Below are positions 1-62,176 of a stretch of DNA of 62,176 nucleotides, one piece after another; within the stretch, counting starts at the first letter, position 1, and each line of letters begins with the position of its first letter. Under the pieces are notes generated by a model. It was not told the DNA's origin and did not search any database. It worked only from the letters and a program-made list of their open reading frames with translations. Both the position numbers and the translations under genes were made by a program. The stretch lies in sequence record SRR2962707_5378; one strand, written 5' to 3'.

Positions 1-38
1 CATCCTCGTCGACCTCAGCGCCGCGCTCAAACGACATG

Positions 39-328
39 CTAGCAGCACTGACATCGCGAACAATCGAAAAGGTCTTGCAATCCTTGCCGGCCACACGGCT
101 GATCGGCGCCGGCCTTCATGCGCTCAGCCGGGATCACCCATACCTTGCTGTCCAGATAGATCTCGCTCCATCGCGCGCCGGGTGCCTCGCCGGTGCGGGC
201 GGCGGCGAGGATCGTAAACCGAAGTGTCTTGGCGCTGGTCGAACCCACTGGGCGCGATGCCTGTCGTTCTTCCACGCCGTTTCATGGGTGTTGCTGTACG
301 CCCTGGCGCATTCTCGGAAGGTGGGCAC
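39..328 (-). pseudogene. P4-like tyrosine integrase remnant (frameshifted, internally deleted)
   Basis: Two frames give TFRECARAYSNTHETAWKNDRHRAQW (N-terminal SAM-like segment) joined directly to LRFTILAAARTGE..GARWSEI.LD.KVWVIPAERMKAG (box I); box II absent. Confidence 0.8.
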
Positions 329-447
329 CTTGCTGGATCTCGCCTTGCCCGCCCCGCAAGGGTCCAGCAGCGCCGCCTACGGGGGACAGACGGTGCAGCA
401 GCATCGGGGGAGCCCCGACAAACTGCAACATCGGGTCTGGAGGAGAA

Positions 448-464
448 TGGCGGAGAGAGAGGGA
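448..464 (-). other. Probable att site: copy of tRNA-Ser 3' end (TCCCTCTCTCTCCGCCA)
   Basis: + strand TGGCGGAGAGAGAGGGA is the reverse complement of a tRNA-Ser T-stem/acceptor/CCA end; the TTCGAA loop does not follow, so no full tRNA; adjacent to integrase remnant. Confidence 0.7.
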
Positions 465-542
465 CTCTCCTAGCCGTTTCAGAAACTCCAGCAAATCCGG
501 GCTTTTCAGGGCGCCTAAACGCAGATCTTTTGTAGCACCCCT

Positions 543-791
543 CTATTCATCCGGCCAGTCCTCGTGTTGCGCTTCAACGGCATTCAATTGCGCGAGCCCC
601 CGGCCTTTGGTCGACTTGGGCTCTGCAATGTTGCCCGAAACGCTCATCCCTACGAGTTCTTCATATCTATCCATATGAAGGATAACGAGTTTTCGTCGAC
701 CATGACGAGTGAGACACACCGGCTCTGTGAGTGCAGCCTCTGCCACCTCGCCTGGTCGGCGATTCAAATCCGAGAGTGTGAACTGCAACAT
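543..791 (-). CDS. Phd/YefM-family antitoxin (orphan)
   Basis: MLQFTLSDLNRRPGEVAEAALTEPVCLTRHGRRKLVIL..DRYEEL matches Phd/YefM pattern; start placed at second Met. Confidence 0.75.
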   Translation of the reverse strand: MLQFTLSDLNRRPGEVAEAALTEPVCLTRHGRRKLVILHMDRYEELVGMSVSGNIAEPKSTKGRGLAQLNAVEAQHEDWPDE

Positions 792-802
792 GATCGACCC
801 AA

Positions 803-838
803 GCATAATTACGTACTTTATGCAAAATACGTATTTTG
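803..838. promoter_or_regulatory. Tandem TACGTA-centred palindromes, probable antitoxin autoregulatory operators
   Basis: Imperfect GCATAATTACGTACTTTATGC (803-823) and perfect CAAAATACGTATTTTG (823-838) just upstream of the antitoxin start. Confidence 0.55.
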
Positions 839-1106
839 GCAGAAGTGGTCAACGCAACGGCGGCATTGACTTGCGAGTTTTTGAAAGTCGTAGGGTGGCA
901 CACGGTACGCAGGAGGCACCCGAGAAGAGCTTAAACGCTCGAGGGGACGCTGCCCGGGCAAAAACTGGAACAACAAATAGACCTTAGACTCCCGCTCTAG
1001 TCTGGACGAAAGCCCAGTCACCCTGGGTTAGTCGATCGTATGATTGCCCCTCTATGACGTCCGGGACATTAATCCACTAGGGACAACGTCAGATTTGGCA
1101 AACTCA

Positions 1107-2363
1107 ATGCATATCGATCATCCGCATAGGGCGGCAATCATGGAGGAGGTTCAAGCTAGGCCCATCGATCTCATTCCGGCCTCGTGCAGGCTACGACGAC
1201 TGGTGTTCCTAATCCCGTCAGCGCCGTCTTCCATGCAAAGGGTATTCAAGCGTTTTCAATCGTTCTGCGCTGGTTCGGACCTCATCGTCCCAGAAAGCAT
1301 GGCGCGCCAACATTCGTTCGAGCGCCAGCAACGGCACGTTACCTGGGAGTTCCATACCGAGTTCGTCACCGTTACCTGGAGAACTGAGCTGTCCGACAAG
1401 GTCAACGAACCTCACGACATTGGGCTGAGCTCGATCGATACAGGGCTACTTGTCGGGGCGGTGCGCCTTGACGTAATTCCCGAGGCGGCTGTGCCAGAAA
1501 GATTGGTGCCCGGCTTCAACCTTGCCAGTCTCTGTCTTTCCGACGTGGAGGGCGAAGCGGCTCAGGTCGCAACTGACTTCATTCCTGACGGAGACCGTTT
1601 CGTCCGCTTCGAATTCGCAGCTGGTGGCCTCACCCAACTTCGCCGCTCAATTATCGCGCGCAGGCTGCTTGAAGTAGAGACCTATCGAACGATGGCACTG
1701 CTGGCCCTGCCAGTGGCCAGAGAAGTCGCCCCCGGGGTTCGGAACGCCGAGATAACGCTATCCCAACTGATCGAACAATTGCCTGAAGCTTCTACTCAGC
1801 CCGCAACGCAGCAAGCTCTCTCTGAGCTCCACCTGCTTTCCATCCGATGCGGGCAGTTTTCCGAGCAAACGGATTATCGTTTTGCTGCAGGCAAGGCCTA
1901 TGGGGCTGTTCTGCAGGCGCGTCTGGATGGCCTGCGCGAAAGCGCTACTGTTAGAGGCTCCACTCTGCGCCACTATATTGGCAATCGCGTCGACCCGGCG
2001 TTGGCCACGTGCCTGGCCATTGAACGGCGACTGGAGCTGTTGTCAGAGAAGTTGGCACGCGCCATCGCGCTTCTCGAAGCACGAATTGGCGTCGATATGC
2101 AAAGCCAGAACGCGGCCCTTCTAGACAGCATCGCACAGACTACTCGAAGTCAACTCTTGCTGCAGCGCACCGTGGAAGGGCTGTCCACCATCGCAATCAG
2201 TTATTATCTTTTGGGCATCGTCAGCTATGGGGCCGCCGGTTGGCTTGACGAACTGCACTGGCAGAAAACGACAGTACTTTCATTAGCGACACCGTTGGTT
2301 CTTCTATTCGTCTGGATCGTCGTTAGCGGCGCTCGGCGAAAACACACCTCCCAGACGACCTGA
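1107..2363 (+). CDS. DUF3422 family membrane-anchored protein
   Basis: HP.R..I.EEV.ARP, WEFHTEF.T.T, RLLEVETYRTMALLALP, QLLLQRTVEGLS..AISYY, two C-terminal TM helices. Confidence 0.85.
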   Translation: MHIDHPHRAAIMEEVQARPIDLIPASCRLRRLVFLIPSAPSSMQRVFKRFQSFCAGSDLIVPESMARQHSFERQQRHVTWEFHTEFVTVTWRTELSDKVNEPHDIGLSSIDTGLLVGAVRLDVIPEAAVPERLVPGFNLASLCLSDVEGEAAQVATDFIPDGDRFVRFEFAAGGLTQLRRSIIARRLLEVETYRTMALLALPVAREVAPGVRNAEITLSQLIEQLPEASTQPATQQALSELHLLSIRCGQFSEQTDYRFAAGKAYGAVLQARLDGLRESATVRGSTLRHYIGNRVDPALATCLAIERRLELLSEKLARAIALLEARIGVDMQSQNAALLDSIAQTTRSQLLLQRTVEGLSTIAISYYLLGIVSYGAAGWLDELHWQKTTVLSLATPLVLLFVWIVVSGARRKHTSQTT

Positions 2364-2375
2364 CGCACCCACGCA

Positions 2376-3035
2376 TTGGAGTCGTTGCCCATCTGGGCTT
2401 TCCTTCTCGCCATTGCTTCAACGGCAGAGCTCTACCAGCCAACCGCGATCTATGGACTGCTGTCACGCGCGGTCATCGTGGTTCTAGGACCATCGCAGGA
2501 CAGGGTGGCTCGCGAGAAGACCCGCAACGTCGGAATCTGGCTGAACACGGACCAGGTCAGTTTTCGGGGATTTCCAAGCTACTTCCAGGTGCTTTCCAGC
2601 CAGCGGTTGGCTGATGTTGCCGACTTGGGGACCCTTGATGCGCACCGGATCTTACCCGAGTCGCATGCCGCTGTACCAAACCCCGCGGGGCTGGCAAAGA
2701 CTTTGTTCTTCGGTCGTGAGCTCATCAGGATGATGACGGAGGAAGGCTTCTTCGGCGTGAGGGACGCCGGGGTGCAGTTCATGTCAGACACGTTCTACTC
2801 GGCGCAGCTGACTCTCCCGGGCAATGCGCCTCCGGGACCCTATGTCGCTCAGACCTATGTGTTCAAAGACGGTGTCCTAGTGGCCCGATCCTCGGACGGC
2901 TTCGTGGTTCGCAAGGCTGGCTTTGAACGCTTTCTGGCTTTGTCTTCGGTGCAGCATCCATGGCTGTACGGCGCCGCTTGCGTGGTGCTTGCGCTTCTCA
3001 CGGGTTGGTTAGGTGGAATTGTATTCCGGCGTTGA
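2376..3035 (+). pseudogene. TIGR02186 family protein, N-terminally truncated/chimeric
   Basis: Aligns with 60785-61555 from VIVV.GP onward (GIWLNTDQV, LTLP.NAPPGPY, GWLGG..FRR); the first ~65 aa of the paralog and the TSUP partner gene are missing. Confidence 0.7.
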
Positions 3036-3223
3036 CGGCGCGCGGACAATTCCGTTGCCTATCCAGCGCCTGGTGAAATGCCCATGGCATATTCCTTCCG
3101 AGTCTACACCGCCATAAACGAGCACGGCAAGCGCACTTCGATACTCTTACTCCTGCAGACTACCGTGGTCTATTGAATCGCATTCAATTTATAGCAGAGC
3201 AAAAAATTAAAGCAGCGCTGGAC

Positions 3224-4012
3224 TCAGCAACGGTAGAACTTGCGCGCTGTTCTACTGAGCACCGCCTCTGCCTCGCCTGGGATGTCGTCAAAAAGCTCTC
3301 CCAGCCAGCCTCTGAACTCCATAGGGTTCGCACAAACTGGCCAGTTACTGCCGAACATTAGCTTGTCAGCGGACAGAAGAGCTCGCAGCCGCCCAAAATG
3401 GGCGGCAAGACGTGTCAGGAACTCCGTGTCCGACAAATTCCAGAGTGTAGGCGGGGACAGCTTGACGTGGACGTTTTCGAGTCCCCCCAGTTGGTCGAAC
3501 CGAGTGTCCCATATATCTCCCAGCGGGGGGTGGCCAGAATGGGTAAGTACAAAACTTACATCCGGCAAAGATCGACATAGGGAGGCAAATGCCTCCAGCC
3601 TACTTGGTTCGCGTACCCCAATCTCAACATGTCCGACACCTGCCATGTTCGACAATACGTCTTTGAGCTTCGAAGAAGCCAGGTCGTAGCAGTTTATGGG
3701 ACGCAGACGCAGACCACGCCATTTCTGATGTTTCGAAACGCTCTCCAACCTTTGGGCAAAACCTCGCTCTAGTGGTTGCAGATTGTTGACGAAACAGGCG
3801 ATCATCGGTTCACATGCGGCAAGTTTTGCCAATCGGTCGTCGTCGGCTGGACGGCAGCTGGTCTCCACCGCCACCACAGAGCACACACCAACTTCTCGGC
3901 TGTAATCAGTGGGGAGACAGACACGATAGGCTGGCGTCCCGGGTTTCGGCCAAGTGAGCCCATCTGGCCAATCTGGATCGTGAAAATGGGTGTGACTATC
4001 GAAACTGCGCAA
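3224..4012 (-). CDS. Amidohydrolase_2 family protein (sugar lactonase-like)
   Basis: FDSHTHF, GLRLRP, FVLTHSGHP, NVHVKLS, LMFGSNWPV. Confidence 0.85.
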   Translation of the reverse strand: MRSFDSHTHFHDPDWPDGLTWPKPGTPAYRVCLPTDYSREVGVCSVVAVETSCRPADDDRLAKLAACEPMIACFVNNLQPLERGFAQRLESVSKHQKWRGLRLRPINCYDLASSKLKDVLSNMAGVGHVEIGVREPSRLEAFASLCRSLPDVSFVLTHSGHPPLGDIWDTRFDQLGGLENVHVKLSPPTLWNLSDTEFLTRLAAHFGRLRALLSADKLMFGSNWPVCANPMEFRGWLGELFDDIPGEAEAVLSRTARKFYRC

Positions 4013-4015
4013 CCC

Positions 4016-5041
4016 CTATTCCCCGCGGAGGGGATGCAGGCAGGCGACGCGATGTAGAGACAGAGTTGCCGCCTCTACCGGTTGCAGCGTCGGAATCTCT
4101 TCAGCGCAGTCGGCCTGTGCTCGCCAGCAACGTGTCCTGAATCCGCACCCTGATGGCGGCGAAAGGGGGCTTGGAACTTCACCCTCCAGCAAGATGCGCT
4201 CGGCATCAGGAGCCTCGGGCATAGCTGACAATAGTGCCTTGGTGTAGGGATGCCTTGGGGAAGCAAAAACCGTGTCCGCCTCACCTATCTCAACCATCCT
4301 GCCCAGATACACGACGCCGATCCGGTGACACATGTGCCGGACGACTGAAAGGTCATGCGAAATAAACAGATAGCTCATGCCAAGCTTCACCTGAAGCTCG
4401 GTCAGCAGATTGAGCACCTGTGCCTGCACCGAGACGTCCAGTGCAGAAACGGCTTCATCAAGTATTAGTATTCTCGGAGACAATGCCAACGCGCGCGCAA
4501 TCGACACGCGCTGACGTTGCCCACCGGAAAACTGGTTGGGGTATCGATGCGCAAAGCTCGGGTCGAGACCAACCAGCTTCAGAAGCTCAGCCACCTTTGC
4601 AGACCGTGCTTCCGGAGCCACAACACCATGGTGGATCTCCCAAGGTTCACACAGTATCTGCTGAACTGTATGCCGCGGGTTCAGGCTTGCCCAAGGGTCC
4701 TGAAACACCATCTGCACGTTTCGCCTGACATTACTCAGTTCGGCCTCAGTGGCTGTTGCCACGTTGGTCGCTTCGAACATGATCCTGCCTGAGCTTGGGC
4801 GTTCTAGCCTCATGATGCAGCGGGCGAGGGTCGACTTGCCAGACCCAGACTCGCCAACGATGCCCAACGTGCGCCCTGCCTCCAATTCGAATGAGATGTT
4901 TTGAAGCGCTCTCACCGTTTGGGTATTTCGTGCATAGAACGGGCCCTCGGTGCTTGTGAACTCGCAGGACAAATCCTGCACCGACAAGACGGATGTAGGT
5001 CGCACGCCACCTACTGACGGCAACTGAGTGTGAGCGTTCAT
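4016..5041 (-). CDS. Opp/Dpp-type ABC ATPase (OppF-like)
   Basis: GESGSGKST, FSGGQRQR, ILDEAVSALD, HPYT..LL, C-terminal GC.FR.RC. Confidence 0.95.
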   Translation of the reverse strand: MNAHTQLPSVGGVRPTSVLSVQDLSCEFTSTEGPFYARNTQTVRALQNISFELEAGRTLGIVGESGSGKSTLARCIMRLERPSSGRIMFEATNVATATEAELSNVRRNVQMVFQDPWASLNPRHTVQQILCEPWEIHHGVVAPEARSAKVAELLKLVGLDPSFAHRYPNQFSGGQRQRVSIARALALSPRILILDEAVSALDVSVQAQVLNLLTELQVKLGMSYLFISHDLSVVRHMCHRIGVVYLGRMVEIGEADTVFASPRHPYTKALLSAMPEAPDAERILLEGEVPSPLSPPSGCGFRTRCWRAQADCAEEIPTLQPVEAATLSLHRVACLHPLRGE

Positions 5042-6054
5042 GGTTTTTCGCCGGCAAAGTGACAGAGACTGTAATGATTGCGCCCCAAATCAACTTTGGG
5101 AGGCGCGGCATCTGCACAAATGTCTTGCGCCTTGGTGCATCGGGGGCGGAATGGACAACCCTGAGGCAACCGCCGCAGATCGGGAGGCGATCCTGGAATC
5201 GGCACAAGAGAATGGCCCGGCCGGGCTGCACCGGGTGTCGATCGCATCAACCCAATCGTGTAAGGATGCGATGGGTGAGCAAACAGTGTCTCTTTGTCCG
5301 CCTCTTCAACTATGCGTCCAGCATACATGACCGCAATTCGGTCGGCCACGCGTTTGGCCACACCGAGATCATGCGTGATCAGCAGAAGACCCATACCACT
5401 CTCGTCTTGGAGACTCTGGATCAGATCAAGAACCTGCGCCTGAACAGTCACATCTAGCGCGGTAGTGGGCTCATCCGCGATCAACAGCCTCGGTCCCAGC
5501 GCGACGGCCATGGCGATCAGCGCGCGCTGCCGCATTCCTCCCGACAGTTGATGTGGATATGCGCTAAGGCGCTCGCGAGGAGATGGAATACCCACGCGCA
5601 TAAGGAGGTGTTGAGCCTCCGAAAGTGCTTGCCGCTTAGGCATGCCCAGATGAACACCGAGCAGTTCCGCCATTTGTGTCCCAATGGTGAACCGGGGGTT
5701 AAGCGATGTCAGCGCATCCTGAAAGATCAATGCCATTTCACGCCCACGAACACGTCGGTGTTCCGCTGCGCTCATTGCAGTAAGATCACGTCCCAAAAGT
5801 TGAAGTTTTTCCACTTCAACGGTACCGGGCGGCTGGGGAATCACACCCATGATCGCCTGCGCCATGACGCTCTTGCCGCTGCCGCTCTCACCGAGAACTA
5901 CGACGGATTTTCCAGCCGCCAAACGCATACTAACGCCGTTCACGGCAGAAACTTTACCCAGGTCCGAAGCGAAACTCACCCGGAGGTTTCGCATGTCCAG
6001 AATTGGCATTGCCGTGTCGGCCTCGAGTTTTTCGTCTGCAAGCAATACGGTCAT
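5038..6054 (-). CDS. Opp/Dpp-type ABC ATPase (OppD-like)
   Basis: GESGSGKS, LSGGMRQR, IADEPTTALD, GCPFRPRC. Confidence 0.95.
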   Translation of the reverse strand: MTVLLADEKLEADTAMPILDMRNLRVSFASDLGKVSAVNGVSMRLAAGKSVVVLGESGSGKSVMAQAIMGVIPQPPGTVEVEKLQLLGRDLTAMSAAEHRRVRGREMALIFQDALTSLNPRFTIGTQMAELLGVHLGMPKRQALSEAQHLLMRVGIPSPRERLSAYPHQLSGGMRQRALIAMAVALGPRLLIADEPTTALDVTVQAQVLDLIQSLQDESGMGLLLITHDLGVAKRVADRIAVMYAGRIVEEADKETLFAHPSHPYTIGLMRSTPGAARPGHSLVPIPGSPPDLRRLPQGCPFRPRCTKAQDICADAAPPKVDLGRNHYSLCHFAGEKP

Positions 6055-7019
6055 GACTTAGCGCGCTCCTTCTTTGAAACAAGCCAACGCCAGCGTTGCA
6101 CGGGGTCCGTCACCGCTCGCAGCCAAGCTGCCAGCAAATTGGCGCTAAGAGCCGTCAGAAAAATCGCTAGTCCGGGGAAAGCGACCAGCCACCAGGCCAA
6201 AGCAATATAGTCGCGCCCACCGGCGACCATTAATCCCCAAGAGCTCTCCGGGGGCTGGATACCCAGCCCTAGAAAGCTCAGTGTCGCCTCAGCCAGAATG
6301 AGCTTGGCGACTTCCATCGTTCCGAGCACAATCAAGGGCGAAAGCATATTCGGAAGTATGTGAGACCTGATGATACGGCCCCGCGAAGCGCCCAACGATC
6401 GTGAGGCTTCGACAAAGGGCGCTTCGCGGAGCGACATTGCCAGCGAACGCGCAACACGCGCATAGACCGGCCAGCGGACAACCGCGAAGATCAAAATGAT
6501 GTTCGCAAGACTAGGTCCAAGAGCATAGAGGACCAGCAGCGCAAGCATTAGGAACGGGAAACCTAGCTGCAGATCCGCCAGTCGCATCACGACGTCGTCG
6601 GTTCGTCCGCGGGCGGTTCCTGCCAAGGCCCCTAGAAAAACCCCGATCACGCCGGATACAGCGACCCCACAGAATGCGACGATCAGCGAGACTCTCGCGG
6701 AGTGAATAATGCGGCTAAAGATGTCGCGTCCAAGTGTGTCTGTGCCCATCAGGTGAATGAAGCCTTCTTGAGGGACAGTGAGGGGAGGACTGTTTCGAGT
6801 GCGTAGAGACTGAGCAGTCGGATCGTAGGGGGCCAACAATTCAGGGAAGAGCGCCACAGCGACAAGCAATAGCAGGTATACCAGGGCCACGAGGGTAACC
6901 GGGTCGCGCAGCAACGCGCGAAGGAACACCGCAATTCCCGGGCGATCCGGTAACTGGCTGGTCGTTTCAAATTGAGGCGGTAGAGCCGCGCCTGAACTGC
7001 TGGTTTCCGTCACAGACAT
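6051..7019 (-). CDS. Opp/Dpp-type ABC permease (OppC-like)
   Basis: GTDTLGRDIFSR, EAA loop FVEASRSLGA, LSFLGLG; start placed at MSVTET after upstream stop. Confidence 0.92.
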   Translation of the reverse strand: MSVTETSSSGAALPPQFETTSQLPDRPGIAVFLRALLRDPVTLVALVYLLLLVAVALFPELLAPYDPTAQSLRTRNSPPLTVPQEGFIHLMGTDTLGRDIFSRIIHSARVSLIVAFCGVAVSGVIGVFLGALAGTARGRTDDVVMRLADLQLGFPFLMLALLVLYALGPSLANIILIFAVVRWPVYARVARSLAMSLREAPFVEASRSLGASRGRIIRSHILPNMLSPLIVLGTMEVAKLILAEATLSFLGLGIQPPESSWGLMVAGGRDYIALAWWLVAFPGLAIFLTALSANLLAAWLRAVTDPVQRWRWLVSKKERAKS

Positions 7020-7023
7020 TGCC

Positions 7024-7935
7024 TCACTTGTAGCGAAGTTTGGGGTCGAGCCATGCATAGGCAAGGTCGATCGCAAGGTTGACAAAAATAATGACTGTCA
7101 CGATCACGCACACCACCGCCTCGATAAGAAACAGGTCACGATGATAGATTGCCTGTACCAACAGTCGTCCTATTCCAGGCCATGCGAACACTGTCTCGAT
7201 AGCGATTGCGCCCCCCATCAGCATGGCCATTTCGTCGCCGGCAATTGTCAGGATCGGAATGGATGCGTTCTTGAGAGCATGTCCAAACACACGCTGCTCT
7301 GGAATGCCGTTGGCTCTGGCGACATGAATGTAGGGCTTGGAGTATTCGTCCAACATTGCACTGCGCGTAATTTGCGCCATGCGGCCTATAGAGCGATACG
7401 CCAGAGCAAGAGTAGGCAGGATCAGGTGCTCAATGCCGCCATATCCTGCGGTCGGCAGCCAACCGAGCGTGACTGAGAAGAAGATGATCAGCATCAAGCC
7501 GAGCCAGAAGTCCACAATGGAAATTCCGCCCAAAGTGAAAACGGTAACAGCGCGATCAATCCAGGTTCCCGCATGCAATGCGGCTAACGTCCCTAGAAGC
7601 AACGCCGTAGGCACTGAGACTATCAGCACGCTGATCGTGAGATAGAAAGTAGGCACTATGCGATCTAGCGCAATCTCCAAGGCCGGTGACTTTTGCCATA
7701 GCGAGTCACCGAAACCGGATCCGACGCGTACAACGAAGTCAACAAATTGTCCCGACAACGGTTTGTCGAAGCCAAATTTGGCCCGCATATCGGCAATCAT
7801 CTCCTCCGACGCTTCCGCGGGCAGCATCATTTCGACGGGATCGCCTATGACATGACCAACCAGAAACACCAGCACAAGAACAGCCATCGCAACAAAGATG
7901 GACTGAAACATCCGGCGCAAAACGTATTGTTGCAT
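7024..7935 (-). CDS. Opp/Dpp-type ABC permease (OppB-like)
   Basis: YVLRR, GDPV, YI.VARANG, ETVFAWPGIG, DLAYAWLDP. Confidence 0.92.
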   Translation of the reverse strand: MQQYVLRRMFQSIFVAMAVLVLVFLVGHVIGDPVEMMLPAEASEEMIADMRAKFGFDKPLSGQFVDFVVRVGSGFGDSLWQKSPALEIALDRIVPTFYLTISVLIVSVPTALLLGTLAALHAGTWIDRAVTVFTLGGISIVDFWLGLMLIIFFSVTLGWLPTAGYGGIEHLILPTLALAYRSIGRMAQITRSAMLDEYSKPYIHVARANGIPEQRVFGHALKNASIPILTIAGDEMAMLMGGAIAIETVFAWPGIGRLLVQAIYHRDLFLIEAVVCVIVTVIIFVNLAIDLAYAWLDPKLRYK

Positions 7936-8017
7936 GACGGGCTCCTCGGACACGCATCGCAGGCTGCCCGGCGCCCGAATACAGGGGGACACCGAGCATA
8001 TCGCGTAGATTGGAGAA

Positions 8018-9583
8018 CTACTTTAGGTTGATGTCCGTCAGGCGAACGCCAGCGTGAACTGGAGGCAGGAAACTGACGCGATCTGACACGCCGTGAAACC
8101 GTACTTCGTGGTGCATGGGAATGAACCACAAATCTTCATAGGTCAGCCGGCCTATTTCAGCCAGCGCGTCTTGGCGCGCGTCACCCACTAGACCCGAGGC
8201 TACTTCTAGTCGCTCATCAATCTCGGGATTGCAGGCTACAGACAGGCGACCTTCACAAGTGTAGAACGCCGCCAGGGTCGACGCAAAGTCGTACGGATCG
8301 TTGGTGTGCTTGTGCAAAGCGATCAGTCCACGACTTGGGTCAATCGGCCGAGGTGCATTGATAAAGACATCCTGCCACGCTGGACCGCGCTCCAGAACTT
8401 CGGCTTTGACATTGGAAATACCGACTTGCTTGAGTGATTCAAGCATGACTTCCATCACCTCAGCATTACCTATGAACCCTCCCGACATTGTCGCCATCCA
8501 CAAGGGCGTTTCGTCCACGGCGACGCCATCCGCTTTTGCCTCTGCTACCAGTGAACGCGCCCGATCCATGTCGTATTCTAGAGGCGGCAATTCATCGTTG
8601 TACCCAGTTGCCGATGGCCCCACGATCATCGTGGCCGGAGCTGCACCGCCCAGCAAGACTTCCCCCATTGTCGCCCTGTCGGCAGCCAATGAGATGGCTT
8701 CACGTATGCGATGGTCCGCAAGCACAGGATTGGCGCTGTCGAGCCGGAAATAAGTTGAGGTTGTGTCAGGGCTCTGGATGCAGTTCTCACCCAGCTGCGT
8801 TTTGCAGAGCTCCCCCGGCAGTCGCTCCGCAAAATCGACTTCGCCCGCTTGAAGCGCAGCTATGCGGGACGAGGCCTCAGGCCTGAAGAGGAACGTTGCC
8901 TTGTCGTACTCGATCGCGCCATAGGTATCGGCGGCCCCAATACCCCACCATTCCGCATTATCTTCCAGGGTCAACGAAGTGCCACGTGACCATTCCGCGA
9001 CCTTGTACGGCCCAGTCCCGATGGCGATCTGCCCCCACTCTTCCGGAGATGCGAGGATTTGTTCAGAAGAAGACACATAAGTCTGCCACATTCGGGTCAG
9101 CAACAGCGGGTCCGGACTTGCGGTGCGCACTTCGAGCACCAAGTCGCCCTTGGCCTCGAAGGTCATCTCCGGTCCTCCCAGCGCACGAATCTGGAATGCG
9201 TTCTCAACATCCCAGGCATAGGCAAGTGCATGTGCGGCACCTTGAGCATCCAGCCTGGAGCCATCGTGAAAGACTACGCCGTCTCGCAGGTTGAAACGCC
9301 AAGTTTGCTGGTCCACTTGCTCCCAGGATGTCGCTAATTCCGGTACAAACTCATTTGTCGCAGGGTCGCGACCGACCAGACTTTCATACACATTGCCCAT
9401 TACAGTGCGACTATTGGCATTGTATGCGTTTGCAACATCTAGCGACGGGGGCTCTACCAGAGCGGCGATTGCTATCGCTTCCTCGGCTAAGGCAAACGTG
9501 GGTGACAGCGCGAGCACAACGCCGACTGCTGTGAAGAGCCTCGAGTTCGTTCGGCGCCGCTGTGTGTCCAGAAAACGGATCAT
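8018..9583 (-). CDS. ABC substrate-binding protein, family 5
   Basis: Signal peptide, VYESLV, PELATSW, LRDGVVFHDG, IGTGPYK. Confidence 0.92.
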   Translation of the reverse strand: MIRFLDTQRRRTNSRLFTAVGVVLALSPTFALAEEAIAIAALVEPPSLDVANAYNANSRTVMGNVYESLVGRDPATNEFVPELATSWEQVDQQTWRFNLRDGVVFHDGSRLDAQGAAHALAYAWDVENAFQIRALGGPEMTFEAKGDLVLEVRTASPDPLLLTRMWQTYVSSSEQILASPEEWGQIAIGTGPYKVAEWSRGTSLTLEDNAEWWGIGAADTYGAIEYDKATFLFRPEASSRIAALQAGEVDFAERLPGELCKTQLGENCIQSPDTTSTYFRLDSANPVLADHRIREAISLAADRATMGEVLLGGAAPATMIVGPSATGYNDELPPLEYDMDRARSLVAEAKADGVAVDETPLWMATMSGGFIGNAEVMEVMLESLKQVGISNVKAEVLERGPAWQDVFINAPRPIDPSRGLIALHKHTNDPYDFASTLAAFYTCEGRLSVACNPEIDERLEVASGLVGDARQDALAEIGRLTYEDLWFIPMHHEVRFHGVSDRVSFLPPVHAGVRLTDINLK

Positions 9584-9688
9584 TCTTTCCTCCCTTGATC
9601 TGGATCAGGCGACAAGCTGCATGACCCATTCGAAGGGAGCTTATTCAGCGCCAACAGCCTCCGAAACATCGCCGAAAATTCGTTCCGC

Positions 9689-11410
9689 CTAGTGGAACTC
9701 TTGGCGACTATGGCCAAGGACAAGACCAAATTCCCTTTCTGCGAATCCTCTAATCCCGACTGGCACTCTCAGCACACTCCCTGATAGTGGAGCGTGCGCC
9801 AACACCTCCGGCGGAACGTGCAACCGACACGTAGTCACGAAGAGGTCTTGAAGGCCCACGCCTCCAAAGCAAAGAGCGGTCGGCAATGGCACAGGCAGGT
9901 GAACCACTGCGATCTCTCGGCCTTCAGCGCTAAAGCGTTTGAGCTGCCATCCGCCGTAGATTGCGGTCCACAAGCACCCTTCAGCGTCCACGGCAACGCC
10001 ATTCGGCGTGCCTTCACCAGAATGAACGGCGAAACGGCGCGGCAGCATGGGGCGTGAATTGTCCGTATCAAGATCGAAGCACAATATCGCCTTTGAACCT
10101 GACTCCGTCAGAAAAAGTCTGTCACCATTCGGGCTCCAGCACAGTCCCTTTGCCCCTCTTTGCAATTCAAGCATTCGAGAAATTCGCCCGTCAGGCGAGA
10201 GGGCGTATACCCGCCCCTGGCCAATTCCCGCAGGGGAGAGAGGTCGCAAAGACCCAAACCAGAAGCGCCCATCCGGGCCGGTGCGGGCCACCGAAAAGCG
10301 GCGCTGCATTTCATGCGGTTCTGGATCGCTCAGCACACTATGCCGATTGGTGGCCAGATCAAGGACCCCCACGCCCTCCCTGGTTGCCACCAACACCCTT
10401 CCATCTTTGTACGGGGCAATTGCGCCTGGCAGGCAGTGAAGGGGTCTTCGGTCTACCGCGTTGGATTCGGGCGACCACAAGTTCAGCGCGCCCCCCAAGC
10501 TGTCAATCCAAACCAGACAACTTGACTTTGAGTCCCAATATGGACTTGATCCGACGCTGTCCGAATGACCCTGGGTCAAGGGTGCCACGCCATCCGACAG
10601 CGGACGTGCGCTTCCTCGACGTGCAACGGCATTTCGACGCGGACCAGGAAGGGGTGCTTGGGATATCCTTTTCGCAGCAAAGGCCAGCCGGCGCCCCACC
10701 TGATGGCGCTCGGCCTCCGAGATCTCGCCGTCCTCATAACTGACAACGAGGGCGCCTTGAGGACTACCATCTTCTCCAATTAGAGCCGCGGCCAACTCAA
10801 ACGCTACCCCGCCATCCTGCACGGAACCTCCATTTGCGGCTAGCTTCCGGACCGCGAAGCCCGTTGCTGTCGCAAAACCCAAATGCAACGAAAGATCCCG
10901 TTCAAGCACGGCTGTACTGGCGGTCAGCAAACCGATTGTTGAAGCGCATGCGGCACTATCCATTGCTGCGAGAATGGCGACTCCAGCCGCATTCTCGCTC
11001 AATGGCACAGGGGTGTGGTCGGTGACTTTGACGGCCATTCCGTAAGGCAACACCTGATCAGTCAGTCGCGCCGATCCGCCCTCCGTGCGCCAATACCAAA
11101 CCGTCGTCTCCAGTTCCTCCGCCAGTACCTGAAGTTCTTCGCGAAGGTCGTACCGGAGTCGGCTTTGAGGCGCCGCGTAGGCCATGAGATCAAGGAAGGC
11201 AGGGCCAAGAACATATCTTGACCCCAGGCCATGCAGAGCAACAAACCCAGACTGCTGGAGGGAGCTCAGGATGCGTAGCAAAGTCGGCTTTGGCAAGCCG
11301 GTTTCACGGTGAAGGCTCGCTAGTGACAGCCCCCCTCTGGCTGACCCAATTGCTAACAACACGCTCGTGCCCCTCGTCAGCAACCGCGCATCTTCCGATT
11401 TTTCGGTCAT
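9689..11410 (-). CDS. IclR regulator fused to C-terminal SMP-30/gluconolactonase beta-propeller (degenerate active site)
   Basis: IclR HTH (LTRG..LL, GLPKPTLLRIL..L..SGFV), IclR-like effector domain, then SGL motifs PYWD..WID, GPDGRFWFG, WSPNG, P.G.AVDAEG.LW, CFGG..L.DLFVTT. Confidence 0.88.
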   Translation of the reverse strand: MTEKSEDARLLTRGTSVLLAIGSARGGLSLASLHRETGLPKPTLLRILSSLQQSGFVALHGLGSRYVLGPAFLDLMAYAAPQSRLRYDLREELQVLAEELETTVWYWRTEGGSARLTDQVLPYGMAVKVTDHTPVPLSENAAGVAILAAMDSAACASTIGLLTASTAVLERDLSLHLGFATATGFAVRKLAANGGSVQDGGVAFELAAALIGEDGSPQGALVVSYEDGEISEAERHQVGRRLAFAAKRISQAPLPGPRRNAVARRGSARPLSDGVAPLTQGHSDSVGSSPYWDSKSSCLVWIDSLGGALNLWSPESNAVDRRPLHCLPGAIAPYKDGRVLVATREGVGVLDLATNRHSVLSDPEPHEMQRRFSVARTGPDGRFWFGSLRPLSPAGIGQGRVYALSPDGRISRMLELQRGAKGLCWSPNGDRLFLTESGSKAILCFDLDTDNSRPMLPRRFAVHSGEGTPNGVAVDAEGCLWTAIYGGWQLKRFSAEGREIAVVHLPVPLPTALCFGGVGLQDLFVTTCRLHVPPEVLAHAPLSGSVLRVPVGIRGFAEREFGLVLGHSRQEFH

Positions 11411-11735
11411 ATTGGAGCCAACCCCTCAGGTACCCATATTGCCACCCATGCAGGCGAGCGATAGTTGGATCAGATAAACACCCCGCCCAGTGCATGCGGC
11501 TATCTAGTCAGGGTGCAGTTAGCTATCACTGGAACTTCAAACTAGGTTTGCGACTGTCCGACGAAAAGCAAAGTGAGTGCTTGAGCCCTCCGCGGAATCG
11601 CCTCTGCAAAAGGATGACAAACTCATATGTGAAACGCTCGTCTGCCTCACAAAACCTCAAACCATGTGGGTTGGCAGACCGCAGGTAAATGCCTTGCGGC
11701 GACATCTGAAACTCTCGGCACGCAAGGACACAAGA

Positions 11736-12824
11736 TCATTTCGTAACGCGCTCAAGGGCCAGAGTTGGCAATTGCATCGACCAATGGTCTTTGTTGGGTA
11801 TGCCGGTGCTATTGCGAACCAACAGTTCGGTTGGCGTGAGAACGGGCACGATCTCTTCCCCTTCTATTGCAGCAACAATCATTTCAGCGGCTGCTGCACC
11901 ACGCCTTCTCCACGATGTGCGCACCGTAGTCAGCGAAATCAACGGATGTCCTGTGACTTGAGCTCCGTCATAGCCTGTAATCGAAACATCATCGGGCACC
12001 GAGAGCCCCATTTCGTGGGCCATGCCCAGAGCCGCCAACGCCAAATCGTCATTTCCGCATACGATCGCACTTGGGCGGTCGCTGCGACTCATTGTGGTGC
12101 TAAATGCCTCCCGAGCCTCTTGCTCGTCGGCTCCACACAGATGCAAGTGTCTCCGGGAAAGTGACAATCCGCGCTCCTTCAGTCGCGTCGAGACGGCTTC
12201 GACGCGAAACTTCCCGTTCTTGACTGCGCGTTTGTCGCCGATCATTCCGATGGATCGGTGCCCTAGTTCTAAGAGATGGTCGACTACCGAATTCAATGCT
12301 TCTCGCTCATTCTGTCCGACCCAGTGCGGGAAGAGCTCATGGTTCACGTTTGACAGCATCACATGAGGCATGTTCGCGGCTTGAAGTAGCTCACGAGCGA
12401 CTTCGGGCCGGTCAAGGTGAGTTAGCAAAATGGCATCAACACCACGCTGAATGAGACCGGAAAGAGCTTTGTGCTCCGCCTCCGAGTCATAGTTCGTGGC
12501 CGACACCAACAATGAGATGTTCCGCGCGGACAGCTCTGCCTCAAAGTACATTAGCTCGTGCCTGACCATTATGTGATCGAGCGAGGGGATCAGAACACCG
12601 ACGGTGCCCCATTTGCTGCCTGCCAGTGCTCGCGCCGCGGGGTTCATTTGATAGCCCAAGGCATTGACCGCACTATTGATGCGCTTCAGAGTTCGCGGAT
12701 TGACCACATTTGGTGAGTTCAAAGCTCTAGAAACTGTTACGGGCGCAACACCAGCCCGACGCGCGACATCAGCGAGTGTGGGCCGTTTTGGACCGGCTGA
12801 ACGGGGGGCGACAGGTTTTTTCAT
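11736..12824 (-). CDS. LacI family transcriptional regulator
   Basis: PTLADVARRAGVAPVTVSRALN, ..NPAARAL, VPDDVSITGYD. Confidence 0.95.
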   Translation of the reverse strand: MKKPVAPRSAGPKRPTLADVARRAGVAPVTVSRALNSPNVVNPRTLKRINSAVNALGYQMNPAARALAGSKWGTVGVLIPSLDHIMVRHELMYFEAELSARNISLLVSATNYDSEAEHKALSGLIQRGVDAILLTHLDRPEVARELLQAANMPHVMLSNVNHELFPHWVGQNEREALNSVVDHLLELGHRSIGMIGDKRAVKNGKFRVEAVSTRLKERGLSLSRRHLHLCGADEQEAREAFSTTMSRSDRPSAIVCGNDDLALAALGMAHEMGLSVPDDVSITGYDGAQVTGHPLISLTTVRTSWRRRGAAAAEMIVAAIEGEEIVPVLTPTELLVRNSTGIPNKDHWSMQLPTLALERVTK

Positions 12825-12914
12825 GTGTTGTTTATAGTTCCGCGTGGGTTTGCGGCAGTTCCTGCCGCAGTATTCCGACCTTGTGATCGTTTGGCGGACC
12901 TAGAGGTCATGACT

Positions 12915-14000
12915 TTATGCCGCCTCGCTCTGCAACCGCTGCGCGGCCCGACCATCTGCCTCGAACAAATGAGCTCGCGTCGGATCGAATCCAAAACGCA
13001 TTTCATCGCCGAGTCGAATCAAGTCCGCATCTCCGAGCTTGGCCGTGAACGCCCCCACCGTCGTTTCCAAATGAACCAGGGAATATTCTCCTAGCTGCTC
13101 AACAAGGACCACCTCTCCTGCGATCGGGCCGTTCTCCGTATGCTTCAGATGTTCAGGACGTACACCTAGCGTCACCTCGTCTTGAGCGACCATTTCGAGC
13201 CGGACCGAACCGCCGCCCCAATCCGCAGAAAGCGAGACATCGGTGCCATGTTGCCTGGGAGTCGCCACGGCAGGAAAAAAGTTCATTCTCGGAGAGCCGA
13301 TGAACTGAGCAACAAATTTATTCGCTGGACAATGGTACAGTTCGAGCGGGGTGCCAACCTGCTCAACCAAGCCGTCGCGCAAAACCACGATACGATCGGC
13401 CAAAGTCATCGCCTCAACTTGATCGTGAGTGACAAATATCATCGTAGCTTTGAGTTTCTGATGCAGTTTAGCAATCTCGACGCGCGTTTGTACTCTCAAT
13501 TCGGCGTCCAGATTTGAAAGCGGCTCGTCGAACAGGAATACTTCTGGTTCGCGCACAATCGCACGGCCAATAGCAACACGTTGCCTTTGCCCACCAGAAA
13601 GCGCTGTGGGCAATCTGTCGAGATACTCGCCAATGCGCAACGTGTCGGCAGCGTGACGTACCTTCCTTTCGATCACATCTTTGGCAGTCTTAGCCAAGCG
13701 CATGGCAAACGAAATATTCTCAGATACCTTCATATGGGGATATAGAGCGTAGGACTGGAAAACCATGGCCACGCCGCGCTTGGCGGGGGCAACGTCGTTC
13801 ATAATCCGACCGCCGATCTGCAATTCTCCGCTGCTGATTTCTTCAAGACCGGCAATGGCTCGAAGCAGGGTCGATTTCCCACATCCGGAGGGACCGACAA
13901 AAACGACAAACTCGCCTGAATGGATACTCAAGTCCACGCCGTGGATGACTTCAACATTGCCATAAGACTTGCGGATATTCTTCAGCGTAACGGTACTCAT
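12915..14000 (-). CDS. Sugar ABC ATPase (MalK/UgpC-like)
   Basis: GPSGCGKST, VFQSYALYPHM, LSGGQRQR, FDEPLSNLD, TOBE tail. Confidence 0.95.
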   Translation of the reverse strand: MSTVTLKNIRKSYGNVEVIHGVDLSIHSGEFVVFVGPSGCGKSTLLRAIAGLEEISSGELQIGGRIMNDVAPAKRGVAMVFQSYALYPHMKVSENISFAMRLAKTAKDVIERKVRHAADTLRIGEYLDRLPTALSGGQRQRVAIGRAIVREPEVFLFDEPLSNLDAELRVQTRVEIAKLHQKLKATMIFVTHDQVEAMTLADRIVVLRDGLVEQVGTPLELYHCPANKFVAQFIGSPRMNFFPAVATPRQHGTDVSLSADWGGGSVRLEMVAQDEVTLGVRPEHLKHTENGPIAGEVVLVEQLGEYSLVHLETTVGAFTAKLGDADLIRLGDEMRFGFDPTRAHLFEADGRAAQRLQSEAA

Positions 14001-16075
14001 TTTCGTTTGCTCCATTTGTCGAGAAGAGCCGGGCTCAACATCATTGGCAAAAAAACTCCGCCCACCACGGGCCGCGCCCGAAAACCACGACCTTTTGCAG
14101 GCGCTCCGGTGTCGGCCTCATACCAGTCCGAAAGGGGCTCTCGGACGGGAGCGTCATCCAGCCATGCCGAAATACGTTCAATAATATGATCTTGATCTTC
14201 TTTGCGCCCGGTCAGGCACGCAGTCCAAACCAACCAATCCAGCTTGGTGTGCGAAGCGATGGAATGAAGGGGCACTCCGTAGGGCCTCATTTCTTCGCGA
14301 TACTTGGCCATTTCGGCGTCAAGGATGGACTGCTCGAACAGGTTGAGCTTCAAAAACCGATCCCAAATTAGGTTGTACTTCTGGCTCCAACTGTCTTGTT
14401 GGTCGAAACACATGCGATAATGGGATCCGTCTCGGTCCGTTTCGCGCCATTGCCGCGCACCCTGTTCCGCAGCCCTGCGGTATACCTCGCCATTAATACC
14501 CAAAGCCTCACCCAATTGCGCCGCGGCGCCGAGAGCGACGATGCCCTTGGCTGACAGATTCGCATTGTGCGCGATATGCCCGTCGAAATCGTCTGTGCAA
14601 AGCTGCTCATCCGGATCGAAGCCTTGGTCCATCAGATAGTCTGCCCATTGAGCAAGGGTAGGCCAGTGTTCCCGGAAGGCTTCCGGATCGTTCGTTACCT
14701 TGCTTAACGCAGCCACGAGAATCAGCATATTGCCACATTCCTCAAATGGCATTTGGTTTTCCTCGCCCGTTTCACCACCACCGTAAACTTGACCGTTTGC
14801 AAGCGGGTAGCGTCCTAGATCGTGCGGCGCGAACGAAAACTTCCAGGCCGGTGATGCGGCGTAGTCAAGCACGGGGCGAATTTGCGCCATCAACAATTCC
14901 GGGTTGAAAAGCAGGAAAAACGGAGCACTGGGATAGACTAGGTCGACAGTTCCCATGCAACCGTTCGAGGAGTTCTCCTTAGAGAAATGCAAGAGTTCGC
15001 CGCTACGATCCATCACTAGAGCATGTCCACCAAGACACTGGCGGAATGCCAATGTGCCCAGACGGGCAAAAGCGGGACCAGCAGCCCGATTCATGTCTGC
15101 CGTCAGGTCCTTGTCAAACGCCCGACACTGCGCTTCCACCTGGTCTTGCTCAGACCATGAGCGGTTAATCATCCCAATGGCGGTGGCATCTTGCTGTCGC
15201 CACAGCGGCGGGATACGTCGTCTCATATATTCGATTTGCGCAACATGGTCATAAGCGACAACCGCCGACCAGCGACCGTCAGACACCTTGCCGAAATTTT
15301 TGGAAACGGCCAAACCAAACACAGGGGGGCGATTTAGGTTTTGACTTTTCCCCAGCGCACGCCCTTCGCCACCTGAGGCAGAACATGGCAACGATAGCCC
15401 TCCACCTTCCGCCAGACCGTCGACGTTTGGCAGTCCGCCGTCTCGCGCGAATGCGAGGCGCATGCTTCGGGTATCTCCGGTCGCGGTGGTGCAACCTCCT
15501 TCTGGCTTTGGAGAAAGGTGCAGATATCCCCAGTCCGTGAAGCATTCATCACCCGAGCGCGCCAGCACCGATTGTTCGACAGTGCCACACCACAAGGAAG
15601 TGGTCTTTCCGTGCTGTTGCCGACCCCAAATAACCTCAGCCTCGGTCTTATCGGTCGAAATGGTCGCTGGAACATCAAGATAGACCTCAATCTGACGGGC
15701 AGTTCCATCGCGCGAACGGACCTCGAAGGATACATAGGTGACGGGTCGTGCAAGCAGTTGCGGCAGGTGGGGTAGCGCGGCCGTTGTGAAACTCAGGTTG
15801 AGTTCAACCCCTTCGGCCTCGAATGAGAAGGAGGTAATCGTTGGACCGATGTGACGGTGTATCTGCTTCATCGCGGGCAGGCTGGGAGACATGCGGGTGT
15901 TTCCGCCCATAAACCGCCACACCTTTTCGTCTATGCGAAGATGACCGGCCATTTCCACTGGACGACCTGTCCAGTGGGTTGGCCAGTTGTCTGTCAGAGC
16001 ATCGGCTGCCGACCAGATTGAGAAAAATGGGTCATGTACGATCAAAGGTGTTGCTGGTGCGCGCTCGCTGGTCAT
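13997..16075 (-). CDS. Glutaminase A (GtaA)-like DUF5127/DUF4965/DUF1793 protein, probable glycoside hydrolase
   Basis: PATPL..HDP.FSIWS, FSKENSSNGCMGTVD..YP, APHDLG.YP.ANG, MP.EECGNML, QLCTDDF.G, WSQKYNL.WD, F.ARPVVGG. Confidence 0.8.
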   Translation of the reverse strand: MTSERAPATPLIVHDPFFSIWSAADALTDNWPTHWTGRPVEMAGHLRIDEKVWRFMGGNTRMSPSLPAMKQIHRHIGPTITSFSFEAEGVELNLSFTTAALPHLPQLLARPVTYVSFEVRSRDGTARQIEVYLDVPATISTDKTEAEVIWGRQQHGKTTSLWCGTVEQSVLARSGDECFTDWGYLHLSPKPEGGCTTATGDTRSMRLAFARDGGLPNVDGLAEGGGLSLPCSASGGEGRALGKSQNLNRPPVFGLAVSKNFGKVSDGRWSAVVAYDHVAQIEYMRRRIPPLWRQQDATAIGMINRSWSEQDQVEAQCRAFDKDLTADMNRAAGPAFARLGTLAFRQCLGGHALVMDRSGELLHFSKENSSNGCMGTVDLVYPSAPFFLLFNPELLMAQIRPVLDYAASPAWKFSFAPHDLGRYPLANGQVYGGGETGEENQMPFEECGNMLILVAALSKVTNDPEAFREHWPTLAQWADYLMDQGFDPDEQLCTDDFDGHIAHNANLSAKGIVALGAAAQLGEALGINGEVYRRAAEQGARQWRETDRDGSHYRMCFDQQDSWSQKYNLIWDRFLKLNLFEQSILDAEMAKYREEMRPYGVPLHSIASHTKLDWLVWTACLTGRKEDQDHIIERISAWLDDAPVREPLSDWYEADTGAPAKGRGFRARPVVGGVFLPMMLSPALLDKWSKRK

Positions 16076-17874
16076 TCTGCAGCCTCATGTGGCTGTCGGG
16101 CCCTGTTCAGTTCCGACGAAAAAATGTCCCGATAGGTCTGGATCGGCAGCTTGGGCGTGCGATCATAGGTGAGAAGTCCGTTCTGTTCCTGCTCTACATC
16201 CGTCAATTGGGTGTAGCACCAGCCCCTAATGTGAGGTATCGCGTTGACAGCTCCGACCTGTCCGCGGATGCGCGCCTCCAGTTCCTTCAATGAACTAGGC
16301 GCATCTCCATAACCCCAAGCGGCACCGGCGTCCCGCGCGGCTTGCCCCGCGTCGAGGTTGGCGAACTCGCTATTGTCAGCCTCCAAGTCAAACGCGGCCC
16401 CTCCAAACTCGTCGAGAATATAGGGTTGGTAAGCGTACTGAGGTTCGCTTTGCGGAGCGTCTCGATATACATCTGGATATGGGCTCAACTGCTTCGCGAG
16501 TTTTTCTGGATCCTGTTGGTATGAATGTACGGTCCAAATGTCGGTGTCGCGGTGGACCCAGCCGGAGGCGTCGTTGACTGGTCGCGTCGGGTCCAGTTGC
16601 CGCGTTATTGCCGCCAAACGCTCGATCAGACGCAGATGCGACTCCTCAATCGGTTCGTGCCGTCCTTTGCCCCAACCGCTTTCATTGTGCGGAGTCCAAG
16701 CCACAATAGATGGATGGTTGCGACACTGGGAAACAATTGCTGGCCATTCTTCGAGCAAGTTTCCGTTGGCTTCTTCGTCTTCTGGCTCCGCACCCCAGGA
16801 CGCACTCTCGCCCCAGGTCATGTAACCCAATCGGTCCGCCCAATAGTGAAAGCGCGGCTCAAACACTTTCTGGTGAAGTCGGGCGCCGTTGAAACCCATC
16901 GACATCGACAGTTCAATATCGCGACGCAGCGCTTCATCATTTGGCGCCGTCCAGATGCCATCTGGATAAAAACCCTGATCGAGCACGAAGCGATGAAAGA
17001 TTTCTTCGCCGTTGAGCAAGATCCGGTCACCGTCGACTGTCACGTCGCGCAGCCCGCAATAGGCGTTGACGCGGTCCAGCACTTCCTCGCCGGCGCGAAT
17101 TTCATACTCGAGATCGTACAAGGTCGGAGAGCCGGGCGCCCAAGGCTGCGGCTCTGGAATGGTCAGAGTCAGCGGCACTCCACTCGACAAAGGAGCGGCG
17201 CGTTCGGCAACCCGTGTCCCGTTCAACGACGCCCGAACAAGCCAAGTCAGTCCGTGTGAGTTGTTTAGAGGTCGAGGCGTGAGCACCACAGTGCCGTTGG
17301 AATGCGTGACTACATCGACTGAGCGCAGATAGACTTCACCTGCATGTTCTAGCCAAACAGACTGCCAGATCCCAGTGGTCCGCGTGTAGTAGCACCCGTA
17401 GGAATGCGGCTTGCGGCTCTGTTTACCCGCCGGCTGTTTGCCACTCTGCAGCTTATCCTCGGCGTGTACAACGAGTCGGCACTTTCCCGAGGCCAGATGA
17501 CCAGTCAAATCAACACTGAAACCGGTTGAGCCGCCACGATGCAGACCGATCTGTTCGCCGTTTGCGAAAATTCGTGCCTGCCAATCGACTGCGCCGAAAT
17601 GCAGTATTACACGTCCACCGTCCCAACCATTAGGCCGGGTGATGTCTCGAGCGTACCAGATACTCTCCATGAAGCCGGTCTCACCAACTCCAGACAATGC
17701 ACTTTCAGGCGCAAATGGCACGGTGATGTGACGATCGAACCGGGACCCATCACGTCGGTCGGACACGGTACCGACTGCGTCAACTGCAAATTCCCATGTC
17801 CCATTCAGGCTATGCCAGTTCGGGCGGAAAAAGTGCGGGCGCGGCAGCTCAGCGCGCGGGAGCGAAAATGTCAT
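16072..17874 (-). CDS. Glycoside hydrolase family 2 (cytoplasmic)
   Basis: SLNGTWEF, LHFGAVDW, GKQ...YTRTTGIWQSVWLE, acid/base HNESGW, nucleophile LDEFGG, YTQLTDVEQE.NG. Confidence 0.92.
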   Translation of the reverse strand: MTFSLPRAELPRPHFFRPNWHSLNGTWEFAVDAVGTVSDRRDGSRFDRHITVPFAPESALSGVGETGFMESIWYARDITRPNGWDGGRVILHFGAVDWQARIFANGEQIGLHRGGSTGFSVDLTGHLASGKCRLVVHAEDKLQSGKQPAGKQSRKPHSYGCYYTRTTGIWQSVWLEHAGEVYLRSVDVVTHSNGTVVLTPRPLNNSHGLTWLVRASLNGTRVAERAAPLSSGVPLTLTIPEPQPWAPGSPTLYDLEYEIRAGEEVLDRVNAYCGLRDVTVDGDRILLNGEEIFHRFVLDQGFYPDGIWTAPNDEALRRDIELSMSMGFNGARLHQKVFEPRFHYWADRLGYMTWGESASWGAEPEDEEANGNLLEEWPAIVSQCRNHPSIVAWTPHNESGWGKGRHEPIEESHLRLIERLAAITRQLDPTRPVNDASGWVHRDTDIWTVHSYQQDPEKLAKQLSPYPDVYRDAPQSEPQYAYQPYILDEFGGAAFDLEADNSEFANLDAGQAARDAGAAWGYGDAPSSLKELEARIRGQVGAVNAIPHIRGWCYTQLTDVEQEQNGLLTYDRTPKLPIQTYRDIFSSELNRARQPHEAAE

Positions 17875-17909
17875 GAGATATCCCGGTTGTTTTGCGGTGA
17901 TGTAGCTGT

Positions 17910-17935
17910 CCCCGGCACGAGTAAACGTGCCGGGG
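17910..17935 (-). terminator. Stem-loop after SBP gene (mRNA stabiliser/partial terminator)
   Basis: CCCCGGCACG-AGTAAA-CGTGCCGGGG perfect 10-bp stem. Confidence 0.6.
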
Positions 17936-17949
17936 CCGGCGTTCGAAGG

Positions 17950-19242
17950 CTAGAGGAGGTCTTCTATGTCGATCTGCGCGTCCTCGAGGGCGTCTTCCTG
18001 CGACTTATCACCCATCCACGCGGCCAACAGTTCGCGCGCCAGTGCATCCTGGATGGCGCCGTAGCTAATGGATGGCGGAATGTCGCGAGAGTTGGCCGCC
18101 GTTTCAGCGTAGTCTGAACGGTGCGGCAGGCTGTTGTAATGATCGCTTTCCAGTACCGAAGTACGTACAGCCATGTGCCCAGTCTTGGCCCACGCGGCGT
18201 TGTTGTCGTTGATGTGCGCCAGAAGGTTTAGTGCGGCCTGGAATTTTTCCGGATCGCTCTCCTTCAGACTTGCGGGAATGGCCCACATGTGAGTGTCCGC
18301 CCAAACGGCGGGTTCATCATACAAGGTCGGGAAATTGGTAACATGGTAGTTGTTCAACGGGACGGAGGGATCCGCAGCCTGACTGTCATAGAAGTCAACC
18401 ACCCAAGTTCCGTTCACCAACACCGCAACTTCTCCGTCGAGAAATGCTTGCTGGGCAGCCGGATAGTCATTCTGTACGTCGACGTGACCATCGTCGATCA
18501 ACTTCTGAATGAGGCTGTGGGCCTCGACCATCTCAGCACTTTCCACAGTAGCATTGTCGCCCTCATAGAGGGTTGCGCCTTGCTGCATGACAAGTGCCAT
18601 GGCGGTCCGCATACCGAAAACACCACCTTGGAACTGCTGAGCTAGATAGTCCTTGCCTGTGGCCTGCTTAACCGCTTCGGCCTGCGCGATGAGTTCTTCT
18701 GGACTGATCGGGACGATTGGATTTCCTTCCTCGTCGACCAAACCGGCTTCCGTCATTATGTCAACGTTTACATGCCAAAGCAGGGCATGAAAATCCATAG
18801 GAACAGCGTAGATATTGCCGTCAAACGTCACGGCATCAAGGGCTGCCGGAGCCCAGTCAGAAACATCGATACCAGCTGCCGCGAGTTCCTCTTCAGTGAG
18901 CGGAGCGATGGCGCCAAGTGACGCGAATTCCATCACCCGGTGACGGTGCATGACATGTACGTCGGGGGGGTTGCCACCAGCGTAAGTCGCCTTGATCTGA
19001 TCGTAGTAGCTGTTCCACTCAGTAGGGAGCGTTTCAACGGTAACCCCGTTGTCTGCAGCAGAAAACGAGCGGATGATTGACTCAATAATGCAGGGCTCGC
19101 CCACCTCGGCTGCCGGATCAAGGCCGGCATCTTCGCATGCACCAAAGAACCGACCAAGCACCAGTTCAGTTTGCGCGAACGCCTCGACTGTTGGCACTGC
19201 TATTGCCGCAGCGGTGGCAACCACTATTAGCACTTGTTTCAT
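17950..19242 (-). CDS. Carbohydrate ABC substrate-binding protein
   Basis: Signal peptide, GNPPDV, DGNIYAVP, NGTW; within CUT1 operon. Confidence 0.9.
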   Translation of the reverse strand: MKQVLIVVATAAAIAVPTVEAFAQTELVLGRFFGACEDAGLDPAAEVGEPCIIESIIRSFSAADNGVTVETLPTEWNSYYDQIKATYAGGNPPDVHVMHRHRVMEFASLGAIAPLTEEELAAAGIDVSDWAPAALDAVTFDGNIYAVPMDFHALLWHVNVDIMTEAGLVDEEGNPIVPISPEELIAQAEAVKQATGKDYLAQQFQGGVFGMRTAMALVMQQGATLYEGDNATVESAEMVEAHSLIQKLIDDGHVDVQNDYPAAQQAFLDGEVAVLVNGTWVVDFYDSQAADPSVPLNNYHVTNFPTLYDEPAVWADTHMWAIPASLKESDPEKFQAALNLLAHINDNNAAWAKTGHMAVRTSVLESDHYNSLPHRSDYAETAANSRDIPPSISYGAIQDALARELLAAWMGDKSQEDALEDAQIDIEDLL

Positions 19243-19267
19243 TTCTATCTCCTCCTGTTTAAGACGG

Positions 19268-20104
19268 TCATTTGAACGTGCCTAGAGCGATTCCACGCAC
19301 GACAAATCTTTGGAAAATAACGAAAATGAGGAGAACGGGCAGACTAGCTGCCACACCCGACGCCATCAGACGGCCCATTCCCTCAGTTTCAGCAAAATTG
19401 GTTTGTATCGACGCTAGGCCCACAGTGATTGTGAACATGTCTTGGCGCTGCGCTGAGACCAGCGGCCAAAGATAGTCATTCCACGCATACAGAAAGGTGA
19501 TGATGGCCAGGGTCGTCACCGCAGGCAGAGAGAGTGGCAGCATAATGCGCACAAAAATCGTGAGGCGGCTCGCTCCGTCGATCTCGGCTGCCTCCTCGAT
19601 TTCTTTTGGAATAGAGAGGAAGAATTGCATCATCAGGAACACGCCAAGCGGGACGGCAAGCCGCGGCAGGATCATGGAATGATATGTGTTGTGCATGTCC
19701 CAGTCGGCGAACATGGTGTAGAGGGGAATGAAAATTACCTGATCCGGGATCATCAAGCCCGCGAGCACCACCACAAAAATCAGCCGCTTACCTGGGAAAT
19801 TTATCCGGGCCAGCGCGTAGCCGGCTGTGGTGGACAACAACAGAACTAAAGTGGTCATGCCGAATGCAATTGCGAGGCTGTTGAGAAACCAGCGCGGTGT
19901 GCGTCCGTGCATAAACAAGGCCACATAGTTGTCGAGAGTAAAAGGCAAGGGAACCAGCCCCATTGCCGTATTGGAAGTCGTTCGCGCGAGCACCTCATTG
20001 GGTTGCAGCGAAAGGGACACCATCCAGATCGTTGGGATCGACCAGGCAATGGCAGAAAGTCCGAGAAAACTGACGAGCAACCAGTAGTTGCGTTGTGCCT
20101 GCAT
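19268..20104 (-). CDS. Carbohydrate ABC permease (MalG-like)
   Basis: WFLNSL, AGYALAR, IPKEIEEAAEIDGAS, WNDYLWPL. Confidence 0.93.
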   Translation of the reverse strand: MQAQRNYWLLVSFLGLSAIAWSIPTIWMVSLSLQPNEVLARTTSNTAMGLVPLPFTLDNYVALFMHGRTPRWFLNSLAIAFGMTTLVLLLSTTAGYALARINFPGKRLIFVVVLAGLMIPDQVIFIPLYTMFADWDMHNTYHSMILPRLAVPLGVFLMMQFFLSIPKEIEEAAEIDGASRLTIFVRIMLPLSLPAVTTLAIITFLYAWNDYLWPLVSAQRQDMFTITVGLASIQTNFAETEGMGRLMASGVAASLPVLLIFVIFQRFVVRGIALGTFK

Positions 20105-20108
20105 GGCT

Positions 20109-21248
20109 CTACTCCTCACGACTACTGACGCGCAGCTGAAGCAGCGCGAACACGAACATGATCGCGAACAGGAAAAGGGACATCGCAGCGGCCCGGCCCA
20201 TCTCGCTATCGCGGAATCCGGCCTCGTAGATGTGCCGCACGATGGTTTGAGTGCTGTCGTTTGGTCCGCCGCGGGTCATCAGGTGGGCTTGCCCAAAGAC
20301 CTGGAAATGGGCGATTGTCTGCAAAACCACCACCAGCGTAGTAGTGCGCCGCAACCCCGGCAACGTTATGTGACGGAACAATGCCAGAGGGCCGGCCCCG
20401 TCAAGCCGCGCCGCTTCATACCGCTCTTTGGGTATACCCTGAAGACCGGCAAGAAAGAGGACCATAGCAAAGCCGGTCGACCACCAGACTGTTGCGATCA
20501 CGATTGCAGTCATGGCCAGATTGGGATTGGTCAACCAAACGATGGGCTCATAGCCGAGTGAATCTGCCACTGCGCCCAGCAGTCCCCGATTGGCGTCAAA
20601 CATATACCGCCAAATCAGTGTCACTACGGTCACAGACAAGACATGGGACGCAAAGAAGATGGTTCGAAACACTGTCATCGTCATGGTCGGTCGATTCAGC
20701 GCAATGGCCAGCAATAGCCCCGTGACCGTGACACTTGGTACGGCCATAAAAACGAACACAAAGGTGCCACGGACTGCGGGCCAGAATCGCCTATCGTACC
20801 AGCGCCCGTCCTCTCCAGGGTGGAAACCGATGACAACCCACAAGGCCACCAGCGCTGCCCCGCAGACCAAAGCGAGATTTGGCCTCATGCGGCCAGCATA
20901 AGTTGCATAGGCCACGATGAACCCGGCCAAGATCACTAGCGCCCTTGGTTCCCAGTTGGCGACAGTTGACCAAGTAATGTCTCGGCCCCATAGAAAACGA
21001 ATGTAGTTCTCCAGCCCAATGAATTGCTTCGCATCCGGGTTGAACGCGACGGCAAGCAAATTCCAATCGTGGAGACTGATCCAGAAGCCCTTTAGAAAGG
21101 GGTAGATCAGCAATACGGAATAAACTGCCAGAAATGGTCCTAAGAACAACAAGGCATCAATCATATCCTTGTGCCGCCGCCTCAACGTGAATCGAGGAGC
21201 TGCCTTCCGAAGCCCTGCACTATCGAGCGCTTGTTGCGTGCCACTCAT
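20109..21248 (-). CDS. Carbohydrate ABC permease (MalF-like, with extra TM insert)
   Basis: FIGLENY, FLAGLQGIP.E.YEAARLDGA, MTRGGP; start uncertain. Confidence 0.9.
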   Translation of the reverse strand: MSGTQQALDSAGLRKAAPRFTLRRRHKDMIDALLFLGPFLAVYSVLLIYPFLKGFWISLHDWNLLAVAFNPDAKQFIGLENYIRFLWGRDITWSTVANWEPRALVILAGFIVAYATYAGRMRPNLALVCGAALVALWVVIGFHPGEDGRWYDRRFWPAVRGTFVFVFMAVPSVTVTGLLLAIALNRPTMTMTVFRTIFFASHVLSVTVVTLIWRYMFDANRGLLGAVADSLGYEPIVWLTNPNLAMTAIVIATVWWSTGFAMVLFLAGLQGIPKERYEAARLDGAGPLALFRHITLPGLRRTTTLVVVLQTIAHFQVFGQAHLMTRGGPNDSTQTIVRHIYEAGFRDSEMGRAAAMSLFLFAIMFVFALLQLRVSSREE

Positions 21249-21398
21249 TGGACATACGCGCGGCAAATACCGACCTGTTTTCCGAAGCTGTCATGCACTT
21301 GGATTGCCACCTTTCCCCTCAATCCTTCCGCCTAACCAGTCGCCCGCTATAGATGGATGCTGGCAGGTATCGACTCCCAAACTACAAACACCTGCTGC

Positions 21399-21429
21399 TG
21401 GAAGCGCTTCCATTTTGGAAGCGCTTCCA
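21399..21429. promoter_or_regulatory. Tandem LacI-family operators
   Basis: Perfect palindrome TGGAAGCGCTTCCA twice (21399-21412, 21416-21429) upstream of the GH2 operon; fits TGnAAnCGnTTnCA consensus. Confidence 0.8.
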
Positions 21430-21472
21430 TATAGATGTCTGAGATGAGGATAGTCAATAGTGACGGCCAAAG

Positions 21473-21660
21473 ATGATTAGCGAGCGTCCGGCAAAGATCG
21501 ACGACAGAGCGGTACCAGGCCACTGGGAAAGTGATCTCATTCTCGGTCTTGGCAGTTCGGTGATCGGTACGCTGGTTGAGCGTAAGACACGATTTACAAC
21601 GCTCTTGCATCTGCCGCGCATGGAACGCCACGGGAAGGACAAGTCTGTCCAAAAAGGTCG
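21473..21660 (+). mobile_element. IS30-family transposase fragment
   Basis: ISERPA...[31 protein letters not shown]; both ends missing. Confidence 0.85.
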
Positions 21661-21978
21661 TGTTGCCACATCGAGACCGGCACTGGCATGCGCTGCCGAT
21701 ACAATTCGTTCGAGCCTGCCGATGTCACGGTGATCATGAGATTTTGTAGCCATCGGTTTGTAGGATAACGCCCCCTTCCGACCACCGTAACAGGCACACC
21801 CACGAGAGAGGCTCTCCAAAGCATCTCGGCGTTAGGCGTCAAAATACCAAGTGCGCTTACGGGCTGAATGGCGAGGCTGGCGCCATCAGCAGCTGCGGCT
21901 TTCACAAGCCCGATGGTCGCGACTTGCTGTTGATAGTCGGCATACTGCTCCCGTCCGGCCAAGTGTTGATTGTCGCCA

Positions 21979-22195
21979 GGAACTGACCCGGCGGGGATGC
22001 GGACGAAAACTTGGACTATCAAAGGAGGTAATTCATGTATTCCTACGAAGATGGGATCCGCGCGGTCGAGCTGTATATCAGGCTCGGCAAACGTGTCAGG
22101 GCGACGATTCTGCAGCTGGGTTACCCGACCAAGACTGCGTTAAAGGGCTGGCATCGCGAATACGAAGATCGCCTCGATTTGCCAGTGGGTTTCCC
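21979..22195 (+). mobile_element. IS3-family left end and truncated OrfA
   Basis: IR-like GAACTGACCC.., RBS GGAGG, MYSYED.IRAVELYI.LGKRV.ATI.QLGYPTK.ALKGW.REYE; similarity stops near 22190. Confidence 0.75.
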
Positions 22196-22307
22196 GATAG
22201 ACCATTGCGGAGGAGGCAGGTGGACCATCGTCCTTGGCCACGACAGCAAACTTCCAGCGCTTGGTCCGCAGCGCGCGCCCCGTCTGGCTCTCGCTGATCT
22301 GAACCAT
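22190..22307 (-). pseudogene. Sulfatase C-terminal fragment
   Basis: Manual translation: MVQISESQTGRALRTKRWKFAVVAKDDGPPASSAMVYRE, typical sulfatase C-terminal strand pattern; abuts IS3 remnant. Confidence 0.5.
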
Positions 22308-22597
22308 TATGGAACCATAGCACCCGATATCGGCTCACGTGCTCAAGTCGAAGGTCCGTTTCACGTGGTCATCGTGGTCTGTGCATCCTGCCCAATGCCG
22401 CGGTTCGCGGCATTCCGGGCCGCCCCCTGCAATCGGTGGCCATGGAACTGGGGCAACGTAATTCGGAAACAAGCGTGCTCTTCAGGCGCACCCTGGAGCA
22501 TTACCATCCGATGCGAGCGCTTCTTGACGAATGCGAGGCTATTTTGCGCGGTTTGGCACATCGTGACATAGAAAGGTCCTCCTCCTACGCTTGATTT

Positions 22598-22628
22598 TAT
22601 GTCCAACACAATAAATATGTCCAACATA
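22598..22628. promoter_or_regulatory. Probable FadR/GntR operator pair
   Basis: TATGTCCAACA direct repeat (22598-22608, 22616-22626); second copy is palindromic TATGT-N3-ACATA, directly upstream of the FadR-type gene. Confidence 0.6.
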
Positions 22629-22632
22629 ATGT

Positions 22633-23355
22633 GTGAGGATATTGCCTTTGAGTTTGGGACGCGGGCATGAAACCGTATCTGCCGCCATTGCGCGTCAGAT
22701 CGGCACAGAGATCGTACGTGGTCTTTATTTGCCGGGCGCTATTCTGCCCGGGGAACTGCAGCTTGCCTCACGCTTTGGCACCAGCCGCAACGTTATTCGC
22801 GAAGCCATTCGGGGCCTCGCCAGCAAGGGCTTGATCCAGTCACGAAAGAAGGCTGGCACCAGCATACGCCCGCTTGAGGAATGGCAGGTTCTCGATCCCG
22901 AACTACTTGCCTGGCGCCTGGCATCGGGGCCGGAAATGGGCTTTGCCACTGACCTCCTAGCCCTGAGGGAGGTAATCGAGCCTGCCGCCGCCGCCTTTGC
23001 CGCCGCCCACCAGGACCAGACTGCCATTGCCGCCATCCGCGCGGCTTTTTCCGACATGGTTGCTGCGGGCACGGACCGGGAGCGCTTTGCCAGGCCCGAC
23101 GTGGCCTTCCACAAGGCCATATTGGCTGCATCCGGGAATGAGTTCATGACCGCCTTTGGCGGCATGATCGAAGCAGCACTTGCGGCCTTTATCGGCATTT
23201 CCCTGCGTCATAGCGAGGCCCCGGGGCCCTCGATCCCCATGCATGAGGCCGTGCTGGTCGCCATCGAGGCGGGCGACGCGCCTCGTGCACGCGATGCCAT
23301 GCTGACCCTTTTGTCCCGAACCCGCTCCAACATTGAAAGGGATGCTACACGGTGA
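22633..23355 (+). CDS. FadR/GntR family regulator (DgoR-like)
   Basis: LPGE.QLA.RFGTSR.VIREA, W.VLDPELLAW, FCD domain D..FH..I..ASGN. Confidence 0.92.
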   Translation: MRILPLSLGRGHETVSAAIARQIGTEIVRGLYLPGAILPGELQLASRFGTSRNVIREAIRGLASKGLIQSRKKAGTSIRPLEEWQVLDPELLAWRLASGPEMGFATDLLALREVIEPAAAAFAAAHQDQTAIAAIRAAFSDMVAAGTDRERFARPDVAFHKAILAASGNEFMTAFGGMIEAALAAFIGISLRHSEAPGPSIPMHEAVLVAIEAGDAPRARDAMLTLLSRTRSNIERDATR

Positions 23356-24785
23356 GTACAACCCGCCCCCACATCGTCCTGGTCATGACAGACCAGCAAC
23401 GCTTCGACACAATCAGGGCCCTCGGCGCGGGGCATATGGACACCCCTAATCTCGACCGGCTGGTGCGCGAGGGCGTGAGTTTTGACAATTGCTTCGTCAA
23501 TGCGCCCAGTTGCGTGCCGAGCAGAGCGGCCCTGTTCTCCGGGCACAGCCCGCACACGTCCGGCGTGTTGCGGAACGGCCAGAAATGGAACCGCACCTGG
23601 GTGGAACAGTTGGCTACCTCCGGCTACCACTGCGTCAATGTCGGCAAGATGCATACTATCCCCTATGACGCCCCTGCCGGCTTTCACGAGCGCTTCGTGG
23701 TCGAGAACAAGGACCGCTTCTTCGAGGGACGCTGGTATGCCGACGAATGGGACAAATCCCTGGTGCACCAGGGGGTCACCAAGCCCTCGCGCGCCGGCTA
23801 TCGCGCCCTGCCCGACTACAAGGACCGCTTGGGTGCATTCGACTGGCCCCTGGAGGACCATCAGCACGCCGATGTCTTTGTGGCCGAAACGGCGATGTGG
23901 TGGCTCGAAACCCGGCCCAAGCCCGACGCGCTATTCATGCAGGTGGGGTTTGTCGGCCCTCATCCGCCCTACGACCCCCCAGCCCGCTATACAGAGGCCT
24001 ATCTCGACAAGGTCGACCTTCCGGTTCCGCAGGCCAGCGCCGAGGAGCTCGACAAGCTGCCCGCCTCGCTCAAGGCCAAGCGCGAACACGATGTCGAGGT
24101 GGATCACGATGCCGTCTCCTGGTTGCTCGACCCCTCACCGGATCAACTGCGCCGCCTGCGCGCCCATTACGATGGCAATGTCACGCTGATCGACGAGCAG
24201 ATCGGCCGCCTGGTCGCAACGCTGGAGCGGCGGGGCTATCTCGAGGATTGCGTGGTGATCTTCATGTCCGACCACGGCGACAATCTGGGGGAGCATGGCC
24301 TTTCCCAGAAGTGGTCGATGTATGACATGGTGACCCGCGTGCCGGCCATCGTCTGGGCGCCCGGCCGCTTTCGCGGCGGCCGCAGACTAAAGCAGATGTG
24401 CCAATTGTTCGATTTCGGCCCTACCATACTCGAACTGGCGGGGATCACCCCGGATGCCGACTTGGAGGCACAGAGTCTGTTGCCCGCCCTTCGCGACGAA
24501 GACTGGCCGGGCCGCCCTGCCGTTTATTGCGAACAGGTGGGCGATGTGGCCATGGCGAATACCAAGCTGATCACCATGATCCGCACGGAGACCGACAAGG
24601 CAGTATTTTTCCTCGGCGCCTCGGACGGACAATATTTCGACCTTGAGAGCGACCCCGAGGAGATACGCAATCTCTGGAGCGAACCCCGCGCCCAGGCGCG
24701 GATCGTCGAATTGCGAGAACAGTTGCTGGAGTGGAAGCTGGAGAGCACGGTCCAAACCATGGACCGGGCGGTAGCTATCCGCTGA
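23352..24785 (+). CDS. Cys-type sulfatase (cytoplasmic)
   Basis: VMTDQQR, TPNLDRL, CxPxR motif CVPSRA, GKMH, PHPPY, SDHGD, DL..DP.E..NL. Confidence 0.93.
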   Translation: MSTTRPHIVLVMTDQQRFDTIRALGAGHMDTPNLDRLVREGVSFDNCFVNAPSCVPSRAALFSGHSPHTSGVLRNGQKWNRTWVEQLATSGYHCVNVGKMHTIPYDAPAGFHERFVVENKDRFFEGRWYADEWDKSLVHQGVTKPSRAGYRALPDYKDRLGAFDWPLEDHQHADVFVAETAMWWLETRPKPDALFMQVGFVGPHPPYDPPARYTEAYLDKVDLPVPQASAEELDKLPASLKAKREHDVEVDHDAVSWLLDPSPDQLRRLRAHYDGNVTLIDEQIGRLVATLERRGYLEDCVVIFMSDHGDNLGEHGLSQKWSMYDMVTRVPAIVWAPGRFRGGRRLKQMCQLFDFGPTILELAGITPDADLEAQSLLPALRDEDWPGRPAVYCEQVGDVAMANTKLITMIRTETDKAVFFLGASDGQYFDLESDPEEIRNLWSEPRAQARIVELREQLLEWKLESTVQTMDRAVAIR

Positions 24786-24792
24786 ACCGTGT

Positions 24793-24826
24793 GGGGCCGG
24801 CAGATCGATCGGTCGGCCCCTTTTTT
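24793..24826 (+). terminator. Rho-independent terminator
   Basis: GGGGCCG...CGGCCCC stem followed by TTTTTT, just after the sulfatase stop. Confidence 0.7.
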
Positions 24827-25470
24827 CAGGCGCCGGCGATGCGCGGCATCCGGGTCCGCTCGGACGTCATGATGGCCTGCACCATGGCCTAAAGCATGTG
24901 CGTCTTGAGCGGTTGCGCGTCCGGATCGTCCCAGAGATTGCGCACTTCGCCGGGATCGTTGGCTAGATCGAACAATTCCCCGTAATCGGCCTCGCGATAG
25001 ACGCTGATCTTGTGGTCGCTGTCGATATAGGTCTCGACATGGGGCATGCGTGGATTGTGCCGGTTCTCGCACAGCACGAAATCCTGGGCCGCCGCGCCGC
25101 CCTGCCAGTTGGCCCATTGTGAGACGCCCTGTATTTCCCCGCGGATCTTGAGGCCGGCGAAATCGAGAAAGGTCGGCGCTAGGTCGACCAAACTTTGCAG
25201 GTCCTCTGACACGGCACCGGCCGGCACCTTGCCGGGTAGGCGCACGATCATGGGAATGCGCAGCATGTCCTCGTAATGGAACGTTCCCTTGGCGATCAGC
25301 CCGTGCTGTCCCAGGAAATGGCCATGGTCGGGGCGATAGGCCCTTTCGAACCGCGTGCCCTCGCTGCATCGCCGATCGAGATTGGGAGTCTTGAGTCTGG
25401 AATCCTTGACGCCAAGCGCGTCGAAATGCTGCTTATCGGTGGTGATCAGGACGATGTTCGGTGCAGTCAT
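24826..25470 (-). pseudogene. Sulfatase pseudogene with large internal deletion and 3' frameshift
   Basis: PNIVLITTD..TPNLDR..GTRFERAY is fused directly to DHGHFLGQHGL; CxPxR core absent; tail QAIMTSERTRMPRIAGA is in another frame. Confidence 0.85.
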
Positions 25471-25907
25471 TTTATCCTCCTGCCGCAAGACTACCGCAGC
25501 CAGCGATAAAACAGTCATCGAAAAGTGATCCCCTACGATACAGATTCGCGATCGCTATGGAGCCTCACGCGCTAGCAGCGGTAGTCCGGTGCGACAGCTG
25601 TGAGCTGACGTCCGGTCGAGGCGGCAGGAACTGAATGGAATTGCGTTCGACCGGCGGACAATCCACCTTTGCGATACGGAAGGCCGAGCCGCCCCTCACC
25701 GACTGATCAGGCCATCTGGGTGATTTCGTCACAACTCCAGACGCGACCTGCCAAAATAGAGCAAAGCTGGCGGGGAAAGAGGGGCACCTCTGCCTCTGCC
25801 GGCATCACAAACCCGAAAAGGTTCTTTTTGCGACCGCACGAACGGAGTTTCACTGTTGTCCCAGAGACCATACTACCGCTAGTTTGGGTCTTAACAGATG
25901 CCGCTGC

Positions 25908-26819
25908 TTAGCTGAGCCAATCCAGTTCCTTTTCCAGAAACTGCTCAAAAGATGGATCTAGGCGTGTAGGTCCGGGAACCCGTGTTCCGCCTGGCTCGTA
26001 TCCGGTTTGCCACTGGTATACACGCTTCCCAGCCAATAGTTGATGCTCCACGCCGCCGACCTCCCGGATCAGCTGAATGAGAGTGAGAAGTCTACCGTGA
26101 AGTCTCATCGCCTCCCGAACTTCATCAGGATTGCCTTTCAGGAGCTGCTCAAGCTTCACGTGCTCATGCACAAAAGTTGGCGCAGGAATAAAGCCGTGTG
26201 CTCCATTCGCAGCAAAGTAAGGGTACTCAGCGCCCCAGTTGCCCGTCATTACCCGGAACCTTTCGCCGTGCTCCCTAGCGAATCGAGCGACATCGGTCAG
26301 TCCGGTTTCCGCCTTGCAAAGTAGTACGTTCGGATTCCGGTCTTGCAGGCGCAGCAACTGCTCGATGGTGAGAGTCGTGCCAGCGATCGCGGCATTCTGC
26401 ACCGCAACAGGAAGGCTGGTCTTGTTGGCCAAGTATCCTATCATTTCCAGCCACCATTCGGCCGTGACGGCGGGACCGATCGGGGGCTGGATGATGAGCC
26501 AGTCCGCTCCCGACTTTTCGGCCGCCCTGCATAGAGTCAGCTGCGCCTCCAGGGTAGGTTCCATTACCGTGACCCCCAGTTGCGCGCGACCGCTCAGCGC
26601 GGCCGAAGTCCAATCAAGAATTTGGAGCTTTTCAGCAAGCGTCAGTTTGTAGAATTGGGTTACGAACCCGAAGAGTACGACGCCGGGAGTCCCGGCCGAC
26701 AGGCAATGGGCGACCTGATGCTCGAATCCATCCTCACGAATTCGACCCTCTTGATCGAAAAAGGTGAACAGGACGGGGTGAACGCCGCCGATTGAGCGCG
26801 CTGCGGAATGTGGGCTCAT
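25908..26819 (-). CDS. DHDPS/NAL superfamily protein (KDA-dehydratase-like signature)
   Basis: GVHPVLFTFFD, PVAVQNA (Gln instead of Tyr), Schiff-base CKAET. Confidence 0.8.
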   Translation of the reverse strand: MSPHSAARSIGGVHPVLFTFFDQEGRIREDGFEHQVAHCLSAGTPGVVLFGFVTQFYKLTLAEKLQILDWTSAALSGRAQLGVTVMEPTLEAQLTLCRAAEKSGADWLIIQPPIGPAVTAEWWLEMIGYLANKTSLPVAVQNAAIAGTTLTIEQLLRLQDRNPNVLLCKAETGLTDVARFAREHGERFRVMTGNWGAEYPYFAANGAHGFIPAPTFVHEHVKLEQLLKGNPDEVREAMRLHGRLLTLIQLIREVGGVEHQLLAGKRVYQWQTGYEPGGTRVPGPTRLDPSFEQFLEKELDWLS

Positions 26820-28534
26820 GTTGTTGCTTCCAGTTCGAATCCACGACTTGCGCCACGAGAGGCCAGTGGGGCATCCCAACCCTCTCTATTGATCGCAGCA
26901 TTGCGCCATTCGTCGCCAGGCTCGGGCCAAGGTATAGAAGCCACTAAGCTCTGCGTATAAGGGTGTTCTGGACGTTCGATCACTGGCTCAGGCGGACCGG
27001 CCTCGACGACCCTGCCCTTGTGCAGCACCATCACGAAGTCGGAAACGTGGTACGCGGTTGCGAGGTCATGTGTGATGTAGATGATCGAAATTCCGTGCTT
27101 GTCCCGGAGGTCGCGCAAGTTCTTGAGAATGGTCATTCTGAGTGAGGCATCGACCATGCTCACCGGCTCGTCGGCGACAAGAAGCTTGGGACGCAATAGC
27201 AGGGCCCGAGCAACCATGAGGCGCTGGCGCTGACCACCCGAAAGTTCATGCGGAAATCGGCCCAGTACTTCCTTTGCGTCCAACCCTACCGAGTCGCATG
27301 CTTCCTCCATGCGGGCATAGATGTCGCGGTTGCTGGACGCTTCTCCAAAACGCCTAAGGGGAGCAGCAAGTGCCCGGTCGACTTTGTAGAATGGATTGAA
27401 GGAACCATATGGGTCCTGAAAAATCGCCTGAACATCCTTTCTGAATCCGTGGTGATCAGCGCCGCGCATGGAAGATAGGGCGCGCCCCGCAATTCGGATG
27501 ACCCCAGAACTGGGCGTCTCGAGCCCAAGGATCATTCGAGCCATTGTGGTCTTCCCGCTGCCGGACTGACCAACCACTGAGACGATCTGCGGCGCCTCGG
27601 CACTCAGTTCAAAACTGGTAGGGTGCAGCGCCTGAACAGCATCACCACCGAACACACTACCTCCGAAGACCTTGCTCACCTTGTCAAAAGCCAGAAGTGG
27701 CACCGCGGGCTGCGAGGTTGCACGCTCCGGAACAACGGAATCCTCGCGCCCGCCAAGGCGAGGAACGCTATCGATCAGTTGCTTGGAATACGCATGCTTC
27801 GGCGCGCGGAAGATCGACTGAACAGGAGCGTCCTCCGCAATGATCCCGTCGCGCATCACCACGACACGATGGGTGGCCTGAGCCATCAAGCCCATATCAT
27901 GGCCAATGAGGATAAGGCCGCATCCGACCTTTTCCTGAGCCTCGATCAGTGTCGCCATCACTGTCTTCTGCGTGATGACGTCCAGGGCTGAAGTGGGCTC
28001 ATCCGCGATGATGAGCTGTGGCTGCATGACGATGCCGATTGCAATGCACACTCGCTGCTTCATGCCGCCCGAGAGTTGGTGCGGGTATTTATTGCGGACC
28101 TCCGGGTCCAAGCCGACACTGACAAGCACCTCCAAAATCCGTGATCGCAACTTGTCGGAGGAGAGACGTTCGCCGTGATCAGCAAGACCGTCAGCGATCT
28201 GCTGGCCGATGGTCATTACCGGATTGAGACTGTTCATAGCCCCTTGGGGAATATACGAAACACGGCTCAGTCGGGCAGCCCGAACATCATCGCCCCGCAA
28301 AGCCAGCAGATCTTGCCCGCCTAACTGCGCGGTCCCGGTCACGATGCGACCAGGGGGATCGATCATCTGCATCAACGCAAGCGCCGTCGTGGTCTTCCCC
28401 GAGCCGGACTCACCGACCAGAGCCACGCGCTCGCCGCTTGCAACCGAGAACGAAGCATCACGGACCGCCCGGATGATGCGGGTCGCTGTCTGAAACTCGA
28501 CGGCGAGATTCTTGACGATAAGTTCAGCCATCAT
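26816..28534 (-). CDS. Opp-type ABC ATPase, fused double domain
   Basis: Two Walker A (GESGSGKT, GQSGSGKT) and two LSGG signatures; ATGA overlap with upstream gene. Confidence 0.93.
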   Translation of the reverse strand: MMAELIVKNLAVEFQTATRIIRAVRDASFSVASGERVALVGESGSGKTTTALALMQMIDPPGRIVTGTAQLGGQDLLALRGDDVRAARLSRVSYIPQGAMNSLNPVMTIGQQIADGLADHGERLSSDKLRSRILEVLVSVGLDPEVRNKYPHQLSGGMKQRVCIAIGIVMQPQLIIADEPTSALDVITQKTVMATLIEAQEKVGCGLILIGHDMGLMAQATHRVVVMRDGIIAEDAPVQSIFRAPKHAYSKQLIDSVPRLGGREDSVVPERATSQPAVPLLAFDKVSKVFGGSVFGGDAVQALHPTSFELSAEAPQIVSVVGQSGSGKTTMARMILGLETPSSGVIRIAGRALSSMRGADHHGFRKDVQAIFQDPYGSFNPFYKVDRALAAPLRRFGEASSNRDIYARMEEACDSVGLDAKEVLGRFPHELSGGQRQRLMVARALLLRPKLLVADEPVSMVDASLRMTILKNLRDLRDKHGISIIYITHDLATAYHVSDFVMVLHKGRVVEAGPPEPVIERPEHPYTQSLVASIPWPEPGDEWRNAAINREGWDAPLASRGASRGFELEATT

Positions 28535-29460
28535 GCCCTCCGGCGCAGGCGTGGGTTGGACAATTCGTCCAGTCCCGCGTTGACGAGATAGAGGCTGACG
28601 AAAAGGACGATCAGCACGATGACTGGCGGCAGAATCCACCACCACATCCCTAGTAGGAAAGCGGAGAACCGCATGATCCAGAAAACGGTCATGCCCAAAG
28701 TCGGCTCGTTCTGGGGACCAAGTCCCATTGCCTCCAAACCGATTGACGCCAAGATCGCTGCCGAGAGAGCTACGATGAAATTGGACAGGAGGTAGGGCAG
28801 CAGGTTCGGCGCGATCTCGGCAAATATGATCGTGAGCGGCTTTGCTCCTGACAATTTTGCCATCTCGACATACCCCGCATTTCGCATCACTGCGATCTGC
28901 GAACGGATTTGCCGGGCCGGCCGACGCCAGGCGAGCGATGCGATGATCAGCGCCATGCCATAGCTATCAAGACCCGTCTGCACGAGCGAAGAAATGATCA
29001 CGAGGAACAGAATGGCCGGAACAGTCAGGAGCACGTCGGTGATCCAGGTTATCGTGCGATCGATCCAACCGCCGAAATAGCCCGCGACGAAACCCAGCGC
29101 GCTGCCGAGAACGATGCCGATGAAGCCGGCAATCAATCCCGTCCGAATGGTGAGCCATGACCCTACGACTATGACTGCGAGGACATTTCGCCCCTGCGGG
29201 TCGGTACCAAACGGGTACGCCTGCGACGGAGGCTGGCTCGCTGGGCCTGACAACGGCACAGCCTGACTAACGTCAATCACAAGCCGGCCAACGGTCATGA
29301 AAGCGATCAAAGCTGCAATCAGTGAAAGCCCCAATACGAGCTGCGGATTTCGCAGCAGGTAACGGCCCACTTCCAACCAGAAACCGCGCCAAGTGCCCCA
29401 CTCGGCCTCAGACGCAATGACAACCGATCGAGAACTCTTGTTCGTATCTGCATTTGACAT
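28531..29460 (-). CDS. Opp-type ABC permease (C)
   Basis: PFGTDPQGR, YVEMAKLSGA, GLGPQNEPTLG, WWW..PP. Confidence 0.92.
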   Translation of the reverse strand: MSNADTNKSSRSVVIASEAEWGTWRGFWLEVGRYLLRNPQLVLGLSLIAALIAFMTVGRLVIDVSQAVPLSGPASQPPSQAYPFGTDPQGRNVLAVIVVGSWLTIRTGLIAGFIGIVLGSALGFVAGYFGGWIDRTITWITDVLLTVPAILFLVIISSLVQTGLDSYGMALIIASLAWRRPARQIRSQIAVMRNAGYVEMAKLSGAKPLTIIFAEIAPNLLPYLLSNFIVALSAAILASIGLEAMGLGPQNEPTLGMTVFWIMRFSAFLLGMWWWILPPVIVLIVLFVSLYLVNAGLDELSNPRLRRRA

Positions 29461-29462
29461 GC

Positions 29463-30464
29463 TCAGCCCTCCGTGCGCGTGCGCGGGTCGATAAGGGGGT
29501 AAAGCAAGTCGATGATGAGCATCGAAATGCCGATGGTGACGATGAGCATGAAGACGATGCCGTTTATGGTCGGGAAGTCGAACAGGGTGATGGCCTCAAG
29601 GAGTAGGTTGCCCATACCCGGGTAGCTGAAGACGACCTCAACCAGGACTGCGCCTGTCACCAACTGGCCAAAGAACAAGGCCAAGGCGGTGACCTGCGGG
29701 AGGATCGCGTTGCGAACGCCGTATCGCAGGAAGATACGCCAAGGCTTGAGCCCTTTGGCGCGGGCGAATGTCATGTAGTCCTCGCCCTGCACGGTGACCA
29801 TCATGCCGCGCATGCCGATCGCCCAGATGCCGATAGAGGCCACGATGATCGACATCGCGGGCAGCACAGCGTGATAGGCGACTTCCCCAGCGAACTCCCA
29901 CGACCAGCCCGGTACCGAGAAGAGGGAATATCCTCCAGACAACGGAAACCAACCCAGATTGGCCGCGAAAACATAAATGAGCACGAGGCCGATGAGATAG
30001 AATGGGATGGCCGAGAGAACCATGAGTACGGACGACACCGATTGCATCAGGACGGACTGACGCATCCAAGCTGCCAACGCACCGATCAGGGTACCAAGCA
30101 CGAAAGAGATCAGGGTGGTTGTCACCATAAGGCCCAGCGTCCAGGGGAGCGCGGCGCCGATCAGAGTACTTACCTTTGCCGGGTAAGACGCAATGGAGGT
30201 GCCAAAGTCCAGTGTCGCGATATCGATAAGGTAGTCGACGTAGCGATCCCAGAGAGGTCGATCGAGGCCAAAACGCTCATTGAAGGCTTCAGTCAGCTCC
30301 GCAATTCGAGCCGGCGAAACTCCGGACGTGGCCGCAAGCTGAGTGAGCTTCTCGGCGATCGGGTTCTTTGGCGCGATTTGCGGCAGAAAGAAATTGAGGG
30401 TCGCCGCGGCCCAAATGACGGAGAGCAGCATGACCACCCTGCGCGCCAGTCGTTTCATATACAT
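29463..30464 (-). CDS. Opp-type ABC permease (B)
   Basis: FGLDRPL, EDYMTFARAKGL, RNAILPQ, EVVFSYPGMG. Confidence 0.92.
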   Translation of the reverse strand: MYMKRLARRVVMLLSVIWAAATLNFFLPQIAPKNPIAEKLTQLAATSGVSPARIAELTEAFNERFGLDRPLWDRYVDYLIDIATLDFGTSIASYPAKVSTLIGAALPWTLGLMVTTTLISFVLGTLIGALAAWMRQSVLMQSVSSVLMVLSAIPFYLIGLVLIYVFAANLGWFPLSGGYSLFSVPGWSWEFAGEVAYHAVLPAMSIIVASIGIWAIGMRGMMVTVQGEDYMTFARAKGLKPWRIFLRYGVRNAILPQVTALALFFGQLVTGAVLVEVVFSYPGMGNLLLEAITLFDFPTINGIVFMLIVTIGISMLIIDLLYPLIDPRTRTEG

Positions 30465-30480
30465 GGGATCACCAGGATGC

Positions 30481-30500
30481 GGGGGCCCGCAAGGGCCCCC
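30481..30500 (-). terminator. Stem-loop after SBP gene
   Basis: GGGGGCCC-GCAA-GGGCCCCC perfect 8-bp stem. Confidence 0.6.
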
Positions 30501-30511
30501 TCCTTATTGGA

Positions 30512-32263
30512 TTACTGGGCTGGTTCGAGCTGGTGCAGCACGTATCCGAACTGCCCAGAAGTGTACCAGAAGGCCGGCTGCATGTAGGGATTGTCCTCGG
30601 ACGGCCAGTTGGTCCAGTAGGTCTGGTTCATCGGAATGCGATGATACCATTCCTGGATCGGGGCCTCGACTGCGTCAGCCATCCAGATTTCCATGGCTTC
30701 GGTCACAGCGACAACGAGTTCCGGATCGCCCGGCTCTAGAGCCGCAATTTTTGCCACAGCTGCATCGAAATCTTCGTTGCACCAGCGGTCCAGGTAAAGG
30801 GTCGGCTGGCCCTCCGGCAGTGCATTGGCGCAGGTGTACATTTCTAGCGTCGCATAGGGGTCGAAGATCGAACCACGGTGACCGAACAAGGAGAGGTCAA
30901 ACTTGCCATCCCGCATGATAGCCCGGCTTTCAGGCGTTGAGCGGAACTGGACGTCGATGCCCGCACGGCGCAGCTGTTCCGCTACAACAGGCCCGACTGC
31001 GTCGAGCACCGAGATGGTCTCGATCGTGGCGGATAGAACGGTCCCGTCCTTGGCCCAGAAACCATCTGCGTTTTTCTCGTAACCAGCCTCCTGCATCAAA
31101 GCATCGCCGGACATCGGGTCGTAAACGCCGATTCCATACTCCTTTGCCGCAGGCTGGGCGGCAGCGATGAACGGCTCGAGGGCGCCAAAACCCGGCCAAG
31201 GGGTGTTCGTTGCCTGACTCGCGCCACCGTAGACGACATCAATGAGCTGCTGTCGGTCGATGTAGTTGTTGACGGCACGACGAACGCGCACGTCCTGCCA
31301 TTTGGGATTGAGGTGGTTGAAGTAGAGCGAAGTGGGCCACCAGTCCTTGGAGCCGAATGGCGCTTCACTACCCGTGTACGAGCGGATCGCGGGGTTGCGC
31401 TCGATGATCTGACTGATGACGCTAGCGACCTGGATGTCACCGGTGATGTCGACCTGATTTGCCCCTATCAGCTGGGCCATCCGGTCACGCGTACCCCCAG
31501 GCACGGCGATGATCCGGTCCATGGCGGGCTCGTCAACGAACCCAGTTTCGACGCCCCAGTAACCCTCGCGCTTGTCGATGAAGACTTGCTGATCTGTGAA
31601 CCGAACAAGCTTCCATGGACTCGTGGTAACGGGCCAGCCCTTCTCGAGGTCGAAATTCGTAAAGGCGGCCTTGTCATCAACACCGGACCAAATGTGCTCA
31701 GGCACGATCTGCAGACCGATGTCGAAGTAGTTGATCATGAACTTGAAGGCGAAGCGCGGGTCGGGCTTCGTCAGCACGAAGCGAACGGTGCGTTCGTCAA
31801 CAGCCTCGACCGATGCGAGCGCTGCTGCGACGTCGGCGGCACGGACGAGATCCTTGGCTCCGTTGCCATTCTCGATCAGCATCGCATAGGTGAAGACGAC
31901 GTCGTTGGCGTCAAACGTTTCGCCATCCGACCAGGCCACGCCGTCGCGCAGCGTCAGAGTCACCTCGCTGAAGTCCTCATTGTAGGTGTAGGACTCCGCC
32001 AGCCAGGGGATCAGCTCATCCTTGTTCGAATTGTAGTAGAACAGGGGCTCGAACATGTTGATGATCGATCCACGCATGTCCTCATTATTGATCGAGTACG
32101 GATTGGCCTGACCCACGTTGCGGTACACTGGTGCTTCTGCCTGATGCAGGATGACCAAGGTGTCCTCGCGCGGCACCTCTGGCACGTTTTGCGCGAGCGC
32201 CGCCGAGCTCAAGACGGCAAGGCCTACGCCCGCCATAAGCAGTTTCGTGACATTCTTTTTCAT
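30512..32263 (-). CDS. ABC substrate-binding protein family 5 (carbohydrate-binding-like clade)
   Basis: Signal peptide, VPREDTL, EPLFYYN, PWLAES, LRDGVAWSDG, YWTNWPS.DNPY. Confidence 0.9.
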   Translation of the reverse strand: MKKNVTKLLMAGVGLAVLSSAALAQNVPEVPREDTLVILHQAEAPVYRNVGQANPYSINNEDMRGSIINMFEPLFYYNSNKDELIPWLAESYTYNEDFSEVTLTLRDGVAWSDGETFDANDVVFTYAMLIENGNGAKDLVRAADVAAALASVEAVDERTVRFVLTKPDPRFAFKFMINYFDIGLQIVPEHIWSGVDDKAAFTNFDLEKGWPVTTSPWKLVRFTDQQVFIDKREGYWGVETGFVDEPAMDRIIAVPGGTRDRMAQLIGANQVDITGDIQVASVISQIIERNPAIRSYTGSEAPFGSKDWWPTSLYFNHLNPKWQDVRVRRAVNNYIDRQQLIDVVYGGASQATNTPWPGFGALEPFIAAAQPAAKEYGIGVYDPMSGDALMQEAGYEKNADGFWAKDGTVLSATIETISVLDAVGPVVAEQLRRAGIDVQFRSTPESRAIMRDGKFDLSLFGHRGSIFDPYATLEMYTCANALPEGQPTLYLDRWCNEDFDAAVAKIAALEPGDPELVVAVTEAMEIWMADAVEAPIQEWYHRIPMNQTYWTNWPSEDNPYMQPAFWYTSGQFGYVLHQLEPAQ

Positions 32264-32278
32264 TTAGTCTCCTCCTCC

Positions 32279-33193
32279 TCAGGAACTGTGAAACTGCGGT
32301 TCCACTGCGGAACCGGTTTCGGTCTGCGATTTGCTGATGTCGAGTTTTGGAAATGCGCCATCGGTCGAGTTGCGGGCAATGTGCGCGCCACCCGTCACGT
32401 GCAGTGTCGCCCCGGAGACATAACCAGCCTCCCTCGCAAGCAGCATCAGCACTGGTGCCACCAAATCGGCTGGCAGACCGGCACGCCCCACTGCACTTGA
32501 ACGTGCGGACGTGGCCGCCCAACTAAGAGCATCGGTTCTTCTGAAGGCGTTGCGGTCCGTGGCAATAAGGCCCGGCGCGACATTGTTGGCGGTAATGCCG
32601 TGACCACCCAACTGCAGCGCCAAGTTCTCGATGAAGTTGCGCAGACCCGCTTTGCATAGTGCGTAGATTGGCATCTCAGCGGACGGCGCGCGTTCCTGCA
32701 CGCTTCCAATGCTTAGAATTCGGCCGAATCCTGCCCTTGCCATCTGCGGCACGAGGCCTTGCACCAGTTCGATGTTGGCATAAAGGTTGATGCGAAACTG
32801 GCACTCGATATCCTCGCCGGTCTGGCGAAGAACATCCTTATGGATCTGGCGAGAAGCCGACAGTATGACAGTGTCTACTGCGCCCAAAGCCAATGCCTTC
32901 TGGGCAAGCCGCTGGCCACCACCCTCTATAGAGAGATCCTCCTCGACGAGGTCCGCAGACCCTCCGCTTGTCAGGATTAACTTGCGAAGCGTCTCCGCTG
33001 CGTCTGCACTGCCGGTTGCTAGATCAGCCGCGGCTGAAAAATGAATGATGACATGGGCGCCGGAACTACCCAAAACTTTGGCGAGCTCGGCAGCGATGCC
33101 CCGGCTGGCGCCGGTAACAAGAATGCGGCGTCCGACGAAGTCGTATGAAAGGTCAGTTGCATGCATTGAGGCTGCTTCCGTGTTCTCACGCAT
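32279..33193 (-). CDS. SDR oxidoreductase
   Basis: VTGASRGIA, YALCK (YxxxK), NNVAPG.I.T. Confidence 0.9.
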   Translation of the reverse strand: MRENTEAASMHATDLSYDFVGRRILVTGASRGIAAELAKVLGSSGAHVIIHFSAAADLATGSADAAETLRKLILTSGGSADLVEEDLSIEGGGQRLAQKALALGAVDTVILSASRQIHKDVLRQTGEDIECQFRINLYANIELVQGLVPQMARAGFGRILSIGSVQERAPSAEMPIYALCKAGLRNFIENLALQLGGHGITANNVAPGLIATDRNAFRRTDALSWAATSARSSAVGRAGLPADLVAPVLMLLAREAGYVSGATLHVTGGAHIARNSTDGAFPKLDISKSQTETGSAVEPQFHSS

Positions 33194-34355
33194 CGGGTCC
33201 GGCTCCCGCTATGCCTGCGAAGCTCAGGACCGAGTCACCGCGCCAAGGCTCGAGAGCGTTGAGCGCCTCGTCGCTTGGAGTGCAGCCATGACCGGCAGAG
33301 CTGGAGACAACGACCCTGCCGTCCTCGAGTTGAACGGCATCCCCACCGAGGACGCCAAAAAGCGGCGTCTCCTCGACTTGACGCTCCAAAATAAGGAACT
33401 CTGGCATGGCAGCAGCAACAGATTGGCTGACCGCATCAAGCACCGGTCCAACTGGATTGTGCAGGCTGACGCCGACACCGTGCGCCGCCGCCAGCCGCAG
33501 AATAGCCATTCCATTCAGCAAACCGGTGTGGCGCAGATCTGGCAAGAACACGTCGTAGTAACCGGCTTCGATGAGCTGGCGGGATTCCACAAGCGTCGTT
33601 AAATTTTCTGCGCCGGCGAGGCGCACGCCTTTTGCATTTGCATGGCTCCGCAAATGGCGCATTGCCGGGACTGGACAACCTTGCTCGTTGACAGGCTCCT
33701 CCAGCCAGTAGATCGCATGTTCGGCTAGGGCATCCACCAGACGACAAGCACCGGCAACATCGAACCTGGCGTGACAGTCCACAAGGATGTCGATGTTGGA
33801 TCCGACGGCGTCGCGAACAGCACTAACGCGCTCAACACCCCTCTCGATAAGTGCGTTTTGATCCACGCCGCCTGCACCCCATCTTACACCGTCAAAGGGG
33901 GCAATTTTGATTGCACGGTAGCCATGGCTTGATGTGACGGTTCGAGCTTGGGACGCGAAACCTTGAGGGCTGCGATCAGCGATGCCGCGATTGATATTGG
34001 CGTAAGTGGCAATGTCGGTCCGATGCGGTCCGCCCAGTAAAGTGGCCAGATTGACCCCGGCATTGCGGGATACGGCATCATGGAGCGCTTGCTCCAGACC
34101 CGCACGAACAGCGCGCATCGCTGACCCGTCCTGGCGCCCAGCGATCAATGCCATTGCCTGGCCGTGCACATTGGGGCATTCGGCTTTGATGCGCTGAGCC
34201 AGTTCGCCAAGAATACCGACGACGGCGTGCTCCTGACCAAAGGCGGTGGCCTCACCCCAGCCACGGGCGCCACTTTCCAACGCAACGCTCAAGAATATCC
34301 AAGTGGTTTTGGCCGATACCGGCACGACATTCCACTGCAGCGAAACAAGCCGCAC
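33186..34355 (-). CDS. Enolase superfamily (mandelate racemase subgroup) acid-sugar dehydratase, DgoD-like
   Basis: W.F..V....G..GWGE, KIAPFD, LVDCH, WLEEP, GAEN, HNP.GP; GTG start with GGAGGG RBS. Confidence 0.85.
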   Translation of the reverse strand: MRLVSLQWNVVPVSAKTTWIFLSVALESGARGWGEATAFGQEHAVVGILGELAQRIKAECPNVHGQAMALIAGRQDGSAMRAVRAGLEQALHDAVSRNAGVNLATLLGGPHRTDIATYANINRGIADRSPQGFASQARTVTSSHGYRAIKIAPFDGVRWGAGGVDQNALIERGVERVSAVRDAVGSNIDILVDCHARFDVAGACRLVDALAEHAIYWLEEPVNEQGCPVPAMRHLRSHANAKGVRLAGAENLTTLVESRQLIEAGYYDVFLPDLRHTGLLNGMAILRLAAAHGVGVSLHNPVGPVLDAVSQSVAAAMPEFLILERQVEETPLFGVLGGDAVQLEDGRVVVSSSAGHGCTPSDEALNALEPWRGDSVLSFAGIAGAGPDA

Positions 34356-34398
34356 AAACCCCTCCATGCTGGAAACTTCACGCTTCCATTTCATTGTT

Positions 34399-34415
34399 GT
34401 TCCATATGTTGGAAC
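34399..34415. promoter_or_regulatory. Probable IclR-type operator in divergent promoter
   Basis: GTTCCA-N5-TGGAAC palindrome between the dehydratase and the IclR fusion. Confidence 0.65.
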
Positions 34416-34482
34416 TTTGTGATGTTGTGTCAACATGAATTTCATATCTTGAGCTTTGAGGCGCATTGCAGCATGTTGAGGC

Positions 34483-36153
34483 ATGGAACTTGATCGCGAC
34501 GACACAGACGAAGAAGCCAATATTCCCGGCGCTCAGGCGCTGCTGCGAGGGTTGGACGTGCTGATGGCAATCGGCATGTCTGCACGACCCATGCGATTTA
34601 GAGAGATCCAGGAAGAGGTCGGGCTGCCCAAGGGCACGCTTCACCGCCTACTAGCTGCGCTGCAGCAACGGCGGATTATTCGTTATGACGACCGGACCAG
34701 ACGTTACCATGTTGGTTCGCGGGTCTTCGATCTCGCTCGCAGAACGATTGATCAGTCGAGCCTGATTCGGGCCACAAAGCCTGAAATAGTACGCCTTGCG
34801 CGCATCCTGTCTCGTCCCGTCTGCCTCTATGTTCCGGATGGTTCAGACTTGTTCGTGCTGGACTTTGAGGACCCTGATGCCGCTCAAAGCCGCATGGTAC
34901 GTGTCTGGCCGCGCGCGAGAATGACGAACAGCGCAGCGGGCCAGTCCATGCTGGCTGCGATGCCACCAGAGGACCGCCAGCAATATCTAGACGGCTCGGA
35001 ACTCGATCTGGGTATGACCCAAGCGCTGGGCTATGCTATCGGGACCGACCAGAACGTCGAGAAACGCTATGCGATCGCGACGGCAGTTCTCGATGAGGCT
35101 GGGTATCCGGTCGCCGCAATTTGCTGCATGCTCGATCTAGGCCCGGATCGCGCAGAACAGTTGCACGAGATCGGCAGACTGGTGCGCGAAGGCGGCCTCA
35201 GGGCTTCGGGTAATCTTCCTATCGCAGGTTATGCGCCCGACGCATTGGCAGCGGCTCCCGTGCCAGCCACGCGTGAGATCATCAATCTTGGGACGGGGCG
35301 GGACTACGTCGGTGAGAACCCAATCTGGTTGGGCGACAGAAACGCGCTGGCCTGGCTGGACGTCCTAGCACCGGCTCTTCGGATTCTCGATTTTGATACA
35401 GGGAAAGTTCAGCGCATTCCCCTGCCGGAGATCACTGGCGGCCTCGCCCGTGACAGCCAAGGCAAGTTTGTGCTGCTCGGGCAGAAAGGTATTTTCCGCT
35501 ATGATCCCGAGTCGGGCAGCCACAGCCTGCTGCTGCACCCGGAAGCTGGCTCGCCGGACAATCGATTCAACAGCGCCGCTGTTGCCCCGGACGGCTCCCT
35601 CTGGGCCGGCACCATGGCGATCAACCACAGCCCCGGCAAAGGCCACTTGTACAAAATAGGTGATGACCTGTCCGTGGTCCGCACAGACGCCAAACTAGGG
35701 CTAGCTAAGAACGCGGCGTGGTCTCCAGATGGTAGTCTTCTTTACATCGGTGATGGCGCCAGTGGCGCTGTCATGGTCTACGAATGCGACCTCTTTACCG
35801 CCCGACTTGGAGCTGGCAAGCCCCTCATTCAGGGAGCTTCCGACAAAGGTGTACCAAACGGAATCGCCGTCGATTGCGAAGGCTGCATCTGGGTGGCAAT
35901 GCTCGGGGGCTGGACGATCAACAGGTATGCGCCTGACGGCCGGATGCTCGAAAGCGTAGCACTTCCGACTCCCATGCCGATCAATCTATGCTTCGGCGGC
36001 AAGGACCTGCGCAGTCTCTTCGTGACCAGCAGCTATCTTCGCCTTCCCCCAGGATTCTCGACACTCGCGCCAGCTTCCGGGAATGTGTTTCGGGTGGAGG
36101 TCGATGTTCCCGGTCTGCCAATGCCGCGTTTCGGCGAGCAACTAAACCGATGA
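34483..36153 (+). CDS. IclR regulator fused to SMP-30/gluconolactonase domain (degenerate active site)
   Basis: AQALLRGLDVL, GLPKGTLHRLL HTH; GENPIW, RFN, WSPDG, P.GIAVD.EG.IW, CFGGKDLRSLFVTS. Confidence 0.88.
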   Translation: MELDRDDTDEEANIPGAQALLRGLDVLMAIGMSARPMRFREIQEEVGLPKGTLHRLLAALQQRRIIRYDDRTRRYHVGSRVFDLARRTIDQSSLIRATKPEIVRLARILSRPVCLYVPDGSDLFVLDFEDPDAAQSRMVRVWPRARMTNSAAGQSMLAAMPPEDRQQYLDGSELDLGMTQALGYAIGTDQNVEKRYAIATAVLDEAGYPVAAICCMLDLGPDRAEQLHEIGRLVREGGLRASGNLPIAGYAPDALAAAPVPATREIINLGTGRDYVGENPIWLGDRNALAWLDVLAPALRILDFDTGKVQRIPLPEITGGLARDSQGKFVLLGQKGIFRYDPESGSHSLLLHPEAGSPDNRFNSAAVAPDGSLWAGTMAINHSPGKGHLYKIGDDLSVVRTDAKLGLAKNAAWSPDGSLLYIGDGASGAVMVYECDLFTARLGAGKPLIQGASDKGVPNGIAVDCEGCIWVAMLGGWTINRYAPDGRMLESVALPTPMPINLCFGGKDLRSLFVTSSYLRLPPGFSTLAPASGNVFRVEVDVPGLPMPRFGEQLNR

Positions 36154-37031
36154 CCCCCATGTTCAGACCGTTGTCCAAAACCAAGGCCATAACCGGCGAA
36201 AGTCCCGTGTGGGACGATCGCCGTCATTGCGTGTGGTGGATAGACATACAAGGACAAAGGCTGATTGCCACGACGATCCAGGGCCAGGACACCAGCGACT
36301 TTCCGCTTCCAAGCATGCCGGGTTTTGTTGCCCTTGCAGAGGATGACAGGCTAGTGATCGGTCTCGAGGACGGCCTCTGGTCTATTGTTCCGGAACGAAG
36401 AAACTTCCGAAAGCTCGCCGATTTTCCGGTTGCAGATGCTCGCCTTAGGGCAAACGACGGAAAACCCGATACGTTAGGCAACCTGTATTTCGGCGTCATG
36501 GACAAAACAGGGGGTGGCGAACCGATTGGCGCCATCTTGCGCTACAATTCGCAGTCCGGAATTCAGAAGCTCTTTGACCAAATGGTGACACCGAATGCCA
36601 TCTGCCCGGCACATGACGGTACCGGACTCTTCTTCGCCGACACCGCTGATCGCTCGCTGGCCTTTGCGTCCATCGATGCAGCGACCGGAGATGTAATCGA
36701 CACACGGACTATCGGGGAATTCGCGTCCGACGAATTGCCAGATGGGATGGTGGTCGACGCCTCTGGAAATCTCTGGCTCGCGCAGATTGGCAAAGGGCGA
36801 GTGGTCCACTTAGACAAAACAGGAACAGTGTTGGGCTACCTTGATACGCCTGTCACGCGCCCGACGATGCCCGCTTTCGCTGGTCCCGAGCTCGATCGCA
36901 TGGTCTTGACCAGCCAACGTCGGTTTCTTGGTTTTGCCCAGCTGACGGACCAGCCCACCGCTGGGCAGCTTCTTATCTGCAATTCCAGCGCCAAAGGTTT
37001 TCCCGCCAATAGAGTTCGCCTGCTGCCATGA
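36150..37031 (+). CDS. SMP-30/gluconolactonase family lactonase
   Basis: GESPVWD, RANDG, TPNA, LPDG all present; ATGA-coupled to the fusion gene. Confidence 0.9.
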   Translation: MTPMFRPLSKTKAITGESPVWDDRRHCVWWIDIQGQRLIATTIQGQDTSDFPLPSMPGFVALAEDDRLVIGLEDGLWSIVPERRNFRKLADFPVADARLRANDGKPDTLGNLYFGVMDKTGGGEPIGAILRYNSQSGIQKLFDQMVTPNAICPAHDGTGLFFADTADRSLAFASIDAATGDVIDTRTIGEFASDELPDGMVVDASGNLWLAQIGKGRVVHLDKTGTVLGYLDTPVTRPTMPAFAGPELDRMVLTSQRRFLGFAQLTDQPTAGQLLICNSSAKGFPANRVRLLP

Positions 37032-37897
37032 ACACGAGCGTCGTAGCAGATGTTTCCGCGATCACCGGGAAGGCACCGATATGGGATGACCGGCGTAACG
37101 TCGTCTGGTGGGTCGACATTCAATCGCAACGCCTGCTCGCCACGGATTTGATCGGCAGCACAGAATCCATCTCAACTCCCTCCCAACCCGGAATGATTGC
37201 CCTGGCCCAGTCAGGAGCGTTAGTACTGGGGCTGGAAGACGGATTATGGTTGTATTCACCCGAAGTCGCCAGATGGGCTCACATTGCTCAGGTGGAGGCC
37301 GATCGACCAACCGTTCGCCTCAATGATGGCAAAGTGGACGGGTCTGGGCGTCTGTGGTTTGGCTCCATGGACATGAGCGGGACCGGTCAAGCGATCGGGC
37401 GGCTCTATTGCCGGGCTCTGTCAGGAGAGATTTCAGTCGTTCGGGAAGGAATCAAGACGCCCAATGCAATTGTTCCTAGCAATGATGGAGTCGGAATATG
37501 GTTCACTGACAGTCCGACGCGAGTTGTTCAATTCGCGGCCTTCCAGGGAGAGAGCACCGCCAACCTGAATTGGGAAACGGTTGCTGAACTTCCCTTCGGG
37601 ATGACGCCAGACGGTGCCTGTGAAGACAGCCAGGGGCGCCTGTGGCTCAGCACAGTGGGTCAGGGATTGGTCATCTGTCTTGGCAGGGACGGGTCGACAG
37701 CTGCCACCCATCAATTGCCAACATCGCGACTTACGATGACGGCCTTTGGCGGCAAAAGTTTGGATCGGCTATACGTGACCTCGCAGCGTCGTTTTCTTGA
37801 CGCCGATCAACTCGCAGCGCAACCTGCGGGCGGAGCTCTCATGTGCCTACATCCCGGCGTCGTTGGCACACCGGTCTGGCGTATTCCTGACCTCTGA
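37028..37897 (+). CDS. SMP-30/gluconolactonase family protein
   Basis: GKAPIWD, RLNDG, TPNA, TPDG; paralog of upstream gene (shared TSQRRFL). Confidence 0.88.
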   Translation: MNTSVVADVSAITGKAPIWDDRRNVVWWVDIQSQRLLATDLIGSTESISTPSQPGMIALAQSGALVLGLEDGLWLYSPEVARWAHIAQVEADRPTVRLNDGKVDGSGRLWFGSMDMSGTGQAIGRLYCRALSGEISVVREGIKTPNAIVPSNDGVGIWFTDSPTRVVQFAAFQGESTANLNWETVAELPFGMTPDGACEDSQGRLWLSTVGQGLVICLGRDGSTAATHQLPTSRLTMTAFGGKSLDRLYVTSQRRFLDADQLAAQPAGGALMCLHPGVVGTPVWRIPDL

Positions 37898-37899
37898 CT

Positions 37900-38196
37900 T
37901 CAAGCTTGCCCTGGGTCCTGGCGCCAGAAAAGCACCGTCTTGTTCACCACCATCGGCGCCACCTCTCCATCAAACGCGAGAAAATGCGCGGAGCTAAGAT
38001 GAGCGTCAAAGGCCTCTCGATCTTCATAGAGCTCGTAGAGAAACACGCGGGCTGACAGGTCATCAGCTACCAGAACGTCGAACCTATGGCAAAGCGGCTC
38101 AAGTGTGAGACTGTCTTTTGCCTGCTTTCTGACACGGCTCACAAAAGTCTTGAAGGCAGTCGGTTCGATCTCGAAGGTCACAGCTACGCAAAACAA
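37900..38196 (-). CDS. ABM-fold protein (LsrG/putative quinol monooxygenase-like)
   Basis: EP.C.RFDV, FLYELY.D..AF.AHL.S.HF. Confidence 0.8.
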   Translation of the reverse strand: MFCVAVTFEIEPTAFKTFVSRVRKQAKDSLTLEPLCHRFDVLVADDLSARVFLYELYEDREAFDAHLSSAHFLAFDGEVAPMVVNKTVLFWRQDPGQA

Positions 38197-38198
38197 TC

Positions 38199-38831
38199 TC
38201 AGCCTCCAAAGCGGCGGTTCAACTCAATGACCTGCTCATGCGTAAGCAAGCGCAATCTTTCGCCACGAAGCATCAGCATCAGCTTGGCCGTCTCTTCGAG
38301 TTCTTCGATGGCGTATTGGGCGGTGCGAAGGTCTTTGCCCGCCACAACCGGCCCATGGTTGGCCAGAAGTACGGCGTGATGTCTGGCCGCGACAGCCGCC
38401 ACCGCCGTTCCCAACTGCTCGTCGCCGGGAGGATAGTAAGGAATGAGCCGCAGTTTGCCCACGCGCATGACGGCATATGCCGTCAGCGGTGGCAGAACGT
38501 CTTCAGGATCGATATCCTCCAGAATGCTGACAGCAACGGCGTGACTTGAATGCAGGTGCACCACCGCCTCTGCGTCTTTCCGGGAGCTGTACATGGCGGT
38601 GTGCAGGAACACTTCCTTGGTCGGCTTTGGTCCATCAACCCAGCTTCCATCAGCGTTGAGCACGCAGAGCTGTGCGGGGTCCAGATCGCCCATTGACACA
38701 TTGGTCGGTGTGACCAGCCAGCCACCACCGGGAAGCCTCGCGGAAATGTTGCCCGAAGAGCCAAAAGTCAGCCCGCGAGCGAACAACGAATGCCCGATCC
38801 GACAGAGGTCTTCTCGCAGCGCCGACGTCAT
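38199..38831 (-). CDS. otnC: 3-oxo-tetronate 4-phosphate decarboxylase (class II aldolase family)
   Basis: GS.GNISAR, KPTKE.FLH..MY, VVHLHS, LLANHGPVV, EELEETAKL; adjacent to otnK. Confidence 0.82.
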   Translation of the reverse strand: MTSALREDLCRIGHSLFARGLTFGSSGNISARLPGGGWLVTPTNVSMGDLDPAQLCVLNADGSWVDGPKPTKEVFLHTAMYSSRKDAEAVVHLHSSHAVAVSILEDIDPEDVLPPLTAYAVMRVGKLRLIPYYPPGDEQLGTAVAAVAARHHAVLLANHGPVVAGKDLRTAQYAIEELEETAKLMLMLRGERLRLLTHEQVIELNRRFGG

Positions 38832-40069
38832 GCTGGTGCCATCTCCAGGCGTTTGAGCGCATCAGCGAAGAAGTCGTCGCCGCCAAAGTTTCCTGACTTG
38901 AGGGCCAGTCGAGTGGTACCGCTCGCCATCCACGGCACGCCCGCCGCGATCTCCGGGCCGACGATCATGGTTTTGGCCCCCAGTGCCTGCGCGACGGCTC
39001 CGGAAGTCTCACCACCAGCCACCACGAATGTGTCAAACCCTCGTTTCAGCGCGTGCCTGGCAAGGCAGCCAAAAAAAAGTTCCACTCGCTCTCCTGCAGC
39101 CCCTCGACCGTAGCGTTGCTGCATTTGAGCGACCTCTTCGGGAGTTGTGGTTGAATATACGAGCGGCGCTTCGCCTGAAGCGTTCAGACGCTCCACAATA
39201 CTCTGGGCAAGAGCCTCCGGTTCGTCCATTTCCGCCGGAGAGACTTTGGTTACGGGCCGTCCCGATTCGATAGCGCGCTGAACCTGCCGTTGGGTCTGAT
39301 GGGAGGCCGAGCCGGAAAGCAGCAGCGCACGGGGGGGTGTTTGCACGCTGCTCCATTCCAGCTCCGACGAGATCGTGGCCATACCGGCGATTGCAGCGCC
39401 CATTGCCGAACCGCCGGATGCTAACCGCATTACGGGCAAGCTGTCAGCCAGCCGAGCCATCTCGAAGTTATTGGTCGCATCACAAATGAACACGGTCCCA
39501 GGCGCAGCGGCACCGAACTTGGCAACGACCGCATCAGATCCTGCTTCAATGTCATCGACGCTGATCAGCTCGACAGGTGCATGGCGCTGCCGGGCGAGGA
39601 CACGCACGAGGTCGGGATCGGTCATCGGCGTCAATGGGTGGGTCGCCAATGAGCTCTCGGAAAGCAGTCTACCATTGACGAATAGGTGCCCCAGGAACAC
39701 CCTACGGCCATTTTCCGGAAAAGCCGGTGCCGCAATCGTGCGATCCACGTCCAGCTCGGCCATCAGGGCGTCGAGCACCGGGCCTATATTGCCCTTGTCG
39801 GTGGAATCGAAAGTCGAACAATATTTGAAGTAGATCGATTCCGAGCCGTGACTGCCTACCAGAAAGCGGCAGGCCTCAACCGACAGCTCCACTGCGTCGT
39901 CAGCCGCGATGGTCCGCGACTTGAGAGCCACAACATGTGCATCGCCCAATTCTACATCCGTGTCAGGCACGCCATCGGATAGGCTAACACGCCAACCGCG
40001 TCGGGAGAGCATTGCCGCCAGGTCCGTAGCACCTGTGAAATCGTCAGCGATACAACCTACTCGCTTCAT
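38828..40069 (-). CDS. otnK: 3-oxo-tetronate kinase (DUF1537 four-carbon acid sugar kinase)
   Basis: GCIADDFTGATD, ALKSRT, FKYCSTFDST.KGNIGPV, VAGGETSGAV, LKSGNFG.DDFF. Confidence 0.85.
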   Translation of the reverse strand: MKRVGCIADDFTGATDLAAMLSRRGWRVSLSDGVPDTDVELGDAHVVALKSRTIAADDAVELSVEACRFLVGSHGSESIYFKYCSTFDSTDKGNIGPVLDALMAELDVDRTIAAPAFPENGRRVFLGHLFVNGRLLSESSLATHPLTPMTDPDLVRVLARQRHAPVELISVDDIEAGSDAVVAKFGAAAPGTVFICDATNNFEMARLADSLPVMRLASGGSAMGAAIAGMATISSELEWSSVQTPPRALLLSGSASHQTQRQVQRAIESGRPVTKVSPAEMDEPEALAQSIVERLNASGEAPLVYSTTTPEEVAQMQQRYGRGAAGERVELFFGCLARHALKRGFDTFVVAGGETSGAVAQALGAKTMIVGPEIAAGVPWMASGTTRLALKSGNFGGDDFFADALKRLEMAPA

Positions 40070-41589
40070 GCTTCGCCTCCTCGCGCCGCTGCACGCCGCC
40101 GTGCGAGCCAGTTTTTTACCCAAGGCACCTGCGAGAGGATCAGCAGAACATTTGCGGTCAGAAGAATTGCCGCCGCTGGCCTGCTGAAGAAGCCTGAAAG
40201 ATCGCCATCCGAAATCAGCAGCGTTCGCCGGAAACTTTCATCGAATAGGCCACCCAGAATGACGCCGATGACCAACGGAGCGATGGGGTACTTCATCTCA
40301 ATGAGGGCGAAGGCAACGATTCCGACAACGATCATGAGGAAGAGGTCATTAATCCCACCTCCAACCGAAAAGGAGCCGATCGTGGTCAGGGCAAGGACGA
40401 CAGGTAGGAAGACCGCCTGTGGCAGGCGCAAGACGTGGATGAACAAGCGAGCACTGAACAGGCCCATGATGAACATAGCAACCGATGCCATGACCAGGAT
40501 GGCTACGATATGCAGAATTAGGCCAGGGTCGATATTCGGTCCAGGAATGATGTTGTTGATCTTGAAAGCCCCAAGCAGGGCCGCGGCCGGCGGCGATCCA
40601 GGTATACCCAGTACGAGCAGCGGAATGAGCGCCCCCCCGATAGCCGCATTGTTGGCTGTCTCCGAGCTGAGCAGACCATCGATCGACCCCTTGCCAAACA
40701 GGTGCCCTTCCTTGGAGACGTTTTTGCCCACGCCATAGGACACCCAGCCTGCCACGTCCTCGCCGACACCTGGAAGTGCGCCGATGCCAACCCCCAGGGC
40801 GCCTGAGCGCCCGATAGTTGGCAGCCGCTTCGCGATTGTGCCCCAACTTGGCAGGATGCGGCCAATTTCGCGAACGCCGTGGATTATCGTGCCGTCCAGG
40901 AGACCCGAAATGATCTGCGGGATGGCGAAGGCGCCCATGAGCACCGGCACCACCTGGAAACCGCCGAGCAAATATGGCCAGCCAAATGTGTAGCGTGGCT
41001 CCCCAAGAAGCGGATCCATACCAACCATGGCCATGCCAAGGCCCAACAGGCCTGCGATCCAGCCTTTTATGACGAGGTCAGAGCTCATCAATGTGCCACT
41101 GACCAGGATGCCAAAAAGCGCCAGCAACGCCTTTTCAGGAGAGGCTATGCTCTGACTGATCAGAAGAAGCAGCCAAACGAAAACGAGCAGGCACATGGTG
41201 CCGATCAGTGTGCCAATCAACGAAGCGGTCGTCGTCAGGCCTAGCGCTTCTCCTCCCCTGCCCGCTTTGGTGAGCGGATATCCATCCATGGCAGTCGCCG
41301 CCGAAGCTGCAGTGCCAGGAATGTTTACCAGTATTGACGGATAGGACCCCCCATAGATGGCGCCGACATACGCCCCCATCAGGGCAATAAGAGAATAGTC
41401 GAGCGGAAATTTGTTGCCGAAAAAACCTGTGAGGATGGTGACCGCCAAGGTCGCCGTTAGCCCCGGAAGCGCCCCAAACACAATGCCCAATGCCATTGCT
41501 GGCAATAGGTAGGCATAGGTCAGAGGATCGATAATCAGGCCGCCTAGGCTCTCCAGGAAGCCAACCAGCTGGGTGAAAAAGAAGTCCAT
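40066..41589 (-). CDS. tctA: Tripartite tricarboxylate transporter large permease TctA
   Basis: GALPGL, YGGS..SIL.NIPGT, DGYPL, ETANNA, LGIPGS. Confidence 0.9.
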   Translation of the reverse strand: MDFFFTQLVGFLESLGGLIIDPLTYAYLLPAMALGIVFGALPGLTATLAVTILTGFFGNKFPLDYSLIALMGAYVGAIYGGSYPSILVNIPGTAASAATAMDGYPLTKAGRGGEALGLTTTASLIGTLIGTMCLLVFVWLLLLISQSIASPEKALLALFGILVSGTLMSSDLVIKGWIAGLLGLGMAMVGMDPLLGEPRYTFGWPYLLGGFQVVPVLMGAFAIPQIISGLLDGTIIHGVREIGRILPSWGTIAKRLPTIGRSGALGVGIGALPGVGEDVAGWVSYGVGKNVSKEGHLFGKGSIDGLLSSETANNAAIGGALIPLLVLGIPGSPPAAALLGAFKINNIIPGPNIDPGLILHIVAILVMASVAMFIMGLFSARLFIHVLRLPQAVFLPVVLALTTIGSFSVGGGINDLFLMIVVGIVAFALIEMKYPIAPLVIGVILGGLFDESFRRTLLISDGDLSGFFSRPAAAILLTANVLLILSQVPWVKNWLARRRAAARGGEA

Positions 41590-41590
41590 A

Positions 41591-42358
41591 TCACCTGCTC
41601 CCGAACAACGGCTTGAACGTCACGTAGTAGTGGTATTCGATTTGAGAGAAGACCAACCCGGTACGATTGGGCACATTTTGTCGGAACCCAAAGGCCATGG
41701 CGCAAACCAGCAGCAGCGGCGTCAACACGCAAACAAAAGGCGCCCACTTCAGATAGAGCGGTATTTTGTGTTGAACCTTCCAGGTTTCTACAAAAGCCAC
41801 CGTCGTTAGCACTAAAAAGCTCACCAAGGTCAGCCAATCGTCATCGTGGGGTTTGGCCCAGTCCTCGGAGGGAAAGTGAACGACAAGGGCATAGAGGCCC
41901 GGGACCGCCAAAAAGGCCAGACCGATATAGGCTGGACGCAGACGCCCTTCAAAATAACCATAGGTCAGCGCCATCATTACCAGGGCAGTCGCGAGGATAA
42001 AATCGACTCTTGGCACCAGGCTGAAGATGTATATGAGCAACATGGCGCAGATGATGAAGAACCGCTGCGAGGGTATGCTGACAAGCGTTGCTTTGAAGAC
42101 ACCTAGGTCTCCGTGTCTCGGGGCACCCCCATCTCGAATTGCAATCACCAGCAATGAAACGGAAAAGGCGAGCAAGAGCCCAAAAATCAAGTAGGGTACA
42201 ATGGCGGCAGAGTTGAACCACTTGCCACTTTCCACACCCGCGGCCTGAGCGTCGAAGAACGGGATGTTGCCCGTTTCCAAAAGCATCGCGACCGAAGCTG
42301 CGATTAGAACAAGTGCCGTCCAGAAATCGCGCCGGCGCAGCTGCGTTTGCTCGTCCAA
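41591..42358 (-). CDS. TTT small permease TctB-like (unusually long)
   Basis: Polytopic membrane protein between tctC and tctA; TTG start. Confidence 0.65.
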   Translation of the reverse strand: MDEQTQLRRRDFWTALVLIAASVAMLLETGNIPFFDAQAAGVESGKWFNSAAIVPYLIFGLLLAFSVSLLVIAIRDGGAPRHGDLGVFKATLVSIPSQRFFIICAMLLIYIFSLVPRVDFILATALVMMALTYGYFEGRLRPAYIGLAFLAVPGLYALVVHFPSEDWAKPHDDDWLTLVSFLVLTTVAFVETWKVQHKIPLYLKWAPFVCVLTPLLLVCAMAFGFRQNVPNRTGLVFSQIEYHYYVTFKPLFGSR

Positions 42359-42379
42359 TTCGGTGCCTCCCGGTAAATA

Positions 42380-42402
42380 GGGGCCGGGTTACTCCCGACC
42401 CC
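42380..42402 (-). terminator. Stem-loop after tctC
   Basis: On - strand GGGGTCGGG-AGTAA-CCCGGCCCC with one G-U pair. Confidence 0.5.
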
Positions 42403-42410
42403 ATTGCTTA

Positions 42411-43412
42411 TTATGGCTTGGGGATACCAAGAGTCGCGGGGTCGACGGTGGCGGCACCCAGTTCCCATAAGGTCCAACCGAAGACGCTTTCCAGCTTGGC
42501 GTACTCAATGGAGGCGTTTTCGCCCAGAAGACCTGAAATCTCGTAGTGGTTGGTCTTGGCCCACTCAGCAACGACCGGAGCGGCCATGGCCTGGACGAAT
42601 GCTTCGGACAGCTTGGCCTTGACGTCGTCACTTGCACTGGCGGCCACCGCAAAACCAATCGCCTGGTTGAGCGGCAAGAACTTGCTGAGGTCCGGGTAGA
42701 CGCTCAATGCGTCGGGCACAGTCTGGCCGGCGACATCTGCGCTGTCCCCGCGCAACATGGCCAATGGCTTGAGCTTGCCGCCCTCGATCAGAGGAAACTG
42801 CTCGGCCAGGGACCCGATGACCAATTCCACTTCACCGTTGATGGCCGCTTCCATGGCCGGTGCCGAACCTTGGTAGGGGACGAAGCGGAACTTGGCACCA
42901 GTACCGTTTTCGAGCGCCAGCAAGTTTAGATGGTGAATTGAGCCAGAACCACTGGCTGCAGCCGGGATTGTGCCCGACGACGCCTTTGCCGCGTCGACCA
43001 GCGCCTCAAGGCTCTCATATTCGGAATCGGCAGGAACAGAAAGCATCAGCGGCGATCCGCCAACAATGAACGGGAACCAGACGTCCATTCGCTTGTCCCA
43101 TCCACCCTGCACGGCGGCGGTAACATTGGATTCGGAAATGCCGGCGAGGGTGTAACCATCATCTGGCTGGTTCAGCACATACACCATGCCATTGGACCCG
43201 GCGACGCCACCGGTCTGGTTGATCACCGAGATGCCCACTGGCAGGAACTTCTCCATCTCCGCCATCACCATACGGTTGATGGTGTCCGTGCCGCCGCCGG
43301 CGCCCCATACAACGGCGTTGGTAATATCGCGATAGGGGTATTCCTGCGCCAGCGCCGAACCCGCGGAAACGCTGAGCGCGGCAGCCGCCATAGCGGCAGT
43401 AAACAGCTTCAT
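42411..43412 (-). CDS. tctC: TTT substrate-binding protein TctC/Bug
   Basis: Signal peptide, YP.R.I..V.WGAGGGTD, DGYTL, VPYQG. Confidence 0.9.
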   Translation of the reverse strand: MKLFTAAMAAAALSVSAGSALAQEYPYRDITNAVVWGAGGGTDTINRMVMAEMEKFLPVGISVINQTGGVAGSNGMVYVLNQPDDGYTLAGISESNVTAAVQGGWDKRMDVWFPFIVGGSPLMLSVPADSEYESLEALVDAAKASSGTIPAAASGSGSIHHLNLLALENGTGAKFRFVPYQGSAPAMEAAINGEVELVIGSLAEQFPLIEGGKLKPLAMLRGDSADVAGQTVPDALSVYPDLSKFLPLNQAIGFAVAASASDDVKAKLSEAFVQAMAAPVVAEWAKTNHYEISGLLGENASIEYAKLESVFGWTLWELGAATVDPATLGIPKP

Positions 43413-43556
43413 ACCATCCTCCTTCATGTTCAAGCGGGCCGCACGCAGCACCGCCGAGCCTCCTCCGGCTCTGCAATTTGCGTATTATTTAATGTATCCA
43501 TTGTCAAGTGCACTGAATCCGTCTATTGCAGTCTGGCGACACGACAGGAGGATCGC

Positions 43557-44648
43557 ATGCTGGAAGCCGCTACCCGAACCAAGTTGAGTATTGCCGTATT
43601 TGAAGGTGACGGCATCGGGCCCGAAATCATGGCCCCTACCCTGGAACTGGTCCGCAAGGCAGTGGGAGGGAGCGCCGAGCTATCATTCACGTCTGTTCCG
43701 GCTGGAGCGGGTCACTTTGCTCGTTATGGTGAGAGCCTGCCCGCAGAGTCGCTGCGCGAGGCCCGCAGCTCCGATGCCATTTTGCTTTCTGCAATGGGGT
43801 TGCCTTCGATCCGCTACCCAAATGGGACAGAAATCTCCCCACAGATCGACCTCCGCATGGAGTTAGGTCTCTATGCCGGCGTGCGACCGGTGATGATCAT
43901 GCCGGGCGCCCCTTGCCCGTTGAAGGATGAGCGCGCAAAAAGCATCGACTTCGTGTTGATCCGCGAGTCGACTGAAGGCCTGTTCTCATCGCACGGCAAA
44001 GGGACCGTGACCGAAGACTACGCCACCGAAACACTCAAGATCACGCGAGACGTCAGTGAGCGCTTGTTCGACTTCTCCTTCCGCCTTGCCCAGAAGCGCA
44101 AGGCCAGTGGTCGTGGTAAAGGCATGGTCACCTGCGTGGACAAAGCAAACGTCTTCAAGGCTTTTGCCTACTTCCGTTCGATCTTCGAGGAGCGCGCCAA
44201 GGCCTTTTCGGATATCACGGCAAACAGCGCCTATGTGGACGCTACAGCGCTCTGGATGGTCGAGCGTCCATGGACCTTCGACGTCCTGGTCACAGAGAAC
44301 ATGTTCGGCGATATTCTTTCTGACCTCGGTGCTGGCCTTATGGGCAGCCTCGGCCTTGCGCCATCTGCCGATATCGGCGACCACAATGCTCTGTTCCAGC
44401 CCTGCCACGGCTCGGCACCCGACATCGCTGGAAAGGGTCTGGCCAACCCACTGGCAATGTTCCTATCCGCAGCCATGATGCTCGATTGGCTCGGGGACGA
44501 GCGCAACGATGCAAGTCTGAACGCGGCCGGTGATCGACTGGAGCAAGCGGTCCGTGCCGTATTGGCAGACGGCACCGTAAAGACCCGTGATCTGGGTGGA
44601 GCGGCCTCAACAGAGGCAATCTCCCAGGCCGTCGCCGAAAAGCTCTAG
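43557..44648 (+). CDS. Isocitrate/isopropylmalate/tartrate dehydrogenase family protein
   Basis: GDGIGPE, VDKANV, ENMFGDILSD, HGSAPDIAGKG.ANP. Confidence 0.92.
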   Translation: MLEAATRTKLSIAVFEGDGIGPEIMAPTLELVRKAVGGSAELSFTSVPAGAGHFARYGESLPAESLREARSSDAILLSAMGLPSIRYPNGTEISPQIDLRMELGLYAGVRPVMIMPGAPCPLKDERAKSIDFVLIRESTEGLFSSHGKGTVTEDYATETLKITRDVSERLFDFSFRLAQKRKASGRGKGMVTCVDKANVFKAFAYFRSIFEERAKAFSDITANSAYVDATALWMVERPWTFDVLVTENMFGDILSDLGAGLMGSLGLAPSADIGDHNALFQPCHGSAPDIAGKGLANPLAMFLSAAMMLDWLGDERNDASLNAAGDRLEQAVRAVLADGTVKTRDLGGAASTEAISQAVAEKL

Positions 44649-44657
44649 GGCGCCTCA

Positions 44658-45683
44658 ATGCAGAAACTTCGACTGGCAACGGCCGGCGCCGGCTACTTCT
44701 CTCAGTTCCATTTCGACGCCTGGCAAAGAATTCCCGAGATCGAACTCGTTGGCGTTTGCAACCAGACCGTCGAAAAGGCCCAGGTCATTGTCGACGCGTT
44801 TGGCGGACGGGCTTTCTCGAATTTCCAGCAGATGCTGGACGAAGTTCGCCCCAACCTCGTGGACGTTATCACGCCGCCCGAAACACACGAGGCTTATGTG
44901 ACAGCCGCCCTGAATGTTGGGGCACACGTCATCTGCCAGAAGCCGTTCACGCAAGATCTTGAAACGGCCAAGCGGATGTCCGCCCTTGCGCTCGAGAAGG
45001 GAGTGCGCCTCGTCGTCCATGAAAACTTCCGGTTCCAGCCATGGTATCGCAAGATCAAGTTGGAGCTCGAAGCGGGACGCCTCGGGCAAGTCTACCAGTT
45101 GCGGTTCTGTCTACGTCCGGGCGACGGCCAGGGGCCGGACGCTTACCTGGCGCGCCAGCCCTATTTCCAGAAAATGCCGCGATTTCTCATCCATGAAACT
45201 GGCGTGCACTGGGTCGACACATTTCGCTACCTGCTTGGACGGCCACAGAGTGTGTTTGCGGACCTAAGAAAACTCAATCCGGCTATCGCAGGGGAAGACG
45301 CGGGGCTGGTGCTTTTCACCTATGATGATAACAAGCGCGCCGTACTCGACGGCAACCGCCTCAGCGATCATGCAGCGGAGAACCGCCGCCGCACCATGGG
45401 CGAAATGCTCATCGAAGGTGAGAAGGGAGCCCTCTTGCTAACCGGCGACGGCTCGGTAAGTTTCCGTGCATTTGGCAGCAATGAGTGGCTGGACTTACCG
45501 TATGACTGGCATGATCAGGGCTTCGGAGGCGATTGTGTCCATTCGCTCCAGCGCCATGCCGTCGATGGAATTCTCAACAAGCAGCCGATCGAGAACGAGG
45601 CATTCGAGTATCTCGACGTTATAGTCGCGGAAGCCGCAATCTACGAATCTGCGGATACTGGTCGTCTCGTCCCAATCGGCTAA
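44658..45683 (+). CDS. Gfo/Idh/MocA oxidoreductase (aldose dehydrogenase-like)
   Basis: GAGYFS, DVITPP..H, CQKP, VHENFRFQP, ETGVH.VD. Confidence 0.88.
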   Translation: MQKLRLATAGAGYFSQFHFDAWQRIPEIELVGVCNQTVEKAQVIVDAFGGRAFSNFQQMLDEVRPNLVDVITPPETHEAYVTAALNVGAHVICQKPFTQDLETAKRMSALALEKGVRLVVHENFRFQPWYRKIKLELEAGRLGQVYQLRFCLRPGDGQGPDAYLARQPYFQKMPRFLIHETGVHWVDTFRYLLGRPQSVFADLRKLNPAIAGEDAGLVLFTYDDNKRAVLDGNRLSDHAAENRRRTMGEMLIEGEKGALLLTGDGSVSFRAFGSNEWLDLPYDWHDQGFGGDCVHSLQRHAVDGILNKQPIENEAFEYLDVIVAEAAIYESADTGRLVPIG

Positions 45684-45692
45684 GGAAATGGC

Positions 45693-46346
45693 ATGTCCCA
45701 GACTGAGCGCGCGGCAACGCTCCTTCGCGAAAAGATCATGAGCAATGAACTGCCACCGGGCTCGAACCATCTCGAGACCGAACTGGCAGAGCTGCTCGGC
45801 CTGTCTCGAACGCCAGTGCGCGAAGCCATGCTCAGGCTGGAATCGCAGGGATTGGTGGAAGTGCGGCCGCGACACGGCATGCGCGTTCTGCCGATCTCCG
45901 CCAATGACATGGAAGAAATTTACCAGCTTCTGACCGAGCTGGAGTCTCTGGCTGCCTACGACCTGGCTCTGAAGAAGCCCACACCTGAGCAACTCGAACC
46001 TATGCGCAAAGCCGTCGCGGAGATGGAAGCAGCTCTGCAGCAGGATGACCGGCAACGGTGGGCCGAGGCCGACAATCGGTTCCACGAGGTTCTTGTCGAG
46101 CTGGCCGGCAATCGGCGCCTGCGCAATGTTGTGGCGATGTATTCGGACCAGGCGCATCGCGCCCGCATGGTCACTCTTTACATCCGACCTAAGCCGACCA
46201 ACTCCAATCAGGATCACCTCGATCTGTTAGCCGCCTTGGAGAAGGGCGACGCCGACGCTGCCCGCGAAATTCACCGCAACCACCGCCTGCGCGCCAAGGA
46301 AATGATGATCGAACTTCTCAAGCGCCACGGCTTCCATCAGGTCTGA
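45693..46346 (+). CDS. GntR family regulator (FCD domain)
   Basis: E.ELAELLGLSRTPVREA, D..FH..L..LAGN. Confidence 0.93.
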   Translation: MSQTERAATLLREKIMSNELPPGSNHLETELAELLGLSRTPVREAMLRLESQGLVEVRPRHGMRVLPISANDMEEIYQLLTELESLAAYDLALKKPTPEQLEPMRKAVAEMEAALQQDDRQRWAEADNRFHEVLVELAGNRRLRNVVAMYSDQAHRARMVTLYIRPKPTNSNQDHLDLLAALEKGDADAAREIHRNHRLRAKEMMIELLKRHGFHQV

Positions 46347-46348
46347 AG

Positions 46349-47122
46349 ATGAGCAACGAACGCTACGAAGTCTTTGCCCTCAAATATGCCGAGCGCAACA
46401 GCCGTACCCGAAATGACTCGTTCATGTTCGACGATGATCACGCCTCCCAGCACGACATGGACTATTTTATCTGGGTCGCCCGCAATGCCGAGCGCACGAT
46501 CCTGATTGACACCGGGTACGATGCGCCGGAGGCCAAGCGGCGCAATCGCCCAATCCTCACGGATCCCATCGAGATGCTCGGTAGACTGGGGATTAAGCCG
46601 GCCGAAGTAACCGATCTGATCGTCACCCACCTGCACTATGATCACGCAGGGGGACTGCATAATTTTGAACATGCACAGTTCCATATGCAGGAGGCCGAGC
46701 TTGGGTTCGCCGTTTCCGGCTGCATGTGTCACCCCGCGCTTCGCGCGCCATTCACAGCGGATCACGTCTGCACGACCGTTCGGCAGCTTTACAGCGGCAA
46801 GGTGACCTTCTACACCGGCTCCGGACAGGTGGCGCCCGGGATCAGGGTCCACCATGTTGGTGGTCACAGCAGCGGCCTTCAGATAGTCGACATCGACACC
46901 GAAAGTGGGCCTCTGATCTTGGCTTCCGACGCCAGTCACTATTTTGAGAACTATCGGAAGGCCAAGCTATTTCCCATTGTGGTGAACCCGCCCGCCATGC
47001 TGGAAGGATTCGCAAAACTTCGATCTTTTGAAGACAAAGGTTATACGGTCGTGCCAGGGCACGATCCGCAGGTTTTGCAGCGCTACCCTACCCGTCTGCC
47101 CGGCATCGTCAAACTGGCCTAG
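46349..47122 (+). CDS. Metallo-beta-lactamase fold lactonase (AHL-lactonase family)
   Basis: LIDTG, THLHYDHAG, GGHS.G, LASDA, PGHD. Confidence 0.85.
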   Translation: MSNERYEVFALKYAERNSRTRNDSFMFDDDHASQHDMDYFIWVARNAERTILIDTGYDAPEAKRRNRPILTDPIEMLGRLGIKPAEVTDLIVTHLHYDHAGGLHNFEHAQFHMQEAELGFAVSGCMCHPALRAPFTADHVCTTVRQLYSGKVTFYTGSGQVAPGIRVHHVGGHSSGLQIVDIDTESGPLILASDASHYFENYRKAKLFPIVVNPPAMLEGFAKLRSFEDKGYTVVPGHDPQVLQRYPTRLPGIVKLA

Positions 47123-47132
47123 CACGCCCCTT

Positions 47133-48044
47133 CTAAGTAGCGACTCCAAGGCCGTAAAAATCCCGCGCGGTCTGAACGAACATCTGGTGGCGCTCGGCGG
47201 CGCTGAAGCCGGACAATATCTCATCGAAGGTCCGCCAGAGTTCCGTATAGTCGGCGTGGCGCTTTTCAATGGGATAGTTCGATGCGAACATCACGCGATC
47301 AGACCCGAACTGCTCGATTACTTCAAAGACCGGCACGCTCCAGCTCGCAATCGTCCAGTTTGGATCAAACTTGCCAAGCCCGGAGAGCTTGACCCTGACG
47401 TTGGGCATCCCAGCCAATGCGCGCAGGCCGTTCTTCCACTCCTGCCACCCCTGAAAGCTTCGGTCCGCCCACATGCCTGCATGGTCCACTACAACCCCTA
47501 GCCCAGGCAGCTTTTCCAACACCCTGACCGCTTGCACCATCTGGTGAGGATAGATTTGCAGGTCGAAGCGCATCTTCCTAGCGGCCAAGACCTCCAACCC
47601 ATTGATCAGGCCCGGATGCGAAAGCAAATCTTGCTCGGTGAAGGTCAAGGCGGGGTCAATGTGATGGTTGAGGATATGCCTTACCCCACGCACCCTTTTC
47701 GACACCGACTGCAACTGATCCAATTGCTGATCGACGTTTGGAGAGATCAGATCGACTCGTACGATCATTGCGGCGGGGCATGGCGCGTTCTTCAGCTCAT
47801 CCTCCACGAAACGAGCCTCGACTAACGGATCATTCGCGAGCGCCTCGACGTGGATCGCTCCGCACAGTTCGATCTCTCCAGCGCCTTCATCCAGGAACTG
47901 CTCAAGCAAGTAGCTAGATTCCGTTGGGTCAGGTGGCGCACCTGGCGCAGCGCGACGTGGCTCCCCATAATTTCCCGACCTTCTGTCCCACAGGTGAAAA
48001 TGCGCATCAACGATCTGCAATGGCATGTCGCTTATCTCAGTCAA
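47133..48044 (-). CDS. Amidohydrolase_2 family sugar lactonase
   Basis: VDAHFHLWD, VRGVRH, VVDHAG, NV.VKLSG, MFASNYP. Confidence 0.87.
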   Translation of the reverse strand: MTEISDMPLQIVDAHFHLWDRRSGNYGEPRRAAPGAPPDPTESSYLLEQFLDEGAGEIELCGAIHVEALANDPLVEARFVEDELKNAPCPAAMIVRVDLISPNVDQQLDQLQSVSKRVRGVRHILNHHIDPALTFTEQDLLSHPGLINGLEVLAARKMRFDLQIYPHQMVQAVRVLEKLPGLGVVVDHAGMWADRSFQGWQEWKNGLRALAGMPNVRVKLSGLGKFDPNWTIASWSVPVFEVIEQFGSDRVMFASNYPIEKRHADYTELWRTFDEILSGFSAAERHQMFVQTARDFYGLGVAT

Positions 48045-49074
48045 GGATCCAAGCTTCAGCGCGGATAAGACCTTCGTGCTTCAACTCACGCCACAAATCG
48101 ATAGGTATTTCTACGCGCATATAGTTCACGTTGGATCGCACCTGCTCTACGGAGAAGGCACCAGGGACGATTGAACAAACGTTTGGATTTAGGAGCGGAA
48201 ACTGCATTGCAGCGGCGGGCAGCGGCACATCGTAGCGCGTGCAGACCGCCTCGATCTTCGCAGCTTTTTCTTCTTCGGCAGCAGTTGGGACCCGATAATT
48301 GTAGCGTGCGCCTTTCCCTGCGCCCACCGCATATAGCCCGGTGCTGAAGACGCTTCCGACTATCAGCGAAATGCCCTTCTCGGCGCACATTTGGTCTTCG
48401 CCATCTAGGGTACGCTGCTCGCCAAGTGTGTAACGCTTCGCCAGTAGAAAGAAATCCAGATCGAAGAGCTCGGAGAAAAGGGGCATCGTGCCCAAGTCAT
48501 TGACCCCGGCACCAATTGCCTTGATCAGCCCAGCAGCCTTAAGATCGGACAGGGCCCGATAACCCCCACCGATCAGCTGGTCCAGATGAGCATTGAAGCG
48601 ACGCTCGATCTTGTGGTTCCGCAGATCGAGGTCGTGGATGAGCAGCATATCGATGCGGTTCATGCCGAGACGCTGAACGCTATCCTCGTAGGATCGCATG
48701 ACCCCATCGTACGAGTAATCGAAATGAGCATCGAGGTCCAAGCCGCCCGCCCACCGACTCCGTCGCACGGCGTTCGCCCGCTCAGACAGATCTAGGGGCG
48801 AGCTCAGGATGCGGCCAACTTTCGTAGAAATAACGACTTCTTGGCGAGGCTTGCGATAGAGCGATCGACCAATGCGGTGCTCACTCTGGCCGCGTCCGTA
48901 CCAGGGCGACGTGTCATAGTAGCGAACACCGAGATCCCAAGCGGTTTCCAAGGTCTCGGCAGCGTCCTTCTCCGCGACTTGGGTAGCCATGTCGCCAAGG
49001 GGCGCGCCCCCAAACCCAAGCACCGGCAGTCGGAGACCGGTTCTACCGAGGGCGCGTGTCTCATTGGGGTTCAT
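48037..49074 (-). CDS. Aldo/keto reductase (D-threo-aldose/L-fucose 1-dehydrogenase-like)
   Basis: LGFGGAPLG, YYDTSPWYG.G.SE.RIG, STKVGR, FDYSYDGV.RS. Confidence 0.87.
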   Translation of the reverse strand: MNPNETRALGRTGLRLPVLGFGGAPLGDMATQVAEKDAAETLETAWDLGVRYYDTSPWYGRGQSEHRIGRSLYRKPRQEVVISTKVGRILSSPLDLSERANAVRRSRWAGGLDLDAHFDYSYDGVMRSYEDSVQRLGMNRIDMLLIHDLDLRNHKIERRFNAHLDQLIGGGYRALSDLKAAGLIKAIGAGVNDLGTMPLFSELFDLDFFLLAKRYTLGEQRTLDGEDQMCAEKGISLIVGSVFSTGLYAVGAGKGARYNYRVPTAAEEEKAAKIEAVCTRYDVPLPAAAMQFPLLNPNVCSIVPGAFSVEQVRSNVNYMRVEIPIDLWRELKHEGLIRAEAWILD

Positions 49075-49086
49075 TGCGGCCTCCGA

Positions 49087-50043
49087 TCACTGCGGTTTTG
49101 TTGCGGCGACAGCACTTTCGACGACGACTTCGATTTCACCCTGCGTGACAGAGTCCAGAGCGATCGTCGGCGCTCGCACGGCCGCAGATTGGATCACTCC
49201 CAAGCGAACCAGAAGCTGCTTATGAACATGGTAGAAAAGGTCCCCCTCCTGCGCGGCAAGCCGGTTGACGGCCATGATCGTGGTATCAAAAAGTCGGCGG
49301 GCTTCCAGTTCCTGTCCCGCCTCGAGCAGGTTCCAAACGGCGACGAATGCTCCTGGCTGGCTGCAGAAAGGCATGACGCCGCGAGCACCCCTGCGGTATT
49401 CTTCGATCATGTAGCTGCCCCCTGCCCCGCCGATCACTGTCAGCGTATTGCCGGCCTTCTTCACCATGGTTCCGACCTGTGGAACTGTCGGCAAAGTCTC
49501 GACCTTGATGGTGCGTATGCTCTCGCTTTCCTTCGCGAGCTCGAGGGCCATGGCCGCTGAAACCGGCGCCTGGGGGATGTCCTGAAGGATCACAGGAATC
49601 TCGATGGCGGACGCGACGGCGCGGTAGTGAGCCACGCTGGCTGACGGCCCGGTATTCATCATGAATGGCGGATAGACCATGACGGCGTCGGCCCCCAGCC
49701 GCTGGGCCCCTTGGCTCAGCTCAACGCATAGCGACGTGCCGGAGGCGGAGGTATTTATGATGACGGGGACGCGCTTGTCCGTGTGACGGACAACACGAGA
49801 AATCAGCTCATCGCGCTCGGCTTCCGAGAACTTGAAGAACTCGCTGCCGATGGCCACGCCCAGGGCATGTACGCCAGCGGAAATGTTGAAATCGATCAAG
49901 CTCTCAAGGCTGTCATGATCGATGCGGCCGTTTGCATCGAACGGAGTGATCAGAATAGGGATGATTCCAGAGAAGTGCGCTTTGTCGGACATAGTTGTTC
50001 CAAAGGTTGTCATTCGGCGTTCGCGAATGGCCAAATCAGTCAA
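49087..50043 (-). CDS. DHDPS/NAL superfamily protein, L-KDA dehydratase-like
   Basis: GIIPIL.TPFD, GSEF..SE.ER, IPVILQD.P, IKVET. Confidence 0.82.
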   Translation of the reverse strand: MTDLAIRERRMTTFGTTMSDKAHFSGIIPILITPFDANGRIDHDSLESLIDFNISAGVHALGVAIGSEFFKFSEAERDELISRVVRHTDKRVPVIINTSASGTSLCVELSQGAQRLGADAVMVYPPFMMNTGPSASVAHYRAVASAIEIPVILQDIPQAPVSAAMALELAKESESIRTIKVETLPTVPQVGTMVKKAGNTLTVIGGAGGSYMIEEYRRGARGVMPFCSQPGAFVAVWNLLEAGQELEARRLFDTTIMAVNRLAAQEGDLFYHVHKQLLVRLGVIQSAAVRAPTIALDSVTQGEIEVVVESAVAATKPQ

Positions 50044-50338
50044 AATGGAAGACCTCTTCCAGCTCCTGACGCACGGGGCGTCCGGTTTCGTCGGTTTCCA
50101 TGTAGGGTTCGAGAGCCTTCCACCAGCGCAGCACCAGTTCGTCCGGGGGCTGGTTCAACGGCTTGCCGTCCAGTTCTTGGTAGGCGAACAACGTGTCTCC
50201 AAACCAAAAAATGCTGTAATTGCGGACGCCCTGGCGCCGCATGTTCTCCAGCATTTCAGGCCATATCTCGTCGTGAAATTTCTTGTACTGCGCCGCCCCA
50301 TTCGGTTTGAGGCGCATGGTCCAGGCACGCCTCATCAT
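50036..50338 (-). CDS. rhaM: L-rhamnose mutarotase family
   Basis: M.LKP....YK..HDEIWPEM, G..NYSIF, LFAY, WW....PYMET, LEEVFH. Confidence 0.85.
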   Translation of the reverse strand: MMRRAWTMRLKPNGAAQYKKFHDEIWPEMLENMRRQGVRNYSIFWFGDTLFAYQELDGKPLNQPPDELVLRWWKALEPYMETDETGRPVRQELEEVFHFD

Positions 50339-51501
50339 GAAGGCACCCGATTGTCTCGAATGTAGTCCCAGTTGATCTGGTACCCCATGCCAGGAAGGGT
50401 TGGCAGAGTGATGTACCCATCGGGGTCAAGTGGGTCGCAATTGGCGGCCAGGTACGGGTGGGTGGTTTCGTAGTCCACGCCCGGCGCCAAAAGGCCACGC
50501 TCGTAGTATTCGCTCGTGTCTTCGGATGTCGCACCCATAACCTGCAGATTGCCCCAACCAGCCATGTGGATCTCACATTTCAAACCGTAAGCTTCGCAAA
50601 CGACCGCAGTCTTGCGGCAACCGGTAATGCCGCCACGTTTGACATCCATTCGGCTCATGTCCGAAGCGCCACGCAGTATCCATTCGGCACGCGTGAAGAC
50701 TCCACCGGCCGCGATTTCCGGGGCCAGAATTGGGATGGAGAGTTCTCGCGCCAGACGCACATAGCTCTCGACGCGATATTCGGGCATGGGGTGCTCGAAC
50801 CAGTAGAAGTCGAGCTTTTCGAGCACGCGGCCGACCTTGATGGCCTCCTCGATGCTCATGTAGGTCCCCCAGACATCGTACATGAGCACCATGTCGTCAC
50901 CCACGGCCTCGCGAACGAGGTGGCAGGTTTCTATGTCTGCTGCGATGTTAGATGGCCGCCCCGGTGTCGGTTTGCCAGTCTCTGGATTCCAGAAGTAGTG
51001 GGGATGAATCTTGTAGGCGAGATATCCCAGTTCCTTGCAGGCGAGAGCATGGTCCGCATAGACCTGAGGCTTTCCGATATTCGGATAGGTCGACGCATAA
51101 GCCTTTACCCGATCCCTTGCCCCCCCCATCAGCTTATAGACCGGAAGACCAGCATGACGGCCGGCCAGATCCCAGAGCGCCATGTCGATCACGCTGGCCA
51201 CGCCCTCCGGAATATTGGCGACCCAGAACCACTTCCAGATCATTTCGCGATCGAAGGGATCCTGGCCAACCAACAGGTTCTTGATGCGTCCAAGGATCAG
51301 GTCTCGCTCGATCGAATTCAGTCCCTCTTGGTCACCGTGCTTAGCACCGCCCCCGAAGTAGTAGCCCTGAACGCCCTCATCAGTATCGATGATGAGGACT
51401 GACTGGAGCACCTCGGCCTGAGGGAGGAGCCTTGCATGGCCTATGTCCCACCGGTCCGCGTAGGTGCGGAAGGATTCAACCTTGATGTCGGTAATTTTCA
51501 T
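50335..51501 (-). CDS. Enolase superfamily (MR subgroup) dehydratase
   Basis: DMALWDL.GR, AYAST, YKIH, metal ligands MYD/FEHP/APE, EIH. Confidence 0.88.
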   Translation of the reverse strand: MKITDIKVESFRTYADRWDIGHARLLPQAEVLQSVLIIDTDEGVQGYYFGGGAKHGDQEGLNSIERDLILGRIKNLLVGQDPFDREMIWKWFWVANIPEGVASVIDMALWDLAGRHAGLPVYKLMGGARDRVKAYASTYPNIGKPQVYADHALACKELGYLAYKIHPHYFWNPETGKPTPGRPSNIAADIETCHLVREAVGDDMVLMYDVWGTYMSIEEAIKVGRVLEKLDFYWFEHPMPEYRVESYVRLARELSIPILAPEIAAGGVFTRAEWILRGASDMSRMDVKRGGITGCRKTAVVCEAYGLKCEIHMAGWGNLQVMGATSEDTSEYYERGLLAPGVDYETTHPYLAANCDPLDPDGYITLPTLPGMGYQINWDYIRDNRVPS

Positions 51502-51525
51502 GTGGCGGTCTCCGCAAACGTGTCT

Positions 51526-52578
51526 TCAGCGGATCGCCAAACCGGAGTCTGGATCGAAGAAATGGGCTTTCCCGTCAGGAATGGTCAGACGCACCTGGCC
51601 CCCAACTGAGGCAGTGACACGCTCACGCGTTGTGACAGTTATTGTGGTTTCGCCGATGCGGGCTGTCAGTTGCGTTTCTGCTCCGGTCGGCTCGACCAGG
51701 ATCACGGTGGCGGGGAAGCCATCCGAAGAGATCATGAAATCTTCCGGGCGCACGCCCACCACGATGGGCGTGCCTTCTATGCGCCCAAGATGACTGGCGG
51801 GGACCGACCCTTCACCGCCGAACTCCGCTCGGCCAGATGCAACGGTTGAATTAATGAAGTTCATAGCCGGCGAACCGATGAACCCAGCGACAAAAACGTT
51901 ACGCGGGGTGTCGTACAGTTCGAGAGGTGTTCCGATCTGTTCGACATGACCGTCCTTCATCACCACAATCTTGTCAGCCATGGTCATGGCTTCGATTTGA
52001 TCGTGCGTGACATAGACGATGGTGGATTTCAGTCGCTGATGCAGTTCCTTGATTTCCGCGCGAACCTGCACGCGTAGCTTTGCATCCAAATTCGACAACG
52101 GTTCATCGAACAGGAAAACCTTGGGGTTGCGAACGATGGCTCGACCCATGGCAACACGTTGGCGCTGTCCACCCGAGAGTTGACGGGGGTATCGTTCGAG
52201 CAGCGGCTCAAGGCCCAGGATCGACGCCGCTTCGCGCACACGTTTTGCCGCCTCCACCTTCGGCATGCGCGCCATCTTGAGCGAAAATGCCATATTGTCG
52301 GCGACCGTCATATGGGGATAGAGGGCATAGTTCTGGAACACCATAGCAATGTCGCGGCTCTTGGGCGGCAGCTGATTGACCACTTGCCCATCGATGGTAA
52401 TTGAGCCGTCGCTGATGGTCTCTAAGCCCGCCACGGATCGCAGCAAGGTAGATTTGCCACAGCCGGACGGTCCGACCAGAACGACAAATTCGCCGTCCGC
52501 TACATCGATATCGATCCCGTGAAGAACCTCGACAGCGCCATATGACTTGCGGATATTGCGCAGACCTACTGAACCCAT
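51526..52578 (-). CDS. Sugar ABC ATPase (MalK-like)
   Basis: GPSGCGKST, VFQNYALYPHM, LSGGQRQR; start at MGSVGL. Confidence 0.95.
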   Translation of the reverse strand: MGSVGLRNIRKSYGAVEVLHGIDIDVADGEFVVLVGPSGCGKSTLLRSVAGLETISDGSITIDGQVVNQLPPKSRDIAMVFQNYALYPHMTVADNMAFSLKMARMPKVEAAKRVREAASILGLEPLLERYPRQLSGGQRQRVAMGRAIVRNPKVFLFDEPLSNLDAKLRVQVRAEIKELHQRLKSTIVYVTHDQIEAMTMADKIVVMKDGHVEQIGTPLELYDTPRNVFVAGFIGSPAMNFINSTVASGRAEFGGEGSVPASHLGRIEGTPIVVGVRPEDFMISSDGFPATVILVEPTGAETQLTARIGETTITVTTRERVTASVGGQVRLTIPDGKAHFFDPDSGLAIR

Positions 52579-52579
52579 T

Positions 52580-53746
52580 TCAGCCTCCCTGATTTTGGTT
52601 TTGAACGAGGGACGGGTCGTCGGCCTCGAAGATTTTGATGATGTGTGCGGGTGGCAAGTTGCCGCCCGGGTTGGATGGAACGACGACCTGACCGACAGTA
52701 GGCAGGACTGGCGCAGACATGAGCGAATAGAGCGGTGACCCTTCCCCCCGGTCCACGAATTCCACCACTGCATCGGTCTGTCGCGCGGCTGCCATGGCAA
52801 GTGCCCAAGGCTGCTCGCTTGTATTGTGCAAGATGACCGGGATGTCGCTCTGACTTGCCAGCTCAAGAATGCGGAGACATTCCGTCACGCCACCGGCCCA
52901 GGCCACATCGGGCTGCAGCAAATCCACAAGGCCCTCATCGATCAGCTGCTCACAATCCCAGCGAGTAAAGCAGAAATTGCCCAGGGCCAGCCGGATGTCT
53001 TCACCCAGTTCGCGCTTGATTTTTCGCAACCCCGAAAGGTCATACGAAGGAAGCGGGTCTTCAAACCAGAAGATATCCAGATCCTTGCAGGACCTCGCAA
53101 ACTCGATTGTGTAATCCGCATCCCAAGCCATGAAAGCATCAAGCATGATACGTCTGTCACGCCCGGCCGCCGATCGGAACCTCTCCATCAGCGCCCGGTT
53201 TGCATTCTTTCCGTCAATGCCACTACTCGGCCCATAGGGCATGGCAGCCTTCAGCCCCCACCACGGTCCTTCAAAGGATTCAGGCTGATCCGTCGTTGCA
53301 TAGACGGGAAGCCGCTGCGCCGCGGAAGCCCCAAGAAGATCGACCAAGGGACAACCCGACATCTTGGCCTTTAGGTCCCACAGAGCGATGTCGACGCCTG
53401 AGACAGCCATCATGGCAAAGCCGGACCGATCATTGGGAAGCAGCGAGCCGAACATCTGGTCCCAGACCTCGGCGATGTCATCGATCGTACGATCAATGAC
53501 AAAGCGGACGAGGTGCGCATTGATGATCAGGGCGACGACCTCACCGCCATTGGTGCAGCTCCAACCAACCTGACCACTGTCGGCCTCGATGCGGACGAAG
53601 ACCTTCTGGGTCGGCCACATCCAACTGGAGCGTTTTTCGCTGAAGGCGCTCCAGCGCTCCATTGGGGAAGCCACGCGACTGGTCTGCAACTTCTGCTTTT
53701 GAAAGCCGCAGTCGATGGAGATCGCGCGAACTGACTTGATCCTCAT
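52580..53746 (-). CDS. L-rhamnonate dehydratase (RhmD)-like enolase superfamily protein
   Basis: ASPM, WDQMF, S.VD.ALWDL, PVYAT, K..MPYGP..G, MLD.FM, QPDVAW.GG.TE. Confidence 0.75.
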   Translation of the reverse strand: MRIKSVRAISIDCGFQKQKLQTSRVASPMERWSAFSEKRSSWMWPTQKVFVRIEADSGQVGWSCTNGGEVVALIINAHLVRFVIDRTIDDIAEVWDQMFGSLLPNDRSGFAMMAVSGVDIALWDLKAKMSGCPLVDLLGASAAQRLPVYATTDQPESFEGPWWGLKAAMPYGPSSGIDGKNANRALMERFRSAAGRDRRIMLDAFMAWDADYTIEFARSCKDLDIFWFEDPLPSYDLSGLRKIKRELGEDIRLALGNFCFTRWDCEQLIDEGLVDLLQPDVAWAGGVTECLRILELASQSDIPVILHNTSEQPWALAMAAARQTDAVVEFVDRGEGSPLYSLMSAPVLPTVGQVVVPSNPGGNLPPAHIIKIFEADDPSLVQNQNQGG

Positions 53747-54600
53747 CCCTTCACCGCGCCCTGCAGCAGGCCCTTCGTGAAGTACCGTTGCCCGAAGAAG
53801 AACACGACCATGATGGGTAGAGCGACCAGACTAGCGGCGGCGCCAACACTGTTGAACTCTAGCGAGAACAGCTCGACAAAGCTCGCGAGCCCGATCGTCA
53901 CGGTCTTGTTCTCGGTGCTTTCGAGAAGAATTGAGGCAAACGCGAATTCAGACCATGCACCGACAAAGTGCCACATGGCGGCCGTGATCAGCGCCGGCGT
54001 CGCCAACGGCAACACGATCAGGAACATACTCTGAAGCCGACTCGCACCGTCGATCATCGCGGACTCTTCCAGCTCGACCGGGATCTCGCGCAGGCTGCTG
54101 GCAATGATCCAGGTGGCGAATGGCAGCCCAAAGGCCGAATAGAGAAGGATGAGACCAACCAGAGAGTCCTGGAGTCCAAGCGTGTTCATCAGGCGGTAGG
54201 TTGGGAGGAGCAGCGCCGCTCCCTGGAACATGCGGGAAATCAGCAGCCCGCCGAGAATGAGGTCGCGTCCAGGAAACTTGAGACGGCTGAACGCATAACC
54301 GGCGAAGGTGGCGAGCACCACAACCAAAACGGTGGACGAAACAGCAACAAGAAAACTGTTTCCAATTAGGGTGGGCCAATCCAGCAACTGGTTTGATTGC
54401 GTGCCCGAAGTGAACAGGTCCGTATAGGCCTCAAGCGTCGGGTTGATCGGCCAGAAGCTAATCGGCAATTGGCTCATTTCGGCGTCGGGCTTGAACGACG
54501 CCAAGACCAACCAGAAGATCGGAAAAAGTACATAGACGGCAATGACCAGTCCGATCAGGGTCATGGCGACGTGGTACCAGGGGCGTGCAGTCTCGTTCAT
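53743..54600 (-). CDS. Carbohydrate ABC permease (MalG-like)
   Basis: AGYAFSR, IPVELEESAMIDGAS, WSEF.FA. Confidence 0.93.
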   Translation of the reverse strand: MNETARPWYHVAMTLIGLVIAVYVLFPIFWLVLASFKPDAEMSQLPISFWPINPTLEAYTDLFTSGTQSNQLLDWPTLIGNSFLVAVSSTVLVVVLATFAGYAFSRLKFPGRDLILGGLLISRMFQGAALLLPTYRLMNTLGLQDSLVGLILLYSAFGLPFATWIIASSLREIPVELEESAMIDGASRLQSMFLIVLPLATPALITAAMWHFVGAWSEFAFASILLESTENKTVTIGLASFVELFSLEFNSVGAAASLVALPIMVVFFFGQRYFTKGLLQGAVKG

Positions 54601-55484
54601 TTTTGGTCTCCGGCACTCCAAGACCTGCGCATGATGAACAGGTAGAGCGATACAATTATCAGCAGGAAAACAAGGTTAACCACGGACATTGCCGAGCCGA
54701 CGCCCCAGTTAAAGTACTGAAAACTCTGCTGGTAGATGTAGGTCGAAAGTATTTGGCTTGCATTGGCGGGCCCTCCGCCAGTCATAACCCATGGCAAAGT
54801 GAATTCTGCAGTGATCCAGATCATTGAAATAACTGTAACGGCAGTCAGAGAGAACGAAATGTGTGGCAAGACCACATGACGGAAGCGCGACCAGGCGTTC
54901 GCGCCGTCAAGTTTGCTGGCCTCCAGGTGCTCTTGCGGCACAGAACGTATCGCTGCGCAGAGGATAAGTGCGACAAGTGGCATTTTCCGCCAGACCAGAA
55001 CGATAGCCAGAACCCACATGACCATTTCGGGCTCGCCGAGAAATGAAATGGGCTGATCCGTCAGACCCGTTGACACCATTGTCTGCCCAACAATGCCGAC
55101 CTGACCGTGGAGCATCCACTTCCAGGCCATGGCCGTAACCACGTCCGGCAGGATCCAGGGAAGGAGAATGATGGCGCGCAAACCTGTTGTGAGCCTGGAG
55201 TCGATGGCGAGGTAGGTTCCCACAGCCAAGCCGATGGTGACGCACAGGATTGTGCCCCCGGCGATCCAGATGACTGTGTTCTTGAGAACAGTTCCGAAGA
55301 CCGGATCCTTGAATAGGGCCTCGAAGTTCGACAGCGTGCCGAACCCCATCTGCTGACCCATCACGATCTTTGTGAAGCTTAATGTAGCTACGTCATAAAC
55401 TGGCCCTGCAACGAAGGCGAGCACCGCCGCAACCACTGGCAGGATCATAAAATATGCCAGCCACTTTTCTTTTAGCATGCCCAC
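54597..55484 (-). CDS. Carbohydrate ABC permease (MalF-like)
   Basis: LLPWILP, EASKLDGA, MTGGGP. Confidence 0.93.
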   Translation of the reverse strand: MGMLKEKWLAYFMILPVVAAVLAFVAGPVYDVATLSFTKIVMGQQMGFGTLSNFEALFKDPVFGTVLKNTVIWIAGGTILCVTIGLAVGTYLAIDSRLTTGLRAIILLPWILPDVVTAMAWKWMLHGQVGIVGQTMVSTGLTDQPISFLGEPEMVMWVLAIVLVWRKMPLVALILCAAIRSVPQEHLEASKLDGANAWSRFRHVVLPHISFSLTAVTVISMIWITAEFTLPWVMTGGGPANASQILSTYIYQQSFQYFNWGVGSAMSVVNLVFLLIIVSLYLFIMRRSWSAGDQK

Positions 55485-55512
55485 GACAATGCCCTCCTTC
55501 GTCTAGGTCAGA

Positions 55513-56826
55513 TCAGCCGCGCAGCACGTCGATCTGCTGCTGTGCGGCGACCGTTGCCTCGGCCAACGCCTCGGCCGGCGTCTTCTGGCCGAGTACCGCT
55601 TGCTGGATGGCAACGCCCAGTGCAGTCTCGACTGCGGACACGCCAATGAACCGTGGAAGCGGCGAGGCCCCACTGAACAGACTGCCTTCGTCGTAGGAGT
55701 TCACCCAATTGGGCCAAGCTTCCGCCAGTGCAGGCAGCTTCCACGAAGACTTGCCTGCCGGTATGCGTGAGACTTCCCTGCTTCCCCAGAGGTTGAGCTG
55801 CTCGTCCTGGGTCCAGAAGTCGATGTACTCGACGGCCGCTTCCGGGTTCTTGGCCCGGGACGACACCATCAAAATGCCGGTTGGGTCCATCAGAGCGTTC
55901 ACAGGCGAATATTCCCCGGTCACGGTATCGGGACGCGGGAAGGGTGCCCCCGTCCAGTTCAGCCCTTCGACAACTGGCCAAGGCGAGTTCAGCCAGGACA
56001 GGCCAATCCACATAGCGGAGCGGCGCTGACCGAAGAGCTGAGCTGTGTCGCGGAAATTGGTTTCGGTCATTGCACTGCCGGACGGCGTAGAGCCATCGGC
56101 AATCAGGTCGGCATAGAGCTGCAGCGCATCGACGAAACCCTGGCCATCGAGGGTCACCTTATTGGTTTCCTCATCGAAGATGCGACCACCGTTGGCGTAG
56201 GCGATGCCTTCGAAGATGTTGATGTCGACGGGAGCCGTGGTCGCGGGGAACGCAATGCCCGGACGATCGGGCTTCGTTAGAGCTTTTGCGTATTCACGCA
56301 GCTCCGACCAGGTCTCGGGCGGACGATCGAATCCGGCTTCCTTCAGCGCATCGACATCAACGGCGAGGAAGCTGGCCATGTCGACATAGGTCGGCACGCC
56401 ATAGAGCTTGCCCTCGTGCATGCCCGAAGCGAGAATTTCGGGGACGATACGATCTTTCCAACCCTCGACTCGATCACCCGCAATGTCATCCAGGGGTTGG
56501 ACCATGCCAAAACCAACAAATTCAGGGATGTCCTGGCCAAATGCGATGATCACGTCGGCGAGCTTGCCGGTCTGGAAACCAGCTAGCAGCTTCTGCCGCC
56601 TGATTTGTCCGTTGAAAAATGAGTAATCAAGCTGCAGGTCCGGATTGGCCTGTTCAAAGATGGCATTGCGCTCCGGCCACATCTCCGTCTCAGCAATAGT
56701 GCCACCGAATTTCCAGACGGACAGCGGGCCGGATGCAGCGTTCGCCGAAAGGGTCGGCATGGCGCTCGCGAGAGCAAGGGCTGATGTGCCCATGACGAAG
56801 CTGCGCCTATTCAACTTGAATTCCAT
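55513..56826 (-). CDS. Carbohydrate ABC substrate-binding protein with Tat signal
   Basis: LNRRSFV twin-arginine motif, GKLYGVP, PPETW.EL. Confidence 0.9.
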   Translation of the reverse strand: MEFKLNRRSFVMGTSALALASAMPTLSANAASGPLSVWKFGGTIAETEMWPERNAIFEQANPDLQLDYSFFNGQIRRQKLLAGFQTGKLADVIIAFGQDIPEFVGFGMVQPLDDIAGDRVEGWKDRIVPEILASGMHEGKLYGVPTYVDMASFLAVDVDALKEAGFDRPPETWSELREYAKALTKPDRPGIAFPATTAPVDINIFEGIAYANGGRIFDEETNKVTLDGQGFVDALQLYADLIADGSTPSGSAMTETNFRDTAQLFGQRRSAMWIGLSWLNSPWPVVEGLNWTGAPFPRPDTVTGEYSPVNALMDPTGILMVSSRAKNPEAAVEYIDFWTQDEQLNLWGSREVSRIPAGKSSWKLPALAEAWPNWVNSYDEGSLFSGASPLPRFIGVSAVETALGVAIQQAVLGQKTPAEALAEATVAAQQQIDVLRG

Positions 56827-56878
56827 GGTTTCCTCCAATTGTGCCCGGCACCCCTGCCGGCCCAGGCTCCTCCAACAC

Positions 56879-56942
56879 AAATGACATTCGTATATCATTT
56901 GCGATTGACGCGAACCTAAGTGGAATGATATTCGTATGTCAA
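56879..56942. promoter_or_regulatory. Two LacI-family operator-like palindromes in divergent promoter
   Basis: ATGACATTCGTATATCAT (56881-56898) and ATGATATTCGTATGTCAA (56925-56942), central CG. Confidence 0.65.
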
Positions 56943-57038
56943 GAGCGATGACGCACGAGTGTCATCTTTGATCTGGCGCGCAATCAAGGCCGCAGGCTCT
57001 ATTGCGGAAGATATGATCTGTCATGGGGACGGCACCGA

Positions 57039-58082
57039 ATGACCAATGAGTTGCTCGAGCAGCAAGCGCAGACGCATCGACCTGCGAAGACGCTGAAAGA
57101 CGTCTCGAGAGCCTCAGGGCTGTCACTCATCACCGTCTCGCGAGCATTGCGCAAACCGGAAACCGTGAGTGACGCGACTAAGGCCAAAGTCCACGCCGCA
57201 ATTGCAGAAATCGGTTATGTGCCCAACCTCACGGCCCGATCCTTGGTGTCTCAGCGGTCCAATATCGTCGGTGTAGTGGTGCCGATCCTTGGCAGCTCGC
57301 TTTTTGCGGACTTTACGCAAGGTCTGGCTGGGGTACTCCGAGATGAGGGACTGAACGTGCTCTTGAGCGTCAGCGAATGGTCTCAGGACCATGAGACCGA
57401 CGCTGCCAAGGTTTTTCTTGGACGACAGGCTGATGCGATCATTCTGACTGGGTTCACTCACTCCTCCGAAAGCGCCAACCTGCTTCGTGGATTTCCCGGT
57501 CCTATTGTTGAGACTTGGAATTTGCGCCCGGAAGCTCTGGATATGGCCGTGGGCTACAACAATTACGGCGCCGCTGCGGAGATGACTCGCTACCTTATTG
57601 CGAAGGGATACGAGCGCATTGCGGTGGTTGGGGGTGAGTTCAACCGCCACGACCAGTCATTTGATCGCTATCGAGGCTTCATGGACACGATGCGTGAGGC
57701 CGGACGTTCGGTGCCGCAAGAACACCAGATCTCTATCAGGGATCCAGCAACAATGGAGACCGGCCAATCGGCAATTCGCCAACTACTGGCCCTCCCGAAC
57801 CGCCCTGACGCGGTCTTCTTCCATGCGGAGGTCCCCGCCCATGGCGCTGTACTCGCCTGTATGTCCGATGGTCTCAGCATGCCCGACGATGTGGCCATCA
57901 TCGGATTTGGTGACCTCAGTCTTTCCGCGCTGCTGCCAACGCCTCTGACCACAGTGCGCATCAAGGCCAGAGAGATCGGTGAGCTCTCAGCCAAGGTCGT
58001 AGCTGACCGCCTCAATGGACTTCGAACGTCCCAAAACACGTTTGACGTTGGCTACCAGATCATGCGCCGGGCAAGCGCTTAA
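57039..58082 (+). CDS. LacI family regulator (GntR/IdnR-like)
   Basis: TLKDVSRASGLS.ITVSRALR, YVPN..ARSL, PDDVAIIGFGD. Confidence 0.95.
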   Translation: MTNELLEQQAQTHRPAKTLKDVSRASGLSLITVSRALRKPETVSDATKAKVHAAIAEIGYVPNLTARSLVSQRSNIVGVVVPILGSSLFADFTQGLAGVLRDEGLNVLLSVSEWSQDHETDAAKVFLGRQADAIILTGFTHSSESANLLRGFPGPIVETWNLRPEALDMAVGYNNYGAAAEMTRYLIAKGYERIAVVGGEFNRHDQSFDRYRGFMDTMREAGRSVPQEHQISIRDPATMETGQSAIRQLLALPNRPDAVFFHAEVPAHGAVLACMSDGLSMPDDVAIIGFGDLSLSALLPTPLTTVRIKAREIGELSAKVVADRLNGLRTSQNTFDVGYQIMRRASA

Positions 58083-58104
58083 CCTTCTAGGAACGGAAAA
58101 CTTC

Positions 58105-58860
58105 ATGAACGCCTATGACTTCGCCGACCGCGTTGCCATCGTCACCGGTGGCGGCCAAGGGATCGGCTACACAGTGGCTCAACGAATTCTCGCCAGCGGC
58201 GGCCGCGTCTGCATCTGGGATGTGGATCAATCACTGCTGGAAAAACTACCGTCAGGCCTGGATGCTAGTAGCGATCACCTGCTGGCTCAGAAGATCGACA
58301 TTTCCAACCTGGCCGCTGTGGAGATTGGCGTCGCCAATGTCATCGAAAATTTCGGAAAGATCGATGTCCTGATCAACAACGCCGCTATCGTTGGCCCGAA
58401 TGCGCCCACGTGGGAGTATCCACCGGACGCATTTGAAAGCGTCGTCCGCATTGGCCTTCTTGGAACTTTCAATGTCTGTCGCGCCGTCGTCCCTCACATG
58501 ATCAAGGCCAACTATGGTCGGATCGTCAATGTGAGTTCTGTCGCAGGCAAGGAGGGCAACCCAGGGGCACCTGCCTACTCTTCCACGAAGGCAGGTGTGC
58601 TAGCCCTCACGAAGTCGCTTGGAAAAGAACTGGCCAGCTACGACATCTCGGTGAACGCCGTGACTCCGGCCGTTGCCAAGACAACGATGGCGCTCAGCCA
58701 AGACCCCGATTTCCTGAAGATGATACTCGCCAAGATCCCACGCGGTCGCATGCTCGAATTGACTGAAGCGGCATCGGCGATCTGCTGGCTGGCGACCGAG
58801 GAGAACTCCTTTACAACAGCCTCGACATTTGACCTCTCCGGCGGTCGCGCCACCTACTAG
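58105..58860 (+). CDS. SDR, 2-keto-3-deoxy-L-rhamnonate dehydrogenase-like
   Basis: TGGGQGIG, SVAGKEGNP, YSSTK, FDLSGGRATY; adjacent to FAH gene. Confidence 0.8.
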   Translation: MNAYDFADRVAIVTGGGQGIGYTVAQRILASGGRVCIWDVDQSLLEKLPSGLDASSDHLLAQKIDISNLAAVEIGVANVIENFGKIDVLINNAAIVGPNAPTWEYPPDAFESVVRIGLLGTFNVCRAVVPHMIKANYGRIVNVSSVAGKEGNPGAPAYSSTKAGVLALTKSLGKELASYDISVNAVTPAVAKTTMALSQDPDFLKMILAKIPRGRMLELTEAASAICWLATEENSFTTASTFDLSGGRATY

Positions 58861-58895
58861 TCCGTACTCAACCCCACCGAAAAGATCAGGGAACT

Positions 58896-59744
58896 ATGAA
58901 ACTGCTACGCATCGGCGCCAAAGGCGCAGAAAAACCCGCCATCCTGGCTTCTGACGGCACCTACCGGGACCTGTCGGAAATTGTAACCGATTTGGGCGGT
59001 GTGAGCTTGGGCGACTCAGCATTGCAGCGCATCGCGTCCGCGAACGTGTTTGATCTGCCTGTTCTCGACGCGAATGATCGGATTGGGCCCTGTGTCTCCG
59101 GGGTCGGCAAATTCATCTGCATTGGTCTCAACTATGCCGATCACGCAGAAGAAAGTGGCATGGCGGTACCAGAAGAACCCGTCATCTTCATGAAGGCCAC
59201 CAGCGCCATCGTCGGACCCAACGATGATGTTGTCATTCCAAGAGATGCCATCAAACCCGACTGGGAAGTTGAGCTTGGTGTGATCATAGGCAAGGAAGCA
59301 AAATATGTGGGCGAAGACGAAGCCGTCAACCACATCGCCGGTTACTGCGTCGTGAACGACGTCTCCGAACGGCATTTCCAGACCGAGCGCGGCGGTCAAT
59401 GGGTAAAGGGGAAGTCGGCAGACACTTTTGGACCTATAGGGCCATGGCTAGTGACCCGCGACGAAGTGCCGAATCCGCAGGAGCTTGGAATGTGGCTCGA
59501 AATCGACGGACACCGATATCAAAACGGCTCCACACGAACCATGATTTTCGGCATCGCTCACCTCGTATCCTACGTTAGTCGCTTCATGAGCCTGCAACCC
59601 GGCGACATCATCAGCACAGGCACGCCGCCCGGGGTCGGTATGGGCATCAAGCCGAAGTCTGTCTGGCTGAAGCCGGGCAACGTGATGCGCCTTGGCATAG
59701 AAGGTTTGGGAGAACAGCGCCAGGTCGTGCAAGCGTTCTCCTGA
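58896..59744 (+). CDS. FAH family hydrolase (2,4-diketo-3-deoxy-aldonate hydrolase-like)
   Basis: MKLLR.G..GAEKP, CIGLNY.DH, DWEVEL, NDVSER, TGTPPGVG. Confidence 0.88.
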   Translation: MKLLRIGAKGAEKPAILASDGTYRDLSEIVTDLGGVSLGDSALQRIASANVFDLPVLDANDRIGPCVSGVGKFICIGLNYADHAEESGMAVPEEPVIFMKATSAIVGPNDDVVIPRDAIKPDWEVELGVIIGKEAKYVGEDEAVNHIAGYCVVNDVSERHFQTERGGQWVKGKSADTFGPIGPWLVTRDEVPNPQELGMWLEIDGHRYQNGSTRTMIFGIAHLVSYVSRFMSLQPGDIISTGTPPGVGMGIKPKSVWLKPGNVMRLGIEGLGEQRQVVQAFS

Positions 59745-59870
59745 CTTCACCACCGGGCCCGGCACCAACCGAACTCTTACACAACGAATTACTGATGCAA
59801 CAACGGGGCCCATGGCGCCACGATGGGGCGCGGTAGGTTCATTCCTGCGTCACGATCAGGGACCATCGCC

Positions 59871-60788
59871 GTGGGCATTTATCTCCCCATCGCCGAGCTG
59901 TCGCTCAACCTGTTCTTTCTGGCGGGCATCGGCGGCGCAGTGGGTTTCCTGTCCGGCCTGTTCGGCGTCGGCGGGGGGTTCCTGCTGACGCCGCTGCTGA
60001 TCTTTTCTGGTGTCCCCACCTCGGTGGCCGTGGCTTCGGTAACAGGTCAGGTGGTCGCCGCCTCCACTTCAGGCGCGCTCACCCATTATCGACGCGGCGG
60101 CATAGACCTACATCTGGCCGCCTATCTCATAGTTTCGAGCATTATCGGCGCAGCCGGGGGCGTCGCGGCCTTTTCGCTGCTGCGCGACGCCGGCCAGCTT
60201 GATCTCGTCATCTCGCTCGGCTTTCTGGTGTTGCTCGGCTTTGTCGGCATACTGATGCTGGTTGAGTCCACACGGGCGATCCTGAAATCCCGGCAGGGCA
60301 TTGTCGTGCGCGAACGCATGCCCAACCAGCACAACTGGCTGCATCGCTTGCCCCTGCGCGTGCGCTTCAAGAAAAGCCGGCTCTATGTCAGCGTTCTGCC
60401 GGTCCTTCTGATCGGCCTCATCATCGGCTGCCTCGGCTCCCTGCTCGGCATAGGCGGCGGCTTCGTCATGGTGCCGGCCCTGGTCTATCTGCTGCGGGTC
60501 CCTGGCAGTGTTGTCATCGGCACCTCGCTGGCGCAGGTGCTGGCAATGATGGCGGCCACCACCATCATGCATGCGGTTCAGAGCCAGAGCGTGGACATCA
60601 TGCTCGCCTTTTGCCTGATGGTCGGCGGGACCATTGGCGCCCAGTTTGGGGCCTCGGCAGGCAAGCATCTGCGGGGTGAACAGCTGCGCGGTCTTTTGGC
60701 GCTGCTGATCCTGGCTGTCGCTGTCCGGTTTGGCTTGACCTTGGTGCTGGAACCTTCCGACGTCTTCAGCCTGGCGGCCCCGCGATGA
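59871..60788 (+). CDS. TSUP (TauE/SafE) family membrane protein
   Basis: IYLPIAE, SGLFGVGGGFLLTP, GIGGGF.MVP; GTG start. Confidence 0.9.
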   Translation: MGIYLPIAELSLNLFFLAGIGGAVGFLSGLFGVGGGFLLTPLLIFSGVPTSVAVASVTGQVVAASTSGALTHYRRGGIDLHLAAYLIVSSIIGAAGGVAAFSLLRDAGQLDLVISLGFLVLLGFVGILMLVESTRAILKSRQGIVVRERMPNQHNWLHRLPLRVRFKKSRLYVSVLPVLLIGLIIGCLGSLLGIGGGFVMVPALVYLLRVPGSVVIGTSLAQVLAMMAATTIMHAVQSQSVDIMLAFCLMVGGTIGAQFGASAGKHLRGEQLRGLLALLILAVAVRFGLTLVLEPSDVFSLAAPR

Positions 60789-61555
60789 AGACCACGCTCT
60801 TTGCCGCTGTCCTGGCCATGGCATCCATTGCCCTTGCCGGGCCCGCTCTGGCAGAACGGCTGATTTCTGAAATCTCCAATACGAGCGTAGAGATTACCTC
60901 CAACTTCGATGGCGAACGGTTGACCTTTTTTGGTTCGGTCGTGCCCGAGTTCGGGGCCCTGGATACGGCTGTCTCCGGCCCATTCCATGTCATCGTCGTG
61001 GTGTCCGGGCCAACCCAACACCCTATTCTGCGCAAGAAGGCCAATAATTGGGGGATATGGCTCAACACCGATCAGGTCGCCTATCAGGATTTTCCCAGCT
61101 TCTTGCATATCCTCTCAAGCGGGCGGCTGAGCGAAATAGCCCATCCTGAGGCGCTAGAGGAAAATGCCATCCTGCCCGAGGCCTACCTGCACCCGGCAGG
61201 CCCTGTTTCTGCGCAGAAGTCACAGACCTTTGGCGAGGAACTGTTGCGGCAGATGGCCGAAGCGGCCCTATTTGGCGTGCAGGAGAATGGCGTCAATTTT
61301 CTCGCCGAGAGCGTCTATTCCGCGCGACTGACCCTGCCGGCCAATGCGCCACCGGGTCCCTATATCGCGCATACCTACCTTCTCAAGGATGGTGTCATTG
61401 TCGCCCGCCATTCCGAGGGCTTTGCTGTTCGCAAGATGGGTATGGAACGCTTTCTGGCCCAGTCCTCGGTGCAGTTTCCGATACTCTACGGCCTTGCCTG
61501 TGTGGCCCTAGCGCTTTTCACGGGCTGGCTAGGCGGCGTGGCGTTCAGGCGTTGA
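60785..61555 (+). CDS. TIGR02186 family membrane protein
   Basis: Signal peptide, V.ITSNF.G..L..FG, R.K....IW.N, C-terminal TM ending FRR; coupled to TSUP gene. Confidence 0.88.
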   Translation: MKTTLFAAVLAMASIALAGPALAERLISEISNTSVEITSNFDGERLTFFGSVVPEFGALDTAVSGPFHVIVVVSGPTQHPILRKKANNWGIWLNTDQVAYQDFPSFLHILSSGRLSEIAHPEALEENAILPEAYLHPAGPVSAQKSQTFGEELLRQMAEAALFGVQENGVNFLAESVYSARLTLPANAPPGPYIAHTYLLKDGVIVARHSEGFAVRKMGMERFLAQSSVQFPILYGLACVALALFTGWLGGVAFRR

Positions 61556-61869
61556 GTCAACGTGGACAGACGTTGTGTGCGAACCTCTGTGTTCGGGACT
61601 TTCTTCGTTTATGTACACGTCCGAATTGGTCAGTTATTTGGGGTGCATTTTTGGCATTGGTTAGGCAAAGACGCGGGAACCCGCGGTCAGCATGCGCTGG
61701 GCTAAGGGTATTGCCGTGGCTTGTCCAAGTCCCTGTTGCGATCCACGGTACATGGCCCGCCGTCCGGATGTTGCTCTGGTTGCATCTGGGCCTCTGCGGC
61801 GACGATGTTGGTGAGATTGGCGTGCATGGTGTGAGTGGCTGAAGCGCGAGGCGCGAGCATCCTATCAGC

Positions 61870-62126
61870 ATGGAGAGGTAGCGGCGAATGAACTCGTCGG
61901 CGGCCAGATGATGACCTGTGGCCGGTTGGCGCCGGCGCGGCGATAATCCTTGTAGTGGAAGGTCACACAGGTCCCATCTAAGGCGATGACCTAGGCGGCC
62001 AGCGTGAAGGCATAGAAGTATCCACCCCGGCAGGAGATTAGCTTCCTGGGCTTCGAGCAAGGTGCGTCCCGTCGCGCCCTGACACCGCGAGCAGTACTGG
62101 TTTCGACAGGTTTCGATCGCCGACAC
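61870..62126 (-). mobile_element. IS91-family transposase remnant (deleted, frameshifted)
   Basis: MSAIETCR, RN..C.RCQGA..R.LLEA.EA.LLP, YKDYR (other frame), L.ADEFIRR. Confidence 0.75.
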
Positions 62127-62176
62127 GCCTTGACCCGTTGAGGCTCAGGTGTGATTAGGCGTGGAATAAGGCCCCC

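Follow-up and report, generated by a model that had tools for sequence, protein, structure and literature searches.

IclR regulators are common biosensor parts and are thought to sense their ligands through one conserved effector domain. In other families, regulators with enzyme-derived sensor domains are well known: MocR/GabR (aminotransferase fold), NrtR (Nudix), the ROK repressors, and PurR of Bacillus subtilis (PRT). In each, a DNA-binding domain is joined to a copied pathway enzyme, which binds the metabolite but whose turnover is lost or reduced. We know of no case of metal-to-lysine replacement in MocR/GabR, NrtR, ROK repressors or PurR.

Canonical two-domain IclR proteins (TtgV, 2xrn; 2g7u; 3r4k) consist of an N-terminal winged HTH and an effector-type domain. 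PobR, the 'peculiar' double IclR of Streptomyces coelicolor (5w1e; PMC5814911), is enlarged beyond two domains, its extra part being a second IclR repeat. In SMP30 (regucalcin), PMC3551927 gives Glu18, Asn154 and Asp204 as the metal ligands and Asn103 as critical for catalysis; Arg101 binds a sugar hydroxyl, and Tyr219 is an aromatic residue of the pocket. PMC8820113 assigns corresponding ligand roles in Caulobacter XylC, with Arg99 and Trp211 as the pocket counterparts.

The protein described here, P0001, is encoded in a stretch of DNA of 62,176 nucleotides (the window) and combines an IclR regulator with an SMP30-like propeller. A literature search for such an IclR-SGL fusion found no paper, in line with the initial annotation, which knew of no characterised regulator of this type. 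The pairing of IclR with an apparently dead lactonase appears new to the literature, while the principle of an enzyme-derived sensor is already known: P0001, as we read it, resembles MocR/GabR, NrtR, ROK and PurR in layout, and these proteins are unrelated to it, having other DNA-binding families and other enzyme folds.

The fusion gene and the adjacent operon

The features of the locus are listed below in window coordinates.

9689 to 11410, minus strand: IclR-SGL fusion gene (P0001), a 573-aa ORF (ORF scan and Pfam)
11411 to 11735, minus strand: 325-nt region upstream of the regulator, candidate promoter or autoregulation site (by position)
11240 to 11380, minus strand: HTH_IclR winged helix, residues 11-57 (Pfam PF09339, 40.0 bits, cut-off 22)
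10661 to 11203, minus strand: diverged IclR_C-like effector-type domain, residues about 70-250 (alignments to IclR structures and fusion relatives)
10562 to 10660, minus strand: linker, residues 251-283 (1 of 33 columns invariant; pLDDT 68-88)
9725 to 10561, minus strand: six-bladed SMP-30/gluconolactonase (SGL) propeller, residues 284-562 (Pfam and structure search)
9584 to 9688, minus strand: 105-nt spacer from the regulator stop to the start of the solute-binding protein (SBP) gene, candidate operon promoter/operator (by position)
8018 to 9583, minus strand: solute-binding protein, SBP_bac_5 (agrocinopine-binding AccA is the best match among solved structures, E 1e-26)
7024 to 7992 and 6051 to 7085, minus strand: two Opp-type permeases (same ABC system as the SBP)
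5038 to 6054 and 4016 to 5041, minus strand: two ATPases (same ABC system, which spans 4016 to 7992)
3224 to 4012, minus strand: Amidohydro_2 protein, COG3618 lactonase branch (closest to the NCBIfam L-fucono-1,5-lactonase model and PDB 4dlf)

The reading frame of P0001 is intact from an ATG at 11410 to a TAG at 9689-9691 and exists on the minus strand only, a strand that the initial annotation did not give; the plus-strand frame is full of stops. The ORF, Pfam, the IclR alignments and the fold all bear out the initial description of a single 573-aa ORF with an IclR HTH, an effector-like domain and a six-bladed SGL propeller. A second IclR-SGL paralogue, not mentioned in the initial annotation, is present inside the window at 34483-36153.

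In the HTH, the recognition-helix residues T37, L39, K41, T43, L44, R46, I47 and L48 are invariant across a set of eight orthologues (44-59% identity). The HTH region of PobR (5w1e) aligns with P0001 residues 8-104 (E 4.4e-8). The following domain has diverged further. Pfam IclR_C (PF01614) has no match in P0001 at E <= 0.01, and the only orthologue scoring on this model, P0006, reaches 22.5 bits, below the cut-off. Nevertheless, NCBIfam BhcR aligns with P0001 residues 4-252, PDB 2g7u with residues 2-194 (E 6.9e-8) and PDB 3r4k with residues 16-231 (E 4.1e-5), and the region matches, column for column, fusion relatives whose IclR_C scores are 84-139 bits. The AF2 model of P0001 (pLDDT 89.3, pTM 0.84) predicts an IclR_C-like fold with high confidence, and a domain so modelled could still be the real effector site. 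P0001 aligns with the canonical IclR proteins over residues 2-231 and differs from them in its extra 290-residue propeller, which follows the effector-type domain, and in the divergence of that domain beyond the reach of Pfam IclR_C; on the reading proposed here, the propeller has taken over sensing. PobR is likewise enlarged, although by a second IclR repeat rather than by an enzyme-derived propeller.

The propeller itself is recognised by Pfam SGL (PF08450) with 185.3 bits (cut-off 26.3) over residues 287-528. Foldseek gave TM scores of 0.90-0.93, normalised to target, against SMP30 and XylC. A VIA wide search with the propeller alone (residues 266-561) gave a Z of 41.3 for mouse SMP30 (4gn7_A; rmsd 2.0 Å over 291 residues), 40.4 for XylC and 38.7 for the luciferin-regenerating enzyme, with 22-29% identity to these proteins.

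The genes downstream of the regulator are co-directional with it. In the orthologous locus L001, the one in which synteny was read directly, the gene order is the same, with identities of 47% for the regulator, 72% for the SBP and 82, 78, 68, 67 and 54% for the genes that follow; the adjacent Opp-type ABC and amidohydrolase operon of the initial annotation is syntenic there. In three further cases, a relative of the Amidohydro_2 protein and one of the regulator have longest contigs of the same size (285192, 12694 and 38051). The 'amidohydrolase' falls in the lactonase branch COG3618. A PDB search with the single sequence found nothing; a three-sequence profile retrieved 4dlf at E 1.3e-22. In the protein, Asn (FGSNWPV) replaces the beta-8 Asp of 4dlf (FGSDWPV), so a live lactonase beside the dead one is only putative at the P0001 locus. 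The AF2 model of this protein is moderate (pLDDT 67.4).

A consensus scan of positions 9400-11900 found no promoter-like sites. Two terminator-like sites occur in the same interval, both within the ORF, while shuffled sequences average 2.9. Inverted repeats of at least 10 nt are absent from both spacers of the window. In L001, a perfect GTGAAA-N3-TTTCAC repeat lies between the regulator and SBP genes; comparison with that locus found no counterpart in the window. The one 10-mer shared with L001, CGAATGGGTC, was discarded as an operator because about 0.5 matches are expected by chance, as estimated from the region lengths.

Active-site replacements in the propeller

HMMER aligns P0001 with human and mouse regucalcin, without gaps and at high posterior probability in the four active-site columns. 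The alignment places the following codons:

10547 to 10549, minus strand: Ser288 (TCA) at the position of metal ligand Glu18
10292 to 10294, minus strand: Ser373 (TCG) at the position of catalytic and substrate-binding Asn103, RFND having become RFSV
10148 to 10150, minus strand: Lys421 (AAG) at the position of metal ligand Asn154
10001 to 10003, minus strand: Asn470 (AAT) at the position of Asp204, metal ligand and proposed catalytic base
10298 to 10300, minus strand: Arg371, kept equivalent of Arg101 (SMP30) and Arg99 (XylC)
9956 to 9958, minus strand: Tyr485, kept pocket aromatic (Tyr219 in SMP30, Trp211 in XylC)

The motifs GSSP (287-290), RFSV (371-374), AKGLCWSP (420-427) and PNG (469-471), read earlier from the DNA, are all present in the translation, and the accompanying claim that every metal and catalytic position is substituted is confirmed by the alignment. 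P0001 shares its fold with SMP30, XylC and the luciferin-regenerating enzyme and keeps the substrate-binding Arg and the pocket aromatic, but the planar Glu/Asn/Asp triad and Asn103 have become S, K, N and S, and the propeller is fused to a DNA-binding protein. Compared with an SMP30-type lactonase, P0001 has neither the metal triad nor Asn103; compared with a trigger enzyme, in which the catalytic residues are kept, it has four of four replaced. In the lid loop, Glu121 of SMP30 corresponds to Pro390, and residues 391-400 have a low pLDDT of 66 in the AF2 model.

The metal and catalytic replacements are common to all eight orthologues, with Lys421 invariant and position 288 being Thr in one. 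The propeller is the best-conserved part of these proteins: 102 of its 279 columns (37%) are invariant, as against 33 of 181 (18%) in the IclR_C-like part. Among the equivalents of the SMP30 pocket, nine of eleven are invariant and the other two conservative. The replacements are fixed and the propeller is the most conserved region, which means that the site has been remodelled and not left to decay. The same data refute the explanation that a frameshift, an assembly join or an incipient pseudogene has left the propeller functionless. This explanation has the missing catalytic residues in its favour and nothing else, and it must account for an intact frame, a confidently predicted fold and a fusion architecture that recurs across alignment A2, where 36 of 40 members, of many different origins, have it. 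Because seven of seven close database relatives share the two-domain architecture together with the same replacements, P0001 is no chance or assembly artefact; we rejected this explanation and leave it a very small probability.

Conservation bears also on the idea that the IclR_C-like domain binds the effector and that the dead propeller serves in oligomerisation or in docking a protein partner such as a transporter or an enzyme. Beta-propellers are common as protein-interaction modules, NHL and YWTD domains are among the structural matches, and the IclR_C-like part has a confidently predicted fold and aligns with relatives that are strong on IclR_C. Yet it is this part that is the less conserved of the two and that has dropped below Pfam detection, while canonical-site fusions score 73 to 149 bits. 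In addition, the conservation of the propeller covers the former substrate pocket, with the sugar-binding Arg and the aromatic kept. We regard such a docking role as unlikely.

The fusion family and the Lys clade

P0001 belongs to a wider, uncharacterised family of IclR-SGL fusions. Arg371 is kept in 33 of 36 fusions. The figure of 29 non-canonical sites among 36 fusions is biased, as the ranking of the matches favoured similarity to a query that is itself degenerate; among ten fusions from genome samples, seven keep the canonical Glu/Asn/Asn/Asp set. Fusion alone is therefore not a sign of a dead enzyme or of sensing, and this is where the pseudo-enzyme sensor proposed in the initial annotation needs restating: the remodelling of all four positions stands on its side, but the fusion by itself does not. 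A naive Fisher test of fusion against site loss gives p 1.8e-18, which is not to be read as a probability because the correction by independent pairs has no power (2 starred pairs).

As for distribution, a scan of genome contigs found fusions in L001 and L002 only, and in two samples of 401 genomes each a close orthologue is present only in G002, the genome of L001. A metagenome scan returned eight loci of 28-32% identity from query residue 240 onward, none matching the IclR part.

In an IQ-TREE phylogeny of 62 propellers, the sequences with Lys at the Asn154 position form a clade of 18 rows (SH-aLRT support 99), throughout which Lys421 is kept. Named by the residues at the four positions, the sequences are nested from ENKN (P0012) through GQKN (L002) and AAKN (P0009) to an SSKN clade of eight rows, with supports of 95, 98, 98 and 100 along this series, and P0001 is at the tip of this well-supported clade. 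In the clade, Asn-to-Lys and Asp-to-Asn came first, with Glu and Asn103 lost later. In 17 Lys rows, the partner of Lys421 at position 470 is Asn in 15, Gly in one, Ala in one and Asp in none. The suggestion that lysine stands in for the metal charge fits this absence of Asp beside Lys421.

Fusion genes have as neighbours MR_MLE dehydratases, DHDPS-type enzymes, SDR/GFO dehydrogenases and sugar ABC/TRAP systems (L002, L048, L049, L059-L063 and window B), which suggests a sugar-acid context for the family. The intact-site fusions (L048, L059-L063, P0013-P0019) have the three-part architecture of P0001, belong to the same fusion clade and are found in sugar-acid catabolic clusters; their scores are 266-312 bits for Pfam SGL and 73-149 bits for IclR_C. 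They differ from P0001 in keeping Glu/Asn/Asn/Asp and in having no other lactonase-family gene nearby, and they may be both enzyme and regulator. Extra lactonase-family genes, searched by tblastn for SGL, Amidohydro_2 and DLH within about 8-9 kb, are present at four of four Lys-clade loci (window A, L001, L002 and window B) and at none of eight other fusion loci. For the Lys clade, this gene content suggests a sensor rather than a pathway enzyme.

The comparison has to be set against the proposal that P0001 is an enzyme still, with Ser288/Ser289, Lys421, Asn470 and Arg371 catalysing hydrolysis or isomerisation without a metal, by way of a Ser-Lys pair for instance, in a bifunctional enzyme-regulator. 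Its pocket is under strong purifying selection, two former ligand positions do hold Ser and Lys, and the activity may not come from the Amidohydro_2 protein, in which the beta-8 Asp seen in 4dlf is missing. Furthermore, no other lactonase-family gene stands beside the canonical-site relatives in their pathway clusters, so the family probably includes proteins that are enzyme and regulator at once. However, every residue to which PMC3551927 and PMC8820113 give a role in metal binding or catalysis has been lost, and the extra lactonase-family genes of the Lys-clade loci speak against the proposal too. One orthologue has Thr at position 288, and P0009 and L002, the nearest outgroups, have Ala or Gly there although Lys421 and Asn470 are already present in both; a Ser nucleophile is therefore not common to the clade. 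We consider continued catalysis improbable, somewhat more so than a docking role.

A proposed pseudo-enzyme sensor and its implications

The best explanation, which we judge moderately probable, is that P0001 is a one-component IclR factor that acts on the neighbouring operon and whose propeller, now a pseudo-enzyme, senses a lactone or aldonate without a metal. The C-terminal propeller, formerly a metal-dependent lactonase, would have become a metal-free ligand-binding domain. On the evidence of the alignment, the ammonium group of Lys421 would occupy the former place of the metal and, together with Arg371 and Tyr485, would hold a sugar lactone or aldonate by its carbonyl or carboxylate end, with no turnover. 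Occupancy, probably with closure of the flexible lid loop (residues 389-398), would be signalled to the HTH dimer or tetramer by way of the linker and then the IclR_C-like domain, and the signal would alter HTH binding at a promoter of the downstream operon for the SBP5 ABC importer and the Amidohydro_2 protein.

More tentatively, and with rather less confidence than an even chance would warrant, we suggest that the IclR-SGL family is a living record of the passage from pathway enzyme to receptor, with Lys replacing the metal and P0001 as the end point. Canonical members would be at once lactonase and regulator of an oxidative sugar pathway. The first step in the Lys clade may have been the change of Asn154 to Lys with that of Asp204 to Asn, the charge being balanced against the retained Glu; Glu and Asn103 would have followed. 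The resulting pocket, metal-free and net-positive, would hold a sugar acid or lactone unturned, the enzymatic job having moved to separate genes. Among IclR regulators, P0001 would then be the founding example of an effector domain of the propeller type.

The public names of the relatives of P0001, 'SMP-30/gluconolactonase/LRE family protein' and 'sugar lactone lactonase', are probably a wrong enzyme call for its clade, and their naming as lactonases is a warning for annotation. If the sensor reading is true, an enzyme-derived propeller sensor would widen the known ligand-sensing modes of IclR regulators. Biomass conversion makes use of oxidative pentose and hexose pathways whose intermediates are sugar lactones and aldonates, and for these such proteins would also be ready-made receptors. 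The IclR-SGL family offers a rare graded series from an intact to a remodelled active site, including a lysine-for-metal swap, and the path from enzyme to receptor can therefore be tested with a few proteins of one family.

Fold and active site of the regulator

The regulator is encoded by a single open frame on the minus strand (window 9689-11410; ATG at 11410, TAG at 9689-9691; 573 aa); the plus-strand reading of this interval holds no open frame and has stops throughout. Pfam detects two domains:

Residues 11-57: HTH_IclR, 40 bits (cut-off 22)
Residues 287-528: SGL, 185.3 bits (cut-off 26.3)

Although IclR_C is not detected by Pfam in the protein, residues 2-252 can be aligned to IclR regulators. 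NCBIfam BhcR aligns to residues 4-252 (model positions 18-264 of 267), PDB 2g7u to residues 2-194 (E 6.9e-8), and PDB 3r4k to residues 16-231 (E 4.1e-5). AlphaFold2, given a 40-sequence alignment, produced a confident model (pLDDT 89.3, pTM 0.84), the low-confidence parts being loop 195-199, linker 251-270, loop 391-400, and the C-terminal tail. In structural superposition the predicted propeller matches mouse SMP30 at Z 41.3 (291 residues, rmsd 2.0 A) and Caulobacter xylonolactonase at Z 40.4 (284 residues, rmsd 1.7 A); target-normalised Foldseek TM scores for the two are 0.90-0.93. HMMER alignment to human and mouse regucalcin, gap-free and of high posterior probability at the relevant columns, with codons checked, gives the following SMP30 equivalents:

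Ser288: Glu18
Arg371-Phe-Ser373-Val: Arg101-Phe-Asn103-Asp
Pro390: lid-loop Glu121
Lys421: Asn154
Asn470: Asp204
Tyr485: Tyr219

According to excerpts of PMC3551927, Glu18, Asn154, and Asp204 coordinate the metal of SMP30, Asn103 is critical for catalysis, and sugar hydroxyls are bound by Arg101, Asn103, and Glu121; Asp204 is the proposed base, and the gulonate carboxylate is proposed to sit on the metal. Excerpts of PMC8820113 describe the same planar triad in XylC (Glu18, Asn146, Asp196), where Arg99, Asn101, and Glu120 hydrogen-bond the sugar and Trp211 packs against its ring, and report that replacing the equivalent Drp35 ligands by alanine almost abolishes activity. Compared with SMP30 and XylC, the target has no residue tied to metal or catalysis, but keeps the sugar-binding Arg (Arg371) and the pocket aromatic (Tyr485). 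The initial annotation had stated that all metal and catalytic motif residues are substituted; this holds in full, since each of them is replaced in the ungapped regucalcin alignment, with ligand roles as in the excerpts of PMC3551927 and PMC8820113. A metal-free enzyme-regulator is quite improbable.

Seven relatives came out of a word-indexed search through 5.8 billion proteins; all have the HTH_IclR + SGL architecture and are 44-58% identical to the target by BLASTP (44-59% in a MAFFT alignment). Among the eight sequences the propeller is the most conserved part, with 102 of 279 columns invariant, followed by the HTH region (20/69), the IclR_C-like region (33/181), and the linker (1/33); the HTH recognition helix is invariant within the target's clade. 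Nine of the 11 positions equivalent to the SMP30 pocket are invariant, including S373, K421, N470, Y485, and P390, and the other two vary conservatively (S/T at 288, R/K at 371). Judged from these alignments, the site was rebuilt and then held fixed; it is not decaying. Decay or artefact is thus an extremely improbable account of the missing ligands.

Distribution and stepwise origin of the remodelled site

When 1.84 billion cluster representatives were searched exhaustively with HMMER, 9323 matches reached E <= 0.001, and the best 150 included about 35 full-length fusions. In a 40-member alignment, HTH_IclR is present in 36 and IclR_C in 28; the four members that lack HTH_IclR join SGL to different N-terminal parts. 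The Glu18, Asn103, Asn154, and Asp204 equivalents (canonical E/N/N/D, target S/S/K/N) were scored on a 156-row alignment, excluding eight short fragments of uncertain architecture. Among these matches, ranked by likeness to a degenerate query, seven of 36 fusions carry the canonical set. The metal triad is changed in 29/36 fusions vs. 6/112 non-fused propellers of this query-ranked sample. The contrast is overstated by the ranking and by fusions that form nearly one clade, and an independent-pairs test had no power. Two samples of 401 alphaproteobacterial genomes each, not chosen by likeness to the query, contain full-length fusions in three and seven genomes. Seven of these ten are canonical, so fusion alone is no sign of a dead enzyme; the others are E/S/N/A, G/Q/K/N (L002, an outgroup locus), and S/S/K/N (L001, the orthologous locus). 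The site state of the target's clade is rare and derived.

In the E/S/N/A fusion (L049, 8956-10692, +; Asp204 to Ala, Asn103 to Ser) the site was lost independently, in a second way. This gene lies inside an apparent operon with a sugar ABC system, a GFO/IDH/MocA dehydrogenase, an aldehyde dehydrogenase, and a PLP-dependent dehydratase, and tblastn with SGL, Amidohydro_2, and DLH found no further lactonase-family gene near it. Other SGL fusions include P0060, P0062, P0126, and P0138, and SGL is joined to Epimerase, TauE, or PhyH domains among alignment members. Two more, of 543 aa (L050, 8461-10092, -) and 625 aa (L051, 8641-10518, -), begin with about 265-345 residues for which Pfam gives no match.

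An IQ-TREE phylogeny of 62 propellers, made under a mixture model with a short 'quick' search and SH-aLRT support, puts all proteins with Lys at position 421 in a single clade of 18 rows (support 99). Of its two branches, one has 7 rows, mostly E/N/K/N (support 99). The other nests P0012 (E/N/K/N), L002 (G/Q/K/N), P0009 (A/A/K/N), and then the eight-row S/S/K/N clade, with supports of 95, 98, 98, and 100. The partner of Lys421 at position 470 is Asn in 15 rows, Gly in one, and Ala in one, and Asp in none of the 17. The nesting indicates that Asn154-to-Lys and Asp204-to-Asn were the joint first step and that the loss of Glu18 and Asn103 followed. The first step would have kept the net charge, Glu + Lys replacing Glu + Asp + M2+. 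The site of the target's clade would be net positive (Lys421 and Arg371), a charge favourable to binding a polarised carbonyl or a carboxylate.

Profile scores of the regulatory domain and the propeller both drop along this series. IclR_C scores 73-149 bits in canonical-site fusions, 38-89 bits or nothing in the Lys clade outside the target's group, and nothing in the target's clade except for 22.5 bits, under the cut-off, in P0006; SGL scores 231-312 bits in canonical-site fusions vs. 171-198 in the target's clade. A propeller serving protein docking or assembly, with the IclR_C-like domain as sensor, seems unlikely.

Genomic setting and lactonase-family genes

The genes downstream of the regulator lie on its strand:

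8018-9583 (-): SBP_bac_5 binding protein
(-): two Opp-type permeases and two ATPases
3224-4012 (-): Amidohydro_2 gene

This gene order recurs in L001, where a PfkB kinase comes next; the regulators are 47% identical and the six downstream genes 72, 82, 78, 68, 67, and 54%, and the genes upstream of the regulator differ. The longest contigs of Amidohydro_2 relatives P0160, P0163, and P0166 (285192, 12694, 38051) equal those of regulator relatives P0008, P0005, and P0007, which suggests that three further genomes share this linkage. Among solved structures the binding protein is closest to AccA, a binder of agrocinopine, a sugar phosphodiester (E 1e-26), ahead of peptide binders, which weakly hints at a non-peptide cargo. 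Between its regulator and binding-protein genes, L001 carries a perfect inverted repeat, GTGAAA-cga-TTTCAC (10025-10039), with the half-site spacing typical of IclR boxes. The corresponding spacer of the window has no counterpart, so the repeat cannot be called an operator.

Carbohydrate and sugar-acid clusters fill the whole window (four MR_MLE, three DHDPS, a TctA/TctC transporter, SBD_N/NBD_C kinase-like genes). Further features are:

11736-21266 (-), directly upstream of the target: LacI regulator, sugar ABC system, GH2 glycosidase, glutaminase-A-like six-hairpin protein
22633-24785 (+): GntR/FCD regulator with sulfatase
2376-3035 (+): Alph_Pro_TM membrane protein, after a DUF3422 gene (1044-2363)
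60785-61555 (+): second Alph_Pro_TM copy, after a TauE/SafE gene (59823-60788)

Other fusion loci lie in sugar-acid clusters. Their neighbours are MR_MLE dehydratases (best NCBIfam matches galactonate or arabinonate dehydratase), DHDPS-type enzymes, SDR or GFO/IDH/MocA dehydrogenases, an aldehyde dehydrogenase, an aldose epimerase, sugar ABC or TRAP transporters, and sulfatases. Six-frame tblastn of 12 fusion loci covered the SGL, Amidohydro_2, and dienelactone-hydrolase families and found extra lactonase-family genes in all four Lys-clade loci, two of them orthologous and counted as one event:

Window, target's locus: Amidohydro_2 (site unusual)
L001: Amidohydro_2 (site unusual)
L002: Amidohydro_2 (site unusual), DLH, separate SGL
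Window, locus of a second fusion: two adjacent SGL genes

None was found within about 8-9 kb at the eight other loci (L048, L049, L058-L063). On the simplest reading, canonical-site fusions themselves supply the pathway lactonase and Lys-clade fusions no longer do.

The second fusion (34483-36153, +; 556 aa; HTH_IclR E 7.5e-13, SGL E 3.7e-62) has an E/N/K/N site (VGENP, NRFNSA, LAKNAAWSP, GVPNG). Its identity to the target is 31.5%, and in the tree it pairs with P0011 (56% identity), within the other Lys-clade branch. It is divergent from 25908-34520 (-), which holds an MR_MLE dehydratase, an SDR, an SBP5 ABC system with fused double ATPase, and a DHDPS-type gene, a layout closely like that of L002. 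The stand-alone SGL genes follow it directly in tandem (35988-37031, +, canonical E/N/N/D; 37028-37897, +, K/N/N/D with Lys at the Glu18 position, TGKAP) and form a long-branch pair outside the fusion clade (support 100).

The only NCBIfam match of the Amidohydro_2 protein of the target's locus is L-fucono-1,5-lactonase (E 8.3e-11, far below the model's cut-off; E 2.5e-39 for the L002 protein). A three-sequence profile finds 4dlf in the PDB (E 1.3e-22), and a moderate AF2 model (pLDDT 67.4) best matches 4dlf/4do7, then 2-pyrone-4,6-dicarboxylate hydrolases. These matches place it in the lactonase (COG3618) branch of the amidohydrolase superfamily. It reads FGSNWPV vs. FGSDWPV in 4dlf and WGSDWP in 2ffi, and Asn for the beta-8 Asp (S-N-W/Y-P vs. 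S-D-W-P) is invariant in 15 of 15 aligned members of this subfamily, including:

Window 3224-4012 (-)
Window 47133-48044 (-)
L001 15591-16526
L002 8067-9071

This Asn also occurs naturally in PDB 6uvz. In LigI the change is the engineered D248N mutant (entry 4dia). D248 is the catalytic base of LigI. Because of this replacement, a working lactonase in the operon is not claimed.

A candidate pseudo-enzyme sensor

The architecture and the synteny are observed, as is a site that was remodelled stepwise and then fixed. We consider it reasonably probable that the propeller is a pseudo-enzyme sensor whose Lys421-based pocket holds a sugar lactone or aldonate without turnover and so alters downstream transcription. 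Lys421 would stand in place of the metal and, with Arg371 and Tyr485, hold the ligand; a flexible lid (residues 391-400, pLDDT 66) may shut over it. From there the signal would reach the HTH by way of the linker and the IclR_C-like domain, and transcription of the ABC/Amidohydro_2 operon would change. The open-access papers searched gave no description of an IclR-SGL fusion; the sole mention in preprint 10.1101/072470 is of an unrelated 'iclR-like regulator' linked to xylose phenotypes.

The principle as such is known: MocR/GabR, NrtR, ROK repressors, and PurR are established cases of regulators whose sensor is a disabled pathway-enzyme copy.
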